Part shown: positions 1 through 64,000 of the stretch, in pieces | Layout of the letters: each line of letters opens with the position of its first letter | Numbering within the stretch: the stretch's first letter is position 1 | IMG/VR virus record: IMGVR_UViG_2721755712_000001 | Length of the DNA stretch: 64,000 nt | Strand: one strand, 5' to 3' | Source of the DNA: a virus | Lineage: Duplodnaviria; Heunggongvirae; Uroviricota; Caudoviricetes | Notes under the pieces: generated by a model | Told to the model about the DNA's origin: nothing | What the model saw: the letters and a program-made list of their open reading frames with translations, nothing else | The model's database searches: none | Position numbers and translations under genes: made by a program

Positions 1-17
1 CCGTCGACTCGGCTCTT

Positions 18-344
18 GTGGGCTTAAGCGATATCGCGGAACTGACAGACCTGTCTCGCCAGGCAGTGGCGTTGCTCAAAGACGGTAAGCGCGGAAGCGG
101 CGACTTCCCTTGCCCTGTACAACGCATAAAAGGCCAGTCTCCTCTCTGGGATTGGGCTGATGTGGCTGAATGGCTCATGAATAACGGACGACTTAAAGAG
201 GGCGATCAAATTGTCCAAAATGCCCGAACTTTGAGTAAATGGAATCTGGCGCTTCGAAACAGCGTCTCGAAAGATTTCAACGAAATAGAGCAAATTGCGG
301 AGAAACTGATTAAACGCCGCAAAGATATTGCGAAATGCGCATAA
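18..344 (+). CDS. hypothetical protein, possible HTH DNA-binding protein
   Basis: 108-aa ORF from the track; followed directly by a hairpin terminator; no recognisable catalytic motif. Confidence 0.4.
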   Translation: MGLSDIAELTDLSRQAVALLKDGKRGSGDFPCPVQRIKGQSPLWDWADVAEWLMNNGRLKEGDQIVQNARTLSKWNLALRNSVSKDFNEIEQIAEKLIKRRKDIAKCA

Positions 345-345
345 T

Positions 346-369
346 GATGCCCGCCAATTGGCGGGCATC
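346..369 (+). terminator. Rho-independent terminator-like hairpin
   Basis: perfect inverted repeat GATGCCCGCC-AATT-GGCGGGCATC immediately after the stop of the 18..344 ORF, followed by a T-containing tract. Confidence 0.6.
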
Positions 370-673
370 TGTTCTCTGTAAAGGTGTCTGGCATCGTCTG
401 GTTCGTTAACGTTTACTAAACCAATGGTGACAAAAATTAGTTATCTTTGAAAAATAAAGGTTGCATGAAAAGAAGGGGTATGCGTTAATAGCATCGTTGG
501 TTTGCAAGACAGACCTTATGTAAGCAGTTTTAGTAAAGCAGTCTCAGTTCAGTGTTATCTTCTGATTTCCCTTCTTCGTGAGTCTCCTCCTTAAGTGCCT
601 AAGTAAGTCCCAATCTATACAGATCAAATTCTCGCCGCACTATGTGGCTCACAAAATTAAGAAGGTAATATCT

Positions 674-889
674 ATGTCTAATAAAATGACTGGTTTAGTA
701 AAATGGTTTAACTCTGATAAAGGCTTTGGCTTTATTTCTCCTGCTGATGGCAGTAAAGATGTTTTTGTACATTTTTCGGCAATTCAGAGTAATAATTTCC
801 GCACTTTGGAAGAAGGCCAGCAGGTCGAATTCTCTATCGAGAATGGTGCTAAAGGCCCAGCAGCAGCAAATGTCGTTGCTCTAAGCTGA
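674..889 (+). CDS. cold-shock protein, CspA family
   Basis: ORF 578..889 contains [21 protein letters not shown]...VFVHFSAI, the RNP1/RNP2 motifs of CspA-family proteins; start placed at the internal Met (residue 33), leaving a long 5' leader. Confidence 0.85.
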
Positions 890-1166
890 TTCAACGCTGA
901 TGATCCTCATTTCTACAATAACGAAGACGGTGTAAGCCTGAGTGGATAGATTTGTAGGATTGTACAAGTTGAATAAATTAGCATGGTAAGGCCATGCTAA
1001 TTAAATCGACACAACGGCCAGTTTATTCCATAAAAGTGAATTGCCCATTGTGGCGAAATGCGGGGTTGCCGCATGAATAGTCAAAGGCAGAAGCTAACTG
1101 CCGGCATGGCAAAACAAAGTGCGTAAGAGGAGTGACTTCCTCAACAAGCGCCATAATTCTTTATAA

Positions 1167-1190
1167 ACCCGCCAACAGGCGGGTTTTCTT
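1167..1190. terminator. hairpin terminator between the csp gene and the polymerase gene end
   Basis: inverted repeat ACCCGCC-AACA-GGCGGGT followed by TTTCTTTATT, located directly 3' of the minus-strand polymerase stop. Confidence 0.55.
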
Positions 1191-1192
1191 TA

Positions 1193-4100
1193 TTACTTAT
1201 TTATTGTCTCCGCGATATCAGCCAGAATGGCCTCCAGTCGCTCTCCTTCTTCCGGTCGGAAGTACAGGATATTCGGGTTAAATCCGTAGAAGACGGTTGC
1301 ATCAAGCTCTGGGAAGTACTCCTTACGACCAATCAGATCTGATGGTTTACTCTTATTGTTAAATAGTGCGGTTGAACGACTACCACACGTCAAAATGTAG
1401 GTTGGTCGTACAAGATTAATTTCTTCCCGCATAAAGTCTGTGAACTGGCCTATCTCGTCTTTGGTATAGTCTTTCTCTTTGTCCTTAACCTTCTTACAAA
1501 CACCCGTGACATAAAGATCGCCCATGCGCAGATCTCCAACTGTCAGTAGTTTTGCCTTAAAGTCGTCGTATCCGTTCTCCATGAAGTAGCCGGTACGAGC
1601 GTCATTGCCGTTCGCATTGTCCAGAATGATCATGATTTTGGGTTTAATACCAATAGTCGGGCGTATCAACTCCTCACCCAAGCCCATTTCAGCCGCCATA
1701 CGTGTCATGAGTACGTTGATTTCGGCAGAACGCTTAGGATTCATTTCGAACGGACGTGATGCTTTAACAGCGTCAATGATGAGATTGCCCATCAGCTCAG
1801 CCTGGTCGCGCAGTCGTTCAGGATCAGTTGCTGGCAGACTGCCTGGCTCAATTGACGCAAAAGCCCCTACTTTATGAAGCGACTCGCGTACACGACTGTT
1901 ACATGCACGCTTCTCGACCGCTTCATCGAATTGTGCCACTGACTCGAATTTGCCACCAACTTTCTCACGCGCACGCATAATTGCCTGACAACCATTTTCA
2001 GAACAGCCTTTCACAGCAGAGAATGGCGCATACAGTGCCTGACTGCCGTCTTCGAGTGTGCGGATCTCAATTCGGTTAGATGACACATTAACGTCTGGTG
2101 GCAATACGCGAATGCCATAGGTCAGCGCATCCTTCACCAGCCCCTGATGCTTATCCTCGCCCAGAATGGTGAGCGCAGCTGCGAAGAACTCAGCAGGGTA
2201 GTGCGTCTTTAGCCACATAGACTGATAACTGATTAAAGAATAAGCAACGGAGTGTGATTTATTGAACTGATAGGCTCCGTTTTTCTCAAATGCGGTCCAG
2301 ATCTCCTTCGCTTTCATCTCTGATAGCCCTGGATGTGACGCTGTAACGCGTACTGCGTTTATAGGTAGTTTTGCGCCGTGCTCAAGTGCCTCTTCGACAG
2401 TTTTCAGAGTTCCGTCTTCGCATTTAAAATGTTCCGCACGGTGAATGCGCTGTGTAGTGCCATCTTCCAGCTCAACGTCTATCCAGCCAGCTTGAGCCTG
2501 AACGATGAACTTCTCGCCCATGCTCTTCATTTTTTCCATGTTCTTCTTACCGATTGCGGAACGCACAGCGTCAGCTTCAGCCATTGTGAAGCCGGCAAGC
2601 AATCGAGTCGCGTTCATCGTCTGTTCCTGATAGAGAATCACGCCATTTGTTTCCGCGGTAAGTTCATCAAGAACGGGGTGTAATGATTCCGGCGTCATAA
2701 AGCCTTTGGCGACAGAAACATAGTCATCCAACATGCCTGATTGAATTGGCCCCGGCCGGAAGAGCGCAGTTGTAGCGACGACCGTTTTAAAGCTCATTGG
2801 CTCAATTCCACCACCTAAATCTTTAAGCAGCTTGCGCATTGGGCCTGATTCAAGCTGGAAAACACCTTGAGTGTACCCAGCAGCAAAACCATCCAGCACC
2901 TTGCGATCTTCAAGAGAAATGGCATCAAGATTGATATCTTCACCTGTGTTCTCTTTTATGTAGCGTTTTGCACTATCGAGCAAATCGAGAGTTGCCAGGC
3001 CAAGCACGTCCAGCTTAATTAGGCCCATAGCCTCGCAGTAACGCTTGTCAAATGCGATACAACGCGCGTCACCACGGCGCTCAACCGGTGTACGTTCTGT
3101 CAGAGGAACACCTGCTACGATCATCCCTGCCGCATGTCTACCAAAGCCACGCATAAGGCTTTGTAACTTGCAGGCTGCATTGAATGCATCAGGATATTTT
3201 GTTGCGTATTTGTCGAGACTTGCCAGTTGTTCGCGCAGCTCTTCCAATGGAAGGCTATCATCCTCGACGTTCTTCAGTTCTTTTGATACCGCCATATCTG
3301 CGGACTCCACACCATAAATACGAGCGGTATCACGTAGTGCAGAGGCTGCGCCCAGGTAGGTGAAGTTCGGAATACCCGCAACGTAATCTTCGCCGTAGCG
3401 TTCATTCAGATACTCGATCACCTCATGGCGACGTGCCTGGCTGAAGTCCAAGTCCGCATCCGGCAAGTCGAGACGCTCAGGGTTGATGAAACGCTCAAAC
3501 AGAAGACCGTGACGGATTGGGTCGACGTTGGTTATGCCTATGCACCACGCCACCAGAGAACCGGCAGAGGAACCACGACCAGGCCCAACGGGAATGCCAG
3601 TTTCACGACTATGATTCATCAGATCGCGTACCATCAGGAAGTAACCACAAAATCCCAGGCGAGTCAGCGTGTCCATTTCGTACTTTAGCCGCTCAACATA
3701 AACCCTGTTCTCAGAAGCAGGTGGTGTGTAGCCAAACTCTTTTGTGGTAAGACGTTTACGCAGCCCTGCAACAGCCAGTTTCATAAGCGTTGCAGGCTCG
3801 TCGTCTGCCATCTTTGGCAGTGCTGGCGGCAATTCATGCCAGCGCCATGTGCAGGCATCGATAATGGTATCCTGCGTTGTTGAGGCCATTGCAGCTGTTA
3901 CCGGCACATCCATGCGAACGGAGAAGGCTTTAAGCGCCTCAAGGAGATGGCGGCGACCATTGACGGCGTTATCTCGCTGGTGGGGGATACGCAGACGATG
4001 CGGCTGGTCGATTTTGATGTTGTTCGTAACCATGTGCGCAATGTCTTTAATGTCTGCATCGTCGATCGATTCGTAATAAGCGGGATAGAACGCCACTGGC

Positions 4101-4711
4101 TCTATTTTCAATGCGCTGGCGACTTTCATCGCCCGGACGTTAATCTGGTCGTAGAATGGGGTAGGGTGCGGATAAACCACACTATAGAAGTTGTCTTTTC
4201 CACCCGCTGTAATCAGTGTGCTTATGATTTTTGCAAAATCGTTGCGTTGGAACACGCTACCGATGTCGGAAGTAAGCAGGATGATGTTGCCTTTGGCATA
4301 TGTAGAAACCAACTGTTCGAGCGAGAGACGCGGTACAAAGTAGAACTGTTCTCGTGTGTTGGCCACCGTCATTAGTTCGCAGATGTCGCGATATCCTTGC
4401 TCATTTTTAATTAGAGCGGTAAACGAGTAGTTACGTCCCCGCTCTAATGATTCCATACATCTCATAGATTCTTTAGCAAGTTTAGCCCGGTGCTCGTATG
4501 TGGGATCATCAACAATGTTTAGTTTCACACCACAAATAACCGCCATGTCGTCACCAGCGGCACGTTGTAGTGGAATAACGCTCGCAATATTCATGCTATC
4601 TGCTGAAATTACAGCGGTGTAGCCAGCTTCTCTGGCAATCTTCACCGCGTTTTCTGCTTTTAGAGCCGACTCCCCAAGTGAGAAGTCAGTTCGAACCATC
4701 AGTGCTTTCAT
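1193..4711 (-). CDS. DNA polymerase III alpha subunit-like replicative polymerase (DnaE family)
   Basis: 1172 aa; contains GPGRGSSAGSLVAWCIGITNVDPIRHGLLFERFINPERLDLPDADLDFS, matching the DnaE palm/catalytic-aspartate region; N-terminal PHP-like region appears degenerate (no His cluster). Confidence 0.9.
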   Translation of the reverse strand: MKALMVRTDFSLGESALKAENAVKIAREAGYTAVISADSMNIASVIPLQRAAGDDMAVICGVKLNIVDDPTYEHRAKLAKESMRCMESLERGRNYSFTALIKNEQGYRDICELMTVANTREQFYFVPRLSLEQLVSTYAKGNIILLTSDIGSVFQRNDFAKIISTLITAGGKDNFYSVVYPHPTPFYDQINVRAMKVASALKIEPVAFYPAYYESIDDADIKDIAHMVTNNIKIDQPHRLRIPHQRDNAVNGRRHLLEALKAFSVRMDVPVTAAMASTTQDTIIDACTWRWHELPPALPKMADDEPATLMKLAVAGLRKRLTTKEFGYTPPASENRVYVERLKYEMDTLTRLGFCGYFLMVRDLMNHSRETGIPVGPGRGSSAGSLVAWCIGITNVDPIRHGLLFERFINPERLDLPDADLDFSQARRHEVIEYLNERYGEDYVAGIPNFTYLGAASALRDTARIYGVESADMAVSKELKNVEDDSLPLEELREQLASLDKYATKYPDAFNAACKLQSLMRGFGRHAAGMIVAGVPLTERTPVERRGDARCIAFDKRYCEAMGLIKLDVLGLATLDLLDSAKRYIKENTGEDINLDAISLEDRKVLDGFAAGYTQGVFQLESGPMRKLLKDLGGGIEPMSFKTVVATTALFRPGPIQSGMLDDYVSVAKGFMTPESLHPVLDELTAETNGVILYQEQTMNATRLLAGFTMAEADAVRSAIGKKNMEKMKSMGEKFIVQAQAGWIDVELEDGTTQRIHRAEHFKCEDGTLKTVEEALEHGAKLPINAVRVTASHPGLSEMKAKEIWTAFEKNGAYQFNKSHSVAYSLISYQSMWLKTHYPAEFFAAALTILGEDKHQGLVKDALTYGIRVLPPDVNVSSNRIEIRTLEDGSQALYAPFSAVKGCSENGCQAIMRAREKVGGKFESVAQFDEAVEKRACNSRVRESLHKVGAFASIEPGSLPATDPERLRDQAELMGNLIIDAVKASRPFEMNPKRSAEINVLMTRMAAEMGLGEELIRPTIGIKPKIMIILDNANGNDARTGYFMENGYDDFKAKLLTVGDLRMGDLYVTGVCKKVKDKEKDYTKDEIGQFTDFMREEINLVRPTYILTCGSRSTALFNNKSKPSDLIGRKEYFPELDATVFYGFNPNILYFRPEEGERLEAILADIAETINK

Positions 4712-4895
4712 GTGTTTTTACCTTTATGGTTTTTTTGATTTTGTCATTGGGGAAGCCTACGAACTTCCCATACATCGAAATCGCAACTTCTTTTGCTGAT
4801 TGGTGACAATCGGGCTTGTCTGGACATACCAGACAAGCCTTACCAGTTTCAGAAGCAGCGATAAGAGAGCCGAAACATCCTTTACGCACGATCAA
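4686..4895 (-). CDS. small Cys-rich protein, possible zinc ribbon
   Basis: 69-aa ORF overlapping the polymerase start; C-x2-C...C-x4-C spacing; coupled between CobS-like and polymerase genes. Confidence 0.35.
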   Translation of the reverse strand: MIVRKGCFGSLIAASETGKACLVCPDKPDCHQSAKEVAISMYGKFVGFPNDKIKKTIKVKTHESTDGSN

Positions 4896-6127
4896 CCAAA
4901 TATTTTTTGAACAACTTCACGAGCCGCTTGTGCAGAAGCTGAAGGGAGTTTGTTAATGAAAGAACGCTCAATACCTGTCACAAAGTCGCCTCGCATCATT
5001 CCAATCTTGGCCGACAACAAAAGTTCACGAGGGCCAATTGGCTGACTGATAAGGTGCTCTTCGTATCCATCGCGAACGATACCGGCAAACTTAACCATCT
5101 TTTCTGCGTATTCATCCACGATACCGGCATTTATCAACATGTTGATCTCTGCCTCTTTGCTCATGTATTTCACATTCGAAACGATGCCAAAACGCGAAAA
5201 GTTCGCGGCGTTCTGGATGTTTGTACCCTGGTACAAGCCGGTTTCATCACCAGATCCGTTCGTGTTGCCAGTGCCAATGAAAGCAAACCGTTCATGCGGA
5301 GTAATGCGACGCCATTCTGGAGTCGCCTCTTTGATGACCAACGCTTCACCTTCCAGCACTGGCTGATACACGCCAAGAATCTGTGGAAACGCAAAGTCGT
5401 ATTCATCCGCGAGGTAAACCCAGCCATGCTTCATTGCGAGCGCAAGCAAGCCAGGCTCGAAATACGTAGAGCCATCACGCGCCAGAATTTGCCCCGTAAC
5501 ATGTGCCTCTTCCATTGATGCTGTATGTTGGGCACGGATCAACGGACGATTGAGCAAAGCACATAGTTGTGTAGGCAATGACGATTTGCCTGTTCCTGCA
5601 TGACCCCACAAATAGCCAGGTATGCCAAGTTCAAGCATCATGAAAATGTCTTTGATCAGTTCGAAGTCGCCATATACGTAGCCCTTCTTCACTTCTGGAA
5701 CGAACTCTGGAAACGGCGTATTGACGTTGACGCTAACCATGAGCGGCGTCCCACGTTTTGTTCCGAGTTCTTTCACCGTTACATTTAGCAGTTCGTGAGC
5801 TGCGACCAGATCTGTCTTGTACTCAACTGTGCCTGTGTAGCCTGGGCTACTGGTCACGCCAGATGATTTGGCCATTTCGCTTTTTTGCTCGGCACGTTTA
5901 GCTTGAATTGCATCAAGTGCCTTTTTCGATAGCGTTGGCTCATCTGGAAACTGTGTTGTGTACATTTTCAGTACGGTGTCAGGATCGGCATCTTTTACTG
6001 ACTCAGGAATGCCCTCGCAATTACCATTGGCTACATGGGACTTAAAATAGTGAAATGATTTTCCGCACCACTTGCAAACAAGGTAATCAGAAGGATTTTT
6101 TTCATTTTGCAGTGCAGTAGTAGTCAT
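4892..6127 (-). CDS. AAA+ ATPase, CobS/MoxR-like, with N-terminal Cys cluster
   Basis: Walker A GHAGTGKS, Walker B VYLADEYD; N-terminal CKWCGKSFHY...C motif; paired with a downstream vWA protein as in CobS/CobT pairs. Confidence 0.65.
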   Translation of the reverse strand: MTTTALQNEKNPSDYLVCKWCGKSFHYFKSHVANGNCEGIPESVKDADPDTVLKMYTTQFPDEPTLSKKALDAIQAKRAEQKSEMAKSSGVTSSPGYTGTVEYKTDLVAAHELLNVTVKELGTKRGTPLMVSVNVNTPFPEFVPEVKKGYVYGDFELIKDIFMMLELGIPGYLWGHAGTGKSSLPTQLCALLNRPLIRAQHTASMEEAHVTGQILARDGSTYFEPGLLALAMKHGWVYLADEYDFAFPQILGVYQPVLEGEALVIKEATPEWRRITPHERFAFIGTGNTNGSGDETGLYQGTNIQNAANFSRFGIVSNVKYMSKEAEINMLINAGIVDEYAEKMVKFAGIVRDGYEEHLISQPIGPRELLLSAKIGMMRGDFVTGIERSFINKLPSASAQAAREVVQKIFG

Positions 6128-6222
6128 GCGTTTTTCCTTTGTTTTCTAATGAGCGTTCAACTTCTTATATAAATATATCATTATCTATCGTAAGTGGTTA
6201 CTTATCGTTAAGGCTGTTTTGT

Positions 6223-8331
6223 TCACTTTAAAATGATACGAGATAGTTCAGTAACTACAGATGAACCAAGACTATCAACGCTCGTTACCAGGGCATGATT
6301 TGAGTAAAATCTCTCCGGTGCGTCAGTCATGATGCCAATTGCCATCAAATCAATGTCAGTCTGCGTTTCAATTTGCTTCGCAACCGAACGCAAATGAGCG
6401 TCAAAACCTCTCCCAACAGCCCACGGCTCGCCATCGCTCAGAACAAGCATGATCTTCCTGTCCTCCATGCGACCGGAAAATAACGATGCAAGGCTGGCTA
6501 TGCTTTCACCATCCACGTTATTAAGAAGTGGGAATGTGTAGCCTACGCACCCCATACGTGAGCGAACTTCGCGAGAATTTACCTTTTCATTCCAATTTTT
6601 GATGATAGGTAGCATTAAAGATTCAAAGCGAGAGAACTCATACTTGACAGCCTTAAGTTCTCCTGCCGCCATATGACTACCAAATGTAGTGAAGCCTGTG
6701 ATAATGTTGGGAACATTTATTCGATCAAGGGCATCGGCGATGGTATATGCACTTGCAAGAGCCAATTGTATCGTTATACCCCTCATTGAACCTGATAAAT
6801 CAATCACTTGTTGAACACAGGCGTTAACGGCTTTAGATTCTTCTTTTTTACGAAACACGCGATCATCATTCATTGCTAATCTGTAGATACTAGAACCATG
6901 AATGCGCCCCCGACGCTGGCCCGGTATAAACTGAACTCTGTTTCTGCTTGCTATTGCTCGCTCCAGGTCTTTTGCCAGCGTCGACGAAACACCTGACGAA
7001 AGATGCTTTTCAATATATTTGTCGAAGAGCTGGTTGCCTTCAGGAACGATGCGATAGCGGCTGATTGGACATCCTCCTAAATCAATATCGGAGAATGTTT
7101 TAATAAGCCGTTTGATATGGGCTTCTGCCTGATCAATCGAGCCGATGAAGTCGTATGAGCGATTGTATGGCCTGTATTCGCTTTTCGAGCTTTCTGTTAA
7201 CTCGCTTTTAATCGTTTCGGATAGAGCATCTTCTGTCATGCCTCCGACTTCATCTTCTATGCTATCCAGCTCCTCTAAAGCCTCTTCCAGACTCATTTTT
7301 GACGGAGTTGGGATATCTGAAGAGCCGTCTTCTGTCGTTTTTCTTTTTTCGTGGTCAGCGGTTAATGATTCTGACGCCGCGTTATCAGAAGCATCAGAAT
7401 CTGATACCTCTTTATCATTTTCTGTATCATCGAATATTGTTTCTGATGATTCAGATAATTCTGAATCATCACTGTTGTTATTATCATGTTTGTGCTTACT
7501 ATGTGATTCTGATTTGATAGATTTGTGGTTATCTAACGATGAAGATGTCTCATGATCTTCGTTGTCTTCATTGTTTTCTCCAGAGGCATCCGTCTGGTCA
7601 GCGTCTGAAGGATCGGAAGTTTTTCCCGGAGCTGACTCCTTACCATTGCTTTCACTTTCAGTGTCTTTGAGGATCTTAGCTATGGTCGCAGCCACCTTTA
7701 CACAATCCTCGGTGCAAGACATGTTACGCACGGCCACATCGATACCATGTTCTTTTAATAATGAAATTGGTTTCTCAATGACAGGCCAGTATTCATCCAT
7801 GAAATCTACGAACGGTGCTTGGCCATCCCAGGCTCTTACAACCGGACAGAGAAAGAAGTTTAGAAAAAGCGCGCGCTGATCTTTGCCACAATAAGCAATA
7901 GCCTCTGAAGCCTTTGGTTTAAAGACTTTTTCGATTATAAGGCGCTGAGTTGCCATCAGATTACGTCTTGTTCCGTTAAAGACCTGACCCATTTTTCGCT
8001 CGATGAACACGTCTTCTAAGGCATTCCATAGCGACCAGGAAGGAACGCGTCCTTTTTCTCTCATTTTGTTGGACACACGAATATCGGTAAACAAAATGTG
8101 AGCAACCTCATGATCGAGAAATCCGCGCACAGCATTCATCAATGCCGGTGTTGCGTTATCCGGGATTGATGGGATGTTTACGAGAATTGGCTCTCCATCA
8201 TCGTTATAGCGTACATAAGCGTCGTCCCCTCGTTCTGCAACAGGGATGTTTTTACCTGAAAGGAGAGCGACTACTCGTTTTACACTGTCACGGAAGTCCT
8301 GAACCTCTTTGATGGAACGTTTTTTAGACAT
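6223..8331 (-). CDS. CobT-like von Willebrand factor A protein with acidic Ser/Asp/Glu-rich linker
   Basis: C-terminal MIDAS-like motif VIDLSGSM; central low-complexity acidic region; N-terminal HEVAH (HExxH) motif. Confidence 0.6.
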   Translation of the reverse strand: MSKKRSIKEVQDFRDSVKRVVALLSGKNIPVAERGDDAYVRYNDDGEPILVNIPSIPDNATPALMNAVRGFLDHEVAHILFTDIRVSNKMREKGRVPSWSLWNALEDVFIERKMGQVFNGTRRNLMATQRLIIEKVFKPKASEAIAYCGKDQRALFLNFFLCPVVRAWDGQAPFVDFMDEYWPVIEKPISLLKEHGIDVAVRNMSCTEDCVKVAATIAKILKDTESESNGKESAPGKTSDPSDADQTDASGENNEDNEDHETSSSLDNHKSIKSESHSKHKHDNNNSDDSELSESSETIFDDTENDKEVSDSDASDNAASESLTADHEKRKTTEDGSSDIPTPSKMSLEEALEELDSIEDEVGGMTEDALSETIKSELTESSKSEYRPYNRSYDFIGSIDQAEAHIKRLIKTFSDIDLGGCPISRYRIVPEGNQLFDKYIEKHLSSGVSSTLAKDLERAIASRNRVQFIPGQRRGRIHGSSIYRLAMNDDRVFRKKEESKAVNACVQQVIDLSGSMRGITIQLALASAYTIADALDRINVPNIITGFTTFGSHMAAGELKAVKYEFSRFESLMLPIIKNWNEKVNSREVRSRMGCVGYTFPLLNNVDGESIASLASLFSGRMEDRKIMLVLSDGEPWAVGRGFDAHLRSVAKQIETQTDIDLMAIGIMTDAPERFYSNHALVTSVDSLGSSVVTELSRIILK

Positions 8332-8429
8332 GGCTAATCCTTTGTTATGAAAACAAATTATTTACTAGTGTGTTTAATGTAGCACTGCGCGAACAGGGAA
8401 CTAAGCCATTCGCGCAGGGAGAAGAGGGG

Positions 8430-8642
8430 TTAACAGATTCTGACGGCTAAAGACCCGGAGCCGGTATTGAGAAGCGTGAAGCGTTTGTTGTTAAGTTCGA
8501 ATATAAATCCAGTTGTGTCATTCACACCAACCTGAATCTGCTCATTCGGTAGATCGGTGAGGATGTCAGCTACACACTCATCAACTAATTTCTGTACGTG
8601 TCCGATCTCAAGAGCGATTAGGCTGGAAATAGTGGTGTTCAT
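8430..8642 (-). CDS. hypothetical small protein
   Basis: 70-aa ORF in an otherwise empty interval; no motif recognised. Confidence 0.25.
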   Translation of the reverse strand: MNTTISSLIALEIGHVQKLVDECVADILTDLPNEQIQVGVNDTTGFIFELNNKRFTLLNTGSGSLAVRIC

Positions 8643-8893
8643 TCAATCAATCCATTCTAACTTATACTATGGTAAGGAATACTACTAAAATTTGTATCAA
8701 TACTGAATACATTCATATCATATGCAAGTTGATTTTCTTACCTATTTTTGGCTAATTTTTCTCCGTGCAATGGCCTTTAACCGGTCTTTTAAGTGCCTAT
8801 CGAAAAAAATGATAATAGCTTTACAACCCTAACCTTTGATGTAATATCGGTAAGCACTTACCAGAGAGAATTGAACGCGCAAAGGTTGTAACC

Positions 8894-9280
8894 ATGTCTG
8901 ATAACAAGATTGAATTTATAGAAAGTCGCTACGCTGCTTTTATCGCAGGGTTGATTGAATCCTCACCTATGAGCCAGGCCCAGATAGCCAAAACAATTGG
9001 GTATAAAAACGCCAACAACCTTTCTTTAATTAAAAGCGGCAAAATTCCTTTGCCTATCGATAAGGTTCGTCCGCTGGCGCTGGCACTGGGTATTGAGCCA
9101 AGTCGTCTTATGATGATGGTGCTGGAAGAACGCCAACCCGAACTCGCAGCATTTTTATACAAAGAAGGCACTGCTCCTCTTAACGAGGACGAAAAACAGG
9201 TTCTTGCTGCATATAACGAGCGATTCGGTAAAGAGAAAGGCGCATCACAAAAGGTTGTTGAGGCCATAAAGTCTCTATGA
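8894..9280 (+). CDS. XRE-type helix-turn-helix transcriptional regulator
   Basis: 128 aa; segment SQAQIAKTIGYKNANNLSLIKSGK fits an HTH with flanking hydrophobic core; convergent with the recombinase gene. Confidence 0.55.
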   Translation: MSDNKIEFIESRYAAFIAGLIESSPMSQAQIAKTIGYKNANNLSLIKSGKIPLPIDKVRPLALALGIEPSRLMMMVLEERQPELAAFLYKEGTAPLNEDEKQVLAAYNERFGKEKGASQKVVEAIKSL

Positions 9281-10378
9281 AAAATTTACACGAATAAGCT
9301 CTGTTGATAGACGATCTCCCTTAAATTTGTGGTCAATTTCGTCTAAATCCGGTTGCTCTACGATTGATGCGATGTACGTCGAGAAACTTTCTAAGGCGTC
9401 TCGCATCTCGTCCATATAATCGTGCCGGTCGTAGACCCGATCTATCCCCTCAAGACTGTGGTTCATGATTTTACGTGATACCTCCTGGCTTATGCCTAAT
9501 GCTGGGAAGTAACTACGCGCAGTACGGCGCAAATCTCGGGGTGTAAATGGCTCAAGCTCCATCAGTTCTGGTCGTTCCAGAATACGACGTAATGCCTGGG
9601 CTATTGCCACTTTAGACATAGGAAGGTCTTTCCCGATTTTTTTATTCGAAGGCACGAGCCACTGGCTGTCTTTACCATATTCGAACAACTCTTCAATACA
9701 AGTGCGCATTAATGAGCTTAAAGGCAGAGAATGCTCACGGGCAGATTTGTTCCTCTTGCCTTGATTCCAAACCCCACGCTTAAGATTGAACTCACTTTTT
9801 TTAGCCCGCAGTACTTCGTCAGGTCGTCTTGCGGATACAAGACATAGCCTGGCCGCCCATTTTGTACCAGCACACACATTGAAGTAGTCCCATATATTCC
9901 AGAACACCCATACCTCTGCGTCGGTCAGCTTCCGCTCGCGAGGTGTGGGCTTTGCGCCACCGGCAACTTTGTTAAGTGACATATCGTTTAACGGTGACAC
10001 GTCTATCATCCCCTGGAAGGCGCACCAGCTAAGGAACTGCTTCATCAGAGAGAAAACGCGGCGGCCCATAACAATTTTGCCATCCAGTATTAGTGGGTTG
10101 ACCAGTTGGTTCACCATGAACCTATTAATGTCACTTACTTTTACATCGGCAATGTGCGGCAAAACATGTATCAAAATACAATGAACAGCGATCTCTGGCC
10201 GACGTCTGGTTATCAGCAGAGATAAGCGAGTGAATAACATGAATGCGTCCGAGAATCTCATGTCATTGCTGACCTGGGAGATCATAACGGCCTGCATTTG
10301 AGATGCTCTTTCGAGATACTCTATCGCCTCTTTTGAGGTGTTCTCCGCAGCGCGTGCTCTGTCAAAGCTATTTTTCAT
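9275..10378 (-). CDS. tyrosine recombinase (integrase/resolvase family)
   Basis: 367 aa; C-terminal region with conserved Arg (LRRTARSYF), His (IMNHSL) and a Tyr near RVYDRHDY, in the R-H-R-Y arrangement of tyrosine recombinases. Confidence 0.65.
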   Translation of the reverse strand: MKNSFDRARAAENTSKEAIEYLERASQMQAVMISQVSNDMRFSDAFMLFTRLSLLITRRRPEIAVHCILIHVLPHIADVKVSDINRFMVNQLVNPLILDGKIVMGRRVFSLMKQFLSWCAFQGMIDVSPLNDMSLNKVAGGAKPTPRERKLTDAEVWVFWNIWDYFNVCAGTKWAARLCLVSARRPDEVLRAKKSEFNLKRGVWNQGKRNKSAREHSLPLSSLMRTCIEELFEYGKDSQWLVPSNKKIGKDLPMSKVAIAQALRRILERPELMELEPFTPRDLRRTARSYFPALGISQEVSRKIMNHSLEGIDRVYDRHDYMDEMRDALESFSTYIASIVEQPDLDEIDHKFKGDRLSTELIRVNFS

Positions 10379-10551
10379 ATGACAATCACCGAGTTACGCC
10401 GATGCACTGTATAAGTAAACAGTATATTAGGCATAGATTCTTATAGGATCAAGAGTAAAAGTAACTCATTTTCAGCAATGATTCCATACATAGTAGGTAT
10501 GGAATCATTTAAGGGAGGAATTTAAATTCTGAGGCGTTATTAATATGATTG

Positions 10552-10962
10552 TTAAGGGTTAGTGAGAGCTTGAAATGCGGCCGCGTAGGCAGCGATATCG
10601 ACCATAATTTTTGGATCTTTCGCGTACTGATGTGCGTTGTTAGGGAAGATTGCCAATAGGCTATACACATCTTGGAAATGTGCATGTTGACTGTAAACGA
10701 GTGCACGGTCGCTTGTGCAATTGAATCTGCTGCGGCTGCTGGTTCGTTCTTGCTTCGTGAACAAGAGATGAACGTGATAGACGCGGGAGGACACGATAGC
10801 ACCAGGAGCCGTATACGGGCCATCTTTGCCGAATATGGCTGGGTACATGCCTTGTTTAAACGACTTGAAATCGTTGAGTAACGTAATCTCTAAGTCAGGC
10901 TTTATATCGAAGGTCGGCTTTAAAAATTGGGCGTAACTATCACTGTTCCATGTGATCTTCAT
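10552..10962 (-). CDS. hypothetical protein
   Basis: 136-aa ORF, co-oriented and adjacent to the 10972..11580 ORF. Confidence 0.35.
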   Translation of the reverse strand: MKITWNSDSYAQFLKPTFDIKPDLEITLLNDFKSFKQGMYPAIFGKDGPYTAPGAIVSSRVYHVHLLFTKQERTSSRSRFNCTSDRALVYSQHAHFQDVYSLLAIFPNNAHQYAKDPKIMVDIAAYAAAFQALTNP

Positions 10963-10971
10963 CGTTCAACC

Positions 10972-11580
10972 TCAATGGAATGAGAAGTTGGCGAAGACGT
11001 CCTCATCAATGAGGCCAGTCTGCGATTCGATGACGTCTACGTCGTTAAAACACTGATTTAAAATCAATAGCAGATCAGAGATAGCTAAACGATACTCAGT
11101 TACAGAATCGCTCAAGCGTTTCAAATATGGATGAGGTTGCTCAGAGTCGCGAATCAACTTGTTAACGAATCCCTCCAAACCACGAATGGTCAGGTCAACG
11201 TTCTTCAGTTCTTCGTAACGACTTTCACCGAAGTTGCTGCGAATCTTTTCCGCTTTCCATCCAGAGATGGCATGGGCTAAGCGAACGTGTTTCGCCGTCA
11301 ATTCTGCGAGCTTGCTTTCAATCTTTGCCAGCTGTGCCGCATCGCGGTTTTCTTGAACAGGAATAGCCGCAGTGCTCACATAGGTTTGTGTTTTGAATCC
11401 TGTGAATTTCGCAGAGGGCTTCATCGTGCCACGGAAGCGTCGATATCCACGCGGTTCAATAAAATCACGCCCAGATTTAGCTGTAGGCTTTGCGTTTGAA
11501 AAGCGTGAAGCGTTAGAGGTCACAGTAGCAAGGGCATTGCTAATGACACTCATATCTTCTAGGCAATTTTCTAAACGCAT
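10972..11580 (-). CDS. hypothetical protein
   Basis: 202-aa ORF; no motif recognised. Confidence 0.35.
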   Translation of the reverse strand: MRLENCLEDMSVISNALATVTSNASRFSNAKPTAKSGRDFIEPRGYRRFRGTMKPSAKFTGFKTQTYVSTAAIPVQENRDAAQLAKIESKLAELTAKHVRLAHAISGWKAEKIRSNFGESRYEELKNVDLTIRGLEGFVNKLIRDSEQPHPYLKRLSDSVTEYRLAISDLLLILNQCFNDVDVIESQTGLIDEDVFANFSFH

Positions 11581-11675
11581 AAAACCTCTTAACTGCTCAA
11601 TGGCTCGTAACTAAGTGTACGCTGTGCTGATGAAAGCTACAAATAATAAATGGCCCCAAAAGGAGCCGTATTGTA

Positions 11676-11921
11676 TTACAGAGTGCTCGCAAAAGCAGCA
11701 AATTCTGTGTATCCGCCAATCGGCTGGCCATCGATCAGCACCTGGGGGATCGTCTCTACCGGTTTACCAACAATTTCGCTAAGTTTTTCCTTCTCGATAC
11801 CGGCAGTGGTGATGTCGATGTACTCATAATCACCGTAGCCATGTCCCTTTAGTTGCTTCGCCAGCTCGACCGCACGTTTGCAGTATGAGCAGTTATCTCG
11901 TCCGTAGATAGTGATCGTCAT
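11676..11921 (-). CDS. glutaredoxin-like protein (NrdH/Grx fold)
   Basis: 81 aa; active-site CSYC near the N-terminus and C-terminal IPQVLIDGQPIGGY typical of glutaredoxins. Confidence 0.8.
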   Translation of the reverse strand: MTITIYGRDNCSYCKRAVELAKQLKGHGYGDYEYIDITTAGIEKEKLSEIVGKPVETIPQVLIDGQPIGGYTEFAAFASTL

Positions 11922-12094
11922 AACTTAACAAATACCTTTATAAATATTGATTCGAACATATCAGACTATACTACAAACAGATTTTTTTGATAAGTATGTA
12001 GTAACTTATTGGTTAACTAGTAAACAATTGAAGTGATTACGACAATAGATTACAGTAAGGATTGCCTTGAAATGTACATTTTATAGAGGTTTTA

Positions 12095-13003
12095 ATGATT
12101 GGTAAGTTGTCTGATTCTTTGATTGAAAATAAATACAACGAATTTAGAGAAGAAATATCTTTACTTTTTGACTATTTAAATCAGATAAATGATACAACAA
12201 AGAAAAATATAAAACGTCTTCTTAAAGAAGTGGAGTATGCACAGAATCCAGATACTATTATTAATATTAATGAAACTATTAAGATTAAGTGTGGCACAAC
12301 GTTAGCTCGCCATTTATGTTCAAACCCATATACAGGTTCAACATTAGAGATAGGTAACAGCGCCATTGATTTAGAAGAAAAGATAAGATTGTGTAATACT
12401 TTGAAAAATAAACAATATCAGTGGGTTATTACTGAAGCCTATGAGTTACTGGAAGACTATATTGAGGCAATATATGTCTATACTGTATGTGTTCGAAATG
12501 ATTTATGGTCCTCAAGTGATTTTGGTAAGGTTGAAGATGATGAAATTGGGAAAAGGGAAGTTTATTACAGATTATTAAAAGCAAAAAGTAACCCATCGAA
12601 AAAAATAACTAAAATTTTCAGAAATAAAATACCTGGCTTCAAAGAGATAGAAACAAACAACAAGATTGGCAAAAACTATCGCTTTAACATCAAGCTAATT
12701 GAACTACTAAGACATACAATAGTACACAATAGTGGACGATTCAATGATACAGAAAAATTTATAAATAAGGTTTTAGATGAATCTGAAATAAACGGTAAGA
12801 AAAGAGTTATTGGAGAAAGAGCTGTTAGAAGTTACATTACTAAAGTGCAAGAAGATGATATTGTGATGCTCTTAGAAAGACCATCTGAAATTTTAGGTTC
12901 TTTTGGTGGGTATTTTAACAGAGCAAAATTTTTACTAAGTGATATTTTAGAATACTCACTAATCATTAAAGAAGAACTAAAATCATATCTAGGCAATCAT
13001 TAA
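12095..13003 (+). CDS. AT-rich hypothetical protein with HEPN-like R-x4-H motif (possible abortive-infection-type protein)
   Basis: 302 aa; strongly AT-rich and Lys/Asn/Ile-rich relative to neighbours; motif LLRHTIVHNSG (R-x4-H); own terminator. Confidence 0.3.
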   Translation: MIGKLSDSLIENKYNEFREEISLLFDYLNQINDTTKKNIKRLLKEVEYAQNPDTIININETIKIKCGTTLARHLCSNPYTGSTLEIGNSAIDLEEKIRLCNTLKNKQYQWVITEAYELLEDYIEAIYVYTVCVRNDLWSSSDFGKVEDDEIGKREVYYRLLKAKSNPSKKITKIFRNKIPGFKEIETNNKIGKNYRFNIKLIELLRHTIVHNSGRFNDTEKFINKVLDESEINGKKRVIGERAVRSYITKVQEDDIVMLLERPSEILGSFGGYFNRAKFLLSDILEYSLIIKEELKSYLGNH

Positions 13004-13004
13004 C

Positions 13005-13034
13005 AAAAAAGGGGCCGAAGCCCCTTTGGATTTT
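13005..13034 (+). terminator. Rho-independent terminator
   Basis: A-tract, GGGGC-CGAA-GCCCC hairpin, then TTTGGATTTT, immediately after the 12095..13003 stop. Confidence 0.75.
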
Positions 13035-13183
13035 GCGCTTAAAAAAGTGTTGCTAGGATGTTAGCAAGCTATATGGTTAAGAACGTCTGCCGTAATTGTC
13101 TATCACAGCGTTGAGCGGTCTGGTTTATGTTAGCGGAGTCTTAATCGAGTTGATTAAAAGGCCAAACCGCTCAACGCTGTGTC

Positions 13184-13270
13184 TGGCGGAGAGTAATGGA
13201 ATCGAACCATCATCGTTTGCACAATGGGACGGTTTTCAAGACCGCTTGAGCACCATGCTCCCTACTCTCC
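13184..13270 (-). tRNA. tRNA-Ser (anticodon UGA), long variable arm
   Basis: reverse complement folds with acceptor GGAGAGT/ACTCTCC, anticodon loop CUUGAAA, T-loop GGTTCGATTCC, encoded GCCA 3' end. Confidence 0.8.
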
Positions 13271-13590
13271 AGCTATTGTGATGGTCGGTACTGAACTCCG
13301 ACACAGGGTTGTAGCAAGCCCCGCAAAGCGCGCACTACTGTAGTTGCGGCACATCAGCCTGTGCATTCATCACAACGGTAAGATCACTACCTTTCGACCA
13401 GTCATTGTGCACATGAACGACGATTAACCGTAATGATATTATCGTTGTGTTGTGAAGCCAGATGCTTATCTTCTGGTTGCTTCAAAGAGCTGCACTTCCT
13501 CACAACGGTAAGAGCACTGGTCTGACTCTATCGATTTACGGCCTTGTGGGTCAGTATCGCCGATTCGCCCAATGCTCTTACCTGTTGTGT

Positions 13591-13666
13591 TGGTGCCGGT
13601 TAACGGACTTGAACCGCTGGCCATTCGCTTACAAAGCGACTGCTCTACCAACTGAGCTAAACCGGC
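13591..13666 (-). tRNA. tRNA-Thr (anticodon UGU)
   Basis: acceptor GCCGGTT/AACCGGC, D-arm GCTCAGTTGGTAGAGC, anticodon loop UUUGUAA, T-loop GGTTCAAGTCC, encoded CCA. Confidence 0.75.
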
Positions 13667-13670
13667 AATT

Positions 13671-13757
13671 TGGTGGGGAGTGATGGAGTCGAACCACCCG
13701 AGTCGCCATGACAGTAGATTTACAGTCTACACCGCTACCTCTACGGACTAACTCCCC
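13671..13757 (-). tRNA. tRNA-Tyr (anticodon GUA), long variable arm
   Basis: acceptor GGGGAGT/ACTCCCC, anticodon stem GTAGA/TCTAC with loop CUGUAAA, T-loop GGTTCGACTCC, encoded CCA. Confidence 0.8.
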
Positions 13758-13762
13758 TAAAT

Positions 13763-13837
13763 TGGCGATGGTGGGTGGATTCGAACCACCGACCAGTTGG
13801 TTAACAGCCAACTGCTCTACCGCTGAGCTACACCATC
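13763..13837 (-). tRNA. tRNA-Asn (anticodon GUU)
   Basis: acceptor GATGGTG/CACCATC, D-arm GCTCAGCGGTAGAGC, anticodon stem GTTGG/CCAAC with loop CUGUUAA, T-loop GGTTCGAATCC, encoded CCA. Confidence 0.8.
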
Positions 13838-14615
13838 AATTCAGCACTGCCAGTATTTATTACTCAACAGTGCCAATCGCGACGGTTTAGTTTCTGCCAG
13901 GAAACGCACCGCTACTTGCACTTTTCGTTAGTGCCAGACGCTTTCGACTTCGCTCAATAGTAGAAGGCAAAATCTTTAAGTAGATGATGTTTCTGAGGAC
14001 AGCACCTACTTTGTAATTTATACAATGTGATGTATGGAATCATTTGTTGTGAAAACAGGCACCAATGGCAACAGTGGTTAAACCTACACAACAATCCCGT
14101 CTTCACAACGTTGAGGCCACTACTCCGATTGAATGTTTGCCCAACATGTTACATATCAACGCTCGCCGGTATCTCTGTGAATAGAACCTTAGAATTGATA
14201 AAAATGTAATGGCCTCAACGTTGTGTGCTGGCTAACCATACCAGCCGGGCTACGTCGCCGCTTTTTAACCCAGTATAAACGACATAATTGAACAAAATGA
14301 CGTAACAGGATGGGCGGTCAGTGGCTAAGAATCCGGGAGTCATATGGAGTTGAAAATATACCAACCGCCCATTCTGTTACTTCATCGGAGGGAACATGAA
14401 TGTTCCCTCCTGCGTTCTGCAATCACACTCGCTCAGTGTGTCCCATTTCGGTAACGAGGCTGGAAACTGACCTCGCTGGTGTTGGGCTTATTAGGCTACT
14501 GCCAGATAGACTTCTTCGTTTGCACTTGTATTTAAGTTCAAACAGTCGCGTCTCAACGAAAACAAAGTCATCTTATACATAAAAGATAAGTAAGTAAATA
14601 CTTATCATGATGTTT

Positions 14616-14906
14616 TTATTCGGTTGTGACTTTTTTGATCAAGGCCACTCTACGACTAGGTGTTCTTGTGATGGTGGCAGTGAATCGTTTCGCCTGGATA
14701 GTAATGGTTTCGTTCTCCTTAAGTTGCCCGTAGCGAGTTTCCACCAGGGTGCCAAGACGCCACAGACCATCATCGATACGTTTATGACTAGCAAATTTTA
14801 TCAGCAACAGTTTTACGACTAACTGACCTACGTAAAAGGCGAATGCGACTCCGGCCGCTAAGAAATAGGTGGCCAACCACCAGTCCCAAGAAGTTAAATT
14901 GCTCAT
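14616..14906 (-). CDS. small membrane protein
   Basis: 96 aa; N-terminal hydrophobic segment WWLATYFLAAGVAFAFYVGQLVV consistent with one or two TM helices. Confidence 0.4.
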   Translation of the reverse strand: MSNLTSWDWWLATYFLAAGVAFAFYVGQLVVKLLLIKFASHKRIDDGLWRLGTLVETRYGQLKENETITIQAKRFTATITRTPSRRVALIKKVTTE

Positions 14907-15051
14907 TTTCTAACCTTTGTTTCATGAACTACCCGATACACACGCTTTCCGATGCACAGTGTTTTGGTTTTAAGTTCCTGCTTAATTAAATCACGACAGA
15001 TGCCGAAGCCAATAAGGAAGCCACCCATAAAAGCTAATGAGATGTATGGAA

Positions 15052-15267
15052 TCATTTTAACGCTCCTGATTCTACTAACCGCTGTAGCAATACTTTCCCT
15101 TTATCAGTTAACTGGTAGTTGGCCGAACACCACGTTTCAGAAACGTTTGCAACCAACCCTAACCGCTCTAACTTAGCCCGCGTTTTAGGCTTCCAGTACT
15201 CAGGGAACTCCGGCCACTTACTGATTTCATGAAGCGTTTCCTTCTCCCGCTTACTTAATACGATCAT
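15052..15267 (-). CDS. hypothetical small protein
   Basis: 71-aa ORF upstream of the ligase gene in the same orientation. Confidence 0.35.
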   Translation of the reverse strand: MIVLSKREKETLHEISKWPEFPEYWKPKTRAKLERLGLVANVSETWCSANYQLTDKGKVLLQRLVESGALK

Positions 15268-15426
15268 CCTTAATCTCCTTCACTGTGTGGGTTATTTCTA
15301 CAATGCGATAAATACGTCCGCGTCGTTCTATAACACCGCTTTTAATGTAGTCATTGATGCAACTGGACATCACAACAATACCGATTAAAAAACCAACCGC
15401 TAAAAATGCAATCATCCAGCCGAGCA

Positions 15427-16749
15427 TCATTCTTTATCTCCGATTCGATCTTCTGTATCGCGTAAGCAACGCGGCCATTTCAGTCGTGGGTGGCGTAAGC
15501 TGCCGTCCGGTGTTTTCTCGTGACAATGAACCTCGACAATACGACCACGGTACTTCTCTTTGTTGTTCCAGATCTCGTCCAGATATTTATGCTTAATGCC
15601 GCTCGCACGAACGATGACGCCGTTTTCAAGACGAATAACAATTTTTCCAAGTGTGTTGGCAAAACCAGAGTCCGGGTCGCCCGGCTCAAAGTCGATAATT
15701 TCACCATCTTCTGAATCTTCGTCTTTTAACTTCCACCAGCTGCGGGTACGTTTAAACTCGTAAACAGAGTTCGGATCTTTGCCCATCTCCCCTTCTTCGT
15801 TATCGTCCAGGCGTTTCATGAAGCGTTCGATGAAGTCTTCGTGGCTATGGATGATGTAGAACGGATGTAGGTGAATGTCTTGCGCGTAGTCTTCACTGCG
15901 ATCGTTTTTGAACAACGCCACGAGAATAGCCAGGCGCTCTTTCAGCTTCATACCTGTCTTTGCATACTCTTTGGATTTAGCCTGTGCCCGCCATTCCGGT
16001 AGGAAGAAGTCGAAAACATGATAAATAGCGCCAATTGCCTGCACGTTCTTTTTGCGCAATGCAGATACGGACTGGTTAAATGAACCGGCTGTTCCTTCAC
16101 CATCGAAGAAGATGTGTTTGTGGCCTGAAAGTTTGCCTAATTCGAGCATGGCTGGCTTTAGGTGATCGAGAGACGTGATTGGATTACCAGTACGAGAAAG
16201 GAAGTTCACCTCTTCCTCGTCAACAATAACCTCACAAATTACTCGCAAACCATCGAGCTTAAGACTGCCAATCATCGGCCATTTTGCTTTAGGATTTGGC
16301 TTGAAGGGGTATTTGTCGCCTTTTTCTTTATACGGTGACGCCAGCTGCACCTCGAATTTCGGAATGGGATTTTCAAAAACCTTGTTGCATAGGCTAATCC
16401 CAACACCTGCTTTCGGGTCTTTTAAGAGGAAACGACGGAACACGTCCTGCCCATCGGCGCACATTGACGCCACGATAGACTCAACAGCAGCTATTGCTGC
16501 GTTCCCCGTTAGCTCGCGAGAGGCCAGCTTATTCAGTACATCAATGGCTTTTTCGTCACTTGGGATGGACTCACTAAGCGGCTCTGCCACTTTGTATTTC
16601 TTTACCCCAAAACGGATGAAAGGGTTGAGCATCAATGAAACCATGCTTTGCTCGAAGTCATCCATGTTGGCCAATGCCTCTTTTTTTGCATTGGTTCCCA
16701 TAGCTTTCATTTCGTCCAGCTTATGCTTAAGTGCGATCAACTTTTTCAT
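15427..16749 (-). CDS. ATP-dependent DNA ligase
   Basis: 440 aa; adenylation motif I SLKLDGLRVICE (KxDG) followed by a nucleotidyltransferase-like core. Confidence 0.8.
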   Translation of the reverse strand: MKKLIALKHKLDEMKAMGTNAKKEALANMDDFEQSMVSLMLNPFIRFGVKKYKVAEPLSESIPSDEKAIDVLNKLASRELTGNAAIAAVESIVASMCADGQDVFRRFLLKDPKAGVGISLCNKVFENPIPKFEVQLASPYKEKGDKYPFKPNPKAKWPMIGSLKLDGLRVICEVIVDEEEVNFLSRTGNPITSLDHLKPAMLELGKLSGHKHIFFDGEGTAGSFNQSVSALRKKNVQAIGAIYHVFDFFLPEWRAQAKSKEYAKTGMKLKERLAILVALFKNDRSEDYAQDIHLHPFYIIHSHEDFIERFMKRLDDNEEGEMGKDPNSVYEFKRTRSWWKLKDEDSEDGEIIDFEPGDPDSGFANTLGKIVIRLENGVIVRASGIKHKYLDEIWNNKEKYRGRIVEVHCHEKTPDGSLRHPRLKWPRCLRDTEDRIGDKE

Positions 16750-17228
16750 TGTTGTTTTGCCTCCATATGTTGATCGATTTGCTCATGTGTTTCTTTTGTT
16801 GTTTCTTCAAGCAACGCCGCATACACGTCAGTGATCGCTGTTTGTGATGTGGTGCTCTTCTTAACCATGCTATTAATCGTTACACTGTCACGTTTTCGTT
16901 TTATAGTTCTGGCTTGTTTATTCCGTTCTTCAACCTCCTTAATGAGCGCGGTCATATCTTCGAAATACAGAGATTCTCCTTTACGAATCTCTTCAACCAT
17001 CATTTTTAACGCCTTGCATTTGCCTGCTTTAATAGCGGTTGCGCACGACTGGAAAGAAGTTCGAGGAAGACGGTTTTCTTTGAAGGCAAGAATGGTGTGC
17101 TGGCAAACGGAATAGCTGCAATATGCCGACTCACCGTTTATCTTTACTTCCTCACAACGAAGTGAATAACCGTTATTTCCTGAAATAGAAGGGATTTTTG
17201 ACAAATCAGCTTTCACAACTACCGCCAT
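16746..17228 (-). CDS. hypothetical protein with N-terminal Cys cluster
   Basis: 160 aa; several Cys in the first 80 residues; translationally coupled to the ligase gene. Confidence 0.35.
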   Translation of the reverse strand: MAVVVKADLSKIPSISGNNGYSLRCEEVKINGESAYCSYSVCQHTILAFKENRLPRTSFQSCATAIKAGKCKALKMMVEEIRKGESLYFEDMTALIKEVEERNKQARTIKRKRDSVTINSMVKKSTTSQTAITDVYAALLEETTKETHEQIDQHMEAKQQ

Positions 17229-17283
17229 AAATAATCTTGTACTTACCTATCGTTATTTGCGTAAAAAACGACGCGCGGAGAGA

Positions 17284-18060
17284 TTACCAACTTCCCCAGC
17301 TAACCATCTTGCGCTGATTGCTTTCTAAGCGATAGGGGACAAGAAGCTCTGTGACATGATTGGTGGCGTATGATTTGGCCTCTTGCTCTATCATCGGTAA
17401 TTCGTTAGCAATCCTGACCACCTTCCAAGCAAATTCCGCCATTACGCCATCACATGCCTTCCCAGCATCAATAACGATATGCACCAGATCCAACTGGCTT
17501 TTGCACATGTCGCAAAGAGACGCATACTCACTCTCTCTGATTACATTTACGGCATCATTAGCCCCTTTATTAAGCAAGACTTCCAACAGATTTTTCGGGG
17601 TAACGAAATCTGCTTTCAGAGATAATGTCTTTTCACCACTTATCGAACGCAAGTACTCTTCGTAGTTATTCTTCATCAAACCGCTGCTGCGCATTGCTAG
17701 AACTGCTTCTTGAATGGCCGCTTCAATAGTTTCGTCGTTTGAAAGACAAAAAACGGTATTTGTGTAGATCACTTTTCCATCCATCCATGCACCAACCTGC
17801 ACTTTAAGACTGAGCGGGTTTTCTTTGCTAATAAAAACAACTAATGCAGAACGCCGTGAACAAGAAGGTTCACCCCATACGTGTAACTCAACTTTCAGAT
17901 AAGGTAGCCCTGGTAGCGGGATCTCGACCAAACGAGTGGCGATATGATCCATTGCTGTTTTTACGGCTTTTTCAATGATGTCTAGCCGATTGCTCTCGCT
18001 GATTTCTAAACCAGTTTTATCAATGATGTCGCAGGCTAATTTCTGAATTTCGTCTTTCAT
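17284..18060 (-). CDS. hypothetical protein
   Basis: 258-aa ORF between the primase and ligase genes. Confidence 0.4.
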   Translation of the reverse strand: MKDEIQKLACDIIDKTGLEISESNRLDIIEKAVKTAMDHIATRLVEIPLPGLPYLKVELHVWGEPSCSRRSALVVFISKENPLSLKVQVGAWMDGKVIYTNTVFCLSNDETIEAAIQEAVLAMRSSGLMKNNYEEYLRSISGEKTLSLKADFVTPKNLLEVLLNKGANDAVNVIRESEYASLCDMCKSQLDLVHIVIDAGKACDGVMAEFAWKVVRIANELPMIEQEAKSYATNHVTELLVPYRLESNQRKMVSWGSW

Positions 18061-18138
18061 ACCAACTCCTAGCTAACAGATGAAAGTATTCTCACAGAAA
18101 GATAAGTAATCATCTACTTATTTTAAAGGTGATTGTTA

Positions 18139-19389
18139 TCATAGAGCCTTAATGCCCAAAACCTTGCTTTGTAACTCCAACTGCTTGGTATACGGTTTTG
18201 CCCGATAATAGGCTTTGATGATTTGCTCTGGCGTTGCATCGCCCGGGTCGAGTCCTTCCTCGCCCAAACACGCCACTTTGACATTAAGACCAATACTGGT
18301 CAGTCGCCTGGCTGCGGCCATCGTATTACGTATAGCTTGCTTTTCACTATCCCACATCATGATCACATTACGTAACCCACGCGCCTTGAGCGTCAGGAAC
18401 GCGCCTAACTGATCTTCTGCATCCTGAGTGGTGTTACCAGATAGATGCATCCCGAACGTTCCTATTGGTTCCACGTAATCACGTAATGTTTCTTCGTCAA
18501 AAATAGCTCGTTTAACCCCCATAACATCGAACGCCCCCTCACAGACAACTACAGTCTGTTTGCCGACTGCATTATGGCCGTTGTAGAGAAACTTACCTGA
18601 AGCTGGAAGCTGCATAGGAAAGAGGTAGCGGCGTTCTGCTGTACCGGTAATGTCTCGTCCCTGAAATGTCTTCATTACCCCATCCAGATCGTAAACCGGT
18701 ATCAGTATTCGCATATCGAATATCTGTCCTTTAACCTGATCTGTATACGGATCTACATAGGCGTGCTTACCTTCGACGCAGTATCGTAGGTCAAAATACT
18801 TTGCCATTTCAGGCGATATGTTTCGTTCAACCAGATAGTCTGGAAGACGGCCATCTATAGGAAGTTCGTAATGACGAGGGAGTGCAAGTGGTCCCTCTAA
18901 CTCGACTGTGCTTGCAAGCACTATCTCTTCTTTCTTTGGTGCCCACCCCTGGGAAAGAAGGGCGTTCTGCACATATTCCTCGAACTGTCGTCGTGATTTG
19001 CCGCTGTAGTGCTTGAGGAAGACCAGCTTATTGAACTGAATCTCTTCGGGATGATCACCAGCGAAGCATTTACCGACGCCACTGGTCAGATTGAAATATA
19101 CCTTCCAGTTGGAGCTGCCGCATACCGGACACTCCTTGATATTCACTTCACGACCGCGAGCACTCACGCCTCCACGTCGATAAACGATACCTTCAGTGTC
19201 CAACCATTGTTCAAAATCTAATTCGGTAATTAGCTCTTTCAGCTCGCTCACGATAATTCCACTTTTAATAGGCAATATTGTGACCAACCTAAATGTTGAT
19301 ATAACATAAAGGCTCATGTGTTTTTCTTTTGTGGTTTGGCAAAAGAAAAGTTGTTTCACCAATGAATCAAGCGTGGAGGTGTTCTCCAC
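18139..19389 (-). CDS. DNA primase (DnaG-like, zinc finger plus Toprim)
   Basis: CPVCGSSNW...KCFAGDHP zinc-binding motif and Toprim-like VVVCEGAFDVMGV acidic cluster. Confidence 0.7.
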   Translation of the reverse strand: MENTSTLDSLVKQLFFCQTTKEKHMSLYVISTFRLVTILPIKSGIIVSELKELITELDFEQWLDTEGIVYRRGGVSARGREVNIKECPVCGSSNWKVYFNLTSGVGKCFAGDHPEEIQFNKLVFLKHYSGKSRRQFEEYVQNALLSQGWAPKKEEIVLASTVELEGPLALPRHYELPIDGRLPDYLVERNISPEMAKYFDLRYCVEGKHAYVDPYTDQVKGQIFDMRILIPVYDLDGVMKTFQGRDITGTAERRYLFPMQLPASGKFLYNGHNAVGKQTVVVCEGAFDVMGVKRAIFDEETLRDYVEPIGTFGMHLSGNTTQDAEDQLGAFLTLKARGLRNVIMMWDSEKQAIRNTMAAARRLTSIGLNVKVACLGEEGLDPGDATPEQIIKAYYRAKPYTKQLELQSKVLGIKAL

Positions 19390-19398
19390 GCTTATTTT

Positions 19399-20739
19399 TT
19401 AGGTAACGTCTAAGATTCGCTCAATGAAGCGCATTTGTTCGAGGTTTTGTTTAACGCGAATGCTGATCCCTCCCTGCTGGTTACGTGAACCAGCAAAGTA
19501 GAGACGAGCCTCTCCTTTCGCTTCTTCTTCTTCTGTTTTGTTGATCGTTATTACCAGGTCAGCAATACGTACTTTTTCGATGTTGTCGGCAGCGTGCATC
19601 ATTGTGGCAACTTCTGACGCGCCACCTTCACGGTTTGTTTGCGATGCTGTGATACCAGCAACGTTGTGTTTGTCATAAAGAGCACGTAAGTCGGTATAGA
19701 TACTACGTATGTTGGCGCGATCATCACGAAGGTCATAACTGGCACGCATCAAATCTGCATAGTCGACAACAACCATGTCAGGCACCATGCCATTGGCTTT
19801 CATGCTGTTAAGCATACGATCCAGATCTGCCGGTGACATACTTCCTGACGGACGCTCAACAACCCACAAACTACCAATCCCCTTCGTGGCTCCCAACTCT
19901 GCCAACTTACGATGAACCTCATCGCGCCGTTCCACCAGCTTGGACATTTCTGTCTCCGACAATCTTGCATCAAAACGGTCGGATAAAATGGTGGTGTGAA
20001 CCTCCAGCGAGAGATACAGAACATTGTAGCCAGCAAGCGTTGCGTTTATGGAAAACTCACCCATTGCGGTCGATTTACCGGATTTAGCGAACCCCATGAA
20101 GAGCACCATTTCACGCTTCGCCCAGCCTTTTTGGTACAGCAACCTATCGAGCAGAGGGAGTCCAGTTGTAATGCTGTTTGGCACATACTCCTCTGAAGCC
20201 TCATATTCACGCGCTTTCAATCGCTCACTTGCGGAGGTGTAGTAGTCATAGATTCCGGTCGCTTCGTTCGATCCAATCTGCTGAACCTTGGCCATGATTG
20301 CCATCGCCCCCTGAAAGTCGCCCTTCTCTTTCAGTTCAGCAGCCTTAATCAGAGCATCATCAAACGCTACGCTTTTTGCGAAGGTTGATACCTGGTCAAC
20401 CATGTACGAGGTATCAGACAATTTTTCTGCAAGGATGCGCTTAAACGCAGCAACAACATCGGCGAATAGTTCCTCACGGATAGTCTTATCGCGTTTCGCA
20501 CGCTTAAGCATATCCAGAATCGCAGATGAAGAGGGCGCGCTCTTGTACATACGGTAATAGCCCGAAACCATATTAACCAATATGGCATTGGCCGCATTGG
20601 CAAATTGGCTAGGTACAACCAGATCTCCAGCACGAGTAAGAAACTCGTGATCACGACAAAAATAGGCCGTCAATCTGTTCTGAAAATCTTCATCAAACTC
20701 TTCGGACAGCCCGCGTCCTGTATGGCAAAGTTCGGTCAT
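19399..20739 (-). CDS. replicative DNA helicase (DnaB-like RecA-fold ATPase)
   Basis: Walker A GFAKSGKST, Walker B VVVDYADLM, ITASQTNREG resembling the DnaB-family Q/R motif. Confidence 0.7.
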   Translation of the reverse strand: MTELCHTGRGLSEEFDEDFQNRLTAYFCRDHEFLTRAGDLVVPSQFANAANAILVNMVSGYYRMYKSAPSSSAILDMLKRAKRDKTIREELFADVVAAFKRILAEKLSDTSYMVDQVSTFAKSVAFDDALIKAAELKEKGDFQGAMAIMAKVQQIGSNEATGIYDYYTSASERLKAREYEASEEYVPNSITTGLPLLDRLLYQKGWAKREMVLFMGFAKSGKSTAMGEFSINATLAGYNVLYLSLEVHTTILSDRFDARLSETEMSKLVERRDEVHRKLAELGATKGIGSLWVVERPSGSMSPADLDRMLNSMKANGMVPDMVVVDYADLMRASYDLRDDRANIRSIYTDLRALYDKHNVAGITASQTNREGGASEVATMMHAADNIEKVRIADLVITINKTEEEEAKGEARLYFAGSRNQQGGISIRVKQNLEQMRFIERILDVT

Positions 20740-20782
20740 GTGCTTTCCTTTGTTTTTTAAACAAATTGTTTTCTAGTATTAG

Positions 20783-23071
<2,289 letters not shown>

Positions 23072-23491
23072 CCGTCGTGCAGCTGCGGAAAGAACGGTGG
23101 AGATAAAGTAGTCGTATGAGCAGCAATAGCGGTCAGCAAACTGGCGTGCTTTCCATAGAGACGTTTTATTGGCAGTCGACAACTCCTGATAAGGCAGGCG
23201 TTTTAACCCGGTGGTGAACGGAGCTGTTTCAAAGTGTTCGCGACCGTGCGTCAGCATGATATTTGAGTACTGACGTTTGTATGCCTCCGTAAAAAGACAG
23301 GTGGCCATGAGAGGATGCATGTCGCGGTAATCAAACCACTTCGTCTCGAAGAGTTCAGCCTCATCTTTACAGCGCGACAAACCAATGTTTTCAGCAACCC
23401 ACTTGTCCATAACAGCGGTATTCCACTCTGTCATGAAGTCGTACTGGTTGTTGTCGATGGTATCGAAAAAGATTTGGCTCATGTGGCTCAC
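23072..23491 (-). pseudogene. N-terminal fragment of the phage gene interrupted by the IS element
   Basis: ORF 23015..23491 continues into the IS right end before stopping; first 140 codons are phage-derived. Confidence 0.6.
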
Positions 23492-23597
23492 CTGGTAGGT
23501 AGTTACTTACTTATCACGATGAGCGGATGATAGCGACTGGTGGCAGTTTTTGGAAGTGGAAACGGAAGGGAGTTGTTCTGGTGGTGTCTTTTAAAAG

Positions 23598-23652
23598 ACC
23601 TGCTTCCGTATATATTTAATAAGTTACTTATTATTTATATATACAGAAGCAG
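23598..23652. repeat. 55-bp near-palindromic element, copy 1
   Basis: CCTGCTTCCGTATATATTTAATAAGTTACTTATTATTTATATATACAGAAGCAGG, identical to 54905..54959; sits in the divergent region between the interrupted gene and the GIY-YIG gene. Confidence 0.9.
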
Positions 23653-23764
23653 GCATAACTTGTCGTCTTAGACGCCCAGAAGCTCTACACTTTGAGCCTG
23701 TTAAATTGATTAAAAACTTATGTGTAAAATAGAACGCATTAGTCAGTAGCAAAGAGATGCAATA

Positions 23765-24532
23765 ATGGACGATTTATCGGTATACGCGAGATCATTGGAT
23801 AAGGCTAAATACTATGTTTACTGCCTCTATGATACAGAAGACAAGATGAAAAGACCGTTTTACATAGGAAAAGGCAAATCGACTCGTTGTCTCGATCACA
23901 TCAAGTATCCCGATGACTCTCCCAAATCCATGCGGATCAAAGAACTTTTGGCTAATAAAAAATTAGGCATAGATATTCTTCGTCATGGTATGGATGAAAC
24001 CACAGCCAAACTTGTTGAGGCGACATGCATCGACCTTATGGGGGTCGGAGAGCTTACGAATAAGGTACGAGGAAGTGGTTCCATGATGGGCAGAATATCA
24101 CTGGACGCCTACCATCACTTAGTGCTGCAAGAGGAAACTGAAATTGCTCCTGAGCACGCCGGTCTTGCCTTCCTGCTAAACAGCACCTACAAGTCAGGAA
24201 TGTCCGCTCTGGCATTATATGAAGCTACGCGTGGCGTATGGGCAAAGGTTCCAAGAGACGAGAATCTCAAATATGCCTACGCTACATATGGTGGGCTAAT
24301 AATGGAAGTTTATCAGATTGAATGCTGGGTCAAAGCCGGTTCTCAGCAGTACTTTACAAGGGATATAGCTCTTGGCCCCGACACAAAACGTTATGAATTT
24401 GTTGGCAGAATAGCCGATGAGCATATTAGAAAACTGTATGTAGGCAAATTAATCAAGAAGCCACCAAGCTACGGTAGCCCTTTTGTGAAGGTTGGGGTGG
24501 TTAGGACTGAACATAGTGTTAGCGCGGCATAA
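23765..24532 (+). CDS. GIY-YIG nuclease-domain protein with uncharacterised C-terminal region
   Basis: N-terminal YYVYCLY...PFYIGKGK...R...H matches the GIY-YIG catalytic motif; about 150 C-terminal residues without a recognisable motif. Confidence 0.6.
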   Translation: MDDLSVYARSLDKAKYYVYCLYDTEDKMKRPFYIGKGKSTRCLDHIKYPDDSPKSMRIKELLANKKLGIDILRHGMDETTAKLVEATCIDLMGVGELTNKVRGSGSMMGRISLDAYHHLVLQEETEIAPEHAGLAFLLNSTYKSGMSALALYEATRGVWAKVPRDENLKYAYATYGGLIMEVYQIECWVKAGSQQYFTRDIALGPDTKRYEFVGRIADEHIRKLYVGKLIKKPPSYGSPFVKVGVVRTEHSVSAA

Positions 24533-24547
24533 AGCTGACACTGTAGT

Positions 24548-24580
24548 TATGCATTGGCGCAATGTACGCGCCAATGCATA
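24548..24580. terminator. bidirectional hairpin terminator
   Basis: perfect inverted repeat TATGCATTGGCGC-AATGTA-GCGCCAATGCATA followed by ATTTTTAA, between convergent GIY-YIG and partition genes. Confidence 0.7.
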
Positions 24581-24584
24581 ATTT

Positions 24585-24944
24585 TTAACCTTTCTTCATC
24601 AACTCTCGTTTGATTTCATCGGTACGCATCGTGACATCGGCAGCGGTGATCGCCTCATTCAATTTCACGATGTCCTCGATTTCCTGCGGTGACTTCTCTG
24701 CCAGATGGAAAATGGCTGCTCGAATCACGTCAGAACGAGTGAACTTCTCGAAGCGAGGGATGAACTTCATCATCTCCAGCAGTTCGAAGTATTCGTCCTC
24801 CAGTGACATTGTGCGGCTTTTAATTTTCTCTTTGCCACGAGTCGGGCGTCCCTGTGGTCTGACTGGTTGGCGCAAAGGAGTTGTGTTCTTAGCCGGTGCA
24901 TCAGGCTCTTTGCGCTTTGCTAGGTCACCCATTTTCATGGACAT
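24585..24944 (-). CDS. partition centromere-binding protein, ribbon-helix-helix (ParG-like)
   Basis: 119 aa; basic disordered N-terminus then C-terminal RHH-like segment; stop/start overlap with the parA-like gene. Confidence 0.5.
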   Translation of the reverse strand: MSMKMGDLAKRKEPDAPAKNTTPLRQPVRPQGRPTRGKEKIKSRTMSLEDEYFELLEMMKFIPRFEKFTRSDVIRAAIFHLAEKSPQEIEDIVKLNEAITAADVTMRTDEIKRELMKKG

Positions 24945-25612
24945 TATTCTTCTTCCTCCAGACTCAACAGATAATCTACAAATTCTTCAAACTCGGCTTC
25001 CGCCTTTTTGTCGCGCTCGCTACCGGTCATTTCAAAGATAGAACGACCAGACTCTTCCGCATCATCATAGACGTTGCGGTTATATAGATTGACTGGCGCA
25101 GACTCGATTCCAAACGTCTCAACAATCTCTTTAGCCGCCAGAATGCGAGACACTTGTGATGGCAAAGCCGGGCACTGGTTCATGACCGCGCGGACCTTCA
25201 CTTTATCGTTTACATTGCGAACATTGTCGATAATAGGATCGATGTCACGTAAAGATTTCAAATCACGACGCTTAGGACGCAGCGGGATAATGATAACGTC
25301 AGCCATCAGCATCGCTTGTCGCTGAATTTCGGAGTCGAAGCCACCAGCATCTACCACTACAAACTCAGCTCTACCCTGAAGCGATTTTAGGTGCTTAATG
25401 ATGTCATCCTGAACGTATGCAAAAGGAATCAGCTCAAGGTCTTCGTTCTGTCGACGGTCTTCACACCAGCTCGTTGTCGTGCGCTGAATATCTATATCGG
25501 TAATATAAACCTTCTTCTTCTTTTTGACTTTCAGGCAAACGGCAATTTGCTGGGCAACGGTGGATTTGCCAGGCCCGCCCTTTGTGCCGCCAACCACAAA
25601 GATCTTGGTCAT
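24944..25612 (-). CDS. parA: ParA-family partition ATPase (small, type Ib-like)
   Basis: 222 aa; deviant Walker A GGTKGGPGKST near the N-terminus. Confidence 0.8.
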   Translation of the reverse strand: MTKIFVVGGTKGGPGKSTVAQQIAVCLKVKKKKKVYITDIDIQRTTTSWCEDRRQNEDLELIPFAYVQDDIIKHLKSLQGRAEFVVVDAGGFDSEIQRQAMLMADVIIIPLRPKRRDLKSLRDIDPIIDNVRNVNDKVKVRAVMNQCPALPSQVSRILAAKEIVETFGIESAPVNLYNRNVYDDAEESGRSIFEMTGSERDKKAEAEFEEFVDYLLSLEEEE

Positions 25613-25930
25613 TGGAGAGTTCCCTTTGCGTATATAATTATCGTCTGAAACAACTTGTTTTCTTATATGTGATATAGCCTAAATGCCTACGGCTGCGGTG
25701 TAAAGGTTAAATGGTAGGTTGTGATTAACAATTGGCAATCATAGCTTGTATTTGTCTGTTGAAAAAAGTAACAATGACCTCTATATTACAAGTACGGTGA
25801 TATGCCGTACACAATTTGATAATGCACACGTAATGGGCTATAGCCTTTTAAAGTAATTTTTGAGTCGAAAACTCAGTTTGAACAGAGGAGATTGATGGCC
25901 TTCCTACATCACGGCCATCAGGAGGAATAC

Positions 25931-26200
25931 ATGTCAGCACTAAAAAAGCAGCGCATCGATTTGAGATTAACCGATGACGATAAAAGCATCATCGAGGAAG
26001 CTGCCGCAATGTCTAACCAGAGCATTACTCAGTTTATGGTTAGCAGTGCATCTGAACGTGCCGTGAAAGTTATAGAGCAACACCGTAGACTAGTTCTGAA
26101 TGAAGAATCCTGGAATCTGGTTATGGACGCTATAAGCAATCCTCCGGCACCGAACGACAAGCTGAAACGAGCTGCTGATCGTCTGAAAAGCATGGAGTAG
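25931..26200 (+). CDS. antitoxin, RHH/DUF1778-like (TacA-like)
   Basis: small protein immediately upstream of and coupled to a GNAT gene; start placed at internal Met MSALKKQRIDLRL; the track ORF begins at 25892. Confidence 0.6.
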   Translation: MSALKKQRIDLRLTDDDKSIIEEAAAMSNQSITQFMVSSASERAVKVIEQHRRLVLNEESWNLVMDAISNPPAPNDKLKRAADRLKSME

Positions 26201-26207
26201 TTTACTC

Positions 26208-26729
26208 GTGAGCAATACAACGATAGAGATTTTCTCTGGAGAGAAAGATTATGATCTAAACGGTTTTGATTGCGGCGAAGAGTCACTAAACGCCTTTTTA
26301 GCCAACCACTTAAAAAGGCAGCATGAGGGAAAAATTCTTCGTGCTTATGTGCTTTGCACTCAAGAAGAAAGGCCAAAAGTGTTAGGATATTACACTTTGT
26401 CAGGTAGTTGTTTTGAAAAGGAGTCCTTACCTTCAAGAAGCAAACAAAAGAAGGTTCCTTATCGGAATGTTCCAAGTGTCACTTTGGGTAGGCTGGCTTT
26501 GGACAAGTCCCTTCAAGGTCAAGGATTTGGCTCAATGCTTGTAACACATGCAATGCGCGTTGTGTACAATGCATCTCTTGCTGTAGGCATTCATGGGCTT
26601 TTCGTTGAGGCGTTAAATGACAAAGCCAAGGCGTTTTATAAAAGTTTAGGCTTTATCCAGCTGGTTGGTAACAACGAGCGTTCTTTGTTCTATCCTACAA
26701 AATCTATCGAAAAATTGTTCGAAGAATAA
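26208..26729 (+). CDS. GNAT-family acetyltransferase toxin (TacT-like)
   Basis: 173 aa; acetyl-CoA binding motif QGQGFGSMLV; 8 bp after the antitoxin gene. Confidence 0.65.
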   Translation: MSNTTIEIFSGEKDYDLNGFDCGEESLNAFLANHLKRQHEGKILRAYVLCTQEERPKVLGYYTLSGSCFEKESLPSRSKQKKVPYRNVPSVTLGRLALDKSLQGQGFGSMLVTHAMRVVYNASLAVGIHGLFVEALNDKAKAFYKSLGFIQLVGNNERSLFYPTKSIEKLFEE

Positions 26730-26761
26730 TGTGTTCCCCTCATTTGAGGGGAACTTCGACA

Positions 26762-26947
26762 TCACCAACCACAAACCCTCTCTCCCATCGTATTGTGAAA
26801 AAGGATTTGGCGTTCGGTTTCTTCAGTCATTACATCATTATTGCTGATATAGATAGGCTCAGCCCCATCGCAGAACAACACGCTGGCTGTTTGTGGTTTA
26901 ATGACGCACCCACTTATCATACAACTCACGATGAACGGCAGAAGCAT
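26762..26947 (-). CDS. putative o-spanin (Rz1-like outer-membrane lipoprotein), overlapping the i-spanin gene
   Basis: alternate-frame ORF starting inside the i-spanin gene; predicted start MLLPFIVSCMISGC with lipobox ISGC; short Cys-containing mature peptide. Confidence 0.45.
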   Translation of the reverse strand: MLLPFIVSCMISGCVIKPQTASVLFCDGAEPIYISNNDVMTEETERQILFHNTMGERVCGW

Positions 26948-27149
26948 CTTTCTGACGTATTTTACTGCTCGTCTCATTCACCACTTTCACTGTGTTTTGA
27001 AGTCGTTTTCTGTCTTCCTGTTTTGCCTTCTCTTCCATTGCTCGTCGCGCCGCATTCCCGCCCATCGTGTAAGCGCCGACAAGAACGAAAAGAACGGCAG
27101 CCAGCGTAATCAAAGCAACTTTTAGCTTTGTCATCAGGCTGCCTAGCAT
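26898..27149 (-). CDS. putative i-spanin (Rz-like type II membrane protein)
   Basis: 83 aa; N-terminal TM LKVALITLAAVLFVLVGAY followed by a charged coiled-coil-like periplasmic region. Confidence 0.5.
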   Translation of the reverse strand: MLGSLMTKLKVALITLAAVLFVLVGAYTMGGNAARRAMEEKAKQEDRKRLQNTVKVVNETSSKIRQKDASAVHRELYDKWVRH

Positions 27150-27150
27150 A

Positions 27151-27870
27151 TTAGACCATCCCTTTCTGGTGTTTTCTTACCTGCGACCAGGCAATGAATC
27201 CTGCCACAACAATAGTGGCAATACCGAAGATGATGCGTACTGTATCCCCGCTAGAGATATGACCTTGTGCTTTATCCATAGCAGCGGAAACCTGCGGCAT
27301 AACATCGGCCAGCTGCGCCAGACCAATACCTGCTGTAACAGTTGCGCCTGCGGTTTCTTTAGTTACAGGAACAGCCTTCACGGTTTTCACCGGCTTAACA
27401 ACGCCAGCTCGACGCAGACCTTCCTCAATAACTTCTGCCGCATACCAGGTGTTCAGCGTTTTTAGCGGGCCTCGGCCATTCTCGTGGCGAATGATTGCCT
27501 CAACCAAAGGTCGAAGGATGTCGTAATCATGCAGATCGATGATCATGTCTGCGGTTACACCAACGGCTTTAGACACCTCATTAATGTAGGCGTCAGTATT
27601 GTTTTCATTCGGCGGTGCCCAGCGTTCAATAACTTCACGAATGGTATCGATACTTGTGCCGTCTTTTGCGCGACGTTTGTCGTGGTAGGTAATTAGAGTC
27701 ACCGCCAGCGCACGAATCCCCCAAACAGGGTCTTTAAACGTGCAAAAGCGCGGTTCGTCTGGATTCGCAACCAGACCTTGCCACGGTGATCCTTTATCAA
27801 GATTACCGGGGTTATTATTACGAATGCCTCTCGGAGTCTTCATCCTTGATCTCCTGTTATTGCAGTCCAT
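27151..27870 (-). CDS. putative peptidoglycan hydrolase (endolysin candidate) with C-terminal TM segment
   Basis: 239 aa; lies between holin-like and spanin genes; conserved-looking GIRNNNPGNL motif; C-terminal hydrophobic helix IIFGIATIVVAGFIAW; enzymatic class not determined. Confidence 0.4.
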   Translation of the reverse strand: MDCNNRRSRMKTPRGIRNNNPGNLDKGSPWQGLVANPDEPRFCTFKDPVWGIRALAVTLITYHDKRRAKDGTSIDTIREVIERWAPPNENNTDAYINEVSKAVGVTADMIIDLHDYDILRPLVEAIIRHENGRGPLKTLNTWYAAEVIEEGLRRAGVVKPVKTVKAVPVTKETAGATVTAGIGLAQLADVMPQVSAAMDKAQGHISSGDTVRIIFGIATIVVAGFIAWSQVRKHQKGMV

Positions 27871-28192
27871 TTTTTACGCCATACGCGGCTAACCCCAAAA
27901 GCAGTGCAGTAATAATGAACGACGTTATTTTAGAAACAATGCCGCCAAAGAACCCACTGGAGATGGAATCTAACCGGTTAAGGAGTTTGTCCAGATTGGA
28001 GTGTTGAATACTATGTTGCGCCGGGGTCATATCACCAAAGTAGGTTTTCAGCTGATCATTGACCTCCTGGCCAATTTCTTCACGTAGCTCTTTACCTAAT
28101 TTACCAACAACCTCCCGAGCAACGATCGCGGCAATACGCTCAACTTGCTCTGTTGTAACGCCCGCCATCTCGTTCGACATGTTTTCCTCCAT
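27857..28192 (-). CDS. putative holin-like membrane protein
   Basis: 111 aa with a single C-terminal TM helix ITSFIITALLLGLAAYGV; overlaps the start of the endolysin candidate. Confidence 0.35.
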   Translation of the reverse strand: MEENMSNEMAGVTTEQVERIAAIVAREVVGKLGKELREEIGQEVNDQLKTYFGDMTPAQHSIQHSNLDKLLNRLDSISSGFFGGIVSKITSFIITALLLGLAAYGVKNGLQ

Positions 28193-28382
28193 GAAAAGTC
28201 AAATCGGGATGGCGGATTTATATCACATTTCACCCTTTTGTTGTAGGTGTGTACTTACCTATCTATGTATATACCGTTTAACGGCTGTTCAAATTCGTAT
28301 CTAGTAACTCACTAATATATCCCTATGATTGCGGCTGTGAGATCGCATTTTAAACCTCACAGCCATATAAATAATGTCTAAA

Positions 28383-31300
28383 TCAGTTACTTGTTGCCCC
28401 AACAGTACCGGCAAATTTCAGCCATTGACCTGACGGACTTCTATTACTGCGGTAGTGATAAACGAGGATTGCGTTTGTCACTCCACCGTAATCAGCTTTA
28501 TGTGACGTTGTTAAACGAATTGTATAATCACCGTTAGGTAGATTAAAAACTTCGATTATAGATTCTGCTAATTCTACAGCACCAAATCCCGTTATATTGT
28601 TGATACTGCCAGCATTGAATCCCATAGCATCGCCAAAGCCAATCCAATATCTTTTGCTAAACGCCCCATTTGATTTAAGGTGGCTAATGAATGTGGACAA
28701 ACTCATGCCCATATCCCCACCTGAAATAGAGGAAGTTCGCACAGTCATGCTTGGAAGAGCACTGCTCTTCACATAGGAACTTAGAAGATTCGTTACCTCT
28801 GTTTTCGTATAAGCATTAAGGTTAGCCGCAGTCAAAGTAATATCGGCAGAGCCATCAAACGCCACACCAGCAATTTTCCTTGCTGTCTGCAATTTTGTGG
28901 CGGTTGCTGCATTGCCAGTTGTATTCTGATTGCCAGTGGCATTCACACCAGGAATGGAGTCCCTTGATGTATATACCTGCGCCCACGCTGACCATGCCGC
29001 ATCTGTGGTATCTCTTCGTGAGCGAATGAAAACTGGCGCATGTGCACCGCTCGTACCACTCCAGCCAATAAGCAACTCGCCCTCACCAGCAGCACTCGCA
29101 CCTTTCATGTGCAATACGTTGCCATACGTGGTCGGGTAGCTAGTGCTGTACGCCTCGTACATTTGAATGCCAGCAGTGCCTTGAGTAGAGCCGCTTAACG
29201 CCGTAACTCGGCCACGAGATACCAATGTATTAATATTGATATCGCCTGAACCATCAAACTTAACACCATTGATGTTTCTCGCTGTTTGCAACTTCGTAGC
29301 AGTAGCCGCGTTGCCCGTTGTATTCTGATTACCTGCCGTATTTACACCAGGCAAATTTATGTTCGCAGATCCATCGAAGGCCACGCCGCCGATAGTTCTT
29401 GCAGTCTGCAATTTCGTTGCTGTAGCAGCATTTCCTGAAAGACTTGAAATAAATGGATGTGAACAGTAATAACCTCGTCCATTTTTAAAGTCCAAAATTA
29501 TCTGTGCATTCGTACTTTCTGATAAAGGATCAGTTGCCCCCCACTTATAAGTGGTTTGACCAACTGCATAATCAGCCGTTGGAACAATTACGTTCAAGCC
29601 CTCCTCAGCAAATATCTTGATAGGGAATGCTCTGGCTTCAACGTAAAATACACTACACAAATCGTCATCTTTCACACTTGAAATAATCGAGTGTATAGCT
29701 CGCTCAGCAGTAGAATATATTGAGAAAAAACCAGCCGCATATGAACCGCGATCAGACCAACCGCCAGGCATAACAAACCCATTAAATTCACAATTATTCA
29801 TGGCGTATCCGCCAACTGAGGAACCAGTAGTTATCACAACTCGTGAGGCTAATTCATCGGTACTGCCTCTAGATCGGCGAAAGACTATAGGATACCACTT
29901 ACCGCTTACTGCATTTGCAGGCGCTGAAAAAGTGTATTTTCTCATCCCTTTTTTATTGTCTATTTCGCTTTTGCTGTATACGTCAAGGTTCGCAGGAGTC
30001 AGCGTTATGTCCGCAGAACCATCAAACTTAACACCGTTGATTGTACGCGCTGTCTGTAGTTTTGTAGCGGTTGCAGCATTGCCGGTAGTGCTCTGATTAC
30101 CAGCCGTATTAACACCTGGCAAATTAATATTCGCAGTACCATCAAAGCTCACGCCGCCGATAGTTCTTGCCGTCTGAAGTTTTGTAGCAGTTGCAGCATT
30201 ACCAGTGGTGTTCTGATTACCCGTAGTATTTACACCTGGAAGGTTGATATTTGCAGAACCGTCGAAACCAACTCCACCGATAGATCTTGCCGTCTGCAAT
30301 TTCGTTGCTGTACTTGCATTACCATTTAATGTTCCGGTGATACCACCAGTAACAGACAACGGACCTGAAACTGTTCCTCCGGTTGTTGGCAGTGCTCCAA
30401 TATCTAACGGCGTCGGTTTCTGATGTGTGCTATACATCGTATAAACAACACCATCGGTAACGCTGGAAGGCTTACTCGCTGAATATGTTGGCGATGTATA
30501 AATAGAAACTGACGCATTTGCAGTACAATCCCAATGGATATTTACACTCGTCGCATAATTGCCAATTTCAACGTAAATATCATATGTATCGCCGGATGTG
30601 TTGATCCAGGCGAAATTCGCTAATCCGACAGCTGTACGCTTCCACAAAGCACCTGTAATTCCTTTGGGGTTTCCATTGCCTGCTCGTAGAACCAGTTCTG
30701 AAATGCCTGCCTGATGTGGGGAACCGACGTTGTAACCAGCGCCACCAATCAATGCGATGTAAACGATGGAACTCGCTTGTGGCATGGTAACCGTAGCCAG
30801 TTTGAACCACCCTGCCCCGCCAGAGAAAGACATCGTTACTGAATTTAAAGTACCAATATCTTTCGGCGTTAATGTGATATCCGCAGTCAGTGCTTTTCCG
30901 TTAACTTTTCGGTTAGATGGCACCCTGCTATTCGCATTGTCATTGGCTGCTTTAACTGCTTTTGGCGTTGCGGCCAGCGATTCACTGGTGCTGTCGACAG
31001 CACTGCTAAGTTTCACAACACCTTTAGTTGTAAGGCTTGCGTCTTCCATCGCAACTGCACCGGCAATCTCTTCAGCACGATCAGCAGCAGCTTCCGCACG
31101 GGTCGCAGCGGATTCAGCAGCAGTTTTGCTCTGAGATGCTGCCGTCGCACTGCCTGCCGCCTCTGTTGCTTTCGTGGATGCCGTCGTGGCGCTGCCCTTC
31201 GCTGCTGACGCCTGTCTGGTCGCCTCATCTTTTGAAGCAGACGCCGATGATGCCGATGACGCCGCCGAACTGGCGGACGATGCGGCTGCCGTTTTTGAGG

Positions 31301-32411
31301 ATTCTGCACGGTTTTCCGACGCTTTCGCGTTCGTTTCGGATGTCTTCGCTGCGGAAGCAGACCTCGCTGCTGCGCTGGCCTGTTCAGTGGCTTGGCCAGC
31401 CTTCGTTGTGGCTGTTGAAGCAGACGATGCGGCACTTTCTGCCGATTTTCCGGCGGCGGTGGCACTGGCTGAGGCCTGCCCGGCACTTGTTGACGCGGCA
31501 CTGGCAGACGACGCAGCCGCTGTTTTTGAGCCTGCCGCAGCCGAGGCGCTCTGTCCCGCTGCCGTTTCAGAAGACCTGGCGTTCGTCTCGGACGTTTTTG
31601 CCGCCTTCGCGGAATTTCCTGCCGCCGTTGCCGAGGAAGCGGCATTACTGGCGCTCGAGGCTGCGCTCGTTTCTGATGATTTCGCTGCCTCTTTTGAGGC
31701 CGCCGCATCCCGGGCTGAGGTGGCAGCTTCTGACGCCTTCGTGGTCGCGGTGGATGCAGAAGTGGCTGCAGATTTTTGTGACGCTGCAGCATTCGTTTCA
31801 GATTTTTTCGCAGCAGTTGCACTCGCACTTGCGGCACTTTGTGAGGATGCCGCAGCGGATGCACTTTGAGACGCTTGAGAGGCTTTTTCTCCAGCGGCAT
31901 TGGCGCTTTTTGCTGCTGCGGCAGCACTGGCCGCCGCCTCACGAGCTTTGTCGCCAGCAGCATCAATCGCGTCAGTGTTATTTTTATACCACTCAACGTT
32001 TTCGTTGTGCTCGTTGACGATCTGCATTAGCGGCTTAACGGTCACTTCTGTACCGTCTTCACGCTCGATTGTCACCTCATCCAGCGCAGTCAACCAACTG
32101 CGTATGGACTTGGAATCAGCCGACATACGCGACATTAGCGCAGTAAAGCGCGCGCTAAACTGTGTTAAGTCGCCTTCATAGGTCGTAATGATTCGGCACG
32201 GAACCTCAGACTGAGTTTCGCCGGTATAAGGTTCTGAGAGAACAATATTCGTATCGCTTATTACGCGCTTGATCTCGTACAGCTTATTGTCGGGGCCAAT
32301 GACGATCATCCCCGGCAACACACCATTAGCTGTTACGTTCCAGGCTGTCCCTGCCCCAACCAGAGTATTGCTACCCTGTGTAAATGTGATAGTACCTTCC
32401 CTGTACCACAT
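28383..32411 (-). CDS. tail fibre protein with Ala/Ser-rich region and repeated fibre motifs
   Basis: 1342 aa; about 300-aa Ala/Ser/Thr low-complexity tract; at least five copies of ...NTTGNAATATKLQTAR.IGGV.FDGSANINLPGVN... Confidence 0.8.
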   Translation of the reverse strand: MWYREGTITFTQGSNTLVGAGTAWNVTANGVLPGMIVIGPDNKLYEIKRVISDTNIVLSEPYTGETQSEVPCRIITTYEGDLTQFSARFTALMSRMSADSKSIRSWLTALDEVTIEREDGTEVTVKPLMQIVNEHNENVEWYKNNTDAIDAAGDKAREAAASAAAAAKSANAAGEKASQASQSASAAASSQSAASASATAAKKSETNAAASQKSAATSASTATTKASEAATSARDAAASKEAAKSSETSAASSASNAASSATAAGNSAKAAKTSETNARSSETAAGQSASAAAGSKTAAASSASAASTSAGQASASATAAGKSAESAASSASTATTKAGQATEQASAAARSASAAKTSETNAKASENRAESSKTAAASSASSAASSASSASASKDEATRQASAAKGSATTASTKATEAAGSATAASQSKTAAESAATRAEAAADRAEEIAGAVAMEDASLTTKGVVKLSSAVDSTSESLAATPKAVKAANDNANSRVPSNRKVNGKALTADITLTPKDIGTLNSVTMSFSGGAGWFKLATVTMPQASSIVYIALIGGAGYNVGSPHQAGISELVLRAGNGNPKGITGALWKRTAVGLANFAWINTSGDTYDIYVEIGNYATSVNIHWDCTANASVSIYTSPTYSASKPSSVTDGVVYTMYSTHQKPTPLDIGALPTTGGTVSGPLSVTGGITGTLNGNASTATKLQTARSIGGVGFDGSANINLPGVNTTGNQNTTGNAATATKLQTARTIGGVSFDGTANINLPGVNTAGNQSTTGNAATATKLQTARTINGVKFDGSADITLTPANLDVYSKSEIDNKKGMRKYTFSAPANAVSGKWYPIVFRRSRGSTDELASRVVITTGSSVGGYAMNNCEFNGFVMPGGWSDRGSYAAGFFSIYSTAERAIHSIISSVKDDDLCSVFYVEARAFPIKIFAEEGLNVIVPTADYAVGQTTYKWGATDPLSESTNAQIILDFKNGRGYYCSHPFISSLSGNAATATKLQTARTIGGVAFDGSANINLPGVNTAGNQNTTGNAATATKLQTARNINGVKFDGSGDININTLVSRGRVTALSGSTQGTAGIQMYEAYSTSYPTTYGNVLHMKGASAAGEGELLIGWSGTSGAHAPVFIRSRRDTTDAAWSAWAQVYTSRDSIPGVNATGNQNTTGNAATATKLQTARKIAGVAFDGSADITLTAANLNAYTKTEVTNLLSSYVKSSALPSMTVRTSSISGGDMGMSLSTFISHLKSNGAFSKRYWIGFGDAMGFNAGSINNITGFGAVELAESIIEVFNLPNGDYTIRLTTSHKADYGGVTNAILVYHYRSNRSPSGQWLKFAGTVGATSN

Positions 32412-32504
32412 GTTGAATATGCTCCTTGATTTGGCGGGCTATCCTTGCCCGCCATTAAGTAATTACTTACCTATTCTTACCGATATAAAATTTTTTTTCC
32501 ACCA

Positions 32505-35500
32505 TCACAGACGGCCAATTCTTACTCGTAAGACGTTGTTATCGTCATAAACGTCAATCCGCTGACCATTTATAACCAATCGCCCATTGCCGCCGCTATT
32601 ACCGTTGATCTCAAGCGTTCCATTTTTGCCGAACCGCCATCCAGATCTACCGCTAACAAAATTGGTAGATTGCAGATCGCCTACTTTTGCATTGGTGATT
32701 GTGCCATCCTTGATATACGCTCCATTCATATAGGCGATACTGTTTTCGATAACAAATGGCGTTGTGATCTTCCCGTTAACAGAGTTGACCAAACCAAACC
32801 TGTCCGCCTGAACCAAAAACTGAGATAGCCCAGTGGTGTCAATACCAAGCGCAATACCGGCAACATACTTCTGCCCTCCGCTCGTTGAAGTCTCCATTTT
32901 CAACGTCCACGCGGTTGATACTTTTTTGTTGGTATCAGCAATAGCTGTTGCCTGCTGTTGAATTGTCGCGGTATTTCCATCCACCTCTGCTTTCAGAGTA
33001 TCGATTCGCCCACTCAGAGCATTATCTGCCTGCGTTCTCGCTGTCGTTTCAGTTGTTACCGCCGCGGAAATGTTGGCTGCCGTTTGAGACTCTAAGTTTG
33101 TGATTTGAGTCGCCAGTGCCGCATCTTGCTCTGTACGCGTTTTCGTTTCGGTTGCTACAGCCGCTTTAATATCCTCTTTGTATTGAGAGGTCAGCTTGGT
33201 GATCTGAGACGACAACGCCGAGTCAGCATCAGTTCGAGCCTGCGTTTCAACTGCAACGGCCGCACTAATATCTTTCGCAGTCTGTGCTTTTAAACTTGAA
33301 ACCTCTTTTGTTAAAGCGGTATCACCATCTGCACGAGCCGTTGTTTCTCTGGCAAGAGATGCCTCAAGATCATTAGCTTTTGCTGTAAGAGACGTAATCT
33401 GAGTGGACAATGCACTATCGGCATCAGTCCTTGCTTTTGTCTCTACAGCAACCGCTGCGGCAATATCAGTTCCGGTTTGTGCTCGCAGGCTGTTAATTTC
33501 TCGTGAGAGCGCCTGGTCAGCACTTGCTCTGGCCTCCTGCTCCTGAGTGATGGCAGCGGATATATCACCGTCAACCTTTGACTGAAGCTGGTTTATTTGT
33601 TTGGCTAACGCAGAGTCCCCGCTTGCTCGGGCCTCCTGCTCACTACGTATTGCAGCAGAAATATCATCATCAACCTTTGCCTGAAGTTGGGTGATCTGGC
33701 TTGCCAGAGCCGAATCTTCCGTTGCTCGGGCTTCTTGCTCTTCCTTAATAGCTGCGACGATATCGTTGCTTACTTTCGACTCAAGCTGAGTGATCTGTGT
33801 CGTCAGAGCTTCATCGGCAGATGTACGAGCCTCCTGCTCTGTACTAATCGCCGCGCTGATATCTCCTTCAAACTTAGATTGCAGCTGAGTGACACGCTTT
33901 GCCAACGCTTCATCGCCATCGGCACGAGCGGTGGACTCTTCCAGAATACTGGCCTTAATGTCTTCGCCAATTTCTACGCGAATTTCCTCAACCTTCGTGG
34001 CCATTGCAGACATATCATCAGCAAAGGTTTTCTGTGTTGTTGCGATCTTCGCGTTATTGACCATCTGCTTGTGCTGGTCTTCATCTTGACGAAGAGCCAG
34101 GTCAATATTTGTTTTGGCCAACGCCTCAATGTTCGTAGTCAGTTCTGCACTGGCACGATCGACCTCTGCAACCGTCTTTTTCATTTCTTCAACGGCAGCG
34201 GAGCTTTCCTCTACCGTTGACTGCAACACTTCCAGTTGTTTAGCGTTTGCAGCATCGCCTTCAACACGAGCCTCGCTTTCCTTAGCAATAAGAGCCGCCG
34301 CTTCATCTCTTGCAGCCTTTATTGCCTCGACTGTATTAGCGAGAGCTTTATCGTGTTCAGATACGGTGTTTTCGATTTCAACAATTGCAGCATCAGTAGC
34401 ATCAATTTTTTCAAACGCTTCATTGACCTTGTCGATCGTTGCCGAAACCTCACCTTTAAGCTCGGTTTGTGCGTTCTCCAAAGCATCGCTACGCTCGTTG
34501 AATTTTATTTCAAAATCCGCGAGGTTATCGCTGAACTGCTTATCTAATTCAGCTATATCTTCCTTAACGTCGTTTACCGACCCCTCCAAAGATTCGACGC
34601 TCTGGTTGATATGCTCATTTAACTCGTCAACTGCTTCTTGAGAGGCTTTGCTGTTGATGTCCTCAAGCAGAGCCTGACCAAGCTCGGAAGATGTAATTTT
34701 GCCAGTCAGGAACGACAGTACATCGCGAGTTGTCGCCTCTGTACCCAAGTTTGAGTTCGGAGGACTTAACATACCTCGCTTGTTCGATGCTCGAACCCAG
34801 TAATACCACGTTTCGCTATCCCCAAGACCAGCATGTGTAAAGGTGGTGCTTGCAGACTCTGCGATCAGTTTCGCCGTATCCAGATTGTTGGTCTGGGATG
34901 CGTAAACATTAATGTGATCAAGGTCCACCGAATCTGGATTAACCCAATTCAGTATCACATTACGATAGTCTCCAACGGCCGTTAATGACGTTGGTGCATC
35001 CGGCGGTGTCATTGTGCCCAGCACCTGATAAACGGTACTGATAATTTCTGTTTTTTTACCGTTGAATGAAACCGCATACAGTTGGAAGTCGTAGCGTCCA
35101 TTCTCCGCGACATTAACGATTTCGTATTGCTCTTCGGTTACACGCGCCGATTGCCAGTTCGATACATTGTTTTCATCAGAACGTCGCCAACTGATCCAAT
35201 ACTCTGGAGATTTCCCTTCCCATGTTGCAGTCAGTTTTACTGACAGGTTGCCAGGGCTTGAGAGATAAGTCCCTTCGGTGATTTGCAAATTAGACGGCTT
35301 GGAGTAAGTCGGGTCCAATACCGTCGTATTTTGCGGGATAAGCGTTGCACCATTGTCGATCGCCTCATATTTAGACGGATTGTTCTCAACAGCGGTGATG
35401 TCAAAGCTACCCGGCGTTTCCCCCTGCGCGATGTTAACGATGCGAACGCGCATAGGTTCGAGGTCTGGTTCTGTAATAGTCCAGACGCCGTTCAAAACAG

Positions 35501-37238
35501 GCGTTTCAGCCGAAGACAGGGATTTTGAAAACGTAACTTTTGTTATATTTTCGCCAGTTTCAAGAACATCGCGTTCAACGATTTTGCCTTCCTGATTCAG
35601 TATTCGAATAAAGCAGCCGCCTTTGGCTAACGACACCGGCGCATCGAGTGTGACGCTGTTTTTGGTAAACGCCACAATTCGACCTGAGTTACGTTTGCCT
35701 GCGCGATATTTGTTCTGAATCAGAACGGTTTCACCAGGCATCAGAAATGACGCGTCTAAGCCGGCAGTAAATGTAATTACATCCGACTCCATTCTGGCGG
35801 TATATAAAAGCCACAAACCAACTCGGTGAGCCTGCCCTCGGCTTGTACAGCCAAATGCTACGACTTCTGTCTTACGCTCACCATAACGGCGCATTGCGTC
35901 CTGATCTTCAACGTACTCGATGTTTTGCTTATAACCGTCCTCCTTGTTGTTGTAGGTTACGAGCGCAACGGATGGGCGATCTTTACGCGCAGAACCTTTA
36001 TAGGTAAACAATCCATCTTTGACGTTAGAGTTGGTAAACATCATTACCGGATCTGATGGGCTATCCTGCATGATGTTAACCATCCCACCAGCCCAAAACA
36101 CCATGCCGCGGAATGCTCCAGCAATATCCTGAATTAGTCGGTATGCGTCCTGTCGACTGGTGATCTGCGTATTGATTGCAAAGCGTTTCTCTTTGCCACC
36201 AAAGCCATCATCGACCTCTTCGTCACAATATCGACCAATCTGGTACAACTGGCCAAGGTCAATCATAGATTCCGACACATACTGACCAAGGCCATATCGA
36301 GCATTGGTCAGCAAATCAAAGAGAATCCACGCGGGGTTCGAAGAAGACAACAGCTTAAAAGTGCCATCCCATACCCCAGCGTAAGTGTTACTGGACTCGT
36401 TATAGTTTGAAGGTACTCGAATTTTTAGGCCACGCACCAGATAAGAGCGAGATGGCATGGTGCTGCCGAATTGCTCAGAGTTTACCTTCAATCCAACTAA
36501 AACAGAGTTTGGATAGTTCATCGGTGTATCGACAATTTCCCCGATTGAATCCACCCATGTATCGTTATAGAGATACTGGCTACTGTTATCATCGGTAATA
36601 CGGACTACACGAACCTTGTATGCGCGTCCAGGCTTAGGCAGCTTCAGCTCGTAGCTACGGTAATAAACGCCGGTCTTCTTTGCTGTTAGCTTAATGCCAA
36701 CGCTTTTTTCACCTTCCGCGACCACATCTACAAATGTTGAGTCGCCATTTGCTATCTGGAACTTGTACTCAACAGTCGTACCGTTCGTGTCACCAGTTTT
36801 TTTATCTATGCTTCGCAAAGAAGGAAACTTCATGATGACACGAACCCGATCAGCTTCATCGTTATCGATTGAAACCGTTACATAATGTGTTTTTTTTAAC
36901 TGGATATTGACGGATTTAGGCGTTTCAACGAAATCAAAGCCAGACATTGGAGTTTGGTCTTGCGAACCGTCGCGAAAATCCCATGTGATTCCGCTGAAGT
37001 TGGAGGAACCGTCTTCATTTACAATCGGCAGATCGTCGATAAAAATAGATCTTGCGCCATTTACTAAGCCGCCAATTACCCCTTCCCCAAGAAGATCGAG
37101 GATAGCGGCCATTGCACGAGAATTTACGGTATCGTCGGCTTCAACCGGTGTACGGCTGGAGCTTTTGCTGCTTTTTTTACCACCCGCACCGGCAATAAAC
37201 AGCGGTAGCTTTTTCTTCTTGAACTGTTCCATGTTCAA
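32505..37238 (-). CDS. J: central tail fibre / host specificity protein, lambda J-like, with expanded coiled-coil repeat region
   Basis: 1577 aa; N-terminal and central regions share long motifs with lambda gpJ (VLVGLKVNSEQFGS, AFGCTSRGQAHRVGLWL); about 15 tandem copies of a roughly 33-aa heptad-like repeat before a J-like C-terminal domain. Confidence 0.9.
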   Translation of the reverse strand: MNMEQFKKKKLPLFIAGAGGKKSSKSSSRTPVEADDTVNSRAMAAILDLLGEGVIGGLVNGARSIFIDDLPIVNEDGSSNFSGITWDFRDGSQDQTPMSGFDFVETPKSVNIQLKKTHYVTVSIDNDEADRVRVIMKFPSLRSIDKKTGDTNGTTVEYKFQIANGDSTFVDVVAEGEKSVGIKLTAKKTGVYYRSYELKLPKPGRAYKVRVVRITDDNSSQYLYNDTWVDSIGEIVDTPMNYPNSVLVGLKVNSEQFGSTMPSRSYLVRGLKIRVPSNYNESSNTYAGVWDGTFKLLSSSNPAWILFDLLTNARYGLGQYVSESMIDLGQLYQIGRYCDEEVDDGFGGKEKRFAINTQITSRQDAYRLIQDIAGAFRGMVFWAGGMVNIMQDSPSDPVMMFTNSNVKDGLFTYKGSARKDRPSVALVTYNNKEDGYKQNIEYVEDQDAMRRYGERKTEVVAFGCTSRGQAHRVGLWLLYTARMESDVITFTAGLDASFLMPGETVLIQNKYRAGKRNSGRIVAFTKNSVTLDAPVSLAKGGCFIRILNQEGKIVERDVLETGENITKVTFSKSLSSAETPVLNGVWTITEPDLEPMRVRIVNIAQGETPGSFDITAVENNPSKYEAIDNGATLIPQNTTVLDPTYSKPSNLQITEGTYLSSPGNLSVKLTATWEGKSPEYWISWRRSDENNVSNWQSARVTEEQYEIVNVAENGRYDFQLYAVSFNGKKTEIISTVYQVLGTMTPPDAPTSLTAVGDYRNVILNWVNPDSVDLDHINVYASQTNNLDTAKLIAESASTTFTHAGLGDSETWYYWVRASNKRGMLSPPNSNLGTEATTRDVLSFLTGKITSSELGQALLEDINSKASQEAVDELNEHINQSVESLEGSVNDVKEDIAELDKQFSDNLADFEIKFNERSDALENAQTELKGEVSATIDKVNEAFEKIDATDAAIVEIENTVSEHDKALANTVEAIKAARDEAAALIAKESEARVEGDAANAKQLEVLQSTVEESSAAVEEMKKTVAEVDRASAELTTNIEALAKTNIDLALRQDEDQHKQMVNNAKIATTQKTFADDMSAMATKVEEIRVEIGEDIKASILEESTARADGDEALAKRVTQLQSKFEGDISAAISTEQEARTSADEALTTQITQLESKVSNDIVAAIKEEQEARATEDSALASQITQLQAKVDDDISAAIRSEQEARASGDSALAKQINQLQSKVDGDISAAITQEQEARASADQALSREINSLRAQTGTDIAAAVAVETKARTDADSALSTQITSLTAKANDLEASLARETTARADGDTALTKEVSSLKAQTAKDISAAVAVETQARTDADSALSSQITKLTSQYKEDIKAAVATETKTRTEQDAALATQITNLESQTAANISAAVTTETTARTQADNALSGRIDTLKAEVDGNTATIQQQATAIADTNKKVSTAWTLKMETSTSGGQKYVAGIALGIDTTGLSQFLVQADRFGLVNSVNGKITTPFVIENSIAYMNGAYIKDGTITNAKVGDLQSTNFVSGRSGWRFGKNGTLEINGNSGGNGRLVINGQRIDVYDDNNVLRVRIGRL

Positions 37239-37249
37239 AAAATCCTTGT

Positions 37250-37843
37250 TTACATTAGCTGGTCAATCGTGATTGAAGAACTCACAACCTGTGAGCCAAC
37301 CAGAATTTCCTCGCCATAGATAAGTTGTACTGGGTTGCCCTGGTTTTCTGTATTTTGAGGGCCGTCGAAATAATAAGAGTTCGAGTTATCTGCCTGTCTC
37401 ACACTTTCGTTAGTGGCTTGCGGCGATATGATTTGTGATATGCCGCCCATCATCAGTGACAAACCGAGAGGTGCTAAAGCAGGCATCACTACCGCCGATA
37501 CAACCAACAAAGCGGCCCCTACTACCGTCTGAAACCACCCAAAAGCAGATCCACCGCTTCCTCGCGGAACAGGTGTAATGCGGATTTTGGCAATGTTGTC
37601 AGACTGCCCCATCATCTGATATTCACTTTCGTCAACAGACCACTTGTGGCCCTGTTTATTGGTGATCTGGATGTGGTAACGGTCATAGGTTTTGATATTG
37701 CGCTTCATCCATGCTTTAAACCCAGGCTTGTTGGCCTCAATTAAATCCAGAGCCTGTTTTGTATTGCGCACCTTTAGATGCCAGTGGCGGCCAAAATGTT
37801 TGGCCATAGGGCCGCCAAGCTGCACATGAACTAACTCAGACAC
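37250..37843 (-). CDS. I: tail assembly protein, lambda I-like
   Basis: 197 aa; position between K-like and J-like genes; C-terminal hydrophobic Gly-rich segment. Confidence 0.65.
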   Translation of the reverse strand: MSELVHVQLGGPMAKHFGRHWHLKVRNTKQALDLIEANKPGFKAWMKRNIKTYDRYHIQITNKQGHKWSVDESEYQMMGQSDNIAKIRITPVPRGSGGSAFGWFQTVVGAALLVVSAVVMPALAPLGLSLMMGGISQIISPQATNESVRQADNSNSYYFDGPQNTENQGNPVQLIYGEEILVGSQVVSSSITIDQLM

Positions 37844-38655
37844 GTCTCATCTCCCTTGAGCAAGTCTCTGTGACGCAAGTGATGCGTCGTATGTTTCTGA
37901 TACATTCCGCCGTAATAAGCACGACAACTAAGGCGGTCGATCTGGTGATGAAGAATCATTCCATCGCCGATATAAACCGCGCAGTGGTCAGGCATTTTCC
38001 CGTATTGGATAAAGAAGATGTCCCCACGTTGAGGCTCTGTTCCGGGCGCAAGACGCACCAATCCCTCGTTACGGTAGTTCTGATCGAGAATGTCGTTATC
38101 GCCGGTGTACCACGATGGAATATGCAGGTGTGCGTTCGGGTTTAGTTCGACGTTAAACTCACGCTTCAAATAGTCCCGACACAACATCCAGCAATCGAAT
38201 ACGCCAAATACATACGGTCTGCCCAGGTATGGCATTTCGAAACCATCAGGTGTGATCACATTCATCTCGCTAAAATGGAAAGGGGCATCTCCCTCAACAT
38301 TCTTGCGAATAGCCAGAATCATCCACGGAACTTCCGTCGCTTCGCAGCCTGCACGATCGGCATCAGATGCTTCTGCTGATTCATCAGTATGTGAATGCCA
38401 GATTGCGATAACATCACCCGCATCCTCTGCCGCCATAATGTCGTCAACGTGCATTACAAAAGTGTTCTGCGGGTTCTCCGAAACATTCCGCGCTTCCATA
38501 AAGCGATATTTGTCGCCATTAGTTCTAACCAGAAAGCCACACGCTTCATTAGGGTAGCGATTTATGGCGCAGAGATAGATTTGCTGCATAACGTCAGAGC
38601 CAAGCTCAGGGATTGCTTTATTACCCATACCGCGTAGCTCCAATAAATCCGCCAA
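37831..38655 (-). CDS. K: tail tip assembly protein, lambda K-like (JAMM/MPN plus NlpC/P60)
   Basis: 274 aa; JAMM-like motif AIWHSHTDESAEASDAD and a C-terminal Cys/His cell-wall hydrolase-like half. Confidence 0.8.
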   Translation of the reverse strand: MADLLELRGMGNKAIPELGSDVMQQIYLCAINRYPNEACGFLVRTNGDKYRFMEARNVSENPQNTFVMHVDDIMAAEDAGDVIAIWHSHTDESAEASDADRAGCEATEVPWMILAIRKNVEGDAPFHFSEMNVITPDGFEMPYLGRPYVFGVFDCWMLCRDYLKREFNVELNPNAHLHIPSWYTGDNDILDQNYRNEGLVRLAPGTEPQRGDIFFIQYGKMPDHCAVYIGDGMILHHQIDRLSCRAYYGGMYQKHTTHHLRHRDLLKGDETCLS

Positions 38656-39352
38656 AATGGATCACACCGTCGGCAAAATAATTCCGACGCGCATTACAGG
38701 CGTCATAACGTTTTGTGCAGTAATCCGCACCAGACATAGACGTCTGCTGGTTATTTTTGTCGAAATATGGACCGGTATAGCCGCATTCTGGCCCTCGGTA
38801 TTTCCACGGGCAGGTGTTTTTAATGATCTGACGATACGGCAGTTGCACCCCCATCAAATCGAACACACTAGACAATTCAAACTCGACAACCTGATGAGTT
38901 TCGAGAGTTTTCTGTTCGATAAACCACATTTCATCCGGGAAATGTTGGTTTGGATCTGCTGTTGGGTTGCCGTCTTTAAAATTAACGGCATCGAGGAAGC
39001 GAGCCAGCGTCATCTTGCGAATAATGCGGCAGCCAACAAGATCGTCGTTTGCCTGAACTTCCGCAGAGACAGTTCCGGCAAAGTTCGATACCTGAATTTT
39101 TGGACGTGGCAACGTTCCCTGGCCAGTTTTGTCAAAGCCTGATGCTTTGATTGGCCACGGCTCGTATGTCACTCCTTGCCAGACGACCGGTTGCATCAGT
39201 TCGTTTGTTCCGGCGTGGAAGAATAGCTTCCCCCCTGAAGTTGTGTTCGACATATCCAGTACGAACAACTCAATGAGTGCAGAGGGAGATAAGCTCTGAA
39301 TATCAGCTTTAATTCCCATTGTTTCATCCTTGAAATAAGTAGGCGCTAACAT
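38621..39352 (-). CDS. L: minor tail protein, lambda L-like
   Basis: 243 aa; motifs ARFLDAVNF and CGYTGP plus C-terminal Cys cluster matching lambda gpL. Confidence 0.85.
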   Translation of the reverse strand: MLAPTYFKDETMGIKADIQSLSPSALIELFVLDMSNTTSGGKLFFHAGTNELMQPVVWQGVTYEPWPIKASGFDKTGQGTLPRPKIQVSNFAGTVSAEVQANDDLVGCRIIRKMTLARFLDAVNFKDGNPTADPNQHFPDEMWFIEQKTLETHQVVEFELSSVFDLMGVQLPYRQIIKNTCPWKYRGPECGYTGPYFDKNNQQTSMSGADYCTKRYDACNARRNYFADGVIHFGGFIGATRYG

Positions 39353-39401
39353 CCTGTCAGCGCCACAATGATAGTAAATTAGTACTTACTTATCCAGATG
39401 C

Positions 39402-39737
39402 TTAAGCCTCAAATACTTGTCTGAATGTAGCAGTTAAGACACAGTACCCCTGATATCGCTTGACCGTATGACTGTCACATACAACTACAATCCGTTTTCC
39501 TCTTTGATTAACCCAATAGAACGACTCAACGCCTGCTCGCTCAGTCAGGAAGTCATCGATTGCATTAATTTCGTTGTATGATCTGGTAAAGGTTAACGAC
39601 CATTCTTCTTTAATACGATTAAGACCTTGAGCCTGTCGCTGCTCGTAGTCATCACCAAAATTAAGTATCGTTACATTCGGTTTTACGCTTTTTTCAGATT
39701 CGTAATCTGGATACCAATTAAACGTTTGTCTTTCCAT
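39402..39737 (-). CDS. M: minor tail protein, lambda M-like
   Basis: 111 aa; FGDGYEQR motif and size match lambda gpM. Confidence 0.75.
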   Translation of the reverse strand: MERQTFNWYPDYESEKSVKPNVTILNFGDDYEQRQAQGLNRIKEEWSLTFTRSYNEINAIDDFLTERAGVESFYWVNQRGKRIVVVCDSHTVKRYQGYCVLTATFRQVFEA

Positions 39738-39779
39738 CTCACATCCTTGTGAGACTGCCCCGGTCGGGGCAGTCGATAG

Positions 39780-42700
39780 TTAGTTACGTTGAGTGTTTGG
39801 GTTGAGTGATCCGCCAGGGCGTTTCTCTTGAGCGATAGTCTCAAGCGCGATTGCTTTCATCCGTTGAGCGGCATTGTTCCATATGCTTTCTGTATCGCCG
39901 GATTCAGTTGTGCTACCGTCACTATGGACGTTGATCTCAATTGATACCGGAGAAAGAACATTTCCTCCTCCACTCATACCATCGGTACTGAGCGTTACAG
40001 GGATTGTTCGACCATCAGGCAATGGAACATACGCCTCATTCATATCGCCTTCCCCAAACAACGCCAATTGAGGTGAGTTGGCGATACCGCCTTTCTGGTA
40101 TGCCCGGAGCGGGATCACGCCGTCTTTTCCGAATATGCCACCATTTGCAAACTTCGGAATTGCAGGAATACCATTCGTGCCATCGGCAGCAGAACTGGTC
40201 AGATTGTTGAACCCGGAAGTTGAACCAGAAGAACCGGACATCAATCCATCGAATCCACCACTAGCCCATACTGAAACCAAACCAGATGCAACTGTCGCGC
40301 CGAAATTCAACCACTTATTACCAGAGCCGGAAGCATTAGCTCCAAGCATTGCAAACGCGGCAGACAGCGCGCCGGTAACAGAACTGAGGTTCTGCATCGA
40401 GAAGATGGAGTCCTTCACGGCTTTTGTCTCGGCATCTTTGGCTTCAGTGCTATCAAATAGCCCTGATACCCAGCTACCAATCGCATTTGTTGCAGTGCCA
40501 ATTGCGCTGGTGGTCTGCTGTGTTGTTTGCCCCAATCCAGTTACCGAACTGGACGTCTCCTTCGTGGCTTCTCCTACCGACTTGTCGCCATTAACAGTGT
40601 TGCTTATGCGCACACCTTGATTGGCAACTGCGGAAGCAACCCCGGTGAGCAAATTACCACTCTGTGAACTACCAGCTGCGGTGGCTCCCATCCCCAACAT
40701 GTTCATTAGAGGCAGCGTGATTTGCGACTTCACGACCATATTGGTGATATCTTTCAAAATGGACTGAGACAGGCTGGAGAAGCTCATCTTCCCGTTAATA
40801 ACGAAATCAGTCAGGACATCAGTTAAGCCACTAAACAAATCAGTCCAGGTGCTTTCGATCTGCTCTGCCAGGTTTTCGTATTCCAGTGCCAACTTCTGCG
40901 TCGCAGTCCCCGTCTCTTTAATAAGCGCGGTATTGCCAGCAGCAATCAGTTGATTGATTTTCTTTGTATAAAGCGCCACAACTTTAGGATCAGACGCCTT
41001 ATCACGAAGTTCTATCAACGCTTTGAGATTGCGGTTGTAGGTGTCTTCGAAATCAGCAACTTTATCTTCGCGAGACGGCGTATAGCCAGCACTAATAATG
41101 GAATCCGCCTTCGGTGCCCAAGTGGAGATCATCTGCTCAACATTGCGGCGATTAAACATCTCGCGATATTCAGGTGTCGCATTTTTGAGGTCTTCAAGAC
41201 GTTTTTTCGCCTTGTCGATCATCTCTTGAGTGATGAACTCGTTAGGAACCGCATTAGCCAAATCTGTCAGCGATTTCGTTGTATCGCGAAGAGACTGATC
41301 AAACGATACCGTAGCCTTAGAGCTTTCACCCATTTGCCCCATAAGCTGATCGGCTTTGTCCAGAGCCTTCTGGTATCCGGCTGCCAGTTTCTGTTGCGCT
41401 GCCTGTTCCTTCTTGGCCGCACGCTGCGAGGCGTTAGCTGATCGTTGGGCTGCTTTCTCGGCAGCTGCTGCATCCTGTTCACGAGCTTTAGTCAGTGCAG
41501 CAATGGCTGCGGCACGCTCTTCATCGCTCATTTTCTCCAGAGAGCTGGCGCTGGATGCTTTCTGCAAATTAAGCTGCGTCTTGAGTTGTTTAGGCCCAAT
41601 AATCGGCTTACCTTCGAAGTCCATCATCGGAGTGCCGTCAGGCAAAGTACGTTGATAAGTCGCAGAATCCATCTGGTTTCGCATATATTGCGCCAGCGCC
41701 TTCTGAGCAGCTTTATCAGTTGTACCTAACCCAAGAACATCTCCATTGATTGACACTAAGCCATTACCACTTTTGGCCGCGTTATCCCTCTTAAACTCTG
41801 CCTGAGTCAGTTCCTGAGCAACGACTTCCAAATGCTCCTGATAGCCACGAATACTTCCTTGCAGTTTCTGAATCTGCTCGGTATTTCCTTCCTTTTTCGC
41901 TTTTTCAAGCTGATCATTAAGAGTCGCGATTTGCTTCTCGGTCGCATTCTTACGAGAAGAAAGTGAATCAACCAGTTTTTGCGCAGGCTCCAGATAGCTT
42001 TTGTTTACCGTTTCACGTAACGGTGCCAATAGCTTGTTCTTTTCGTCATCCGAAAGTGAACCGTCATCCTTGATTTTCTGGATTTTCTCCAGAGCCTCCT
42101 GACGAGCTTTCACGAACGTTGCCGCAAAGTCTCTATTCTCTTCGAGTATTTTCTCTATCTGGGATTCTGCCGTCTCTTTTGCCAGACGTTTGGCTACAGC
42201 CAAATCCCCTCTGGCAATAGTTTCATTGGTTTCATCGCGTTTCTTACGAAGTTCATTTAGCTCATTTTCTATTCGCTTACGTTCATCATGATTAATCTTT
42301 ACTGTAGTTCCGGCCATACCCGGCCCATAAACCACCTTTTCGCCAGATTTTAACTCTTGTTCCTTTTGCGTGATTTGTTGCTCAAGACGCGCTTTATACT
42401 CGGCCATCTGTGCACGTTTAGCCGCCGTCATCGCTTCTGGTATTTTCCTAATCTCGTCAACGACCTTTGAAGTTTCGCTACGAAGCATGGTCATATACGT
42501 GATTAAGCCAGCAACAGCGGTCATTGCAGCAGTGAAAACAAAACCTATCGGATTCGCCGCAATAAACGCAGTCAGGCCAGCAAAAGCGCCTTTAAGCCCC
42601 GTAATCGCCCCACGGATGGCGAAAATAAGAGAGGGGATCGGAGCCAGCCCCATACGTGCCGCACGATTGAATCGGGTTACTGCTGTAGCGCCGAGGTTAA

Positions 42701-44378
42701 ATGGAGTCTGTATGGCGGTCGCCATCGTGGCAAAGGTGCTAACCATCTGGCTGCCTGCGCCAACTACCCCCATGATCCCTGCTCGCATCAGTTTGAACGC
42801 AACCATCGCGGCCACGACCTTACCGAGATTAATCACCAGCTCTTGGTTCTTTGCTAACCATTGAGCAAGCTGACGCAACCCATCGATTGCCGTTGTTAAC
42901 CCCGAACCTAAAGAATTGGCAAACGAAATCCCTTCGGCGCTATTCATGATTGAAGCCAGTTCTTTCATCCCCTTCGATAGAGAATCCAGATATCCGGCCT
43001 GACCAACCCGATCAGCAAATAACGAGAATGACGTCTGAAGTTGCGCCAGCGCACCTGTGTAGGTTTGCATCATGTCTTTCGCTGCGTTCTCATTCTCCGC
43101 ACGCAGACCAACAAACATCAGAGACAACGCCTGTTTTGCCTCAACCATACCGCTGGCAACGGCTTTAGTCAGTTCCCCCATAGTGATGCCTGCGGCGTCT
43201 GCCATTGCCTGCATCGCGTTAGGAACGGCTTCACCTAATTGCTGACGTAGCTCTTCCATTGACACAACGCCCTTACCGGACATCTGCTGAACGGCCACAG
43301 CCGCACGTTTCAACAGCTCACTATCACCACCAAAACGAGCAACGGAGTCCACCAGCGCCTTCAGAGAACCATCGGTTGGATCTAAGCCAGCAGAACGAAA
43401 CTTCACGAAGGAGTCTGTTAACGCCTGCATCGCGAACGGCGCATTTTGAGCCATGTCTACGATGTACTTCATATCATCAGCGGCAGCCTGGCCCGGGTTG
43501 GACTTCTCCTTATTCAACCCTCGAAGCATCACCCGCATACGTTCCATTTCGGCCGCAGCTTCAACAATAGGCTTCTGCCACCCAAACATGATGTCAGTAA
43601 CCGTTCTGGCTGCATCTCCGATCTCGCCAAGCAGGAAAATGTTGCCACGAAGGCCAGAGAACATACCTCCTTCGTTACTTTTACCGCTATGGCCAGAAGC
43701 GCCGCTACGCCGCCCGCTACCACCATCGCCACTTCCAGATGTACGAACGCGTACCGGCTTGCTAATCAGTTGCTGACGTCCGATAACTTCGTCCATCTGC
43801 TCACGAACCTTTTTCAGTCCCTCGGCAGCCTGACTCGTTGTGACACCCCAATTACTGAGTCGCTTCGTCGTGGTATTAAGGCGCGTATTCATGCCACTCA
43901 CGGACGCAGAGGCTTCTTTGACCTCCGTACCAAAGCGGCTTGCGCTTTTGCTTGCATAGGTCGCCCAATCAGAGAAATCATTTAGCTCTGATTGCACTTT
44001 ACGTAATGACGCGGTGAGTTTATCTACTGAAGAAGTTGTCGTATCGACGCGCTCAATCAGGGCTTTAAGACCAGAATTGAGGCTGGTGATGTTGCCACGC
44101 ATTTTACGCGTAGCATCTGAAGCAAGCTCAAAACCGGCAGCTACATCCTGTAGTTTATCTGCCGTAGAATCGAGCTTGCTTTCCAGAACGCCAATGATAC
44201 GGGCGACCGAACCCAAAGAGCGTTCAAAGGTTTGGATTTTTTGAGCAGGCTTTGTTACCTGCTCACCAAATCGAGTAAGCAGTTTCCCCGCACGATCGAT
44301 TGACGCTGTAAACTGTTTGTCTTCCAGCGACAGGATAAACTCTACGTTTTGTGACATTCCCTTGTCATCCTCTGCCAA
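39780..44378 (-). CDS. tail tape measure protein
   Basis: 1532 aa; long coiled-coil stretches, Gly-rich and hydrophobic segments; immediately downstream of the G/G-T chaperone genes. Confidence 0.85.
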   Translation of the reverse strand: MAEDDKGMSQNVEFILSLEDKQFTASIDRAGKLLTRFGEQVTKPAQKIQTFERSLGSVARIIGVLESKLDSTADKLQDVAAGFELASDATRKMRGNITSLNSGLKALIERVDTTTSSVDKLTASLRKVQSELNDFSDWATYASKSASRFGTEVKEASASVSGMNTRLNTTTKRLSNWGVTTSQAAEGLKKVREQMDEVIGRQQLISKPVRVRTSGSGDGGSGRRSGASGHSGKSNEGGMFSGLRGNIFLLGEIGDAARTVTDIMFGWQKPIVEAAAEMERMRVMLRGLNKEKSNPGQAAADDMKYIVDMAQNAPFAMQALTDSFVKFRSAGLDPTDGSLKALVDSVARFGGDSELLKRAAVAVQQMSGKGVVSMEELRQQLGEAVPNAMQAMADAAGITMGELTKAVASGMVEAKQALSLMFVGLRAENENAAKDMMQTYTGALAQLQTSFSLFADRVGQAGYLDSLSKGMKELASIMNSAEGISFANSLGSGLTTAIDGLRQLAQWLAKNQELVINLGKVVAAMVAFKLMRAGIMGVVGAGSQMVSTFATMATAIQTPFNLGATAVTRFNRAARMGLAPIPSLIFAIRGAITGLKGAFAGLTAFIAANPIGFVFTAAMTAVAGLITYMTMLRSETSKVVDEIRKIPEAMTAAKRAQMAEYKARLEQQITQKEQELKSGEKVVYGPGMAGTTVKINHDERKRIENELNELRKKRDETNETIARGDLAVAKRLAKETAESQIEKILEENRDFAATFVKARQEALEKIQKIKDDGSLSDDEKNKLLAPLRETVNKSYLEPAQKLVDSLSSRKNATEKQIATLNDQLEKAKKEGNTEQIQKLQGSIRGYQEHLEVVAQELTQAEFKRDNAAKSGNGLVSINGDVLGLGTTDKAAQKALAQYMRNQMDSATYQRTLPDGTPMMDFEGKPIIGPKQLKTQLNLQKASSASSLEKMSDEERAAAIAALTKAREQDAAAAEKAAQRSANASQRAAKKEQAAQQKLAAGYQKALDKADQLMGQMGESSKATVSFDQSLRDTTKSLTDLANAVPNEFITQEMIDKAKKRLEDLKNATPEYREMFNRRNVEQMISTWAPKADSIISAGYTPSREDKVADFEDTYNRNLKALIELRDKASDPKVVALYTKKINQLIAAGNTALIKETGTATQKLALEYENLAEQIESTWTDLFSGLTDVLTDFVINGKMSFSSLSQSILKDITNMVVKSQITLPLMNMLGMGATAAGSSQSGNLLTGVASAVANQGVRISNTVNGDKSVGEATKETSSSVTGLGQTTQQTTSAIGTATNAIGSWVSGLFDSTEAKDAETKAVKDSIFSMQNLSSVTGALSAAFAMLGANASGSGNKWLNFGATVASGLVSVWASGGFDGLMSGSSGSTSGFNNLTSSAADGTNGIPAIPKFANGGIFGKDGVIPLRAYQKGGIANSPQLALFGEGDMNEAYVPLPDGRTIPVTLSTDGMSGGGNVLSPVSIEINVHSDGSTTESGDTESIWNNAAQRMKAIALETIAQEKRPGGSLNPNTQRN

Positions 44379-44751
44379 ATATTTGCATCAGTTGCTCTTT
44401 GGCGTCAGGGTCTGCCTTATCCTGGCTTGGATCGTAGACTTTATCTGTTACGACTGGTCTTCCAATCCTGAGTTGCAAACCCTCCATGAACGCCTTCACA
44501 GCCTCGCCATCCGCCTGGGACGCACGAGCGACTTGTAAGTTGCGGACATCCTCTTCCGCACGCAGACGGTCTATATTGCGACTGAGCATCCAGAACATCG
44601 TGAGAGGAACGTTCAGTAGCTCTAATGGCGACACGGCGTAGTGAGCAACTACACGACTGAAATAGAATCCGAGATCTATTGAGACGGTCCTTGTCCCGGA
44701 TTCATCGCGGGAAATTACTTTGCCCCTTCGCCAGCCGCTTTTTCGTTTTCT
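44365..44751 (-). CDS. T segment of the tail assembly chaperone G-T fusion (reached by -1 frameshift from G)
   Basis: this frame is open from 44751 and overlaps the last 11 codons of the G ORF in the -1 frame; minus-strand A-run GAAAAAG at about 44738..44744 is a candidate shift site. Confidence 0.5.
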   Translation of the reverse strand, partial: RKRKSGWRRGKVISRDESGTRTVSIDLGFYFSRVVAHYAVSPLELLNVPLTMFWMLSRNIDRLRAEEDVRNLQVARASQADGEAVKAFMEGLQLRIGRPVVTDKVYDPSQDKADPDAKEQLMQIFGRG

Positions 44752-45032
44752 TCATCAATCACTTCCATAGCGAAGGTGAAGATCTGCTGGAGTTGCGGAA
44801 CAGTCAGTTTTTCAAGAACTTCGTCAGGTACTGAAGGGATAACCTTACGAACCAGATCTGCATAAGCTGTCACTTGCTCAACAGGAGACATGTTCATGAG
44901 ATCTTTGCCTTCCATCTGCTTGATGGAAACGAACAGACCTACCGTCATTTCAACGATGGGATATTCCTGACCGCCAAATTTGATGCTTTTCTTCGGAGGC
45001 AGAATGGAATCGAGATCGAGTAATTTGGTCAT
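44715..45032 (-). CDS. tail assembly chaperone, lambda G-like
   Basis: 105-aa acidic protein between the major tail protein and tape measure genes. Confidence 0.7.
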   Translation of the reverse strand: MTKLLDLDSILPPKKSIKFGGQEYPIVEMTVGLFVSIKQMEGKDLMNMSPVEQVTAYADLVRKVIPSVPDEVLEKLTVPQLQQIFTFAMEVIDEENEKAAGEGAK

Positions 45033-45087
45033 TGGTTAAAATCCTTTTAAAAGAGAGGCCCATCCTGAGCCTCTGCTTAATTACTGA

Positions 45088-45834
45088 TTAATCTGCGGGG
45101 TTAATCGTTACTGACTTAGTTGCCTTCTTACCACCGCTATTGCTGGTGAAGGAAATATTTGTAGAACCCTGCGCCACACCACGTACCAGACCCGTTTGAT
45201 CTACCGTGGCCTTTTCCTGGTCTTCGGATTCCCAAACACCGGTTTTGTCTGCGGCATCAGCTGGAGTGATTTCGGCTGTCAGTTGCACAGTTTCTCCAGC
45301 TTTTACGGTTGGAGATTCCGGTGAGATCGACACAGTTTTTACCGGTTTAGGACCGCTCATTTTGCCCAGAACGCCTTCATCATCCGGGTATGCGCTGAAC
45401 TGAACAGAGAACACACGAACATCATCAGACTGGTAGGTCATAGTGAAGTTGCCCGCGGTTGCCGCTTTCGGGATGGTCAACACATAGTCGGTGGTGTCCT
45501 GCGGAGTCAGAACCAGCTCCTTCGCCACATCAATCAGGTTAACGCCCTGTGCAGATGTGATCGTGACAGAGTTGTCATCTTCGCTCAGAGTAGAACCAGG
45601 CATCAGGTCAACCATGTTTTGGAGTACAGACTCAGCCAGAGGCGCGGTGATGGTAATGTTGCGCCCCTGAACTAATTCGGAAATTACGGTCTGCCCCAAC
45701 TGATCGACGGTGACTTTCAGCGTTTCAGTGGCTACTTCAACCTGAACACCACCTTTGGTGTAACCCAAATCCACACCACCAAACGACACCTTACAGGCAC
45801 CAAGTTTGATGTTTTTTACATGGGTATTAGACAT
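45088..45834 (-). CDS. major tail protein with C-terminal Ig-like (Big_2-type) domain
   Basis: start at internal Met MSNTHVK preceded by AAAGGAG; C-terminal TVSISPESPTVKAGETVQLTAEITP...ATVDQTGLV fits a bacterial Ig-like fold. Confidence 0.7.
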   Translation of the reverse strand: MSNTHVKNIKLGACKVSFGGVDLGYTKGGVQVEVATETLKVTVDQLGQTVISELVQGRNITITAPLAESVLQNMVDLMPGSTLSEDDNSVTITSAQGVNLIDVAKELVLTPQDTTDYVLTIPKAATAGNFTMTYQSDDVRVFSVQFSAYPDDEGVLGKMSGPKPVKTVSISPESPTVKAGETVQLTAEITPADAADKTGVWESEDQEKATVDQTGLVRGVAQGSTNISFTSNSGGKKATKSVTINPAD

Positions 45835-45908
45835 TGATGGAAAACTCCTTTTTCCGTTAATTCTACGCATTCATTGCGCTAATAGTAAGTATATACTTAC
45901 TAATTGAG

Positions 45909-46265
45909 TTAATTCAATAAATAGCCAGCAAATTCAACAGGAATGCCTGCTTCTATTAATGCCCCATCATTTTTGGGATAAATGATTGGCATCGCCATCG
46001 GTCGTACAAGTCGAAAATAAACACCACCAGATTCCGTTTCCTCTACTGGAAACATCTCAATGATTTTATTGGCTTTCTCAACCGTCGTAGTAATTGACGA
46101 ACCACGCACAATGATTGTGAATGATTCGAGATAAAAGCCCTGTAGCTCATGATCGATGCTGATACCGGTATTTGGGTTAATAAGCAGGACGCCAGATTTC
46201 ACATTGGCAGGCAAGTAGTGACAGAAAATGTCAGTCCCGACCGTGCCAATCTTTGCCTTCTGCAT
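45909..46265 (-). CDS. tail terminator / tail completion protein (lambda U-like position)
   Basis: start taken at internal Met (residue 51 of the track ORF) just downstream of the preceding stop; position matches lambda U. Confidence 0.45.
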   Translation of the reverse strand: MQKAKIGTVGTDIFCHYLPANVKSGVLLINPNTGISIDHELQGFYLESFTIIVRGSSITTTVEKANKIIEMFPVEETESGGVYFRLVRPMAMPIIYPKNDGALIEAGIPVEFAGYLLN

Positions 46266-46293
46266 CAAACTTGCAAACGCTTCAATAAACACA

Positions 46294-46767
46294 TTAACCT
46301 CTCGTAAATCCGGCTTTTCTGGCAGCCTCAAGAATCGCTTCTGAGAACTGCTTCTCGCTAATTTCCACCGCTCTTTCCAGAAAGTGTGGCCCAACACGGG
46401 GTTTAACACCGGCAATTGGTGGGTTTGTCACGTTCTTCATTCGAGAAAGATAACCGAGTCGGTATTTACCCAGCTCCATGTACTTAGCATAGTCACCTAC
46501 TTCTACGCCCGGATGCCCCTGACGTGGTTTTGCTCCAGACACAGAAAGCTCAATACGCAGCCCTGAATAACCTTCTTTAATCACCCTGGCAAAGATGGCT
46601 GTCTCCAGAGATCCGGTTTCCAGCGGGGCCATTGCACGGCTGAGACGCTCAACCAAACGCGCCAGCTTTTCCATGTCCCGAATAAGATATCGCTTAAATG
46701 CTTTCTGGCTGTTGTTGAGTCGATTCCCCGCACGTTTGAACTGATGCGCATCGTATTTCAGACCCAT
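46294..46767 (-). CDS. head-tail connector / tail completion protein
   Basis: 157-aa ORF in the head-tail joining block; positional inference. Confidence 0.45.
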   Translation of the reverse strand: MGLKYDAHQFKRAGNRLNNSQKAFKRYLIRDMEKLARLVERLSRAMAPLETGSLETAIFARVIKEGYSGLRIELSVSGAKPRQGHPGVEVGDYAKYMELGKYRLGYLSRMKNVTNPPIAGVKPRVGPHFLERAVEISEKQFSEAILEAARKAGFTRG

Positions 46768-47198
46768 ATATTCGCCCCTACTTCAAGATGCCCAGGTCTT
46801 CCTCGTAGCCCCCAGCGGCGATGAACACTGGACACCTTTAATTTTTGACCTTCAAGGATCAGTACATCATCAAGTTGTACAGCCGCTTCCAAAGGGACAA
46901 CTAACACAGCATCAAACAGCTCCAGACTCGCCTTACCACGACTACCAGAGCTATCAGCACGAACTGACGATTTCTCATTACTCTGTTCGAACTTAACCAC
47001 GCCGACATTCGTCTTCCTGACGAATTGTAATTGCGCCTCACCGTAAACGTTCTTTGCGCCAAAGCGGTAGATCGCAATTTCTGTTTGCCATGAAATATTC
47101 ATGCTCTCTCCCTGTTGTTGTCGGTCGCTCTCATTACTGGCCAAAAACCCTTTAGACCAAAAGTAAATAATGCGACTGGCGTTACGCACGGCGAACAA
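46758..47198 (-). CDS. head-tail joining protein
   Basis: 146-aa ORF overlapping neighbours by a few codons in the structural operon. Confidence 0.4.
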   Translation of the reverse strand: MFAVRNASRIIYFWSKGFLASNESDRQQQGESMNISWQTEIAIYRFGAKNVYGEAQLQFVRKTNVGVVKFEQSNEKSSVRADSSGSRGKASLELFDAVLVVPLEAAVQLDDVLILEGQKLKVSSVHRRWGLRGRPGHLEVGANIWV

Positions 47199-48015
47199 TC
47201 ATACGGTTGTTGATGTAACTGACCAGCAAGCGCCAGGTACTACGAGCCACATGCACGTTTGCAGCTTTACCGGTACGGTACATGTTGGTTGTTTCACCGA
47301 TTGACTCTGACAAAATACCATCCTCTCGTGCTGCGGCAACATCATTGCCATTTGCGATCTCACACGCTTCGTTGACAACGGCAAGCATCAACGCTTCTTT
47401 GAAGTAGTCAGGGAACTCTTCAAACTTCTCCTGCGTCATCTTTTCCCAATCGACTAAATCATGCCGGTACGCTCCATCTGCTCCCCACGGAATGTCATAC
47501 ACATTCAGCATATTTTGAGGGCGATCGTATCGGTCAAAGTCGATACGTAGAATTTTGCGGATTGAGAACGGTAAAGTTTTAATACGTCTGGTAGCCTCAA
47601 TGAGACGCTTGCGCATTAAGCCTTCACCATCCGACAGCAAAGTGTCCCCATTCAGCATATCGATCGCCTGCATTTGAGCATCAGCGACAGTTGCAAACGA
47701 CTGTTCTGGTATCGACAGTTCAAAAGTATTCAGCAGAACATACATTTGACGCTCTTCATGCGTCAGGCCCGATGCAACAGCCTTCACAATGACGTACCGC
47801 AGATCTCGCTCTTTCTCAGAGAGCTGGTTATATTCAGCCGACACGACAACCGGAATCGACATTTGACCGTTGGTAATTTCTAGCGGCTCGCCATCAACGA
47901 GAATAGCCCCGGTACTGTCCTTTACTGTGTAGGTGGCAGATTCGATATCCAGCACGTTGAAGGCAAATGAAAGAGAAACAGCTTCACCGCTACGATACGA
48001 GTCGATCTGCGCCAT
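47182..48015 (-). CDS. hypothetical structural protein
   Basis: 277-aa ORF in the head module; no motif recognised. Confidence 0.4.
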   Translation of the reverse strand: MAQIDSYRSGEAVSLSFAFNVLDIESATYTVKDSTGAILVDGEPLEITNGQMSIPVVVSAEYNQLSEKERDLRYVIVKAVASGLTHEERQMYVLLNTFELSIPEQSFATVADAQMQAIDMLNGDTLLSDGEGLMRKRLIEATRRIKTLPFSIRKILRIDFDRYDRPQNMLNVYDIPWGADGAYRHDLVDWEKMTQEKFEEFPDYFKEALMLAVVNEACEIANGNDVAAAREDGILSESIGETTNMYRTGKAANVHVARSTWRLLVSYINNRMIVRRA

Positions 48016-48449
48016 TACTCACCACCTTGTGCTTTCAGGATGCCGTCAATCATTTCGACAATTCCTTTCGCTTTGACACCAACCTGATTACCAATAACTC
48101 GTAGACCGGCAATACCTTCGTTGTCTGCAATTGACTCCAGTTCTTCTCGTGTGAAAGTCTGGATCTGTTTGGCCGGTTCATCTGGTGTCCCACGTTTCAT
48201 TGGCACAATGTCAGGCGCTGCTGGCTCGGTAATCAGGTCTGCTGTCAATTCACCACGATCACTGTATGCGGCAGACGGAGAAACATTTTTGCCCTCTACT
48301 GTTGACGCTCGCATTGAAGCACAAATCCTCTGCTGATCGATAAAAGGCAACTCCGCTACGGATACCCCGTTCTCGAACTGAACGCCACACAGCATTCCCG
48401 AATAACCGGAAAATTGCGGTTCTAATAAAACAATTTTTGCTGGTTTCAT
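48015..48449 (-). CDS. hypothetical head protein
   Basis: 144-aa ORF translationally coupled within the head module. Confidence 0.4.
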   Translation of the reverse strand: MKPAKIVLLEPQFSGYSGMLCGVQFENGVSVAELPFIDQQRICASMRASTVEGKNVSPSAAYSDRGELTADLITEPAAPDIVPMKRGTPDEPAKQIQTFTREELESIADNEGIAGLRVIGNQVGVKAKGIVEMIDGILKAQGGE

Positions 48450-48493
48450 AACGCTTTCTCTCCACTTGGGCGGCGAAAGCCGCCCAATATCAG

Positions 48494-49414
48494 TTATTCC
48501 TGTGCGGCAGTAACTTCTACAGTTGCTGTCGCTTTGTGGCTACCATCTTGGGTAGTAACCTCGATTGTGGCAGTACCAGCCGCAACGCCAGTTACAACAC
48601 CGGTTTCGCTATCCACCGTTGCAAACTCGGTATTTTTGGATTCCCAAGTAACGGTTTTATTTGTTGCTCCTGCCGGCTCGACATTTGCGGTCAGCTGAAC
48701 AGTTTTGTTTGCCTCAACGGTTGTGCTATTTGGGTCGATTTCGACGCCGGTAACAGCCACAACAGGCGCAGTTACTTCCACCGTTGCAGTTGCCTTTTTG
48801 CTGCCATCTTGGGAAACGATCTCAATCGTCGCAGTGCCAACTTCTACACCAGTAACGTTCCCGCTCTGGTCTACCGTTGCCTTATCTTCATTTTTTGAAG
48901 ACCAGGTAACAGCCTTATTCGTCGCATTTGACGGCTGAACATTCACTTTCAGACTGACTGATTTCCCTTTCTCAACAGAGGTTGAGTCTGGCGTTACCGT
49001 TACGGATTGAACGGCTACCGGATTTACGGTGACTTCCACTGACGCGGAAAGCTGGGTTTCCTGATCAGTTGCAGTAATTTTTACTTTGCCTGGTGATACG
49101 CCAGTTACTAATCCAGTGCCGTTAACGGTTGCAATTTGATCATTCGCTGACTTCCAGGTGAATGAACTGGCACTCTTACCCATACTAATACCTGCACTAA
49201 GTTGAACAGTTTTCCCAACCAAAACTGACGGTGAAGCCGGGGTTATGTTTACGGATTGGGAGAGGGGAACCGCCTGCAAACAAGCAGATAGCTGACTTTG
49301 TTGCCGCTCGGTTAAAGGTTCATCGGAGATAGAATTGGTAAATCCGGCGCGGCACATATGCCCCGTAAAATCCGAAAATGCCTCTTCCGTAATCTTCATC
49401 TTTTGTTCTGGCAT
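48494..49414 (-). CDS. head decoration / Ig-like repeat protein
   Basis: 306 aa with three tandem Ig-like repeats of pattern TVQL.A...W.S.N...ATVD..G.VTGV..G.A.I. Confidence 0.6.
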   Translation of the reverse strand: MPEQKMKITEEAFSDFTGHMCRAGFTNSISDEPLTERQQSQLSACLQAVPLSQSVNITPASPSVLVGKTVQLSAGISMGKSASSFTWKSANDQIATVNGTGLVTGVSPGKVKITATDQETQLSASVEVTVNPVAVQSVTVTPDSTSVEKGKSVSLKVNVQPSNATNKAVTWSSKNEDKATVDQSGNVTGVEVGTATIEIVSQDGSKKATATVEVTAPVVAVTGVEIDPNSTTVEANKTVQLTANVEPAGATNKTVTWESKNTEFATVDSETGVVTGVAAGTATIEVTTQDGSHKATATVEVTAAQE

Positions 49415-49487
49415 TTCTTGCTCCTACAAAAAGGGTGGGCGTATAGCCCACCCTTTAACATAGATAATTACTTATCTACTGCACTGA

Positions 49488-50363
49488 TTAAATTTTTACA
49501 TTGGTCAGTGCAGCGATAGCCTTATCGTGCTTATTCGCCAGAGAGCAGTACCACTTCACACGGGTACGTACTGCGTCTTTGTTCTGTACAGTGCCAATGT
49601 TTTCAACAACGATACCTGCGTTGTCGCCGCCATACAGACCAGTAACGCCGTTCTCTTCTGACAGGTGCAGGCAGTAGATGCTTGCTTTGCCAGAATCGGT
49701 CGGGATGAAGTCGTTGATGATGAACGGAACGCCGTTATGACACAGCATCGGACGACCAAAGTTCTCCATCATGATTTCAGACGGACCTACGTTTACTGTA
49801 CGCAGCAGCGCACGATAAGCACGCAGGTGCTCTGAACGCATCATGATGCAGTCAGCACCAAGATCTTTCACCGCATCGACCAGTTCGTCGAACATAGAGA
49901 AAGTCATAGATGCACCGGCGATATCGATCTTCTGATCTGCGTGCATCAGGCGTGGAATGCCGTCAAACGCCTTGTTGTTGGAGCTGGAGTCACCCAAAAT
50001 CAGGTTGCGACGGAACGCACGAGCCAGACCTTTAACTTTCTGACGAACCTGAATAGCCAACTGGTTGTTGGTGTCGGCCATAGTGGTCGCCAGGAATTTA
50101 TCAACGTCTACGTCACCAGCCAGAATACGCAGTTTCGCAACGCATTCTTCGAAGGTTGCTGCACCTTCAGGGATGGTGTCGTTAACGTCGATGAAGGTAG
50201 CTTCACTCAGCGTTTTTTCACGGTTGTACAGATATGCCTTTGAATTAATTTTCATAAAAGGCAGGATGGCAAACAGGTCATCGCGATCGATGATAGTTTC
50301 GATCACACCCTGTTCAAGTTCGTTGTTAGACAGCTTTTCAGCTTCTTCACGCAGTAATGGCAT
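49488..50363 (-). CDS. putative major capsid protein
   Basis: 291-aa ORF directly downstream of the scaffold-like gene and upstream of the decoration gene; positional inference. Confidence 0.5.
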   Translation of the reverse strand: MPLLREEAEKLSNNELEQGVIETIIDRDDLFAILPFMKINSKAYLYNREKTLSEATFIDVNDTIPEGAATFEECVAKLRILAGDVDVDKFLATTMADTNNQLAIQVRQKVKGLARAFRRNLILGDSSSNNKAFDGIPRLMHADQKIDIAGASMTFSMFDELVDAVKDLGADCIMMRSEHLRAYRALLRTVNVGPSEIMMENFGRPMLCHNGVPFIINDFIPTDSGKASIYCLHLSEENGVTGLYGGDNAGIVVENIGTVQNKDAVRTRVKWYCSLANKHDKAIAALTNVKI

Positions 50364-50388
50364 CTATCAATTCCCTTTGATTTAGATG

Positions 50389-51276
50389 TTACTTAAGTCC
50401 AATTTTCCCCAGACCGGAGGCCAACTTATCCATAGTCGACTTGTTCTTCGGTCGGGATATTGTGTAGGTCGATTTGGAATGTGAGCCTACACCCTGCTTG
50501 GCTTCGCTACGCATCAATGCGTCAGCTTCCGGATCTGCCCGCACAATGCGTTCAATCGCGGATTCAAACGGCAACGGCTTACCTTCACCGTCAACCAGAA
50601 CAGCTCGTTCTTTGTGACCTGCCGGTTTGTCATAACCCACTACGCTACCGTCTTCACCCACTTCAAAATGAGAACCGTAGATCACGCGGGCTTTTGCCGG
50701 GGTCATCAGAACTTTGTCACGTAGGAAGAGAGAGTTACTGAAGGAAGCGCCCACGGTCATCTCGACTAATTGAGATTTCAGTGATGCGTTTTCACTTTCC
50801 AGTGCTGCATAACGTTCGTCACGCTGTGCCAGCTCTGCCTGGTGTGCTTCGATCATCTGTTTTTTAACAGCATCGAACTCACCACGACGCTCCAGTTCAG
50901 CTTGCTCCGCCTCACGACGTGCGTTTTCTGCGGCTTGTTCAGCTTCTAAAAGCTGGCGAGCACGAGCCGGATCGATATCACCGTACTGAGCAAGCTGATC
51001 GGCCAATGTGCGCTCTTTCTCTTTGCGCTTCATGTTCTCCTTCAGCAGTTCAGCACCAGCTTTCTTGGTTTTACGAAGTTCGGCCAGTAACTCTTCCTGA
51101 GTCATGCCAGCGTATTCGTCATCGCCCTTCGGCTGCTCTTTTTGTTCACCCTGTTTGTCAGGATCTTGTGTACTCTGCTCATTATCAGCAGCTACACCGC
51201 CAGCGCCTCCACGCTCATGCGCTTCAGCGACATCCATCAGACCACGACGGGCCAAAAGCATTTGCCACAGATTCAT
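50389..51276 (-). CDS. putative scaffolding protein
   Basis: 295 aa; Glu/Ala/Arg/Gln-rich coiled-coil core; located between portal and capsid genes. Confidence 0.5.
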   Translation of the reverse strand: MNLWQMLLARRGLMDVAEAHERGGAGGVAADNEQSTQDPDKQGEQKEQPKGDDEYAGMTQEELLAELRKTKKAGAELLKENMKRKEKERTLADQLAQYGDIDPARARQLLEAEQAAENARREAEQAELERRGEFDAVKKQMIEAHQAELAQRDERYAALESENASLKSQLVEMTVGASFSNSLFLRDKVLMTPAKARVIYGSHFEVGEDGSVVGYDKPAGHKERAVLVDGEGKPLPFESAIERIVRADPEADALMRSEAKQGVGSHSKSTYTISRPKNKSTMDKLASGLGKIGLK

Positions 51277-51297
51277 AAAAATTCCTTTTGTTACTTA

Positions 51298-52872
51298 TCA
51301 CTCGTTCTCTTGAGTAGATGAGTCCCCATTCCCTCGGGGTTGATCTTGCCCGCTTTCTTGGGCTGCACCACGATCATAAGTAAGTACTGACTTATTTTCA
51401 AGGGTATTTAGATCATTTTTTGGAGGAAAATTCAAGAGATCTTTATCAAATTCCTTTTTCATCGCCTCAGTAATGTTCGGGAAAATCTTCTCAATAAGCA
51501 TTTCCATCTGGTGACGACGTACAGAGTCCGGTGCCTGAAGTAATGACAGTTTCTCGGCAACAGAAAATTCATCAGTAAGGCCACGAATATCGAAACTTTC
51601 TGGATACGCAATTAAAGAGTGGTCTTCGTCCAGATCTACCCCCATCCATTTCGCAACCAGTAGCATGATTTGGCGTTCAGCCCTTTCCAGACGCTCTGCT
51701 TTTGTGACAAGCAAGCTATTTACACGCTGGAAGTCATACATTTTTGCGGCACCAGATGAGTTATCGATTCCCTGTGCGTTGTCCTGCTTCGTTCGCTCAC
51801 CAGCTACACCAACTGAATGGTAGATTTCGTTAATCACCGTCTTAATCGTAGTGATGATCATCTGAGCTTGTTTCGGGTCTGGTGACAGATAAAACGGCTG
51901 GTTTCCACCTTCAGAATCGTAGGTGAAGACTCGCTTTGTGCCCATTTCAAGCACTTTAGTGTGGTTTTCATCACCAGGTAAAAGCGACTGTACCGGTATA
52001 GCCAACTGGCTAAATGTCTGATCCTGAATAATGGCATCAAGGTTTGACAGATAGTTTGCAACCGCACGATCAAGATAAGCGATATCATCGATCAACGATG
52101 GGCTGAAATACGGTGATTCACTTTCTCCAATACAATCAACAGGAAATACAGGAACTACGCCGAGATTATGCGCGCCGCTGTCCTCTAAAATAACTTTTGC
52201 CTGACGACGACCTGCTCCACCAGCGCCCTTCTTCACTTCCTCACGGAACAGATACCACTCGTTTTGTGTCCACAGACGATAACGTTGGTATTCCTGACCT
52301 GTAGAAGTAAAAGGATCTGCGTCATCGCGAGCGACTTCCACAATTAACGCCCATAACATATTCCCGTCGTCGTCCCATGCCACATCCAGCATTTGCTGAG
52401 GTGAAATCCAGTAGGCGTAGGCGCGAGCATCTTTCTTTTTCTCGTCAGCTACTGACTCAACATCACCACTCATCGTGCTATCGACAACAACCCATATGCG
52501 ACCGTAAATAGACGACTGCAAATCAATAGCGGCCATAAATGAGTCAATAGAGGCATTCTGGCGAGTCGCACGTTTCCAGAAATTGCGGATCTGCTCTGGT
52601 GCCTCTTCGATATTTCTATGAATGTCTTCTTTAAAGAGATATTTGTTGATGAGGTTTACCACCTCACGAGTGTGGTTGAAGCGATAAGCACGTTCAACTC
52701 GCTCCTTAAACTCCTGATCTCCCTCTTTAAAGTAACGAAAGATATTGTCTGTAAACCAACCACGCCCGCCAGCGTAAGTGCTGGCGAGGAAGTCCCAATG
52801 TTCTTTTTTCTTTTCGTATTCCGGGTGGCGTCGCGCCACCAGATCCTTAATTTGTTTGTCGTTCAATTCCAT
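51298..52872 (-). CDS. portal protein
   Basis: 524-aa ORF immediately downstream of the large terminase gene; size and position typical of portal. Confidence 0.6.
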   Translation of the reverse strand: MELNDKQIKDLVARRHPEYEKKKEHWDFLASTYAGGRGWFTDNIFRYFKEGDQEFKERVERAYRFNHTREVVNLINKYLFKEDIHRNIEEAPEQIRNFWKRATRQNASIDSFMAAIDLQSSIYGRIWVVVDSTMSGDVESVADEKKKDARAYAYWISPQQMLDVAWDDDGNMLWALIVEVARDDADPFTSTGQEYQRYRLWTQNEWYLFREEVKKGAGGAGRRQAKVILEDSGAHNLGVVPVFPVDCIGESESPYFSPSLIDDIAYLDRAVANYLSNLDAIIQDQTFSQLAIPVQSLLPGDENHTKVLEMGTKRVFTYDSEGGNQPFYLSPDPKQAQMIITTIKTVINEIYHSVGVAGERTKQDNAQGIDNSSGAAKMYDFQRVNSLLVTKAERLERAERQIMLLVAKWMGVDLDEDHSLIAYPESFDIRGLTDEFSVAEKLSLLQAPDSVRRHQMEMLIEKIFPNITEAMKKEFDKDLLNFPPKNDLNTLENKSVLTYDRGAAQESGQDQPRGNGDSSTQENE

Positions 52873-52898
52873 TTGAATAACCTTAGATAATTACTTAC

Positions 52899-54155
52899 CT
52901 ATCGAGAACCACCAAGAATAACACGGTTTTTGACTGGATACCTACGATGTACTGGATAGCCCAATGCGTCTGCACTATGCTCAATGCCACCTGTCTTATC
53001 CATATCTCGTGTTCCAGGCTTGTAGATGACTTTTTCCAGTGAATCAATCAAATGCTTGCACTTCGGATCGATATACAGCCGGATATCTCCAGATGCGGTC
53101 ATCAGCATTCGGTTAACAGCATTAACACGATCCGCAATTGGCGGGTGCTTTTTCGAATAATCGACACGTAAGAATCCCTTCTCTTTGAATATGTCGACGT
53201 CAGACTCCCCGCGAGCATGTTGGCGATAAGCACCTGCCGGATCTGGAAATACCGTTATCTGTGATTTCCAGCGCCAGAAGCGTCTCTCAAGCTCATCACA
53301 AACCTCTGCCGTGTTAGAGGAAAAGAGCACCAATTCATCAATTGCCCATAGCTCACCATTTGGCTGAGGTTGCAAAATTACGGAAGACATCGGGTCAATG
53401 TTGAAGTCCTGCCCTACCCATATAGGCAACCGAGGGTTGAACTGAAGCGGTTTTACATGCACGTTACGATCAAACGGGTAGTAAACGCGCCCGGACATGT
53501 TCTCAAAGCTGGCCAGGTACTCCTGAGCGAACGATTTGGGGTCCATATCGTTCTTAGCAGCTTCAATTTCCGCCGTAGGTACAAACGGAGAATCGGCAGT
53601 TACAAACTGCCAGCTCTTCCACTGTCCCTTTCTTTGCAGCTCTACGTTCTGGCCTATAGTCCACAGTTTGTGAAATTCCGAGAAGCCTTTTGGCGTACCA
53701 ATGATCAGTGCACCGCCGCGTGTCGATGAAAGAGTAGGTCGTAACACCTTGTACCAGGTGTCAGCCTTCATATCCTGAAATTCATCAAGCACTACAAAAT
53801 GCAACGCTACGCCGCGCAGAGTGTCAGGCTTATCAGCACCTTTGAGGGCGATCTCCGAACCGTTCTTCAACACGATTGTCATCGTGGTGTCGTTCTTTTT
53901 CCTAACCCACTTACGAGGCAGAACTTCCTGTAGATCGTCCCACAAAATCTGGCGAGCCATTTGGTAAGTAGGAGCGACATACCAGACCCTTTGCTTTTTT
54001 TCCTTTGCCGCCGCACGAATAATAGTGGAGATCGACAACCGGGATTTTCCCCAGCGTCGACCAGCACAAACAACTTTAAATCGATGCGGAGACTGGAAGA
54101 CTTTCATCTGTCCAGAATGCAGTTGCACAAGACTGAGCGAGGACGGGATTGCCAT
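52899..54155 (-). CDS. terminase large subunit
   Basis: 418 aa; Walker A-like VVCAGRRWGKS, Walker B HFVVLDEF, and an acidic C-terminal nuclease-like half. Confidence 0.8.
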   Translation of the reverse strand: MAIPSSLSLVQLHSGQMKVFQSPHRFKVVCAGRRWGKSRLSISTIIRAAAKEKKQRVWYVAPTYQMARQILWDDLQEVLPRKWVRKKNDTTMTIVLKNGSEIALKGADKPDTLRGVALHFVVLDEFQDMKADTWYKVLRPTLSSTRGGALIIGTPKGFSEFHKLWTIGQNVELQRKGQWKSWQFVTADSPFVPTAEIEAAKNDMDPKSFAQEYLASFENMSGRVYYPFDRNVHVKPLQFNPRLPIWVGQDFNIDPMSSVILQPQPNGELWAIDELVLFSSNTAEVCDELERRFWRWKSQITVFPDPAGAYRQHARGESDVDIFKEKGFLRVDYSKKHPPIADRVNAVNRMLMTASGDIRLYIDPKCKHLIDSLEKVIYKPGTRDMDKTGGIEHSADALGYPVHRRYPVKNRVILGGSR

Positions 54156-54787
54156 TATTCGTCCTCCTCTTCACTTCCATCATCTGTCGCATCAAATTCG
54201 CTTAGAGCTTCTTCTTCCAACGTCTCAAGCAATTCGTCATCGATGATTTCAGGCTCGTCGTCTTCCTGACGTAATTTCGCCACCTGGGAAGGCGTAAGCT
54301 CACCAAATACCAGGTTCGGAATTTCTTCCTCGTCATTTTCCGCATGATCCATGCCCAATGCTTTGGACGAAACTTCAAAGCATTTTGCAAGGGTATTACT
54401 GGCTCTCTGTAAGCTCTTGAGAGAATCCTCAATCGCCCCTAAAGGCTTACCCTCACGTTTGGCCGTAGTGACTTCGACCATCACCATCTGCCCCAACGCA
54501 TACGCCCAGCCGTCATAACGTGTACGACGTTCTTCTATCTTTTCCGCACGGGCTTTAGCGCGAAGCTCTGCGTCAGATTTAAGAGACTCACGAACCATCT
54601 TCCCAACAGAGTCCGCACCTTTCTCTAATCCTCGCTTTTTGAAATGTCTGGAGAGTGTTTCACGACGAATGCCGTACTCTTCCTCCAGCTTTGAGAGTGT
54701 ATATTCGCCTGACGTCCATTTGGCTTCAGCTTCGGCCCACTCCGCTGGTGTCAGGCGAGTTTTTACCTCGTCTTTTTCGACCGTCAT
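54155..54787 (-). CDS. terminase small subunit
   Basis: 210 aa; N-terminal HTH-like LSKLEEEYGIRRETLSRHFKKRGL, acidic C-terminal tail; overlaps the large subunit start. Confidence 0.55.
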   Translation of the reverse strand: MTVEKDEVKTRLTPAEWAEAEAKWTSGEYTLSKLEEEYGIRRETLSRHFKKRGLEKGADSVGKMVRESLKSDAELRAKARAEKIEERRTRYDGWAYALGQMVMVEVTTAKREGKPLGAIEDSLKSLQRASNTLAKCFEVSSKALGMDHAENDEEEIPNLVFGELTPSQVAKLRQEDDEPEIIDDELLETLEEEALSEFDATDDGSEEEDE

Positions 54788-54904
54788 AGATCCCTCTAAA
54801 ACACACAGAGCGCGTCCATGCGCTCTAAAACAACTTGTTTACTGAATCTGCTAACCAACTTGTTTTCTGGGGTGTTTAATTAGGTCTGGGCATGTCTTAT
54901 TAAG

Positions 54905-54959
54905 CCTGCTTCCGTATATATTTAATAAGTTACTTATTATTTATATATACAGAAGCAGG
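54905..54959. repeat. 55-bp near-palindromic element, copy 2
   Basis: identical to 23598..23652; about 120 bp upstream of the small terminase start. Confidence 0.9.
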
Positions 54960-54983
54960 TCTTTAAATAAGCTCCCAGACCGA

Positions 54984-55250
54984 TTACATCACCAGTAACT
55001 TCGCTTTGGCTCGACCTAAAGTGGTTAACCCAAGAGTTCGGCGGTGATAGCGATTGTCACTGCGTTGGCGCGTATGCCCTTTCTCCACCAGCCCCTTTTT
55101 TATCAGAGCGCGAATTGAGAACTGGATACTTTGCTTGGTTGTCTTGTACGGCAAAACTTCAAGCAATTCGTCCAGATCAAGTAAATGACCTCGCTCATAA
55201 CCGAGATTGAGCGTTTTGATGATGTCCTTTTGTTTATCGGTTAACGTCAT
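54984..55250 (-). CDS. small DNA-binding protein (winged-helix-like)
   Basis: 88-aa basic protein ending the upstream operon; helix-turn-helix-like core TTKQSIQFSIRALIKKGLVEKG. Confidence 0.4.
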   Translation of the reverse strand: MTLTDKQKDIIKTLNLGYERGHLLDLDELLEVLPYKTTKQSIQFSIRALIKKGLVEKGHTRQRSDNRYHRRTLGLTTLGRAKAKLLVM

Positions 55251-55259
55251 GGCAAATCC

Positions 55260-56150
55260 TTATGCCGGTAAAGCAATTTCTAACGGTTTATCCAAAGGTT
55301 GTTTGTCGAATGCCAGCAGTGGCAGCGTGTCAGGCAGCCGACGACCAAAGTCAGGGTTTCGGTACACACCATACAACGGAGACGTAAAGCTCAGGTTGTG
55401 AATGTCCTTGAGCAGCTTCACAATGCTGGCCTCGTCCACCAGACTGTCGGCAATGTCCTGAATCGTCGTGCCACGATTCCGCCCAGCTTTTGCCAGGGAA
55501 CTGTTCTTGTGGTAGTCCGCTACCAGATCACGCAGTGCACGGCGACGACGAGACTCGCTCATTGCGAACAACTCTTTGACGATCGCCTCGTTATCACCCG
55601 GGTCGGAACGGAAATGGCGCTGGAATACACGCAGTGCACTTTCATAGCTCTTCGGTCGCTCAGGGCGGATGAACTTAAACCCTGCTTTCATGGCGAAGGG
55701 ATTGTATTTGCTCATCGAGGACTGGATCTCAATGATTGGCCGGTCATGCATCCTGCTAACCAGGTTAATCATTCGATAAGAGACGCCTACGCCACGATAC
55801 TGAGTATCCACAACTGAGCGACTGATCACCGCAAAGTTGTTATTCACGTACCGACCCCAGTACTGGTTAGCCACGGTGGTATTAGTGGTTGGTTTCAACT
55901 TAGGAAACATGCGGTGGCGAGGTGCCAACAGTAGTTTCGGGTAAGCCATAACCACGACGCCCACCAGACGGTCATCAAGTTCGCAGCGATAGTAAGTTGG
56001 CGCGAAAGGTTTGCCGTCTGTTTTGTAGTGAAGCGACTTAAGAGCGTGCCAGTCCTCTACAGTTCCCTTTGTGACAGTCATTCGCTCCAGAAAGTCCAGA
56101 TGACGCGGAAACTCTTCAGGGCGGTAGCGTTTAATGATGATGTCCGTCAT
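55260..56150 (-). CDS. hypothetical protein with GNAT-like acetyltransferase motif
   Basis: 296 aa; VVDTQYRGVGVSYRMINLV (Q/R-x-x-G-x-G) and NPFAMKAGFKFI resemble GNAT motifs A and B; about 130 extra C-terminal residues. Confidence 0.35.
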   Translation of the reverse strand: MTDIIIKRYRPEEFPRHLDFLERMTVTKGTVEDWHALKSLHYKTDGKPFAPTYYRCELDDRLVGVVVMAYPKLLLAPRHRMFPKLKPTTNTTVANQYWGRYVNNNFAVISRSVVDTQYRGVGVSYRMINLVSRMHDRPIIEIQSSMSKYNPFAMKAGFKFIRPERPKSYESALRVFQRHFRSDPGDNEAIVKELFAMSESRRRRALRDLVADYHKNSSLAKAGRNRGTTIQDIADSLVDEASIVKLLKDIHNLSFTSPLYGVYRNPDFGRRLPDTLPLLAFDKQPLDKPLEIALPA

Positions 56151-56812
56151 AAATGAACCTCATCATGACTACCATTGTGATATTCCACCTTCACGCGTTC
56201 TTTGTAGTGCTTGGTGATCTGCATATCCGGGCGCAGCGCGTTCTTCAGGTCTTCGTGAGTCGTCGCCACCATTACCGTCGCACCAACCTTTCGAGCGGCA
56301 CGCTGGAGGTTAGATGCCACAACCTGAGCGGTTACACGGTCTAGAACAGCCCCGAACTCGTCAGCAGCCCACACTTTAGCGCCTGACTCAATCAGTTTGG
56401 CAATCTTGAGACGATATTTCTGGCCGTCTGACATTTCAGAAGGCTTGCGAACAAACAGATATGCATCGTTCAGACCAGCCATAGATAACAACCCAAGCGC
56501 ATCACTGGTCGTTTTGCCCAACTGATCGATGACGTTAACCTCATTATCGAAGGTAAAATCATCGATGGAGGCTACAGACAGCCCTTCATCCTTCATCTGT
56601 CGTTGCAACTCGCGCAGCACAACGGATTTGCCGGATCCGGATTGGCCGGTGATGTACACCACATCGCCCTGCTTCACTTCCAGCTCCAGATTGTCGTAAA
56701 GCGTCCACTCTTTTTCGTCCAGGCCAAGCCCGAACGACTCAGCGATTTCCAACGTGCGCGTGGTTTTATTTACGCGTGTCTGAAACGATACGTTGATGAT
56801 GTATTTGCTCAT
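56147..56812 (-). CDS. small ABC-type P-loop ATPase
   Basis: 221 aa; Walker A GQSGSGKS, signature-like LSDGQKYRLKIAKL, Walker B KVWAADEF, H-loop-like ATTHED. Confidence 0.6.
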   Translation of the reverse strand: MSKYIINVSFQTRVNKTTRTLEIAESFGLGLDEKEWTLYDNLELEVKQGDVVYITGQSGSGKSVVLRELQRQMKDEGLSVASIDDFTFDNEVNVIDQLGKTTSDALGLLSMAGLNDAYLFVRKPSEMSDGQKYRLKIAKLIESGAKVWAADEFGAVLDRVTAQVVASNLQRAARKVGATVMVATTHEDLKNALRPDMQITKHYKERVKVEYHNGSHDEVHL

Positions 56813-57510
56813 GCAGCCATCTCCCCGGAAGAGATCTTCTCCGCATATGCCACAAATGCGTCTACCCCGCTTTCTCCTGTCATTTCTTCCATGTGGGCAA
56901 GCAAATCACCAACAACAATGGCAGAGCCAGCAGGGAGCGTTTTAAAGCCCAATACGTCGACAACACGTACTTCTTCCGCTGCAACTTCACGACTGATCTC
57001 GGTGTGTTCATCCTTCTGTCGTTTAGTTTCTTCGCCAAGATCGATAACTAGCGAGTCGGTGTCCATTTCTTCTGTCATACTGCCAACGAGAACATTCAAC
57101 TCACGCTCTTCAAAGCCGAAAACCTCGATATCGTCCAGAACAAGCGACTCAAGCTCTTTCTGTAGCTTAATTGCATCGTAATCAATGCTGGCTAGTCGGT
57201 TATCTTCAAGGCGCTTCGCACGAACCTCGTCATCACTGAGATCATCGCGAACAATAACCGGTACGCGCTCAAGTCCAGCAAAAATTGCAGCCTCACGGCG
57301 GCCGTGGCCAGTAATAATTACGTCGTTCTTATCGACCGTAATTGGCTGGTCAAATCCGCGCTTTTTAATGGCTGCGGCCAGATCTCGGATCTGCTGTTCA
57401 TCATGCTTTTTGGCATTCATCTCATAGGGAATAAGATCTGCCGGGTCGCGATATACGATTTCAAACTTTTTGGTCATTACATACGCTCCTTGTAGTAGTC
57501 GACCAGCCAC
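56809..57510 (-). CDS. ParB/Srx-like nuclease-domain protein
   Basis: 233 aa; ParB-type motif IITGHGRREAA; acidic C-terminal half. Confidence 0.55.
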   Translation of the reverse strand: MAGRLLQGAYVMTKKFEIVYRDPADLIPYEMNAKKHDEQQIRDLAAAIKKRGFDQPITVDKNDVIITGHGRREAAIFAGLERVPVIVRDDLSDDEVRAKRLEDNRLASIDYDAIKLQKELESLVLDDIEVFGFEERELNVLVGSMTEEMDTDSLVIDLGEETKRQKDEHTEISREVAAEEVRVVDVLGFKTLPAGSAIVVGDLLAHMEEMTGESGVDAFVAYAEKISSGEMAA

Positions 57511-58175
57511 ACCAGAGCCTCACCAGCGTTCTCCATTTCATTACCGGTGTTAATAGCCTGCTCTTTGATGATGTTTTTTATGGTTTCTGCAACGCGATCT
57601 GACGCATCGAAGGTTACTTTGAAGCGCATGGTCTGATGTTCCGCACCGACACGTTCGGTTTTCTCTCGTTTGTCGGTATCGACAGGCTCGTCACCGCCAC
57701 GAGACAACGCCTCCAGTGCTTCAAGGTCGATTGCAGCCTCTTTTGCTAAAACCATCGAGATTTCGTCGTCATACGGGGCGATTTCAGACAGTTGATAGTC
57801 AAGTTCTGACTGAATTTCTTCAATGAAGCGTTGCAATGCGATTTGGTCGTCTTCACCGTATCGCTCGTTGTCCACCAGTGACATCTGTTTAGCTACGACA
57901 TCGCTAATTTTGCCCACAGAAAGCACCGGAACCGTTGAAATTCCTTGCTCAATAGCAGCACGCCAGCGATGTTCGCCGCCGAGGATTTCAAAAAATCCAT
58001 CTTCAAGTTCACGAGCCAAAATTGGCTTAAAAAAGCCCAATTTTTCGATAGAACCTTTCAGTTTTTCAAAATTCTGCGCACCAACCGAATTGGTGTTCCA
58101 GGTATTCGGGCGAAGGTTGGCAACATCAACCTGCAAAATCGTGATTTTTACATCCATTTTATTGCTACAATCCAC
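57477..58175 (-). CDS. ParB/Srx-like nuclease-domain protein
   Basis: 232 aa; canonical ParB box motif ILGGEHRWRAA. Confidence 0.65.
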   Translation of the reverse strand: MDCSNKMDVKITILQVDVANLRPNTWNTNSVGAQNFEKLKGSIEKLGFFKPILARELEDGFFEILGGEHRWRAAIEQGISTVPVLSVGKISDVVAKQMSLVDNERYGEDDQIALQRFIEEIQSELDYQLSEIAPYDDEISMVLAKEAAIDLEALEALSRGGDEPVDTDKREKTERVGAEHQTMRFKVTFDASDRVAETIKNIIKEQAINTGNEMENAGEALVWLVDYYKERM

Positions 58176-58239
58176 TAAGTAATCACTTACTTATTATAAT
58201 AGCCAAATAACATACAAAAGGCACTAAGGAAAGAGGTTT

Positions 58240-59799
58240 ATGACTGTTCGGATTGTATCTAACGCAGTAAATGCGCTTATTTCTGGCGCAGATGACAAGG
58301 TAAAGCAAATGGTGCAACAGATGTTGAGCTACGAAGTCGAGACTGGCGACTGGAAGGGCACAAGCACGATGTTCAACTGGAGTAAAAACTCGTTCCCTGC
58401 TGGCTTTGCCAAGCCTGTAGCGGCGAACTTGAACAAGGCGGGCATCAAATGTGTTCATATCCGCAAAGACAAAGCCCCGGCGCTTGGTAAACCAAATCCG
58501 GCGGTTAACCCATTCCCATACAATCCTGATTATGCGTATCAGGATCAGACTGTGGAAACACTGGTTCGAGAGGGAATGATGATTGCGCAGATCGCTACTG
58601 GTGGCGGGAAATCTAATGTTGCCTGCAAAGCAGCTGCACGTATCGGTCGAATGACATTATTTTTAACAACCCGCTCTGTTCTGATGTTTCAAATGGCCGA
58701 AAACTTCCAGAGATCCATCGACTACCGCGCCAAAAATGGCGAACCGTGGTTAAAAGACCAAAAGGTTGGAGTCATTGGCTCGGGTGAGTTCCAGGTATCA
58801 CGACATATCAACGTCGCTACAGTTCAAACTCTTGCAAGTTTCCTCGAAGAACCACCACGCGATGCAACACCAGATAAGAAAAGCTACCACCTCAAACGTC
58901 GGGACTTGGTGAAACGCTTCCTTTCAAGTGTGTCTCTGCTTATTCTGGAAGAGGCGCATGAGTCTTCAGGTTCTAATTTCTATGACATTGCCAGATTATG
59001 TGTGAACGCAGACTATCGTCTGGCACTTACGGCCACGCCGTTCATGAAGGATTCTACAGAAGCCAACATGCGTCTGATGGCTGTGGCTGGGCGAATTGAA
59101 ATCAAAGTCACAGAAAAGTACCTGATTGATCGAGGCATTCTGGCAAAACCGTACTTCCTTTATCATAAAGTTGCCTACAAGCCAGACGAGGCCAGAATCA
59201 AGGCCGAACTTGCCAACAAACACCTCAATTTTAGAGTTGGTATGAGCACCGCCTACCAAAAGGCTTATCAGTTGGGGATCGTGTATAATTTGGGACGTAA
59301 CGAGGCCATTGTGCGCGAAGCATTGCTCTATAAGCAACATTCTCTCAATTGCATGACTCTGGTTCGTCTTAAACGCCACGGGCAAATCCTGATGGAAATG
59401 ATGAAAGAGTCCGGCCTTAGAGTTGACTTCATTTATGGGGAATCGAACCAGTCGACAAGGCAAGCAAAGCTGAACAGTTTAGCGTCTGGTGAAATAGATG
59501 TTTTAATAGGCTCGACTATTCTGGATGTTGGTGTTGATGTGCCAAGCGTTGGTGCGGTCATTCTTGCTGGTGGTGGGAAAGCAGAAGTTGAAATGAGACA
59601 GCGTGTCGGTCGTGGCTTACGAGCCAAGAAGAATCAGGCAAACGTGTGTTTTATCACTGATTTCATTGACATTAGCAACAAATACCTGTTGTCTCACTCT
59701 TATGAGCGAAAACACATCATCGACACCACACCTGGCTTTGCAGAAGGTGTATTGCCTATTGATGGCGCATTCGATTTTGGAGTTCTGAAACGAGATTAG
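58240..59799 (+). CDS. superfamily 2 helicase (DEAD/DEAH-like)
   Basis: motif I ATGGGKS, motif II LILEEAHE, motif III LTATP, motif VI QRVGRGLR. Confidence 0.75.
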   Translation: MTVRIVSNAVNALISGADDKVKQMVQQMLSYEVETGDWKGTSTMFNWSKNSFPAGFAKPVAANLNKAGIKCVHIRKDKAPALGKPNPAVNPFPYNPDYAYQDQTVETLVREGMMIAQIATGGGKSNVACKAAARIGRMTLFLTTRSVLMFQMAENFQRSIDYRAKNGEPWLKDQKVGVIGSGEFQVSRHINVATVQTLASFLEEPPRDATPDKKSYHLKRRDLVKRFLSSVSLLILEEAHESSGSNFYDIARLCVNADYRLALTATPFMKDSTEANMRLMAVAGRIEIKVTEKYLIDRGILAKPYFLYHKVAYKPDEARIKAELANKHLNFRVGMSTAYQKAYQLGIVYNLGRNEAIVREALLYKQHSLNCMTLVRLKRHGQILMEMMKESGLRVDFIYGESNQSTRQAKLNSLASGEIDVLIGSTILDVGVDVPSVGAVILAGGGKAEVEMRQRVGRGLRAKKNQANVCFITDFIDISNKYLLSHSYERKHIIDTTPGFAEGVLPIDGAFDFGVLKRD

Positions 59800-59801
59800 T
59801 T

Positions 59802-60080
59802 ATGAGCGAAAAGAAAACAACTTATTGCCAGGTGGCATTGTCTGATAAGGCCAATGAAAAACTTGGAAAATTCCAAATAAAACTCAAAGAGAAAAAAATC
59901 AAGATGTCTAAGGCTGAAGTTATCAATGCCATTCTGGAGACGATGACTATGGCTGAATTTGACAAAGTCACATCTGCCGTTGGGGTTTCCGCTAAGACGC
60001 GTGAGAAAATCATGCGCATCTATGAAAACTCCAATATGACAAAAAAAGATCTAGAGGAAATACTGAGCAGGTTGCCGTAA
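59802..60080 (+). CDS. hypothetical small protein
   Basis: 92-aa Lys-rich ORF coupled to the helicase gene. Confidence 0.4.
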   Translation: MSEKKTTYCQVALSDKANEKLGKFQIKLKEKKIKMSKAEVINAILETMTMAEFDKVTSAVGVSAKTREKIMRIYENSNMTKKDLEEILSRLP

Positions 60081-60145
60081 CATTTCATATTTACCCCCTA
60101 TCTACTAATTCTATGATGTGCTCACTTGTTAGAAAGGAGCACATC

Positions 60146-60712
60146 ATGAGTTGGTTAAAAGAATTATCATTTGTTGACACCACTGGCGCTAAGAAAAATC
60201 ATTCTTTCTGGAAAGTCAGCGATCCTTCTGATTTTCTTGTTGGTGCTAATGCTGCTTTTGAATTGCTTAACTTTTATCAACGTTATCCAGAAATGAAACA
60301 CAGTCCACTCCTGTACAGAATAACAAACGATATGAATAGGTCTGGTTTATTATCAAGTGAGTCAGCGAAAGGCTTTTTTAGCAAAATTACGCCTCACATA
60401 TCATTCGATGCAACAAACGAAATTGATTATCTATCCACGAAATCTCAAGAACAATTATCTGTACCACCTGAGAAAAAAGAAAGACGAATTGCCAGCATTG
60501 AAAATATATCGAAAGAGCTTCGCACAACAACGTTGAGGCTGCTGAACTTTCTTACGCTGCTTAATTGGATAGATGATCAAACATTGATTCCATCAACAGA
60601 TGCGTTGGATAACAGAGTCCTTAGGCTGAACAAAAAATCGCAATTTGGTTTTGTGTTCACCAAAAAAGGTGAAGATTTAATCAAAAGAAAATATAGATTA
60701 TTGAATGATTAA
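60146..60712 (+). CDS. AT-rich hypothetical protein
   Basis: start placed at MSWLKEL after AAAGGAG; the track ORF begins at 60113; low-GC cargo-like composition. Confidence 0.45.
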   Translation: MSWLKELSFVDTTGAKKNHSFWKVSDPSDFLVGANAAFELLNFYQRYPEMKHSPLLYRITNDMNRSGLLSSESAKGFFSKITPHISFDATNEIDYLSTKSQEQLSVPPEKKERRIASIENISKELRTTTLRLLNFLTLLNWIDDQTLIPSTDALDNRVLRLNKKSQFGFVFTKKGEDLIKRKYRLLND

Positions 60713-61001
60713 TAGTCTACATGCAGGTGTATGAGAGCACCTGCATGTGACATTCATCACATTTTTGAATGTATATACCTTCGGCTGAAAAAGATCTTGA
60801 TAGGCTGAATGATATTTGTAGGCTTCGCCTCCGAAGAAATTCGGAGGATATATGCGACAATTTATAAAAACGTGTGACCTAAGAAATATAGTAGATGATA
60901 TTGCATGTGATGAAATTAGCAAAAAAGAGAAGAACAAAAACGCCAATTAACGCTATCTACCTATAAATCTGAAGAGTTCAATAGGATGCATATCTGAAAC
61001 A

Positions 61002-61037
61002 CGCCCTCGACAATACCAAAAAGATTTGTCGAGGGCG
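61002..61037. terminator. hairpin terminator downstream of the lipoprotein gene
   Basis: 10-bp inverted repeat CGCCCTCGAC / GTCGAGGGCG with 16-nt loop. Confidence 0.45.
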
Positions 61038-61096
61038 TCGGGCTTTCCCTATGTCTGAACGATTAAATTTTACAGCAATTAAATATTTTGTATATG

Positions 61097-61897
61097 TTAT
61101 TCTTCTGGTGGCACGACAAAATCATCGAGCTTATTCTTTTCGTCTCGAAGCAACTTGATTTCTTCTTCTGTTATACATTTGTCATAATCTGTTTGTTCAG
61201 AATGGCACAGTGTAACCGCGAATGGATAGCCGGTATAAGACAGTCCCCTAACAGGTTCTAGTTCACCGTTGTCTTTTTTCCTAAATTTGTAAAAGTCAGG
61301 AGTGTCATAATTGGTGACGCTAACAAGAGCATATTTATCATTTTCTCTTGCATACACTTCACTAACACCTCTCGATTCGCCCAACTCTCTACTCACATAT
61401 GTCGAATCACTTGCAGCATCAAACACAGCCTGACCTAATGGAGTTTTTTTTAAATCATCTATTTTCTCTTTTTCCTTCCTGATTTTAGATTCGTTTTCCA
61501 GATAAAGTTTCACACCGTTTTCTTTGCATGCTAGATTTTGGCGTTCAAAACGTAATCGTTCTCTTGCCGAGTTGGTACTTTTATCCATTGTAACGAATAC
61601 AATCGGGTTACGTTCACGAACATCAAAGATGTGCGCATTGAATGCGGTCGCACCTGTATAGGCATTCAAGACGTTTTTGCCATTCACCTCTCCACATACC
61701 ATATATGAATAGCTATTTTCACCTAACTGAATAGCTCGCATATTCGTGAACCGACCAGCATCAGGATCTAGCAGTGTAGAGCGAATATCCTTTTCAACTA
61801 GATCTATGGCTCGCTCTTCGTCAGAATCACAACCTGTTAATAGTAAAGCCGCTATTAACAATGCTAATGAGTATTTTTTATTCACCCCATTCTTCAT
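61097..61897 (-). CDS. AT-rich lipoprotein
   Basis: 266 aa; signal peptide with lipobox LLLTGC (ALLIAALLLTGCDSD). Confidence 0.6.
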   Translation of the reverse strand: MKNGVNKKYSLALLIAALLLTGCDSDEERAIDLVEKDIRSTLLDPDAGRFTNMRAIQLGENSYSYMVCGEVNGKNVLNAYTGATAFNAHIFDVRERNPIVFVTMDKSTNSARERLRFERQNLACKENGVKLYLENESKIRKEKEKIDDLKKTPLGQAVFDAASDSTYVSRELGESRGVSEVYARENDKYALVSVTNYDTPDFYKFRKKDNGELEPVRGLSYTGYPFAVTLCHSEQTDYDKCITEEEIKLLRDEKNKLDDFVVPPEE

Positions 61898-61999
61898 GAA
61901 ACTTATTCCATAATCAATTTTTGGTGGAATGTACGGTTAGTCTGTCTACGCATCATAGAGATGTATATAATGACCAAAAAAGACTTAAAAAGGTAGACT

Positions 62000-62521
62000 A
62001 TGGTTAAAGACATCACCTACGGCATACCGGCTGAAGTCTGGCCGCGAGACTACGAACATGCTGAAAACATACTTATGTTCTGGCGGAAGAACAACATTCC
62101 TGTAAGAGTCACGCTTGAAGACGGTCAGGTGTTTTGCATGTACGTTCAGGGGACAATGCCTTCCCGCAATAAGCTAGATTTATGCCCGCTTCCATATGAT
62201 AAAGAAAATCGTATAAGACTCCCACTTGAGCGCATTAGCACAATTGAATCAGGTGTAATCGATGGCATTGCTCGCGAGTTCAAAGGTAGGCTAACAATAC
62301 ATCCAGACTATGTTGACAATCAGCCATCACGCCGTGACTTTTTTGCGATATGTCGCAAGGCTTATCAAAACGACCAATCTATAAGGGTCTACATGACAGA
62401 CGGTCGTGAAATAGAAGGGGTGTCAAGAGGCGTTGATGCTTGCCAGGTCACTCTTAAGTTAGAAGACGGCAGAAAAATACTTGTTTTCTTCGATTGGGTT
62501 GAACGAATCCTTCCATTTTAA
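62000..62521 (+). CDS. hypothetical protein with internal tandem duplication
   Basis: 173 aa; two similar halves (VRVTLEDGQVFCMYV and VTLKLEDGRKILVFF); followed by a terminator. Confidence 0.45.
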   Translation: MVKDITYGIPAEVWPRDYEHAENILMFWRKNNIPVRVTLEDGQVFCMYVQGTMPSRNKLDLCPLPYDKENRIRLPLERISTIESGVIDGIAREFKGRLTIHPDYVDNQPSRRDFFAICRKAYQNDQSIRVYMTDGREIEGVSRGVDACQVTLKLEDGRKILVFFDWVERILPF

Positions 62522-62533
62522 ATCTATAAGGGT

Positions 62534-62564
62534 AATAACCGGCTAAGCCCGGTTATTATTTTAC
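62534..62564 (+). terminator. Rho-independent terminator
   Basis: TAATAACCGG-CTAAGC-CCGGTTATTA hairpin followed by TTTTAC. Confidence 0.65.
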
Positions 62565-62816
62565 ATGCCATTCGTTTAAAACTCTTTCAATGTCACTCTG
62601 TATAAATATATAAGGTTAAAAGCCCGAATTGATTATTTATTTAGGGAACACCTTCGACGATCTCGCTTTTATTTCTAGGACTTTCATCCCTGCAGAAAAT
62701 TTAAAAAAAATACTTGCAATCTTTTTTCACGTATCGATAATTGAACTCGTCGAAAGCGAGCTAGCTAACGACAGTAAAAAATAAATTCATTTTAATTTTT
62801 CGTAAGGATGTCCATC

Positions 62817-63467
62817 ATGACTAACATTATCATTTCTAAAAAGTCCATCATTGAAGCTGCTGCCATTGTATCCGACGAGCTGCGCGAAAAAGCAGATCTG
62901 GCAACTCAAACATATAACGAACATTATAAAAATGGTACGCACACAAAAGCAGACAAAGCAAATATGCAAGCTGCAACCACTAAACTTGCTTACTTCATCA
63001 ACAACGTTGTAAACGCTGTAGAAGACGAAAAATTGTGCTCTGTTTTCTACTATGCGATCAAAGCAAGCAAACAAGCGCCAGAAGTATTTTTCCGTGATGC
63101 AATGACTAATAGTTATTCTCTGGAAAAACTGGTTTATCTGGTTAAATCCATTAAAGCTGGAAAGTGTGTTTATTCCGTCGCTGATATGTCCGGATCTCGT
63201 GTATTCGCATTAATCGATATGATTAACGACGAGATCGACACGTTCACCAATGGCGCTGTTTTCGATTTAATGAATGAAGCGAAAAAAGCGTGCGAAATTA
63301 AATTGGACGCTGGCTATACTCAAGCCAACCAGTTGATCAATCTTTGCGAACGTCTTGGACTTGTTGAAAAAGTCAAAGGAGCTGGGAGCGCGAAAGCTGG
63401 TACTCAGCAATATCGCTTCATTAAAAATGATTTCTATAACTATCTGGCTGATGCTTTCAAAGCGTAA
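62817..63467 (+). CDS. hypothetical protein
   Basis: start taken at the second ATG with better spacing from TAAGGA; the track ORF begins at 62808. Confidence 0.45.
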   Translation: MTNIIISKKSIIEAAAIVSDELREKADLATQTYNEHYKNGTHTKADKANMQAATTKLAYFINNVVNAVEDEKLCSVFYYAIKASKQAPEVFFRDAMTNSYSLEKLVYLVKSIKAGKCVYSVADMSGSRVFALIDMINDEIDTFTNGAVFDLMNEAKKACEIKLDAGYTQANQLINLCERLGLVEKVKGAGSAKAGTQQYRFIKNDFYNYLADAFKA

Positions 63468-63480
63468 TTAATGGAATCTT

Positions 63481-63501
63481 GCGCCCACTATGGGCGCTTT
63501 T
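63481..63501 (+). terminator. hairpin terminator/attenuator
   Basis: GCGCCCA-CTA-TGGGCGC followed by TTTT, between two co-oriented genes. Confidence 0.6.
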
Positions 63502-63514
63502 AAGGAGCTTAATC

Positions 63515-63745
63515 ATGTTTATTCTTATCGCTGGCGTTAACGTACGTAATGAATATTTTGTCAATCGCATCGCTGGGATCGCTGGTTACGCTGGGCGCGC
63601 AGTCGAGTTTATCGATGAAACGACGCGCAAAATTGACTTATTGAGCGACCAGGAGCGAAAAAAAGCAGACGTGAATGACGCTGATATATTTTTAATGTTA
63701 AAAGCGTTTGTAGAAATGGGATTTGAAATCAGTTTACATAAATAA
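63515..63745 (+). CDS. hypothetical small protein
   Basis: start at MFILIAGVNV preceded by TAAGGAG; the track ORF start at 63479 would overlap the upstream terminator. Confidence 0.45.
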   Translation: MFILIAGVNVRNEYFVNRIAGIAGYAGRAVEFIDETTRKIDLLSDQERKKADVNDADIFLMLKAFVEMGFEISLHK

Positions 63746-63751
63746 AATCGA

Positions 63752-63775
63752 GCGCCCACTATGGGCGCTTTTTTC
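63752..63775 (+). terminator. Rho-independent terminator
   Basis: second exact copy of GCGCCCACTATGGGCGC followed by TTTTTT. Confidence 0.65.
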
Positions 63776-63798
63776 GTTTCCAATACTTCCACCATAAC

Positions 63799-63821
63799 GC
63801 GCCAATGATGGCGCTTTTTTT
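63799..63821 (+). terminator. Rho-independent terminator
   Basis: GCGCCA-ATGA-TGGCGC hairpin followed by TTTTTTT. Confidence 0.6.
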
Positions 63822-64000
63822 ATTGTCTTTGACTCAAGCCAACAACATAAAAATAAGCGCCAAAATAACGCCATAGACGCGCTTTTATATCCTTACCAGT
63901 ACATACCCATTACTTAGCGCATTAACGCGCTTAAATCGCGTTATATTGCGTTATGGTGTATGGTTAATCATTGGCTTTTATTCTTGCTATGTGATCCGCG

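Follow-up and report, generated by a model that had tools for sequence, protein, structure and literature searches.

The locus described here raises the question of how the T reading frame, located between the genes for the major tail protein and the tape measure protein, is reached by ribosomes, and at which codon. The window, i.e., the whole analyzed stretch of 64,000 nucleotides from virus record IMGVR_UViG_2721755712_000001, holds the tail module of an SSU5-like phage-plasmid. The original prediction placed a G/G-T type -1 frameshift of the tail chaperone genes at a non-canonical site in this module and named GAAAAAG as the only homopolymeric candidate. The features concerned are the following:

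45088..45834, minus strand: major tail protein gene; the Ig-like domain (Big_2) at its C-terminus is here part of the same reading frame (Pfam, PHROG, annotation)
44715..45032, minus strand: G ORF, 105 aa, putative tail assembly chaperone, 0 frame (ORF list, sequence)
44738..44744, minus strand: GAAAAAG, read in the 0 frame as GAA_AAA_G (an A_AAA tetramer); rejected as the main slip site
44718..44724, minus strand: proposed slip site G_GCA_AAG, with core hexamer GCA_AAG (44723..44718) and tetramer A_AAG (44721..44718)
44715..44717, minus strand: UAA stop codon of G, immediately after the slip codon, a possible "shifty stop"
44365..44718, minus strand: T reading frame after the shift, beginning with GUA at 44718..44716 and comprising 117 codons and the TGA at 44367..44365 (translation)
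44652..44709, minus strand: candidate stimulatory stem-loop, beginning 8 nt past AAG (MFE fold); the lower stem pairs CGCGAU (44709..44704) and GUCGUG (44657..44652), the upper stem GAAUCCGGGA (44703..44694) and UCUCGGAUUC (44674..44665)
39780..44357, minus strand: tape measure protein gene, ATG at 44357, beginning 8 nt past the T stop (ORF list, Cyrano/SSU5 annotation)

The gene order on the minus strand was major tail protein with Big_2 (45834..45088), G (45032..44715), T (to 44365) and tape measure protein (44357..39780). Two consecutive ORFs therefore lie between the major tail and tape measure genes, which is the synteny of the G/G-T type. The start of the major tail protein at 45834 was taken from the annotation of Cyrano and SSU5; its Big_2 domain was identified with Pfam (E=5.8e-26), and PHROG major-tail/Ig families also matched. 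The tape measure proteins of relatives matched the Pfam families TMP_3 and Tape_meas_lam_C. G and T belonged to phrog_893 and phrog_1131, respectively, both of "unknown function". Searches of G, T and G-T against the chaperone families of Pfam and NCBIfam gave no match, and a PDB sequence search gave nothing usable; one distant member reached E=0.055 against Phage_TAC_7, which is below threshold. An AlphaFold model of G (pLDDT 72.9) compared with BFVD returned several top matches named "tail assembly chaperone", which are themselves predicted structures and were weak (best E=1e-3, TM 0.4-0.67). A PDB fold search with the same model found no match at E<0.1 and did not recover the HK97 chaperone, the structure of which has reportedly been solved.

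The -1 frame contained two TGA codons (44757..44752) and was then open from 44751 and free of stops to the TGA at 44367..44365, giving a G/T overlap of 34 nt (44751..44718). This bears out the claim that the -1 frame is open over the last 34 nt of G and on to 44365. No X_XXY_YYZ heptamer was detected in the overlap of the window, also as originally stated, and GAAAAAG is indeed present on the minus strand at 44744..44738. That it is the only candidate did not hold: A_AAG (44721..44718, within G_GCA_AAG at 44724..44718), flush with the G stop, had been missed.

The loci of relatives were gathered by single-protein scans, after an 8-member G-T alignment had proved insufficiently conserved. The arrangement was found in elements from Escherichia, Salmonella, Klebsiella, Kluyvera, Yersinia, Photorhabdus and Raoultella, as well as in phages of Pseudomonas, Rhizobium and Stenotrophomonas. 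T was in the -1 frame of G throughout the relatives examined, the identity of which ranged from 100% to about 25%, and the overlaps ranged from 10 to 94 nt, always in that frame. The enterobacterial clade comprised 111 loci, which represent 38 distinct sequences with protein identity down to about 52%. All 111 of these retained the 9-mer G[CT]AAAGTA[AG] along with the -1 ORF and the junction, which indicates that the arrangement is more than chance.

Substitutions in the T frame were of the coding type. Downstream of the G stop, the numbers of variable columns by codon position were 16/28, 9/27 and 23/27, and the peptide V(I/V)(S/T)R.E.G...SID(L/F)GFYF was conserved. Most relatives had no ATG, GTG or TTG within the first ~28 codons of T. 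Since these codons are conserved, vary mostly at the third position and usually lack a start, T must be reached from G.

A canonical slippery heptamer was absent from the window and from all 111 enterobacterial-clade loci, and published surveys report many annotated tail-chaperone overlaps without one (PMC10885494). In the distant relatives, a canonical heptamer was present at 20 of 21 loci (G_GGA_AAA, G_GGA_AAG, G_GGA_AAC, C_CCA_AAG or A_AAA_AAA), 3-27 nt ahead of the G stop and at the position homologous to GCA_AAG; the spacing from the shift to the conserved (I/V)D(L/F)xF motif was similar there. A conserved canonical heptamer in relatives, missing here, had been named as a finding that would speak against the original prediction; it shifts the site and does not abolish the frameshift. 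Synteny, the kept -1 frame, the coding-type substitutions and these heptamers all point the same way: G and G-T chaperones are almost certainly made by -1 ribosomal frameshifting, as proposed, at a non-canonical site. The part of the proposal that did not stand is GAAAAAG as that site.

The slip most likely occurs at GCA_AAG beside the stop codon rather than at GAAAAAG. The sequence G[C/U]A_AAG_UA[A/G] (44723..44715 in the window) was kept in 111/111 enterobacterial relatives, 14-20 nt downstream of GAAAAAG. A TAA or TAG stop directly followed AAG at every one of these loci (AAG_UAA here). Loss of this flush stop would add 13 residues to G, which by itself could account for its retention. The register was likewise constant, with A_AAG in the 0 frame of GCA_AAG or GUA_AAG and the -1 frame open across it in all 111. 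At 42 of the 111 loci the overlap was just 10 nt and allows no re-pairing other than AAG to AAA. By base-pairing rules, the 5' codon has no cognate partner in the -1 frame (GCA to GGC/AGC/CGC, GUA to CGU/AGU). The absence of a -1 partner for the Ala or Val codon suggests a one-tRNA slip on an A_AAG tetramer or NNA_AAG hexamer, not a tandem slip on X_XXY_YYZ. Both GCA and GUA are read by tRNAs carrying cmo5U34, which is perhaps favourable.

In the proposed mechanism, which we consider likely as a whole, G would normally be translated up to the UAA at 44717..44715, while a minority of ribosomes would go back one base on GCA_AAG (44723..44718). The tRNA-Lys, of which enterobacteria have a single species (UUU), would quit AAG, in the A or the P site, and re-pair with the overlapping AAA, so that GUA becomes the next codon. 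Translation would then proceed in the T frame to 44365 and yield a predicted G-T fusion of 222 aa with the junction ...AAGEGAK/VISRDESG... (EGAK/VISRDE around the slip). A pause caused by the stop directly behind AAG and by the irregular stem-loop 8 nt downstream would probably assist the slip. Among the Z_ZZN tetramers, A_AAG outperforms all others in E. coli by a wide margin and is used by IS elements; its shifting was 5.6% with a downstream pseudoknot and near background without one (PMC4066793). As A_AAG alone is near background in E. coli, the model depends on the putative stimulators. CGA_AAG, of the NNA_AAG type, shifts in B. subtilis cdd and IS1222, which hinges on how flexibly the tRNA bound to the 5' codon can wobble (PMC5009743). 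In lambda, about one G-T per 30 G suffices (PMC5009743).

Several other routes to T were considered. A shift at GAAAAAG, with tRNA-Lys moving from AAA (44741..44739) to AAA (44742..44740), would give the junction ...EENEK/SGWRRGKVISRDE... and the peptide NEKSGWRRGKVISRDE where the GCA_AAG model gives GAKVISRDE. The motif is present with the -1 frame open from 44751 in the window, allows perfect re-pairing of Lys-tRNA, is retained in 87 of the 111 relatives, and contains A_AAA, one of six tetramers with measurable shifting in E. coli, although the weakest of them (PMC4066793). However, in 33 of those 87, phage SSU5 included, a GGC to GGT change creates a -1-frame TGA between GAAAAAG and T, and a further 24 relatives lack the A-run because EKA is replaced by EAA; the motif is thereby excluded as the slip site in over half of the relatives. 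It also does not coincide in position with the canonical heptamers that distant relatives carry, and its conservation in the 86 closest loci is accounted for by the conserved residues E-K. We regard this site as highly improbable, although in the window, where the -1 path is open, GAA_AAA_G may give a minor second junction. A protein from ENA (P0003, 139 aa) reads EENEK/SGWRRGKVISRDESG, as a GAAAAAG shift predicts; it changes frame a second time (IDLSDSISVV), which points to an indel-ridden assembly and provides no evidence for that shift. Slippage of RNA polymerase, gaining or losing an A and so bringing T in frame, is used by some phage and IS genes with long A/T runs (PMC5009743). The runs here are just 3 A (CAAAG) and 5 A (GAAAAAG), and the 5-A run is dispensable in relatives, so that this route appears extremely remote. 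About 8-9 or more identical bases are needed for productive transcriptional slippage.

Translation of T as a separate small protein, by internal initiation or by re-initiation after the G stop, agrees with the annotation of all GenBank relatives as two separate hypothetical proteins and with the existence of a GTG at 44634 (the start annotated in Cyrano; SSU5 uses an ATG further down). Phage operons with tightly packed genes are known to use termination-reinitiation. Against it, ~28 conserved T codons, including the family-wide SID(L/F)GFYF, precede the first possible start; a start codon is altogether absent from that region in many relatives, and no Shine-Dalgarno-like run is found ahead of GTG 44634 (CACUACGCC). 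In addition, conservation of a start codon is not seen among the first -1 codons past the stop (GUA, AUU/AUA/GUU/GAA/AUC), T always lies in the -1 frame of G, and slippery heptamers are kept in distant relatives. Expression without a frameshift is therefore quite unlikely. Slightly less so, but still unlikely, is a two-tRNA tandem slip at the same site and with the same product, in which tRNA-Ala on the degenerate G_GCA_AAG would partly re-pair on GGC. The G before GCA in the window and in 87 of the 111 relatives could pair with the first anticodon position, and intermediate heptamers such as G_GU, G_GA and C_CA(A) are known (PMC5009743). The base preceding G[C/U]A was nevertheless C at 14 and A at 10 of the 111 loci (G at 87), the P-site codon was GUA at 14, and no P-site re-pairing rule is conserved; by base-pairing rules, GCA to GGC would give a central G-G mismatch.

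The predicted energy of the stem-loop downstream of GCA_AAG was about -21.5 to -22.6 kcal/mol, varying with the stretch folded. In 28 sequences, 89.6% of the cells of the upper stem were paired, compared with 21-63% when the partners were slid. Three pairs covaried (UA/AU/GC; GC/AU; GC/GU/AU), the covariation score was 0.271 compared with 0.184 +/- 0.014 in shuffles, and RNAalifold recovered the same core helix. The native sequence was more stable than synonymous recodings in 26 of 28 sequences (mean z -1.34). Against dinucleotide shuffles the stem-loop was not exceptional (z -1.34), its arms fall in conserved codons (DESG, IDLGF) of sequences that are kin, and one relative (L099) had two central mismatches. 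A scan of 44300..45100 with Rfam gave no family match. These data are only suggestive of a frameshift stimulator. Downstream folds of the distant relatives were mixed: two Rhizobium phages had strong ones (z -3.4 and -2.2), three Nickievirus-like loci intermediate ones (L120, L124 and L125; z -1.8 to -2.3) and the other seven distant loci folded unremarkable ones. We claim no family-wide RNA element. A small hairpin (UCCCG/CGGGA) 5 nt past the stop was no better than shuffles (z -0.07).

The layout resembles several known systems. The G/G-T frameshift of lambda (Levin, Hendrix & Casjens, 1993; Xu, Hendrix & Duda, 2004, 2013, 2014; as summarised in PMC5009743) likewise involves an overlapping ORF pair between the major tail and tape measure genes, of which the second has no start of its own and is read in the -1 frame; the shift lies near the 3' end of G, the T domain has about 115-120 aa, and a low fusion:G ratio would do. 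Unlike the tandem G_GGA_AAG of lambda, the site here has lost the P-site half (G/A/C_G[C/U]A_AAG) and has a stop flush with the slip codon, and no homology to the Pfam tail-chaperone families was detectable. The closest motifs are CCA_AAG of IS3 and CGA_AAG of IS1222 and B. subtilis cdd (Licznar et al., 2003, via PMC5009743; Sharma et al., 2014, PMC4066793), in which tRNA-Lys alone re-pairs from AAG to AAA behind a 5' codon that ends in A and cannot re-pair; percent-level efficiency of the motif needs downstream RNA structure, and the enterobacterial setting is shared. Those shifts serve transposases or occur incidentally in a cellular gene, whereas a phage tail chaperone is concerned here; their stimulators are defined pseudoknots or hairpins, while the stem-loop here is predicted and the 5' codon is GCA or GUA.

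The gamma/tau frameshift of E. coli dnaX shares the -1 slip of tRNA-Lys from AAG to AAA and a hairpin a few nucleotides downstream, but has the full heptamer A_AAA_AAG and a Shine-Dalgarno-like stimulator 10 nt upstream. A comparable GGNGA run here (GGCGAAGGGG; GGUGA/GGAGA in relatives) lies merely ~4 nt from the heptamer. It was rejected as a stimulator because it is too close and because conserved G-E/D codons also explain it. Larsen and co-workers are said to have found in 1994 that -1 stimulation of this kind needs a spacing of roughly 10-14 nt. At a shifty stop, as Weiss et al. (1987) are cited in PMC5009743, slow termination gives the peptidyl-tRNA time for re-pairing; the slippery codon directly 5' of the stop fits this. 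The best-known natural examples, prfB and antizyme, are +1 shifts, unlike the -1 shift here, where the role of the stop is suggested by its invariant adjacency alone.

The same NNA_AAG_UAR layout as at G/T was found in 13 relatives in which C_CCA_AAG_UAR gives access to the Big_2 domain of the major tail protein. Unlike the G/T site, that junction has a full canonical heptamer, and the domain in the window is in frame and needs no shift. Ig-like domains have reportedly been added to phage structural proteins through -1 frameshifts (Fraser and co-workers, 2006, are said to have described this). It is conceivable, though rather doubtful, that SSU5-like phage-plasmids have swapped an ancestral tandem heptamer for a cassette of A_AAG, flush stop and long downstream stem-loop, which would act as a -1 shifty stop: with the ribosome waiting at the stop, one peptidyl-tRNA-Lys would slip back. 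The lineage would employ this cassette in two places, at G/T and, in part of its members, where the major tail protein meets its Ig domain. If so, termination efficiency and the release-factor status of the host would set the ratio of the chaperones as well as the decoration of the tail with Ig domains.

The phenomenon and the motif class are already known, and the understanding of tail assembly or of frameshifting is unchanged; the frameshift is unannotated in this phage group. The fusion appears in no GenBank record of the group (SSU5, Cyrano, PhiR41_1, and the Klebsiella, Yersinia and Kluyvera phage-plasmids), and T is annotated with arbitrary downstream starts that lose its most conserved motif. 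Frameshift finders based on heptamers will overlook the GCA_AAG site. The SSU5-like group is widespread, and some of its phage-plasmids carry resistance genes. Together, the canonical heptamers of the Pseudomonas, Rhizobium and Stenotrophomonas phages and the one-tRNA A_AAG with flush stop of the enterobacterial clade form a natural series, which could separate the contributions of P-site re-pairing, adjacent stop and downstream hairpin to a frameshift of a few percent.

The 851-nt stretch around the G/T junction was identical (100%) to Escherichia phage CMS-2020a (CP053388) and shared 99.8% identity with phage Cyrano and 90.2% with Salmonella phage SSU5; therefore, the window was regarded as part of an SSU5-like phage-plasmid. 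The genes concerned are arranged as follows.

45834..45088, minus strand: major tail protein with a C-terminal Big_2 domain (Big_2 E=5.8e-26)
45032..44715, minus strand: G, the 105-aa ORF (sequence and ORF list)
ending at 44365, minus strand: T, the -1-frame ORF (sequence)
ATG start at 44357, minus strand: tape measure gene, 1525 aa (ORF list and relatives' annotation)

In the mechanical ORF list, the tape measure ORF reaches up to a TTG at 44378 and overlaps the end of T (44378..44357, minus strand). The annotated ATG at 44357, 8 nt past the T stop, is the more plausible start.

G and T had no sequence relatives in Pfam, NCBIfam or PDB, and both were assigned to PHROGs of unknown function. 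In the AlphaFold model of G (pLDDT 72.9), four helices come after a beta-hairpin. The top-ranking BFVD matches of this model, weak ones (E >= 1e-3, TM 0.4-0.67), included several predictions labelled 'tail assembly chaperone', and no fold match was detected in PDB. Therefore, the putative chaperone assignment of G/T rests on gene position and frameshift architecture, without homology.

The G frame ends with ...GAA AAC GAA AAA GCG GCT GGC GAA GGG GCA AAG TAA, while in the -1 frame two adjacent TGA codons (44757..44752) precede an open stretch that starts at 44751 and ends with a TGA at 44367..44365. The window sequence bore out much of the original prediction of a G/G-T frameshift: the 34-nt overlap, the -1 frame relation, the absence of an X_XXY_YYZ heptamer within this overlap and the position of GAAAAAG at 44744..44738. 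The view that GAAAAAG was the only slip candidate did not hold. Read in the G frame, GAAAAAG becomes GAA_AAA_G, an A_AAA tetramer and no heptamer, and a better candidate had been missed, A_AAG (44721..44718), which lies inside G_GCA_AAG (44724..44718) directly 5' of the G stop codon. A shift at GAAAAAG would yield the junction peptide NEKSGWRRGKVISRDE, and one at A_AAG would yield GAKVISRDE. The predicted G-T fusion is about 24.5 kDa, compared with 11.6 kDa for G and about 10 kDa for a T initiated independently, and the expected G-T/G ratio is roughly 1-5%.

The two sites were compared among relatives in three tiers: 86 close loci (85-95% protein identity) from phage records, IMG/VR and bacterial genomes, the last being Kluyvera, Yersinia pestis and a metagenome-assembled genome labelled Bacillota; 25 intermediate loci (about 52-75%), Photorhabdus and Raoultella included, from G homologues and further IMG/VR scans; and 21 distant loci (23-43%) from Pseudomonas (Nickievirus), Rhizobium and Stenotrophomonas phages. 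T was in the -1 frame relative to G in all of them. The enterobacterial clade comprised 111 loci, 38 of them distinct, and G ended with G[C/T]A AAG TA[A/G] in every one, with a preceding G in 87 loci, a C in 14 and an A in 10. Overlaps of 34 nt (55 loci) and 10 nt (42 loci) predominated, beside seven loci with 25-28 nt and seven with 94 nt. GAAAAAG was missing in 24 of the 111 loci, which encode E-A-A instead of E-K-A, and in 33 further loci it was present but separated from T by a -1-frame TGA. Slippage at GAAAAAG, as originally proposed, would therefore be unusable in 57 of 111 relatives; the -1 frameshift itself was supported. In the 10-nt overlaps (e.g. A GAA GCA AAG), re-pairing in the -1 frame is possible for one tRNA only, the one on AAG, which would move to AAA.

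These 10-nt overlaps arise because a synonymous change, GGC to GGT (Gly), creates a -1-frame TGA downstream of GAAAAAG, 10 nt before the G stop. It was found in 42 of 111 relatives, SSU5 (L002) and 41 other loci, and the corresponding position in the window is 44733..44727 (GCT GGC GAA). With this TGA, a premature -1 shift farther upstream would terminate at once; it could be a guard that restricts the shift to one junction, or a neutral change. An ENA protein of 139 aa (P0003) reads ...EENEK followed by SGWRRGKVISRDESGTRTVSIDLSDSISVV, with one frame change at the GAAAAAG run and another farther on. In view of the second change, homopolymer indel errors in assembly are the most likely cause, and it was not taken as a natural variant.

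The distant clades mostly carried canonical heptamers at the homologous position.

G_GGA_AAA: hairong
G_GGA_AAG, also the lambda motif: V1VFA-S
C_CCA_AAG: nickie
G_GGA_AAC: RHEph10 and RHph_N1_10
A_AAA_AAA: ANB28

One Nickievirus-like locus (L123, IMGVR_UViG_3300011948_000046, ~960-970) reads ACG GGG GAA GCG TAA and carries GGGGGAA in place of the G_GGA_AAR or C_CCA_AAG of its clade. This sequence corresponds to the 'fivetwo' motif, which is reported to occur frequently at the tail-chaperone frameshifts of actinophages (PMC10885494). After the shift, the distant clades displayed ...(G/P/K)K, then 8-15 residues and a conserved (I/V)D(L/F)xF motif, which was matched in the window by ...GAK followed by VISRDESGTRTVSIDLGF. 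Given the canonical heptamers at the homologous place and this shared pattern, G_GCA_AAG in the window is a degenerate family heptamer, in which the Lys half is retained and the P-site half lost.

A one-tRNA -1 slip at GCA_AAG_UAA is, with good probability, the best explanation. tRNA-Lys would re-pair from AAG to AAA. In hexamer mode it would do so while in the A site, and in a shifty stop while in the P site, during the wait at the stop codon; both give an identical protein. Among the Z_ZZN tetramers in E. coli, none shifts nearly as readily as A_AAG, which IS elements use; with a strong pseudoknot downstream it attains as much as 5.6%, and it stays close to background when no stimulator is present (PMC4066793). 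Since lambda needs about one G-T per 30 G, a slip site of a few percent would be adequate. As summarised in PMC5009743 from Licznar et al. (2003), sites of the NNA_AAG type (CGA_AAG, for example) are functional in B. subtilis cdd and IS1222, and their efficiency is set by the wobble flexibility of the 5'-codon tRNA, which must free the third-position A. The codon 5' of AAG was GCA or GUA in all enterobacterial-clade loci. In enterobacteria, the tRNAs that decode these two codons carry cmo5U34 and have extended wobble, which would fit the 5'-codon rule.

The G stop codon was flush with AAG in 111 of 111 loci and 3-27 nt away in the heptamer-bearing clades, and it is a candidate stimulator by position. 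An irregular candidate stem-loop begins 8 nt after AAG.

44709..44704 with 44657..44652, minus strand: lower stem (predicted fold)
44703..44694 with 44674..44665, minus strand: upper stem (predicted fold)

The upper helix was paired at 89.6% over 28 sequences versus 21-63% in slid controls, with compensatory changes at three pairs and a covariation score of 0.271 versus 0.184 +/- 0.014 in shuffles, although its arms lie within conserved codons and the compared sequences are related. RNAalifold independently recovered the same core helix. In 26 of 28 sequences, the native 75 nt exceeded their synonymous recodings in stability (mean z -1.34); against dinucleotide shuffles, the stem-loop of the window reached a z of only -1.34, and one relative (L099) had two central mismatches. 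Among distant relatives, two Rhizobium phages had strong downstream hairpins and three Nickievirus-like loci had intermediate ones; those of the rest were unremarkable. The strong ones, in RHEph10 (L008:~1540-1580) and RHph_N1_10 (L010:~1500-1545), lie 3' of G_GGA_AAC (z -3.4 and -2.2 versus shuffles) with the 3' arm on (D)F(F/G)F codons, echoing the enterobacterial-clade stem-loop. The predicted stem-loop of the enterobacterial clade is suggestive of a downstream stimulator of the G/T slip.

A further junction was observed in 13 relatives (L097, L098, L101-L110, L113), where the 163-aa major tail protein ORF ends with ...GCC CCA AAG TAA/TAG, after which the -1 frame encodes the Big_2 Ig-like domain (PK followed by V.VTGVTV...; L097:1158-1194, L098:1159-1195). 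The canonical heptamer C_CCA_AAG is flush with the stop there, and a second -1 frameshift, arranged like the one at G/T, is probable. In the window, the equivalent position (45354..45337, minus strand) has the two parts fused in frame (GGT CCT AAA CCG GTA AAA), and no slip site was found at this junction.

The window G/T follows the same working principle as lambda G/G-T, and its GCA_AAG belongs to the IS3/IS1222/cdd class of slip sites. According to surveys, many tail-chaperone overlaps have no canonical heptamer (PMC10885494). The phenomenon and the motif class are thus already described, and no paper in the literature collection searched connected SSU5-like elements with this frameshift; what is new is an unannotated SSU5-like case with a corrected slip site.

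No joined G-T CDS was present among the annotated GenBank relatives, all of which give two 'hypothetical proteins', implying that T is initiated independently. Over 28 distinct sequences of the region 3' of the G stop, the variable columns by T-frame codon position (16/28, 9/27 and 23/27) displayed the usual coding signature, and the peptide V(I/V)(S/T)R.E.G...SID(L/F)GFYF.RV was conserved. Most of these sequences had no ATG, GTG or TTG in the first ~28 T-frame codons, so the most conserved T motif of the family lies upstream of any possible start, which independent initiation fails to explain. The annotated starts (OV696614, NC_018843, PV340561, MK422451) are GTG 44634 or an ATG farther down; they leave 28 to about 40 codons of the conserved T frame upstream and drop the SID(L/F)GFYF motif from the protein.

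Follow-up and report, generated by a model that had tools for sequence, protein, structure and literature searches.

A long palindrome ahead of the small terminase gene of SSU5-type phage-plasmids and its copies at the heads of other gene blocks

Introduction

The PeSL (promoter-early-stem-loop) cassettes of T4-type phages reportedly consist of a short stem-loop, repeated between genes, together with an early promoter. The nutR-tR1 layout of lambda and the put sites of HK022 are signals for processive antitermination. The pac site of P1, which is itself a phage-plasmid, has hexamer boxes arranged around a central cut region, and the pac sites of P1 and SPP1 adjoin the gene of the small terminase, occur in single copy and are not known to be long perfect palindromes. 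Regulators of late genes are encoded upstream of the small terminase gene (terS) in phages of Gram-positive bacteria, where they belong to the RinA/ArpU/LtrC family, and the Lpa late promoters of P1 contain a small inverted repeat. The telRL site of N15-type elements is a 56-bp palindrome.

SSU5-like phage-plasmids are among the commonest large plasmids of Escherichia coli, Klebsiella, Salmonella, Enterobacter and Yersinia pestis, and some of them carry resistance genes. In the literature searched, we found no description of lytic-gene control or DNA packaging in these elements, nor of their DNA ends, their pac or cos sites or the palindrome considered here. We have analysed a 64,000-nt stretch of DNA (the window) that holds two copies of a 55-bp palindrome, one of them just upstream of terS.

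Results

By its sequence the window is an SSU5/pHCM2/pMT1-type phage-plasmid, and the region matches the Escherichia phages CMS-2020a, PhiR41_1 and Cyrano (pLF82), Salmonella phage SSU5 and Klebsiella relatives. A segment of 221 bp round the terS-proximal palindrome matched 797 plasmid records, with hosts comprising E. coli, Klebsiella, Enterobacter, Salmonella (including the pHCM2 type), Citrobacter and Y. pestis (pMT). On the minus strand the genes run in the order two ParB-N-domain genes, an ABC-type ATPase gene, a 296-aa gene, an 88-aa gene, the palindrome, terS, the large terminase gene (terL), the portal gene and the structural block (Table 1). The palindrome begins 24 nt past the stop codon of the 88-aa gene and ends 117 nt before the ATG of terS (54787), both genes being on the minus strand. 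It thus lies inside the 196-bp gap directly ahead of terS/terL, where a sequence-only reading of this DNA had placed it, and the minus-strand structural block that this reading traced from 54787 down to about 28383 is confirmed and continues slightly beyond.

Table 1. Coordinates of the features around the two palindrome copies of the window
Feature	Position	Strand	Basis or remark
55-bp imperfect palindrome, terS-proximal copy ('type I'), module core	54905..54959	-	repeat search and folding
Extended, ~99-bp hairpin-forming symmetric region around the core	54883..54981	-	folding; boxes kept in relatives
Second TCTGG-type box, terS side (CCAGAA on the minus strand)	54865..54870	-	part of the ~60-nt downstream homology of the three module types
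Two 13-bp palindromes: AAACAACTTGTTT at 54828-54840 and an imperfect copy at ~54855-54867	54828..54867	-	type I-specific
Intrinsic-terminator-like GC hairpin (54827..54806) with U-rich tail, just before the terS ribosome-binding site	54794..54827	-	terminator scan
Small terminase / DNA-binding protein gene (terS), first of the structural block	54155..54787	-	phrog_867
Large terminase gene	52899..54155	-	TerL homology
Gene for 88-aa winged helix-turn-helix (MarR/PadR-like fold) protein, ending 24 nt before the palindrome	54984..55250	-	predicted structure
Identical 55-bp palindrome ('type III'), 116 nt upstream of the replication block's first gene	23599..23653	-	
Region downstream of the type III copy: TTCTGG box at 23576-23581, weak promoter, conserved block CCCTTCCGTTTCCACTTCC	23527..23581	-	
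5' part of conserved phrog_2500-family gene (start 23482), cut by IS100-like insertion	23015..23491	-	
TAAGT-N(1-11)-ACTTA sites	6191, 11991, 14587, 18103, 23620, 32456, 45886, 51377, 54926, 58176		pattern count

A repeat search of the whole window returned the pair 23599-23653 and 54905-54959 as a 55-nt direct repeat of 100% identity. The sequence-only reading had taken the two for the same element, which was correct, with the distant copy at 23598..23652, which is off by one base. Both copies read CCTGCTTCCGTATATATTTAATAAGTTACTTATTATTTATATATACAGAAGCAGG. The outer arms of 17 nt each (positions 1-17 and 39-55) are complementary save for one C/A mismatch at arm position 9, and between them lies an inner palindrome, TAATAAGT-T-ACTTATTA, whose centre is shifted by one base from the outer one. 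Arm matches with up to three mismatches number 4 in the window against 0.11 expected, and the palindromic symmetry of the 55-mer far exceeds chance. Folded as DNA, the 55-mer gives z = -9.0. As RNA, a 70-nt segment holding the core folds at -30.8 kcal/mol, and the 106-nt extended region forms one hairpin of -50.6 kcal/mol (z = -10.3); the extended region of the 23599 copy shows the same folding behaviour. The stem of 17 + 7 bp is AU-rich apart from its GC-rich base, where 8 bp (CCTGCTTC/GAAGCAGG) include 5 GC pairs, which amounts to the stable GC-rich hairpin of intrinsic terminators. The outer boxes of the extended region are GGTCTGGG at 54883-54890 and CCCAGACC at 54974-54981. The 13-bp palindromes of type I (AAACAAGTTGTTT) are strongly conserved in E. 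coli and Salmonella relatives, while one of them is deleted in Klebsiella relatives; situated after the big palindrome and ahead of the leader terminator, they have the right size for the operator of a winged-helix dimer.

The second copy stands, in the window, between divergently transcribed genes. On its gene side the phrog_2500-family gene precedes a DnaB-like helicase gene (19399..20739) and is interrupted by an IS100/IS21-family element (~21150-23073, with istA-like 21204-22226 and istB-like 22223-23005); bases 23000-23073 are identical to IS100kyp ends from other phage records. On its other side, a GIY-YIG-like ORF (phrog_5356, 23765-24532) diverges from the copy. This ORF is present in CP053388 and PhiR41_1 and absent from Cyrano and CP054387, whose homology to the window ends exactly at the palindrome. 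Other observations concern more distant parts of the window: a full-length Rfam match to the cspA thermoregulator (187.6 bits, 496-914), three minus-strand tRNA genes (13594-13837, Rfam), four tandem 99-nt repeats (33492-33887, 62-72% identical to the first) inside a 1577-aa ORF (32505..37238), dispersed repeats of 113-197 nt (28840-30323) inside a 1342-aa tail-fibre-like ORF (28383..32411) and a terminator-like sequence, GCGCCCACTATGGGCGCTTTT, which occurs twice (63467-63501 and 63738-63772, 271 bp apart) with similar AT-rich leaders.

About 90 instances of the element were gathered by a pattern scan of IMG/VR and from the plasmid matches, and their flanks sort them into three orthologous locus types. 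Type I lies before terS and type III before the replication block; type II follows the phage Dam methylase gene, has a small gene and then rnhA downstream of it, and falls outside the window. E. coli elements have a diverged version of type II (seen in L048). Within the phage database only 12 records, all of them SSU5-like, contain the element. The genes of SSU5 lie almost entirely on a single strand, and this phage carries one copy per type, at 103263-18 (0 kb), 78304-78360 (78.3 kb) and 33458-33513 (33.5 kb). The three sites divide its genome into one block for structure, lysis and partition, another for replication and nucleotide metabolism, and a third made up of small, regulatory and ParB-like genes. 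All three stand 23-28 nt past a stop codon and are followed by a start codon after 116-119 nt, a spacing shared by the two window copies, which are 31.3 kb apart. The repeated unit exceeds 55 bp: TCTGG/CCAGA boxes are present on both sides, the upstream one 12-22 nt from the core; the downstream side has CCCAGACC-N8-10-CAC(C)YCCAGAA, and some 60 nt there are homologous among the three types. Type III copies keep their gene-side flank and adjoin at least ten unrelated sequences on the other side, which indicates that the module travels with its downstream block. No target-site duplications were seen at copies of the three locus types, and a MITE- or REP-like mobile repeat was ruled out, given some 90 instances at three orthologous loci. 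Several plasmids of 51-70 kb are deletion derivatives of SSU5-like elements (L140, NZ_CP027108.1; L141, NZ_CP116350.1; L005, CP057716.1). All three have lost the terminase genes, and L140 most structural genes too, and they retain one palindrome module along with many replication and regulatory genes. A search of the gene content of these palindrome-keeping plasmids for a co-occurring binding protein left too many shared genes.

Across the family the core measures 51-57 nt and varies mostly in its number of TA units. In the direction of transcription its 3' arm, TATACGGAAGCAGG, is almost invariant and its 5' arm varies as CCTG[CT][TGA]TC[CT]G; the half on the terS side is the invariant one. 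The counts in 24 distinct cores, which are not phylogenetically independent, are C-G 6, T:G 13, C:A 3 and T-A 2 at arm position 9 and C-G 18, T:G 5 and C:A 1 at arm position 5. Arm mismatches on the sense strand are therefore T:G in 19 cases versus C:A in 4, with the same reservation as to independence, and this bias towards wobble-compatible mismatches suggests that the arms pair in a transcript. The SSU5-type copy after the Dam methylase gene has C:A rather than T:G mismatches. Between the two window cores there is no difference, against 3-5 positions that separate them from the orthologous SSU5 cores; this indicates recent conversion or homogenisation in the lineage of the window.

A search of genome contigs with terS gave close relatives only, and distant ones were reached through TerL homologs. 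Three of these (L142, L143 and L144, at 75, 70 and 63% TerL identity) have genes that run from an ATPase gene through a ~300-aa and a ~90-aa gene and across a gap to terS and terL, and each has a long palindrome with an AT-rich centre directly after the ~90-aa gene (folding z = -5 to -6). An Acinetobacter phage-plasmid whose TerL is 59.6% identical has a symmetric element of ~112 nt before terS, and over all four relatives the palindromes form hairpins at z = -5 to -7. The GC arms are AGGCATTAACCGCGCTTCC/GGGAACGCGGTAGATGCCT in L143 and GAGGCATCGTTTTGCTCC/GGAGCAAAACGAAACCTC in L144, unlike SSU5-type arms yet complementary, while the centre of L144 retains ATAAGTAATTACTTACTTAT. L144 additionally carries one inverted box on the upstream side and five CTCAGR boxes on the downstream side, and a terminator made of a GC hairpin and T5 precedes its terS; no such leader terminator is evident in L142 or L143. 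In the Acinetobacter element one flank has two TTTGGG boxes and the opposite flank two of the CCCAAA type, with one helical turn between boxes, the arms (CTTCGAATA/TATTCGGAA) recall CTTCCGTATA/TATACGGAAG, and a hairpin with a T8 terminator precedes terS. No second big palindrome was found in the Acinetobacter plasmid, including at its helicase operon. Since its only copy is terS-proximal, this copy is probably ancestral and the other two probably represent an expansion in the enterobacterial lineage. Because both arms have changed together with complementarity kept, the symmetry itself is under selection, which fits either a hairpin or cruciform or a symmetric binding protein that co-evolves with its site. 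As to other genes of the Acinetobacter relative (L146, NZ_CP096701.1), a sigma-70-family sigma factor gene lies at 18089-18754, between a MoxR-like ATPase gene and dnaE; the corresponding position of SSU5 (46442-46645) has a 67-aa ORF only.

The sequence-only reading had the palindrome marking a late or packaging promoter region, or a pac-proximal site, for the structural operon. That it marks the head of the packaging/late block is borne out, since the long palindrome is kept at this exact position down to 59% TerL identity and is thereby tied to the head of that block. A role specific to late transcription or packaging is contradicted by the family, because in SSU5-type genomes two gene blocks that are not structural begin with this module as well. 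The late promoter did not materialise either: scanning of positions 54000-56000 on both strands gave no sigma-70 consensus with -35 and -10 hexamers 16-18 nt apart, and there was no promoter candidate in the 117 nt between palindrome and terS. Type III has a weak sigma-70-like promoter, TTCCAA (23555..23550), 17 nt and TATCAT (23532..23527), which is downstream of the palindrome and not within it. Across type III copies this reads TTCCAA-17-TATCAT/TATGAT, and type II has TAGAAT.

The copies differ as terminators. In types II and III a run of 4-5 U follows the stem in the direction of transcription (GCAGGTCTTTT, GCAGGCTTTTT; tail scores 1.7-2.9), so that the replication-block and Dam-block copies look like terminators; the tail of the replication-block copies, including that at 23599, is UCUUUUAAAA and scores 2.6-2.9. 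The tail of the terS-proximal copy, CUUAAUAAGAC, scores ~1.2. It has no U-tract, the terminator scan made no call at the palindrome, and this copy is therefore not a canonical terminator. A bidirectional terminator at the same copy was rejected, as the U-tract is absent in both directions. Compared with Rho-independent terminators in general, the module has the GC-rich stem base and, after the replication- and Dam-block copies, the U run, but its stem is long and largely AU-rich, whereas the ordinary terminators of the window are short GC hairpins. The leader terminator at 54827..54806 shows a compensatory stem change from G-C to A-T in L034 and L101. No Rfam family matched the element at gathering score; there were only far sub-threshold matches to generic long-hairpin microRNA models.

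A small palindrome, TAAGT-N(1-11)-ACTTA, is dispersed in these genomes. The window has 10 sites against 0.5 expected, mostly between genes, and those at 23620 and 54926 are the centres of the two 55-bp palindromes. SSU5 has 12 matches against ~1 expected, most of them 2-44 nt past stop codons. A related string with stop codons in all three frames, GATAAGTAAGTA, has 21 matches in the window against 3.6 expected. In the Acinetobacter element the pattern TAAG[CT]GCTTA takes this place, with 14 sites against 0.24 expected, one of which is the centre of the big palindrome. From one lineage to another, the centre of the element and a palindrome found between genes throughout the genome have thus changed in step, and these patterns point to a single sequence-specific factor that would recognise both. 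The site at 58176 lies in the gap 58176-58240 between a divergent ParB-like operon (start 58175, minus strand) and a DEAD/UvsW-like helicase gene (start 58240, plus strand). It sits right at the start of the ParB gene, and the ParB-like operon, which is transcribed in the direction of the palindrome, is likely to have its promoter region in this gap.

The 88-aa protein encoded beside the terS-proximal palindrome has a predicted winged helix-turn-helix fold (pLDDT 82), with MarR/PadR-type regulators as best structural matches (TM 0.7-0.78). L142-L144 encode orthologs (50-65% identity) at the equivalent place, and the recognition helix is well conserved among lineages with completely different GC arms. 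If it binds, the protein should therefore read the centre or the boxes rather than the arms; on the predicted structure it is a candidate for the element-binding factor. With the late-gene regulators named above this arrangement shares a gene for a small DNA-binding protein directly 5' of terS, a symmetric site between the two and small palindromes before many genes, but the protein differs from the RinA/ArpU/LtrC family and Lpa in its predicted fold and has no detected sequence relation to them.

With regard to packaging, the nearest solved structures to TerL are those of Thermus phage P74-26 TerL and T4 gp17. Among named phages, the Jersey-, Kagunavirus- and T5-like terminases share 25-27% identity with it, and no known cohesive-end group was found among its nearest characterised relatives. 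The single site per genome expected of cos is absent, there being three copies in SSU5 and two in the window; unit-length cutting at cos is hard to reconcile with three direct copies, which are compatible with headful packaging. The GenBank record of SSU5 is split within the palindrome, at a point 18 nt in from the edge that faces terS, and the Cyrano record one base away. The latter was probably merely oriented like SSU5. We found no account in the literature searched of how the SSU5 record end was chosen, and the Cyrano paper gives no end determination. The split of the SSU5 record is the only hint of a physical DNA end. The PhiR41_1 record starts at a gene, Klebsiella phage records do not start in the palindrome, and the ends of IMG/VR contigs do not coincide with it.

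Discussion

Our results suggest that the palindrome is the core of a repeated module, and we tentatively favour the view that this module is a boundary element, bound by a factor, that gates transcription into each gene block. On this account a two-fold-symmetric module of ~100-140 bp would act on its own DNA and mark the start of a large block of genes in the same direction. The terS-proximal module, which heads the packaging, head, tail and lysis block, would have been copied in SSU5-type elements to the heads of the replication and Dam-downstream blocks. A very stable transcript hairpin, or DNA held by a protein and possibly in cruciform form, would insulate the block from upstream transcription. 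The module would also be the docking site of a phage-encoded, sequence-specific factor that reads the small TAAGT..ACTTA palindromes between genes as well, and the adjacent winged-helix protein would be the candidate for this factor. The intrinsic terminator just before terS may form a second gate for the late block, in which case late expression would need read-through (antitermination) or an activator. We infer both the transcriptional action of the element and the identity of its binding protein. The gating reading seems to us the most economical because it accommodates the fixed spacing, the linkage to the downstream block, the two terminator-like tails, the leader terminator, the winged-helix gene and the companion motif.

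Several observations count against the gating reading. The lack of a U-tract means that the terS-proximal copy, at least, is no canonical terminator. The Dam-gene copy of the SSU5 type has C:A mismatches, the recognition helix of the winged-helix protein is well conserved across differing GC arms, and neither L142 nor L143 shows an evident leader terminator. A plain RNA hairpin within this scheme is disfavoured by the conservation of arm sequence beyond pairing, with an invariant terS-side half and a variable other half, and a nut-like RNA role by the fact that no promoter could be placed upstream of the palindrome. The module resembles nutR-tR1 and the put sites in its layout, with the end of an upstream gene, a conserved hairpin, an intrinsic terminator and then the next genes, and with near-identical copies at the heads of long operons; in particular, the order of putative transcribed hairpin, terminator 54827..54806 and terS is present. 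The module differs in having no identified boxA-like element, N-like protein or upstream promoter, in its hairpin being several times longer and in its DNA carrying flanking box repeats.

The gating reading is ahead, and its main rival, possible though doubtful, is a packaging start of the pac type, in which the small terminase would bind the TCTGG/CCAGA boxes and the large terminase would cut the AT-rich centre. The extra SSU5-type copies would then be additional, harmless pac sites for headful packaging of more than one genome length. Location and boxes are those of a pac site: the element adjoins terS at a distance of 117 nt, a position kept to 59% TerL identity, and short repeated boxes that vary with lineage (TCTGGG, CTCAGR, TTTGGG) flank the centre, with helical-turn spacing in Acinetobacter, in a layout that resembles P1 pac. 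An invariant terS-side half, a SSU5 record cut inside the palindrome and a TerL whose relatives are Jersey-like, T5-like and P74-26-like, none of them known cohesive-end groups, also agree with this reading. However, there are three copies per SSU5-type genome, each exactly at the head of a gene block, and the module is kept in deletion plasmids that have no terminase genes. The start of the Cyrano record probably copies the orientation of SSU5, and end-mapping data were not found in the literature searched. The pac sites of P1 and SPP1 differ from the SSU5-type module, which is multi-copy and contains a long palindrome.

A bolder form of the gating reading is also rather unlikely, namely that the three GC-clamped super-sites are master gates, which would silence three lytic blocks in the plasmid state and open in order on induction. 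In this form the small palindromes of the whole genome (TAAGT..ACTTA, and TAAGCGCTTA in the Acinetobacter group) would co-evolve with a single phage-encoded factor, which would make the winged-helix protein beside the ancestral site the effector.

It is less likely that the element works purely as an RNA hairpin after the last gene of a block, setting mRNA stability through RNase III processing or a REP-like protection of the 3' end. The constant distance of 23-28 nt past a stop codon would suit such a role, as would the related small palindromes 2-44 nt past stop codons in SSU5, the great stability of the hairpins and the bias to T:G mismatches on the sense strand. However, the 23599 copy lies between divergent genes in the window and is thus not entered by transcription from a gene upstream, it is the downstream rather than the upstream gene that the module accompanies, and the conservation of arms and flanking boxes exceeds what pairing needs.

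Two further explanations seem improbable. The first is a lytic replication origin, or a DNA-unwinding or cruciform element that replication proteins of the phage itself would use. A (TA)n centre that melts easily and is clamped by GC arms would be apt for this, and one copy is directly upstream of the operon of the phrog_2500-family and DnaB-like helicase genes (in SSU5 also primase), with repeated CTTCCG motifs nearby; however, the most conserved and probably ancestral copy is before terS and not at replication genes, and the Acinetobacter helicase operon has no such element. The second is a repeated cassette of little function of its own that persists as a recombination substrate at module boundaries, like the promoter-stem-loop cassettes of T4-type phages. 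The variety of at least ten different sequences adjoining the replication-block copy, the break in homology to Cyrano and CP054387 at the palindrome and the recent conversion suggested by the identical window cores are what this would predict. The PeSL cassettes are similar in being short repeated intergenic units, at boundaries with variable gene content, that join a stem-loop behind one gene to regulatory sequence of the following one. They differ from the SSU5-type module in that the latter has three large copies only, at fixed orthologous loci, with a longer (55-100 nt), GC-clamped hairpin, and a promoter that is weak (replication- and Dam-block copies) or absent (terS-proximal copy). The conserved position of the terS copy extends beyond sequence similarity, and retention of that position and of the architecture despite complete sequence turnover argues for selection on function; the location of the copies at three fixed loci without target-site duplications also counts against a mere cassette.

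That the palindrome is itself the late promoter is very improbable: it is AT-rich, has TATAAATA-like strings and lies ahead of the first late gene, but no -35/-10 pair passes a scan in either direction, the same core heads non-late blocks, and the AT-rich centre and arms change freely in relatives. A site for site-specific recombination is unlikely because three direct copies would delete segments of 30-45 kb. A telomere-resolution (protelomerase) site was rejected; the element resembles telRL in its length, its alternating pyrimidine/purine centre and its further flanking inverted repeats, but the related plasmid records are all circular and there are three direct copies per genome. The SSU5 annotation tables name no protelomerase.

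If the element were only a terminator-like spacer, the result would be an ordinary one. In any case, the module is a conserved and easily recognised non-coding landmark, whose three copies delimit functional blocks of the genome, and it serves as a marker for the junctions at which gene modules exchange. Together with the companion motif and the winged-helix gene, it provides testable handles on regulation and packaging in these elements. If the master-gate reading were true, the three sites would constitute a still-unknown switch between plasmid and phage life in a family that includes pHCM2 of Salmonella Typhi and pMT1 of Y. pestis.

What the first reader, a model, noticed from the sequence alone, without database searches (positions are those of the whole stretch)
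54984..58175. Uncharacterised five-gene operon (two ParB-like proteins, ABC-type ATPase, GNAT-motif protein, winged-helix-like protein) upstream of the terminase
Five minus-strand ORFs are translationally coupled, with stop/start overlaps at 57477..57510, 56809..56812 and 56147..56150. The sequence shows two ParB/Srx motifs (GGEHRWRAA, ITGHGRREAA), a complete ABC ATPase motif set in only 221 aa, and GNAT-like motifs in a 296-aa protein. I do not recognise this combination as any described partition, packaging, defence or DNA-modification system. ParB-like domains bind or cut DNA and use nucleotides, and GNAT folds include DNA base-modifying enzymes such as Mom, so a DNA-modification or anti-defence role before packaging is plausible but unproven. 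The operon is bracketed by the dyad motif at 58175..58195 and the 55-bp palindrome at 54905..54959.
Basis: partly seen in the sequence, partly recalled or inferred. Interest (0 to 1): 0.8.

Follow-up and report, generated by a model that had tools for sequence, protein, structure and literature searches.

The report
Phage ParB–ABC–GNAT module beside terminase
Just upstream of its DNA-packaging genes, this E. coli phage-plasmid carries a real, lytic-cycle five-gene operon whose core (an ATPase plus an acyl-transferase helped by ParB-like proteins) recurs next to terminases and DNA polymerases in many unrelated viruses and most likely adds a still-unknown acyl mark to viral DNA.

Summary

It is not a partition system. 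It is silent in the Cyrano lysogen, and both ParBs are acidic and lack an HTH domain.

ABC plus GNAT is a split form of COG2401, the fused ABC-GNAT protein. Across viruses this pair lies beside TerL. It abuts or is fused to PolA, PolB and DnaE polymerases. It is preceded by, or fused to, a ParB domain. Formyltransferase, ASCH and methyltransferase genes often follow it.

The Aravind group had already predicted ABC-GNAT to acylate a DNA base, and nobody has tested this. My best reading (0.5) is a ParB-assisted, ATP- and acyl-CoA-dependent DNA modification made before packaging.

This is a new variant of a predicted kind, in a tractable E. coli/Salmonella phage. Interest 0.6.

The parts
58176..58193 (.). 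Perfect dyad TAAGTAA-N4-TTACTTA in the 82-bp divergent region between ParB1 and the UvsW-like helicase. It is a probable operator or promoter element.
   Evidence: 14 copies (2 mismatches or fewer) in the window against 0.09 expected. By position against the ORF map, 12 of the 14 lie between ORFs (one is inside the portal ORF, one spans an ORF boundary).
57477..58157 (-). ParB1: an HTH-less ParB/Srx protein of 226 aa, counted from the ATG (a GTG alternative lies at 58175). It has an N-terminal NTP-binding-type domain (GGEHRWRAA), an acidic linker and a small C-terminal domain.
   Evidence: Pfam ParB_N E 3e-13. phrog_723 E 3e-79. Aligns to Spo0J/ParB CTP-binding domains. Net charge -18. Architecture from alignment A5.
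56809..57477 (-). ParB2: a paralogue of ParB1, 222 aa, with motif ITGHGRREAA. It has the same N-domain, acidic linker and C-terminal domain layout.
   Evidence: Pfam ParB_N E 1.5e-8. phrog_930 E 1e-112. Next-best matches include the ParB module of phage DNA methyltransferases: phrog_498 E 5e-32 and PADLOC MTase_II E 3e-17. Net charge -22.
56147..56812 (-). Stand-alone ABC-type ATPase of 221 aa with a shortened helical subdomain. It corresponds to the N-terminal half of COG2401.
   Evidence: Pfam ABC_tran E 6e-13. phrog_293 E 6e-59 and phrog_11143 (a fused ABC-GNAT family) E 6e-24. 52-64% identical across the lineage, as conserved as TerL. It shares the conserved motifs of fused proteins; P0269 aligns across this gene and the GNAT gene in the Cyrano record.
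55260..56150 (-). GNAT-fold acyl-CoA transferase of 296 aa plus a C-terminal helical domain. It is basic (pI 9.8) and corresponds to the C-terminal half of COG2401.
54984..55250 (-). Small basic MarR-type winged-helix protein of 88 aa. It is specific to this lineage and is a probable DNA-binding specificity or regulatory subunit.
   Evidence: AF2 pLDDT 80 with H-H-H-wing-H topology. Foldseek matches MepR/MarR, TM 0.75, prob 1.0. phrog_900 E 2e-45. Detected in 20 of the 26 genome loci (22 of 28 with L003 and L004).
54883..54981 (.). A 99-nt imperfect palindrome (55-bp core at 54905..54959) starting 3 nt after the operon's last stop codon. It marks the operon boundary. It may be a regulatory, cos or centromere-like site.
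   Evidence: RNA fold z -8.9. An exact 55-bp second copy lies at 23599..23653. The SSU5 and Cyrano linear records break inside it, at window position about 54922.
54806..54827 (-). GC-rich hairpin followed by a U-tract (terminator-like), just upstream of the TerS start.
   Evidence: also visible in the fold.
52899..54787 (-). Context: TerS-like gene (54155..54787) and TerL (52899..54155), the conserved downstream neighbours.
   Evidence: Pfam Terminase_6N/6C. phrog_867 and phrog_2. Cyrano annotation. Synteny.
58240..59799 (+). Context: divergently transcribed UvsW-like helicase, the conserved upstream neighbour.
   Evidence: Pfam ResIII/DEAD/Helicase_C. Conserved in all 25 genome loci whose sequence reaches that far upstream.

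Best explanation
The operon is a lytic-cycle machine that acts on nucleic acid, most likely phage DNA.

Catalytic core. The ABC ATPase and the GNAT protein are the two halves of the viral ABC-GNAT (COG2401) enzyme. I infer that ATP-driven dimerisation of the ABC domains closes two basic GNAT subunits on DNA. The GNAT then transfers an acyl or aminoacyl group from a CoA thioester to a base.

Access to the genome. The enzyme has no motor of its own. Different viruses appear to give it access to the whole genome in different ways:
- fusing or translationally coupling it to the replicative polymerase;
- coupling it to the terminase;
- as here, pairing it with HTH-less ParB/Srx NTP-binding proteins. 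By analogy with ParB-dependent phage thymine dioxygenases, these would clamp or activate the enzyme on DNA.

The small winged-helix protein would supply DNA targeting or regulation. The product would be modified DNA made just before packaging, protecting it from host nucleases.

Shown: the folds, the split/fusion relationship, the conserved neighbourhoods and silence in the lysogen. Inferred: the substrate, the chemistry, the role of the ParBs and the benefit to the phage.
For: 1. Folds and motifs are intact.
2. ABC and GNAT match fused ABC-GNAT proteins along the lengths of both proteins, with shared motifs.
3. Polymerase links come in several independent forms:
   - a PolB-ABC-GNAT fusion (P0201) inside a viral replication module;
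   - one ORF joining ABC-GNAT and PolA in L063;
   - abutting UDG-PolA (L098), intein-containing PolB (L086), and a DnaE-type polymerase about 120 bp downstream (L040).
4. TerL lies within 3 genes in 60 of 109 non-redundant viral loci, and is usually the gene immediately upstream.
5. In six cultured phages from four bacterial phyla a ParB gene directly precedes ABC-GNAT, and in five of them terminase genes follow a few genes downstream: BiggityBass, Jace, EastWest, phiNIH1.1, LE4 and Pmp13.
6. Single polypeptides carrying ParB + Zn-ribbon + ABC + GNAT exist (hhalign probability 98.7%, E 2e-16). One lies between an N6/N4 and a C5 DNA methylase.
7. Other group-transfer or modified-base-associated genes follow ABC-GNAT:
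   - Formyl_trans_N in three unrelated phages;
   - ASCH in two lineages;
   - Amidoligase_2 with GGACT.
8. The GNAT protein is strongly basic, +15.
9. The operon is at background expression in the Cyrano lysogen (5-9.5 against a median of 9.8), while the MinD/ParA-like CYRAN_99 reads 92.
10. Precedent: HTH-less phage ParBs are obligate activators of DNA thymine dioxygenases. Those pathways co-occur with ParB (27%), terminases (19%), helicases (8%) and polymerases (5%).
11. An independent published prediction reaches the same function (PMC7824862).
Against: - No modified base has been reported for SSU5-like phages, and I could test none.
- GNATs more often acetylate proteins or small molecules, and the acceptor here is unknown.
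- The module is kept in every member of a lineage spanning alpha- and gammaproteobacteria. The ABC gene is as conserved as TerL. That pattern looks more like a core replication or packaging function than a typical accessory anti-restriction gene.
- ParB1 and ParB2 are very acidic and have no DNA-binding domain, so their contact with DNA would have to be indirect.
- No ParB was detected next to the most numerous fused lineage.
- The TerL count is dominated by one viral lineage, so it does not represent 60 independent observations.
Confidence: 0.5

Rival explanations
1. Replication/packaging accessory without base modification. The ABC dimer would be an ATP-gated clamp or assembly factor for the polymerase and terminase. 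The GNAT would acetylate a protein (terminase, portal, polymerase or a host nucleoid protein) or be non-catalytic. The ParB 'nuclease-domain' proteins would help cut cos or pac DNA, as HNH proteins do in HK97-like cos phages.
For: - The operon sits where cos-phage accessory genes sit, at the end of the genome next to a large palindrome and TerS/TerL.
- ABC-GNAT overlaps or directly abuts TerL or polymerase genes in other viruses.
- It is universally retained, and the ABC gene is as conserved as TerL.
- Nickievirus TerL groups with 3' cos phages (PMC8537276).
Against: - This does not explain the recurrent formyltransferase, ASCH, methyltransferase and amidoligase neighbours.
- It does not explain why the acyl-CoA motif is conserved across the whole family.
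- TerS is present separately in this window, in Pmp13 and in Jace.
- No nuclease activity can be inferred for these ParBs.
Confidence: 0.2
2. RNA- or host-directed acyltransferase. This would be a TmcA/NAT10-like ATP-dependent acetylation of tRNA or mRNA (for example ac4C). Alternatively it would acetylate a host defence factor or signalling molecule as a counter-defence.
For: - The ATPase+GNAT logic resembles TmcA (own knowledge).
- ASCH genes, a family that includes the ac4C amidohydrolase YqfB (PMC6972931), follow ABC-GNAT in two lineages.
- The ABC-to-GNAT gap in relatives holds the anti-defence sponges Acb4 (PF13876) and Tad2.
- RtcB or an RNA ligase lies nearby in two viral loci.
Against: - Fusions to DNA polymerases, coupling to TerL, ParB partners and DNA methylase neighbours all point to DNA.
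- No tRNA-binding or helicase domain is present.
Confidence: 0.15
3. Late-transcription control module. ParB-like NTP switches plus a wHTH protein would act at the dyad and palindrome sites to turn on the packaging/structural operon, in the manner of KorB/VirB-type ParB regulators.
For: - The position is immediately upstream of the late operon.
- The dyad motif occurs 14 times in the window, mostly between ORFs.
- A palindrome plus a terminator-like hairpin precede TerS.
- One archaeal ABC-GNAT protein carries a TFIIB repeat.
Against: - This gives no role to a conserved ABC ATPase + GNAT enzyme.
- The wHTH was found only in this lineage, and ABC-GNAT occurs without one in other viruses.
- The ParBs lack an HTH and are acidic.
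Confidence: 0.07
4. Plasmid partition (ParB centromere-binding proteins), as current RefSeq and PHROG names imply.
For: - Annotations read 'ParB/RepB/Spo0J family partition protein'.
- The element is a plasmid prophage.
- Two ParB copies were read as partition genes in related Acinetobacter phage-plasmids (PMC7969092).
Against: - The operon is silent in the lysogen, while ParA/MinD-like genes are expressed.
- There is no adjacent ParA; the nearest is about 30 kb away.
- There is no HTH domain, and both proteins are acidic.
- The same module occurs on large, apparently chromosomal contigs (up to 4.2 Mb) and in a Nickievirus with no temperate behaviour observed.
Confidence: 0.02

Closest known systems
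COG2401 / viral ABC ATPase-GNAT proteins, predicted by Iyer, Zhang, Burroughs & Aravind (NAR 2013, as cited in PMC7824862) to acylate a DNA base
   Same: The same two domains, with shared motifs along the lengths of both proteins. The setting is also viral, and the function is equally uncharacterised.
   Different: Here the enzyme is split into two translationally coupled genes. It is embedded with two HTH-less ParB paralogues and a wHTH protein. I could not read the 2013 paper, so I do not know whether the ParB, terminase and polymerase links were described there. I did not compare sequences with the cited example, Tenacibaculum phage pT24.
ParB-dependent phage thymine dioxygenases (5mYOX + ParB; bioRxiv 10.1101/2025.08.14.668559, PNAS 2026 PMC13229309)
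   Same: Both use HTH-less ParBs built from an NTP-binding domain, a disordered linker and a C-terminal domain. His stands at the catalytic Glu position in ParB2 and Asn in box I. Both sit in neighbourhoods rich in terminases, helicases and polymerases.
   Different: The partner enzyme here is ABC+GNAT, not an Fe/2OG dioxygenase. Two ParB paralogues are present. No activity has been shown.
Mom of phage Mu (GNAT-like DNA adenine acyl-modifying enzyme)
   Different: No Mom-specific sequence signal was found. Mom needs no ATPase or ParB. The similarity is no greater than to generic GNATs.
TmcA / NAT10 (ATP-dependent RNA cytidine acetyltransferase)
   Same: Both combine an NTPase with a GNAT for energy-dependent acylation of a nucleic-acid base. 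This is an analogy of logic, from my own knowledge.
   Different: The ATPase here is ABC-type, not a helicase-like module. No DUF1726 or tRNA-binding domains were found. The context points to DNA, not tRNA.
ParB N-domain-DNA methyltransferase fusions of phages (phrog_498; PADLOC MTase_II PDLC03229)
   Same: The ParB2 N-terminal module matches these strongly (E 5e-32 and 3e-17). In both cases a ParB module is attached to a DNA-modifying enzyme.
   Different: There is no methyltransferase domain here. The ParBs are separate proteins.
ParABS partition systems
   Same: Both contain the ParB N-terminal (CTP-binding type) domain.
   Different: No HTH domain, no adjacent ParA and no expression in the prophage.

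Membership tests
COG2401 / viral ABC-GNAT (predicted DNA acyl-modification enzyme) | ABC-type nucleotide-binding domain with Walker A, signature, Walker B/Glu and H-loop | tested here: met
   Pfam ABC_tran E 6e-13. The motifs are at G56-S63, M127SDGQ, D151-E152 and H186. The same columns are invariant in fused homologues.
COG2401 / viral ABC-GNAT (predicted DNA acyl-modification enzyme) | GNAT fold with an acyl-CoA pyrophosphate-binding motif | tested here: met
COG2401 / viral ABC-GNAT (predicted DNA acyl-modification enzyme) | The two domains are homologous to, and collinear with, the single-chain protein | tested here: met
   A profile of the 296-aa protein finds proteins of 450-500 aa, matching residues about 200-480 behind an ABC domain. 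phrog_11143 spans both genes. tblastn of fused P0269 covers both genes.
COG2401 / viral ABC-GNAT (predicted DNA acyl-modification enzyme) | Acylation of a DNA nucleobase | not testable with these tools
   This is only a published prediction (PMC7824862) plus the context evidence gathered here.
ParABS plasmid/chromosome partition | ParB with a centromere-binding HTH domain | tested here: not met
   Only ParB_N is hit. The C-terminal halves carry net charges of -14 and -20. Alignment A5 shows an N-domain, an acidic linker and a small C-terminal domain.
ParABS plasmid/chromosome partition | Adjacent ParA ATPase and expression during plasmid maintenance | tested here: not met
   The ParA gene (CYRAN_28) is about 30 kb away. 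CYRAN_119-123 read 5.0-9.5 against a background of 9.8, while the ParA/MinD-like CYRAN_99 reads 91.7.
ABC transporter | Partner membrane permease, and a helical subdomain that docks onto it | tested here: not met
   No membrane or permease family was hit among the operon genes and their immediate neighbours. Only 63 residues separate Walker A from the signature motif. Relatives are fused to GNAT, ParB or polymerases.
Mom family (momylation) | Sequence membership in the Mom clade of GNATs | tested here: inconclusive
TmcA/NAT10 RNA acetyltransferases | Helicase-type ATPase, DUF1726 and a tRNA-binding domain flanking the GNAT | tested here: not met
   None of these domains was detected. The ATPase is ABC-type.
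ParB-dependent DNA-modification modules (5mYOX type) | HTH-less ParB built from an NTP-binding domain, a linker and a C-terminal domain | tested here: met
   compared with the description.
ParB-dependent DNA-modification modules (5mYOX type) | TET/JBP-type dioxygenase partner | tested here: not met
   No such domain is present in the operon.
Known anti-phage defence systems (PADLOC) | Significant match of the set to a defence-system model | tested here: not met
   Only generic P-loop hits and ParB-MTase N-domain hits were found. Nothing matched the GNAT protein.

The most novel reading that the evidence does not exclude
The module is the first ATP-dependent DNA acyltransferase system. An ABC-ATPase clamp positions a GNAT that writes a previously unseen N-acyl (acetyl or aminoacyl, in some phages further formylated) mark on bases of viral DNA. 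NTP-switch ParB proteins, the replicative polymerase or the terminase make it processive. The system would operate across tailed viruses of bacteria and archaea.
Probability: 0.35. Interest if true: 0.85.

Novelty: new variant of a known kind. Interest (0 to 1): 0.6.

Why it matters
If the prediction holds, this would be a new chemistry of DNA modification, driven by acyl-CoA plus ATP. It would also be a second case, after the thymine dioxygenases, of ParB-fold proteins serving as cofactors of DNA-modifying enzymes.

The family is large. It includes more than 1,800 fused proteins and more than 560 IMG/VR stretches. It occurs in phages of Proteobacteria, Firmicutes, Actinobacteria, Spirochaetes and Bacteroidota, and in Bathyarchaeia assemblies. 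No member has been tested.

The SSU5/Cyrano version sits in about 4.6% of complete E. coli genomes and in a Salmonella phage that forms plaques. A prediction that has stood untested since 2013 could therefore be tested directly with standard genetics and nucleoside mass spectrometry.

The finding also corrects a widespread annotation error. These 'partition ParB' and 'ABC transporter' genes are neither.

Tried and rejected
- **Uninformative database searches.** NCBIfam, PADLOC and PDB sequence searches gave only generic ParB or ABC hits for four proteins and nothing for the GNAT protein.
- **Empty literature searches.** Searches for COG2401/MK0520, for SSU5 with ParB/ABC, for acetylated DNA bases in phages, and for Nickievirus biology found no functional study.
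- **Paper not available.** Iyer et al. 2013 could not be fetched. Its content is cited only through PMC7824862.
- **Wasted scans.** Three single-protein scans of viral contigs returned only the query contigs or near-identical copies.
- **Plasmid partition rejected.** See the fifth rival explanation.
- **ABC transporter rejected.** See the membership test.
- **Contig ends are not genome ends.** I first considered that many IMG/VR contigs ending exactly at the ABC-GNAT stop codon marked physical genome ends. I now attribute this to provirus trimming at gene edges.
- **Too weak to use.** An A32-like packaging ATPase plus a PD-(D/E)xK motif N-terminal to some 880-910-aa ABC-GNAT proteins scores only E about 0.01-0.02.
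- **No ParB near the largest fused lineage.** ParB neighbours were sought there with profiles and not found.
- **Fold ranking does not discriminate.** Fold-search ranking could not separate a Mom-like from a generic GNAT.

Full report
**What the window is.** The region is 98.5-99.4% identical to E. coli SSU5-like phage-plasmids (Cyrano, CMS-2020a, PhiR41_1). It is 85% identical to Salmonella phage SSU5 and about 81% to Klebsiella relatives. The operon occurs in 247 of 5,426 complete E. coli genomes, always on plasmids.

**Checking the observation.**
- Five co-oriented minus-strand ORFs are present.
- Two junctions are ATGA overlaps with good ribosome-binding sites.
- GNAT and wHTH are 9 nt apart.
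- The reported 34-nt overlap at 57477..57510 comes from the longest-ORF GTG start. The real ParB2 start is the ATG at 57477, a TAATG 1-nt overlap behind AAGGAG.
- The dyad (58176..58193) and the 55-bp palindrome are real. The palindrome is the core of a 99-nt hairpin (54883..54981, z -8.9). A terminator-like hairpin follows it before TerS.

**The five proteins.**
- Both ParBs hit only the ParB N-terminal domain and align to the CTP-binding box of Spo0J/ParB.
- The two ParBs are paralogues. Each has an N-domain, an acidic linker and a small shared C-terminal domain, with no HTH. Their net charges are -18 and -22.
- The ABC protein has a full motif set but a short helical subdomain.
- The 88-aa protein is a MarR-type winged helix.

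**Not a partition system.** In the published Cyrano lysogen transcriptome, the five genes sit at background (5.0-9.5 against a median of 9.8). The ParA/MinD-like CYRAN_99 reads 91.7, and the genes downstream of ParA are flagged as expressed (PMC9928086). ParA lies about 30 kb away. The same module occurs on large, apparently chromosomal contigs (up to 4.2 Mb) and in Nickievirus, for which one study saw no temperate behaviour.

**Conservation within the lineage.** In 26 genome loci, plus L003 and L004, from gamma- and alphaproteobacteria, identity falls to 37-45%. The order is kept throughout: helicase (divergent) | ParB1 ParB2 ABC [variable insert] GNAT wHTH TerS TerL portal. ABC identity (52-64%) equals that of TerL. 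About 19 further phage records (Rhizobium, Pseudomonas, Stenotrophomonas, Xanthomonas) carry it.

**The core is a split COG2401 enzyme.** A profile of the GNAT protein retrieves proteins of 450-500 aa in which the matching region follows an ABC domain. Alignments of those fusions share the motifs of both window proteins. Cyrano's annotators had noted 'MK0520, ABC-type ATPase fused to a predicted acetyltransferase domain'. The fused family has more than 1,800 members. These come from Firmicutes genomes (one confirmed prophage, in Pelotomaculum) and from Bathyarchaeia assemblies. It matches more than 560 IMG/VR stretches.

**Context outside the lineage.**
1. *Terminase.* TerL is within three genes in 60 of 109 non-redundant viral loci. 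It is usually directly upstream on the same strand. One lineage dominates this count.
2. *Polymerases.* ABC-GNAT is fused to PolB (P0201, in a replication module) and shares one ORF with PolA (L063). It abuts UDG-PolA and intein-containing PolB, and a DnaE-type polymerase starts about 120 bp downstream of it in L040.
3. *ParB.* In six cultured phages a ParB gene directly precedes a short fused ABC-GNAT. In five of them terminase genes follow a few genes downstream. The phages are Gordonia BiggityBass, Rhodococcus/Gordonia Jace, Arthrobacter EastWest, Streptococcus phiNIH1.1, Leptospira LE4 and Pasteurella Pmp13.
4. *ParB fusions.* Single chains carry ParB + Zn-ribbon + ABC + GNAT (hhalign 98.7%, E 2e-16). 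One lies between two DNA methylases.
5. *Other partners.* Formyl_trans_N follows ABC-GNAT in three unrelated phages. ASCH follows it in two lineages. Amidoligase_2 with GGACT follows it in Pelotomaculum.

The recurrent unit is therefore ParB + ABC + GNAT, tied to DNA-handling machines and to group-transfer enzymes. I found the second ParB and the wHTH only in the SSU5-like lineage.

**Prior art.** Iyer et al. [quoted passage not shown] I could not obtain the 2013 text. From memory, that paper also proposed ASCH domains as readers of modified DNA bases.

A separate precedent is experimental. HTH-less phage ParBs are required for DNA thymine dioxygenase activity. Those pathways co-occur with ParB, terminases, helicases and polymerases.

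**Mechanism.** I favour (0.5) an ATP- and acyl-CoA-dependent DNA base modification made in the lytic cycle before packaging. The ParBs would act as NTP-switch clamps or activators, and the wHTH as a targeting or regulatory subunit. The fold assignments, the split/fusion relationship, the neighbourhoods and lysogenic silence are shown. The substrate, the chemistry and the benefit are inferred.

The main rival (0.2) is a replication/packaging accessory without base modification. Its support is the module's core-like conservation and its cos-proximal position. RNA- or host-directed acylation (0.15), late-transcription control (0.07) and partition (0.02) follow.

**Verdict.** The operon is a new, split, ParB-duplicated variant of a predicted but untested kind. 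It sits in an experimentally easy host. Interest 0.6.

Noticed in passing
window 23599..23653 and 54905..54959: The 55-bp palindrome after the operon has an exact second copy about 31 kb away. That copy lies in a divergent intergenic region near the ParA/maintenance genes. The pair could be dispersed centromere-like, operator or origin sites, as in N15.
   Followed up: partly
window 11991, 14587, 17228, 18103, 23496, 23613, 23620, 32456, 39375, 45886, 51377, 54919, 54926, 58176: The dyad TAAGTAA-N4-TTACTTA occurs 14 times (2 mismatches or fewer) against 0.09 expected. 12 of the 14 copies lie between ORFs. This looks like a genome-wide regulatory or transcript-boundary element. The binding factor is unknown, and the 88-aa wHTH protein is a candidate.
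   Followed up: partly
L004:6961-7999, L033:6043-6898, L002:1235-1489, L003:7705-7995: In relatives, the gap between the ABC and GNAT genes is an insertion hotspot. It holds an Acb4-family (PF13876) gene and a RyR-domain gene in an Ectothiorhodospira assembly contig. It holds a Tad2-like (DUF2829) gene in Rhizobium phage RHph_N1_15, and small unknown ORFs in SSU5 and elsewhere. The E. coli window has no insert.
   Followed up: partly
L198:1823-2473 (Gordonia phage BiggityBass gene 3): This gene is annotated 'tRNA-methyltransferase' but hits Formyl_trans_N (E 7e-10). The same ABC-GNAT + formyltransferase pair occurs in Burkholderia phiE255 gp29-gp30 and in a Porphyromonas phage.
   Followed up: partly
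L036/L037 8001-11783 (P0201); L063 2989-6891; P0165: A 1,260-aa PolB-ABC-GNAT fusion protein is found on many contigs. A 1,300-aa ORF joins ABC-GNAT and PolA. A LAGLIDADG intein sits inside the ABC domain of P0165.
   Followed up: partly
L199:5528-5981 (Streptococcus phage phiNIH1.1): The GNAT part downstream of the annotated 'ABC transporter' p25 is unannotated. It is present only as an 89-aa fragment carrying the YQGVGLG motif, so it may be frameshifted. An ASCH-domain gene follows it.
   Followed up: no
L010, L016, L024, L030 (TerL region); L031 (whole locus): TerL matches are split by 1-1.4 kb inserts in several relatives, which suggests introns, inteins or homing elements. The Halomonas locus L031 shows many frame breaks across all genes, from a degraded prophage or sequencing errors.
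   Followed up: no
window 56809..58157; RefSeq plasmids such as NZ_AP023200.1: PGAP names ParB1 'ParB/RepB/Spo0J family partition protein'. PHROGs name the GNAT protein 'ABC transporter ATP-binding subunit'. Both names are misleading for this module.
   Followed up: yes
L039:11522-13344 and L038: In Pelotomaculum thermopropionicum, ABC-GNAT is followed by an Amidoligase_2 gene and a GGACT/AIG2 gamma-glutamyl cyclotransferase-like gene, upstream of TerL and the portal gene. In the related locus L038 an Amidoligase_2-like gene also follows it.
   Followed up: no
IMG/VR loci L043, L044, L046, L049, L066-L068, L072, L074, L076, L079, L106, L113: Many 'viral contigs' end exactly at the stop codon of the ABC-GNAT gene. 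This is most simply explained by provirus boundaries being trimmed at gene edges. It also means the classifier treats this gene as the last viral gene.
   Followed up: partly
window 1193..4711, 4892..8331 and Cyrano CYRAN_100: The phage-plasmid encodes its own DnaE-type polymerase and CobT/CobS-like proteins. Outside the window it also encodes a methionyl-tRNA synthetase. It carries tRNA genes as well.
   Followed up: no

Follow-up and report, generated by a model that had tools for sequence, protein, structure and literature searches.

The AT-rich segment at positions 60146-63821 of the window (the whole 64,000-nucleotide stretch of viral DNA analyzed here) is probably the accessory and early end of an SSU5/pHCM2-type phage-plasmid, made up of three independent units and not of one cargo block. 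The window is 99% identical to the phage-plasmid Cyrano/pLF82 of E. coli LF82, which belongs to the SSU5/pHCM2 family. The low-GC genes that the initial annotation had placed after the helicase were confirmed: the GC content is 38.7% at 60146-63821 versus 46.8% in the remaining window, and none of 565 equal-length windows elsewhere reached such a low value (minimum, 40.8%). Synteny of the helicase, p92, the fljA-like gene, and p216 is kept across relatives, with a variable slot between p92 and the fljA-like gene. Locus counts refer to 88 related loci. Transcription data are those of the published RNA-seq of the LF82 lysogen (PMC9928086), with values given as log2(fpkm+5).

A variable slot with a moron-like lipoprotein gene

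The 92-aa gene p92 (CYRAN_117; 59802..60080, plus strand; phrog_1466) lies directly after the helicase. Present in 82/88 related loci with a median dN/dS of 0.07, it is a conserved backbone gene and the left border of the variable slot. The LF82 RNA-seq study, in which the authors' cutoff for moron listing was 5-fold, counts CYRAN_117 among the morons at 12-fold over background (PMC9928086).

The slot itself (60081-61999) would constitute the first unit, a recombination-prone site between the 92-aa gene and the fljA-like gene. It is occupied here by a 188-aa gene and by a lipoprotein gene in reverse orientation, the latter with a putative promoter and terminator of its own. Slot length among relatives ranges from 100 to 1900 bp. 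Lipobox ORFs, belonging to two unrelated families, were found in 53 of 77 slots; other lipoproteins occupy the slot in relatives, and an exported protein is found there in most of them.

The 188-aa gene (CYRAN_116; 60146..60712, plus strand) is variable cargo, found in 23/88 loci, with a GC content of 35.3% and weak transcription in LF82. Its only match was phrog_13473; there was no Pfam, NCBIfam, or meaningful PADLOC match (PADLOC returned a 12.5-bit match to SspC). Just 3' of the gene, a terminator-like hairpin can be read from the sequence (ACATGCAGGTG-N8-CACCTGCATGT; 60719..60748, plus strand), which went unscored in the consensus terminator scan because no T-run follows it.

An oppositely oriented lipoprotein with the lipobox LLLTGC had been noted previously, and the minus-strand ORF at 61097..61897 (CYRAN_115, 266 aa; phrog_20234/2320, function unassigned) does carry it. 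The N terminus reads MKNGVNKKYSLALLIAALLLTGC followed by DSDEE, so that the signal peptide ends in the lipobox pattern [LVI][ASTVI][GAS]C of a predicted lipoprotein. The +2 residue is Asp here and Lys in more distant homologues; by the classical lipoprotein rule, Asp at +2 favors retention in the inner membrane. The N-terminal domain, with the motif DPxS..F...VCGEVNGKN..GAYTG, matches 228 small proteins, and no Pfam family was found among 10 of these matches that were scanned. Full-length relatives of the 266-aa protein occur in SSU5-like elements only. Downstream of the gene, a perfect 13-bp inverted repeat (ACGCCCTCGACAA/TTGTCGAGGGCGT; 61001..61038, minus strand; 100% complementary, arms 12 nt apart) is a probable terminator.

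Morons, in the concept of Juhala and Hendrix, are genes that sit between backbone genes of temperate phages and bring a promoter and a terminator of their own. The lipoprotein gene is like them in being inverted relative to its neighbors, low in GC, patchy in distribution (homologues in 8/88 loci), and equipped with its own 13-bp terminator-like hairpin. Its transcript level in the LF82 lysogen is 4.8 in LB and 8-9.4 in the other conditions, and because of this expression the gene is regarded as a classical moron. The fljA-like gene and p216, both backbone genes, do not qualify as morons. The moron concept has been applied to Cyrano; the lipoprotein gene in LB lies below the authors' 5-fold cutoff and hence is absent from their moron list (PMC9928086).

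We propose that the site of action of the lipoprotein is the cell envelope, where it possibly counteracts incoming phage. Infection-blocking lipoproteins of prophages include Llp of T5, Cor of phi80/N15, and Ltp of TP-J34. CYRAN_115 likewise comes from a temperate phage and is expressed during lysogeny, but it is much larger than these proteins, and no sequence or family similarity to them was found. The superinfection exclusion function that had been suggested for the region gained no support from PADLOC, which gave no defense-system match for the lipoprotein, the fljA-like gene, p216, or p76, nor for the alternative slot lipoproteins of relatives. The lack of a match between the lipoprotein and any defense or exclusion family counts against the proposed explanation.

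A FljA homologue in the phage-plasmid backbone

The second unit would be the fljA-like gene (CYRAN_114, 173 aa; 62000..62521, plus strand), whose product is modeled with tandem Hfq/Sm-like domains. It matched Pfam PF03614 (Flag1_repress) at 269.9 bits against a cutoff of 24 (E = 1e-80), over profile positions 1-170 of 170. The initial annotation had described two similar halves; these are clear in the AlphaFold2 model, but they are only marginal at the sequence level, with a blastp E value of 0.047 over 14 aa and a profile-profile E value of 0.036, the latter nevertheless in register over 58 columns. The model (mean pLDDT, 82) contains two copies of a helix plus five strands (H19-30/E34-84 and H112-123/E127-172), with the N-terminal helix and subsequent five-stranded, strongly bent beta-sheet of the Sm/Hfq-like fold. 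Hfq and LSM profiles both matched residues 122-164, both below threshold (19.9 bits versus a cutoff of 27 and 15.2 bits versus 23.4, respectively), and, in contrast to Hfq/Sm-like RNA-binding proteins, two domains are found here in one chain. The terminator of the gene (62529..62562, plus strand; AATAACCGG-loop-CCGGTTATT, then TTTT) folds at -15.5 kcal/mol (z, -3.46) and is kept in relatives.

The closest known systems are FljA of Salmonella fljBA, which is the phase-1 flagellin repressor, and FlkB/FljA of the E. coli flagellin islets and pBSSB1 (PF03614). The phage protein corresponds to them in its full-length match, in its length, and in residues that the phage clade and the chromosomal repressors share without variation, which lie in both domains. 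The FljA family acts posttranscriptionally on fliC mRNA (PMC2652032). By analogy with the family, the backbone protein would bind an mRNA leader and block translation; in flagellated hosts, fliC would be its obvious target, and less flagellin would be made. CYRAN_114 is transcribed in the LF82 lysogen. LF82 itself is motile and flagellated, so that any fliC repression there must be incomplete, which counts against the proposed explanation. Unlike FljA, CYRAN_114 is not linked to a second flagellin gene (fljB, flkA, flmA, or fljB-z66) or an invertible promoter, and it is a phage-plasmid backbone gene that is also conserved in nonflagellated hosts. Its neighbors are the lipoprotein gene and p216, and no flagellin gene is annotated beside it in the flanks of pLF82, Cyrano, SSU5, or pJN2-26. 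The lack of linkage to a flagellin gene, unlike the case of every characterized FljA, counts against the proposed explanation.

The distribution of the gene bears on its target. It is present in 85/88 related loci under purifying selection (dN/dS of about 0.1), and it is intact in 821 of the 830 PLSDB plasmids that carry it. Between two Klebsiella phage lineages, pN is 0.18 and pS is 0.78, and selection on the gene has therefore been maintained there. Klebsiella (341 plasmids) and Yersinia (62 plasmids; those listed are Y. pestis) account for 403 of the 830 carriers, which also counts against the proposed explanation. Klebsiella and Y. pestis are not known to make flagella. Because half of the carrier plasmids come from these nonmotile hosts, the RNA target is uncertain, and because the homologue is equally conserved in nonflagellated hosts, a different target may exist beside fliC or in place of it.

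A serious competitor, to which we nonetheless give less than even weight, is that the homologue is a phage-plasmid RNA-binding regulator and not a flagellin repressor, with one of the phage-plasmid's transcripts or another host RNA as the target. Candidate targets would be the leader of the 216-aa operon, which is conserved, or the hairpin with its U-run, which is invariant (both described below); Hfq binds 3' modules of the latter kind. The backbone status of the gene, its intact carriage in Klebsiella and Yersinia, the selection kept between the Klebsiella phage lineages, the lack of an adjacent flagellin gene, the modeled Hfq-like fold, and an identity of only about 40% to proteins named phase-1 flagellin repressor all argue for such a regulator, whereas the very strong full-length family match and the invariant residues common to the chromosomal repressors in both domains argue for a flagellin repressor, which movement of phage-plasmids between motile and nonmotile hosts could keep under selection. 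In addition, nothing in the window resembles the fliC leader of E. coli, and thus a mimic of the kind that would suggest a self-target is not apparent.

The 216-aa operon and its signature hairpin

The third unit in the favored three-unit reading would be a separate operon, silent in lysogeny, with a sigma-70-like promoter of its own and a leader that is conserved, comprising a conserved 216-aa winged-helix protein, zero to two small-gene cassettes, and tandem intrinsic terminators. Within its control region (62633..62775, plus strand) lie the conserved block ATTTATTTAGGGAACACCTTCGA and a sigma-70-like promoter predicted by a promoter scan (TTGCAA-16-GATAAT, 62714-62741); the leader, also conserved, includes a small stem (GTCG...CGAC). 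An alignment of 15 relatives showed conserved blocks in the control region and, in the leader stem, a single double change from G:C to A:T. The 216-aa gene p216 (CYRAN_113; 62817..63467, plus strand), which encodes an N-terminal helical bundle and a C-terminal winged-helix domain, is the most conserved of the region's genes (88/88 loci, 84-87% identical across genera, under purifying selection), with the least variation in its recognition helix and wing. In the LF82 lysogen, CYRAN_113 and the 76-aa gene CYRAN_112 are at the floor of the RNA-seq and increase only where the capsid and tail genes do; being silent in the lysogen, they are not lysogenic-conversion genes.

There are exactly two copies of GCGCCCACTATGGGCGC, one at 63481-63497 and one at 63752-63768, with no further copy in the whole 108-kb plasmid and a chance expectation of about 0.11 matches (up to 3 mismatches). 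The initial annotation had both copies, the first correctly located and the second (63753) off by one. Copy 1 (63481..63497, plus strand) begins 13 nt past the 216-aa stop codon, and the TTTT after it directly abuts AAGGAG, the ribosome-binding site of the 76-aa cassette gene p76 (CYRAN_112; 63515..63745, plus strand; phrog_1585). Copy 2 (63752..63774, plus strand), followed by TTTTTT, resembles an operon-end terminator, likewise on the minus strand. The related third hairpin was found at 63799 as annotated (GCGCCA-ATGA-TGGCGC; 63799-63814, to 63821 with TTTTTTT; plus strand) and would be the second of two tandem terminators. The T-run said to follow each hairpin holds for copy 2 and the third hairpin (6-7 T) but not for copy 1; that only four T follow copy 1 counts against the proposed explanation. 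Predicted RNA stabilities are -13.2 kcal/mol for copy 1, -15.5 kcal/mol for copy 2 (z, -4.15), and -10.7 kcal/mol for the third hairpin. The 63752 and 63799 hairpins passed an intrinsic-terminator consensus scan; copy 1 has the same stem and only four U. Judged by their sequences, the hairpins look like intrinsic terminators.

We propose that the repeated hairpin serves as the terminator of the 216-aa operon and that its last copy, together with the third hairpin, would stop transcription ahead of the noncoding, repeat-rich DNA downstream. Beyond the third hairpin, a consensus scan detected two overlapping terminator-like hairpins (63856..63880, minus strand). They are followed by an unstranded palindrome, TAACGCG-CTTAAAT-CGCGTTA (63923..63943), whose 7-nt center is the reverse complement of the pLF82 center (ATTTAAG). 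This palindrome opens a noncoding, repeat-rich region of ~600 nt that extends beyond the end of the window.

Comparison with relatives showed that the repeated hairpin is a family-wide signature element around swappable cassettes and not a local duplication. It follows p216 in 79/79 protein-anchored relatives (those with sequence downstream of p216), in 1 copy in 11, 2 copies in 62, and 3 copies in 6; the first copy lies 7-13 nt past the p216 stop in 77 of them and 50 and 262 nt past it in the remaining two. Internal copies are followed by TTT(T)AAGGAG. In 87/88 loci, a T-run, usually TTTTT(T)CGTTTC, comes after the last copy. The 76-aa gene is present in 43/88 loci; in other relatives, an unrelated 67-aa gene replaces it or joins it. 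Only two cassette gene families were found, in the combinations none, A, B, A+B, and B'+B (0-2 slots), and cassette states are mixed within p216 clades. Since each cassette lies behind a hairpin copy, cassettes may be gained, lost, and exchanged by recombination between copies, and such exchange would be the reason that the hairpin is duplicated.

In T4-type phages, PeSL ("promoter-early stem-loop") cassettes reportedly mediate modular shuffling (Arbiol et al. 2010). The two systems are alike in having a short repeated regulatory stem-loop beside small ORFs that differ among collinear relatives, with copy number tracking ORF number. The repeat here (roughly 35 nt), however, consists of a terminator plus a Shine-Dalgarno sequence with no promoter and does not qualify as a PeSL, and it is found at one locus per genome, with two cassette families, in a temperate siphovirus phage-plasmid.

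The stem GCGCCCA-N3-TGGGCGC is 98.9-99.7% conserved; the coding DNA ahead of it reaches 78%, the spacer 67%, and the downstream sequence 57%. Invariance of about 99% beside coding DNA at 78% exceeds the need of terminator function alone and counts against the proposed explanation. No compensatory stem variants were present in 50 unique sequences, and the stem is unchanged even where p216 is at 48-62% identity. The loop is variable and often flipped. The third hairpin, found in 73 relatives, has loops that form reverse-complement pairs (TTGT in 27 and ACAA in 10; TCAT in 16 and ATGA in 10).

It is unlikely that this palindrome is mainly a site for sequence-specific recognition in DNA or RNA, such as a p216 operator or a dedicated cassette-exchange site. 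The stem conservation without compensatory change, its constancy as p216 diverges, the fixed spacing from the p216 stop, the invariant recognition helix and wing, the clustering of the third hairpin and further GCGCC-containing motifs downstream, and the cassette junctions always marked by the hairpin are consistent with such a site, but homogenization by recombination between copies could alone explain the invariance, no recombinase gene is adjacent, the terminal copies carry a canonical T-run at the operon end, and the loop varies and flips freely, as expected of a terminator.

More speculatively, and with little weight, the invariant hairpin might be a specific recognition element (for the winged-helix protein on DNA or for the FljA homologue on the RNA hairpin and U-tail) that couples regulation of the silent operon to a site of small-gene capture and swapping, and the FljA homologue might be a phage-plasmid posttranscriptional regulator later borrowed by chromosomal flagellar phase-variation systems, not the reverse. 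Least probable is the initial annotation's view of the whole block as horizontally acquired cargo for superinfection exclusion or host interaction, punctuated by duplicated terminators: the lowest GC of the window, the patchy lipoprotein and 188-aa genes, and expression of the lipoprotein and fljA-like genes in the lysogen are compatible with it, but the comparative data already contradict a single block, since three of the genes (fljA-like, p216, and p92) belong to the conserved backbone, the lysogen keeps p216 and p76 silent, the hairpins are family-wide, and no defense or exclusion family was matched. The 173-aa protein is a homologue of a host-interaction regulator, FljA. Homology to ordinary functions, named at the outset as evidence against the cargo view, was found for the 173-aa gene only.

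Implications for phage-plasmid carriage and gene exchange

SSU5/pHCM2-type phage-plasmids are common in clinical Enterobacteriaceae; PLSDB alone has 830 plasmids with the fljA-like gene. If flagellin repression is true, E. coli, Salmonella, and Enterobacter carriers would be silently altered in motility, in H-antigen expression, and in their recognition by innate immunity. If the homologue is not a flagellin repressor, as its conservation in nonflagellated Klebsiella and Yersinia suggests, the RNA-regulatory role of the FljA family would be broader than its name, and the predicted tandem Hfq-like fold offers a concrete handle on that role. The hairpin-bracketed cassettes would provide a small, clean natural example of a regulatory stem-loop that serves as a gene-exchange junction in temperate phages.

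Identity of the element and its conserved and variable genes

Across its full length, the final 6 kb of the window was 99.1 to 99.2% identical to both Escherichia phage Cyrano (OV696614) and the E. coli LF82 plasmid (NC_011917) and ∼79% identical to Salmonella phage SSU5, and related sequence was found in 728 plasmids and 0 E. coli chromosomes. The near-identity to Cyrano and the LF82 plasmid and the plasmid-only occurrence thus place the window within a phage-plasmid of the SSU5/pHCM2 type. The region at its right end (60146 to 63821) is an already known sequence of an already known family; its genes have been annotated as "hypothetical," "putative membrane lipoprotein," or "transcriptional regulator / repressor of phase-1 flagellin." In public records, this enterobacterial phage-plasmid is in some cases assigned to Bacillota MAGs, Gemella, and Finegoldia (L003; proteins P0079 and P0188), labels that most likely reflect contamination or mis-binning.

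The right end had been described as AT rich, and its GC content (38.7%, versus 46.8% for the remaining window) was indeed lower than that of all 565 other windows of equal length. An Rfam scan of 59500 to 64000 at E ≤ 1 returned only chance-level matches (MicX, 21.5 bits; gathering score, 75). The kilobase with the lowest GC content in the window (29.3%) lies elsewhere and contains a 302-aa ORF (12095 to 13003, plus strand) that lacks a Pfam or PADLOC match and is followed by a bidirectional terminator-like hairpin (13009 to 13026; AAGGGGC...GCCCCTT). This ORF appears to be a cargo gene of recent acquisition and is possibly a defense candidate.

The initial annotation had treated the region as a single cargo cluster, a description that did not survive comparison of 88 related loci anchored on the 216-aa protein p216 (CYRAN_113; 62817 to 63467, plus strand) and drawn from 5 genomes, 3 phages, and 80 IMG/VR contigs. 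Homologues of p216 were present in all 88 loci, of the 173-aa fljA-like gene (CYRAN_114; 62000 to 62521, plus strand) in 85, and of the 92-aa gene immediately 3' of the helicase (CYRAN_117; 59802 to 60080) in 82, making the last conserved family-wide; the median dN/dS values were 0.064, 0.105, and 0.07, respectively. The helicase was found in 81 loci, a count limited by flank length, with a median dN/dS of 0.02. Homologues of the 76-aa gene (CYRAN_112; 63515 to 63745, plus strand) were found in 43 of the 88 loci, of the 188-aa gene (CYRAN_116; 60146 to 60712, plus strand) in 23, and of the lipoprotein gene (CYRAN_115) in 8. Pfam, NCBIfam, and PADLOC searches with the 92-, 188-, 216-, and 76-aa proteins and the lipoprotein gave no matches above threshold. 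No exclusion or defense function emerged for the region. Divergently oriented from the helicase, and upstream of it, is a run of four minus-strand genes (55260 to 58175), kept in SSU5 and pJN2-26, that encode two ParB-like N-terminal-domain proteins, an ABC-type ATPase, and an annotated ATPase/acetyltransferase-like fusion; it may be a separate functional module.

The predicted lipoprotein was recovered as a 266-aa minus-strand ORF (61097 to 61897) that begins with MKNGVNKKYSLALLIAALLLTGC, as expected of a lipobox protein. It occupies a slot between the 92-aa gene and fljA that ranges from ∼100 to 1900 bp among relatives. A lipobox ORF was present in 53 of 77 slots: the Cyrano type in 6 and, in 47, an unrelated lipoprotein of 140 aa (SSU5_122 type); the remaining slots include a 196- to 204-aa protein with a signal-peptide-like N terminus. 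A large set of small proteins shares the Cyrano lipoprotein's N-terminal domain, and many of them begin with a lipoprotein-like N terminus; no Pfam family was matched by the ten small relatives scanned, and a PDB sequence search with the lipoprotein gave no significant match. The lipoprotein gene is an ordinary moron-type gene.

Expression in LF82 was taken from the RNA-seq values in S1 Table of PMC9928086 [log2(fpkm+5); floor, 2.32], which cover stationary LB (BLB), macrophages at 6 h (MB6), and three conditions labeled B1, B6, and MB1. In the order BLB, B1, B6, MB1, and MB6, that table lists 4.2, 7.2, 7.0, 8.1, and 8.0 for the fljA-like gene; 4.8, 8.0, 9.2, 9.3, and 8.7 for the lipoprotein gene; and 6.8, 9.0, 9.9, 8.9, and 8.7 for the 92-aa gene. 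Both the lipoprotein gene and the fljA-like gene are therefore expressed in lysogeny. The same paper places CYRAN_117 among the Cyrano genes transcribed most strongly in the lysogen (12-fold over background) and the lipoprotein gene under the authors' 5-fold cutoff in LB (PMC9928086). Values for the 216-aa gene (2.5, 2.8, 3.1, 3.6, and 5.6) and the 76-aa gene (2.3, 3.0, 3.5, 4.4, and 4.6) are listed in the same table, where the capsid gene likewise rises in MB6 only; the 216/76-aa operon behaves like a lytic-cycle unit.

Assignment of p216 was to PHROG 1513 and to no other family. The protein is 83 to 87% identical across Escherichia, Salmonella, Klebsiella, Enterobacter, Citrobacter, and Cronobacter, and in its model (pLDDT, 81.7) a helical bundle at the N terminus precedes a C-terminal winged helix, from which we infer a DNA-binding role. 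A PDB sequence search gave no significant match and no solved relative, and Foldseek against viral models gave none at E ≤ 0.001. A role as a RepL-type lytic initiator was rejected, family and fold offering nothing beyond a generic winged helix. The p216 gene is preceded by a promoter-like element (TTGCAA-16-GATAAT), several sequence blocks, and a leader containing one compensatory pair, all of them conserved.

An invariant hairpin and the cassettes between its copies

Downstream of p216, the hairpin GCGCCCACTATGGGCGC was said to occur twice, and two exact copies were confirmed at 63481 and 63752 (the latter having been placed at 63753), as was a third, related hairpin (GCGCCA-ATGA-TGGCGC) at 63799. 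The T-run reported behind each was evident for copy 2 and hairpin 3 (6 to 7 T), while copy 1 is followed by four T only, which lead into the ribosome-binding site of the following gene (AAGGAG). As predicted RNA hairpins, copies 1 and 2 and hairpin 3 are stable (−13.2, −15.5, and −10.7 kcal/mol, respectively). With ∼0.11 matches expected at ≤3 mismatches, chance repetition was dismissed; a REP/MITE-type dispersed repeat was rejected because the whole 108-kb plasmid contains no copies beyond these two, and an integron-like attC system because there is no nearby integrase, the stem is invariant, and the locus is single.

The hairpin was located 3' of p216 in all 79 protein-anchored relatives with downstream sequence, starting 7 to 13 nt past the stop codon in 77 of them, and was present in one copy in 11 loci, two in 62, and three in 6. 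The exact 19-mer was found in 94 IMG/VR stretches, nearly all adjoining a p216 homologue, including homologues only 48 to 62% identical. Among 50 unique sequences, the stem was 98.9 to 99.7% conserved, with no compensatory variants, compared to 78% for the preceding coding DNA, 75% for the loop, 67% for the spacer, and 57% for the downstream flank. ORFs between copies belonged to just two families, a 67-aa protein (46 instances) and a 75- to 76-aa family (42 instances) that includes the 76-aa gene of the window. Either family occurred alone, both occurred together, or two diverged 75- to 76-aa copies were present, and the cassette state differed among elements with nearly identical p216 genes. 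Internal copies are trailed by TTT(T)AAGGAG and the last copy by a T-run, usually TTTTT(T)CGTTTC, and then hairpin 3; in one-copy elements the hairpin is fused directly to the flank that elsewhere trails the last copy. Most simply read, the hairpin ends the operon as its terminator, and recombination between hairpin copies accounts for the gain, loss, and exchange of small genes, so that every cassette insertion would duplicate the hairpin. These hairpin-bracketed cassettes resemble the PeSL cassettes of T4-type phages but lack the PeSL promoter.

One relative with an identical p216 protein (L105; IMGVR_UViG_2529293139_000001) carries, between the fljA-like gene and its terminator, an additional small ORF whose N terminus resembles a signal peptide. 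Its cassettes are two diverged 75/76-aa genes set among three hairpin copies, so both junctions serve as active insertion points. In two distant relatives (L029 and L060; p216, 48% identical), the hairpin and T-run are repeated in tandem two to three times with a 44-nt period directly 3' of p216, which is terminator amplification without a cassette gene.

Comparison of the loops at 63481, 63752, and 63799 with those of relatives L004 to L010 and L105 to L184 revealed reverse-complement pairs among close relatives (CTA/TAG, TTGT/ACAA, and TCAT/ATGA), and the center of a palindrome at 63923 to 63943 is inverted between the window and pLF82 (CTTAAAT versus ATTTAAG). This suggests that palindromes of this family often undergo inversion or template switching; a loop flip would be neutral for a terminator. 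Downstream of the terminators are ∼600 nt of noncoding DNA, mostly beyond the window (63850 to 64000, continuing into pLF82 sequence L001 at 11850 to 12130 and into L004 to L010), with one to four copies of the 10-nt tandem repeat AGCGCGTTTT, several GTGATCCGCG-like motifs containing GATC, and an inverted repeat flanking TCACATAATCACA. This stretch may serve as an origin, an operator, or a packaging-related region.

The FljA homologue and its target

The 173-aa protein matched Pfam PF03614 (repressor of phase-1 flagellin, FljA) over the entire profile (E = 1e-80), with subthreshold Hfq and LSM matches in its second half. It had been described as two similar halves. Their similarity was marginal in sequence (blastp E = 0.047; profile-profile E = 0.036, in register across 58 columns), but the AlphaFold2 model (22 homologues; mean pLDDT, 82) contains a 12-residue helix and five strands twice, and the description is therefore correct in the form of a predicted tandem Sm-like fold. 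A PDB sequence search gave nothing significant, with no solved structure for FljA relatives. Such a fold fits the translational block of fliC mRNA reported for the FljA family (PMC2652032). From family membership, the modeled Sm-like fold, and lysogenic expression, the homologue most likely represses translation by binding RNA.

The obvious target in E. coli, Salmonella, and Enterobacter is fliC. Counting against it, the gene is an orphan FljA-family member with no partner flagellin gene, and the protein is only ∼40% identical to named repressors. An intact homologue is also carried by 341 Klebsiella and 62 Yersinia plasmids of 830, and purifying selection was apparent between two Klebsiella phage lineages (pN, 0.18; pS, 0.78). 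Klebsiella and Y. pestis are nonflagellated; LF82 is motile. A search of the window for a mimic of the E. coli K-12 fliC leader, as self-target or decoy, gave only 9- to 12-nt chance matches, and a literature search gave no publication testing fljA function on SSU5/pHCM2-type elements. The chances are therefore about equal that the repressor acts on fliC or, instead, on another RNA of phage or host.

Three features extend the existing annotation: an invariant hairpin that brackets exchangeable cassettes, a predicted tandem Hfq-like fold for an FljA-family protein, and an FljA homologue that is a conserved backbone gene, nonflagellated hosts included.
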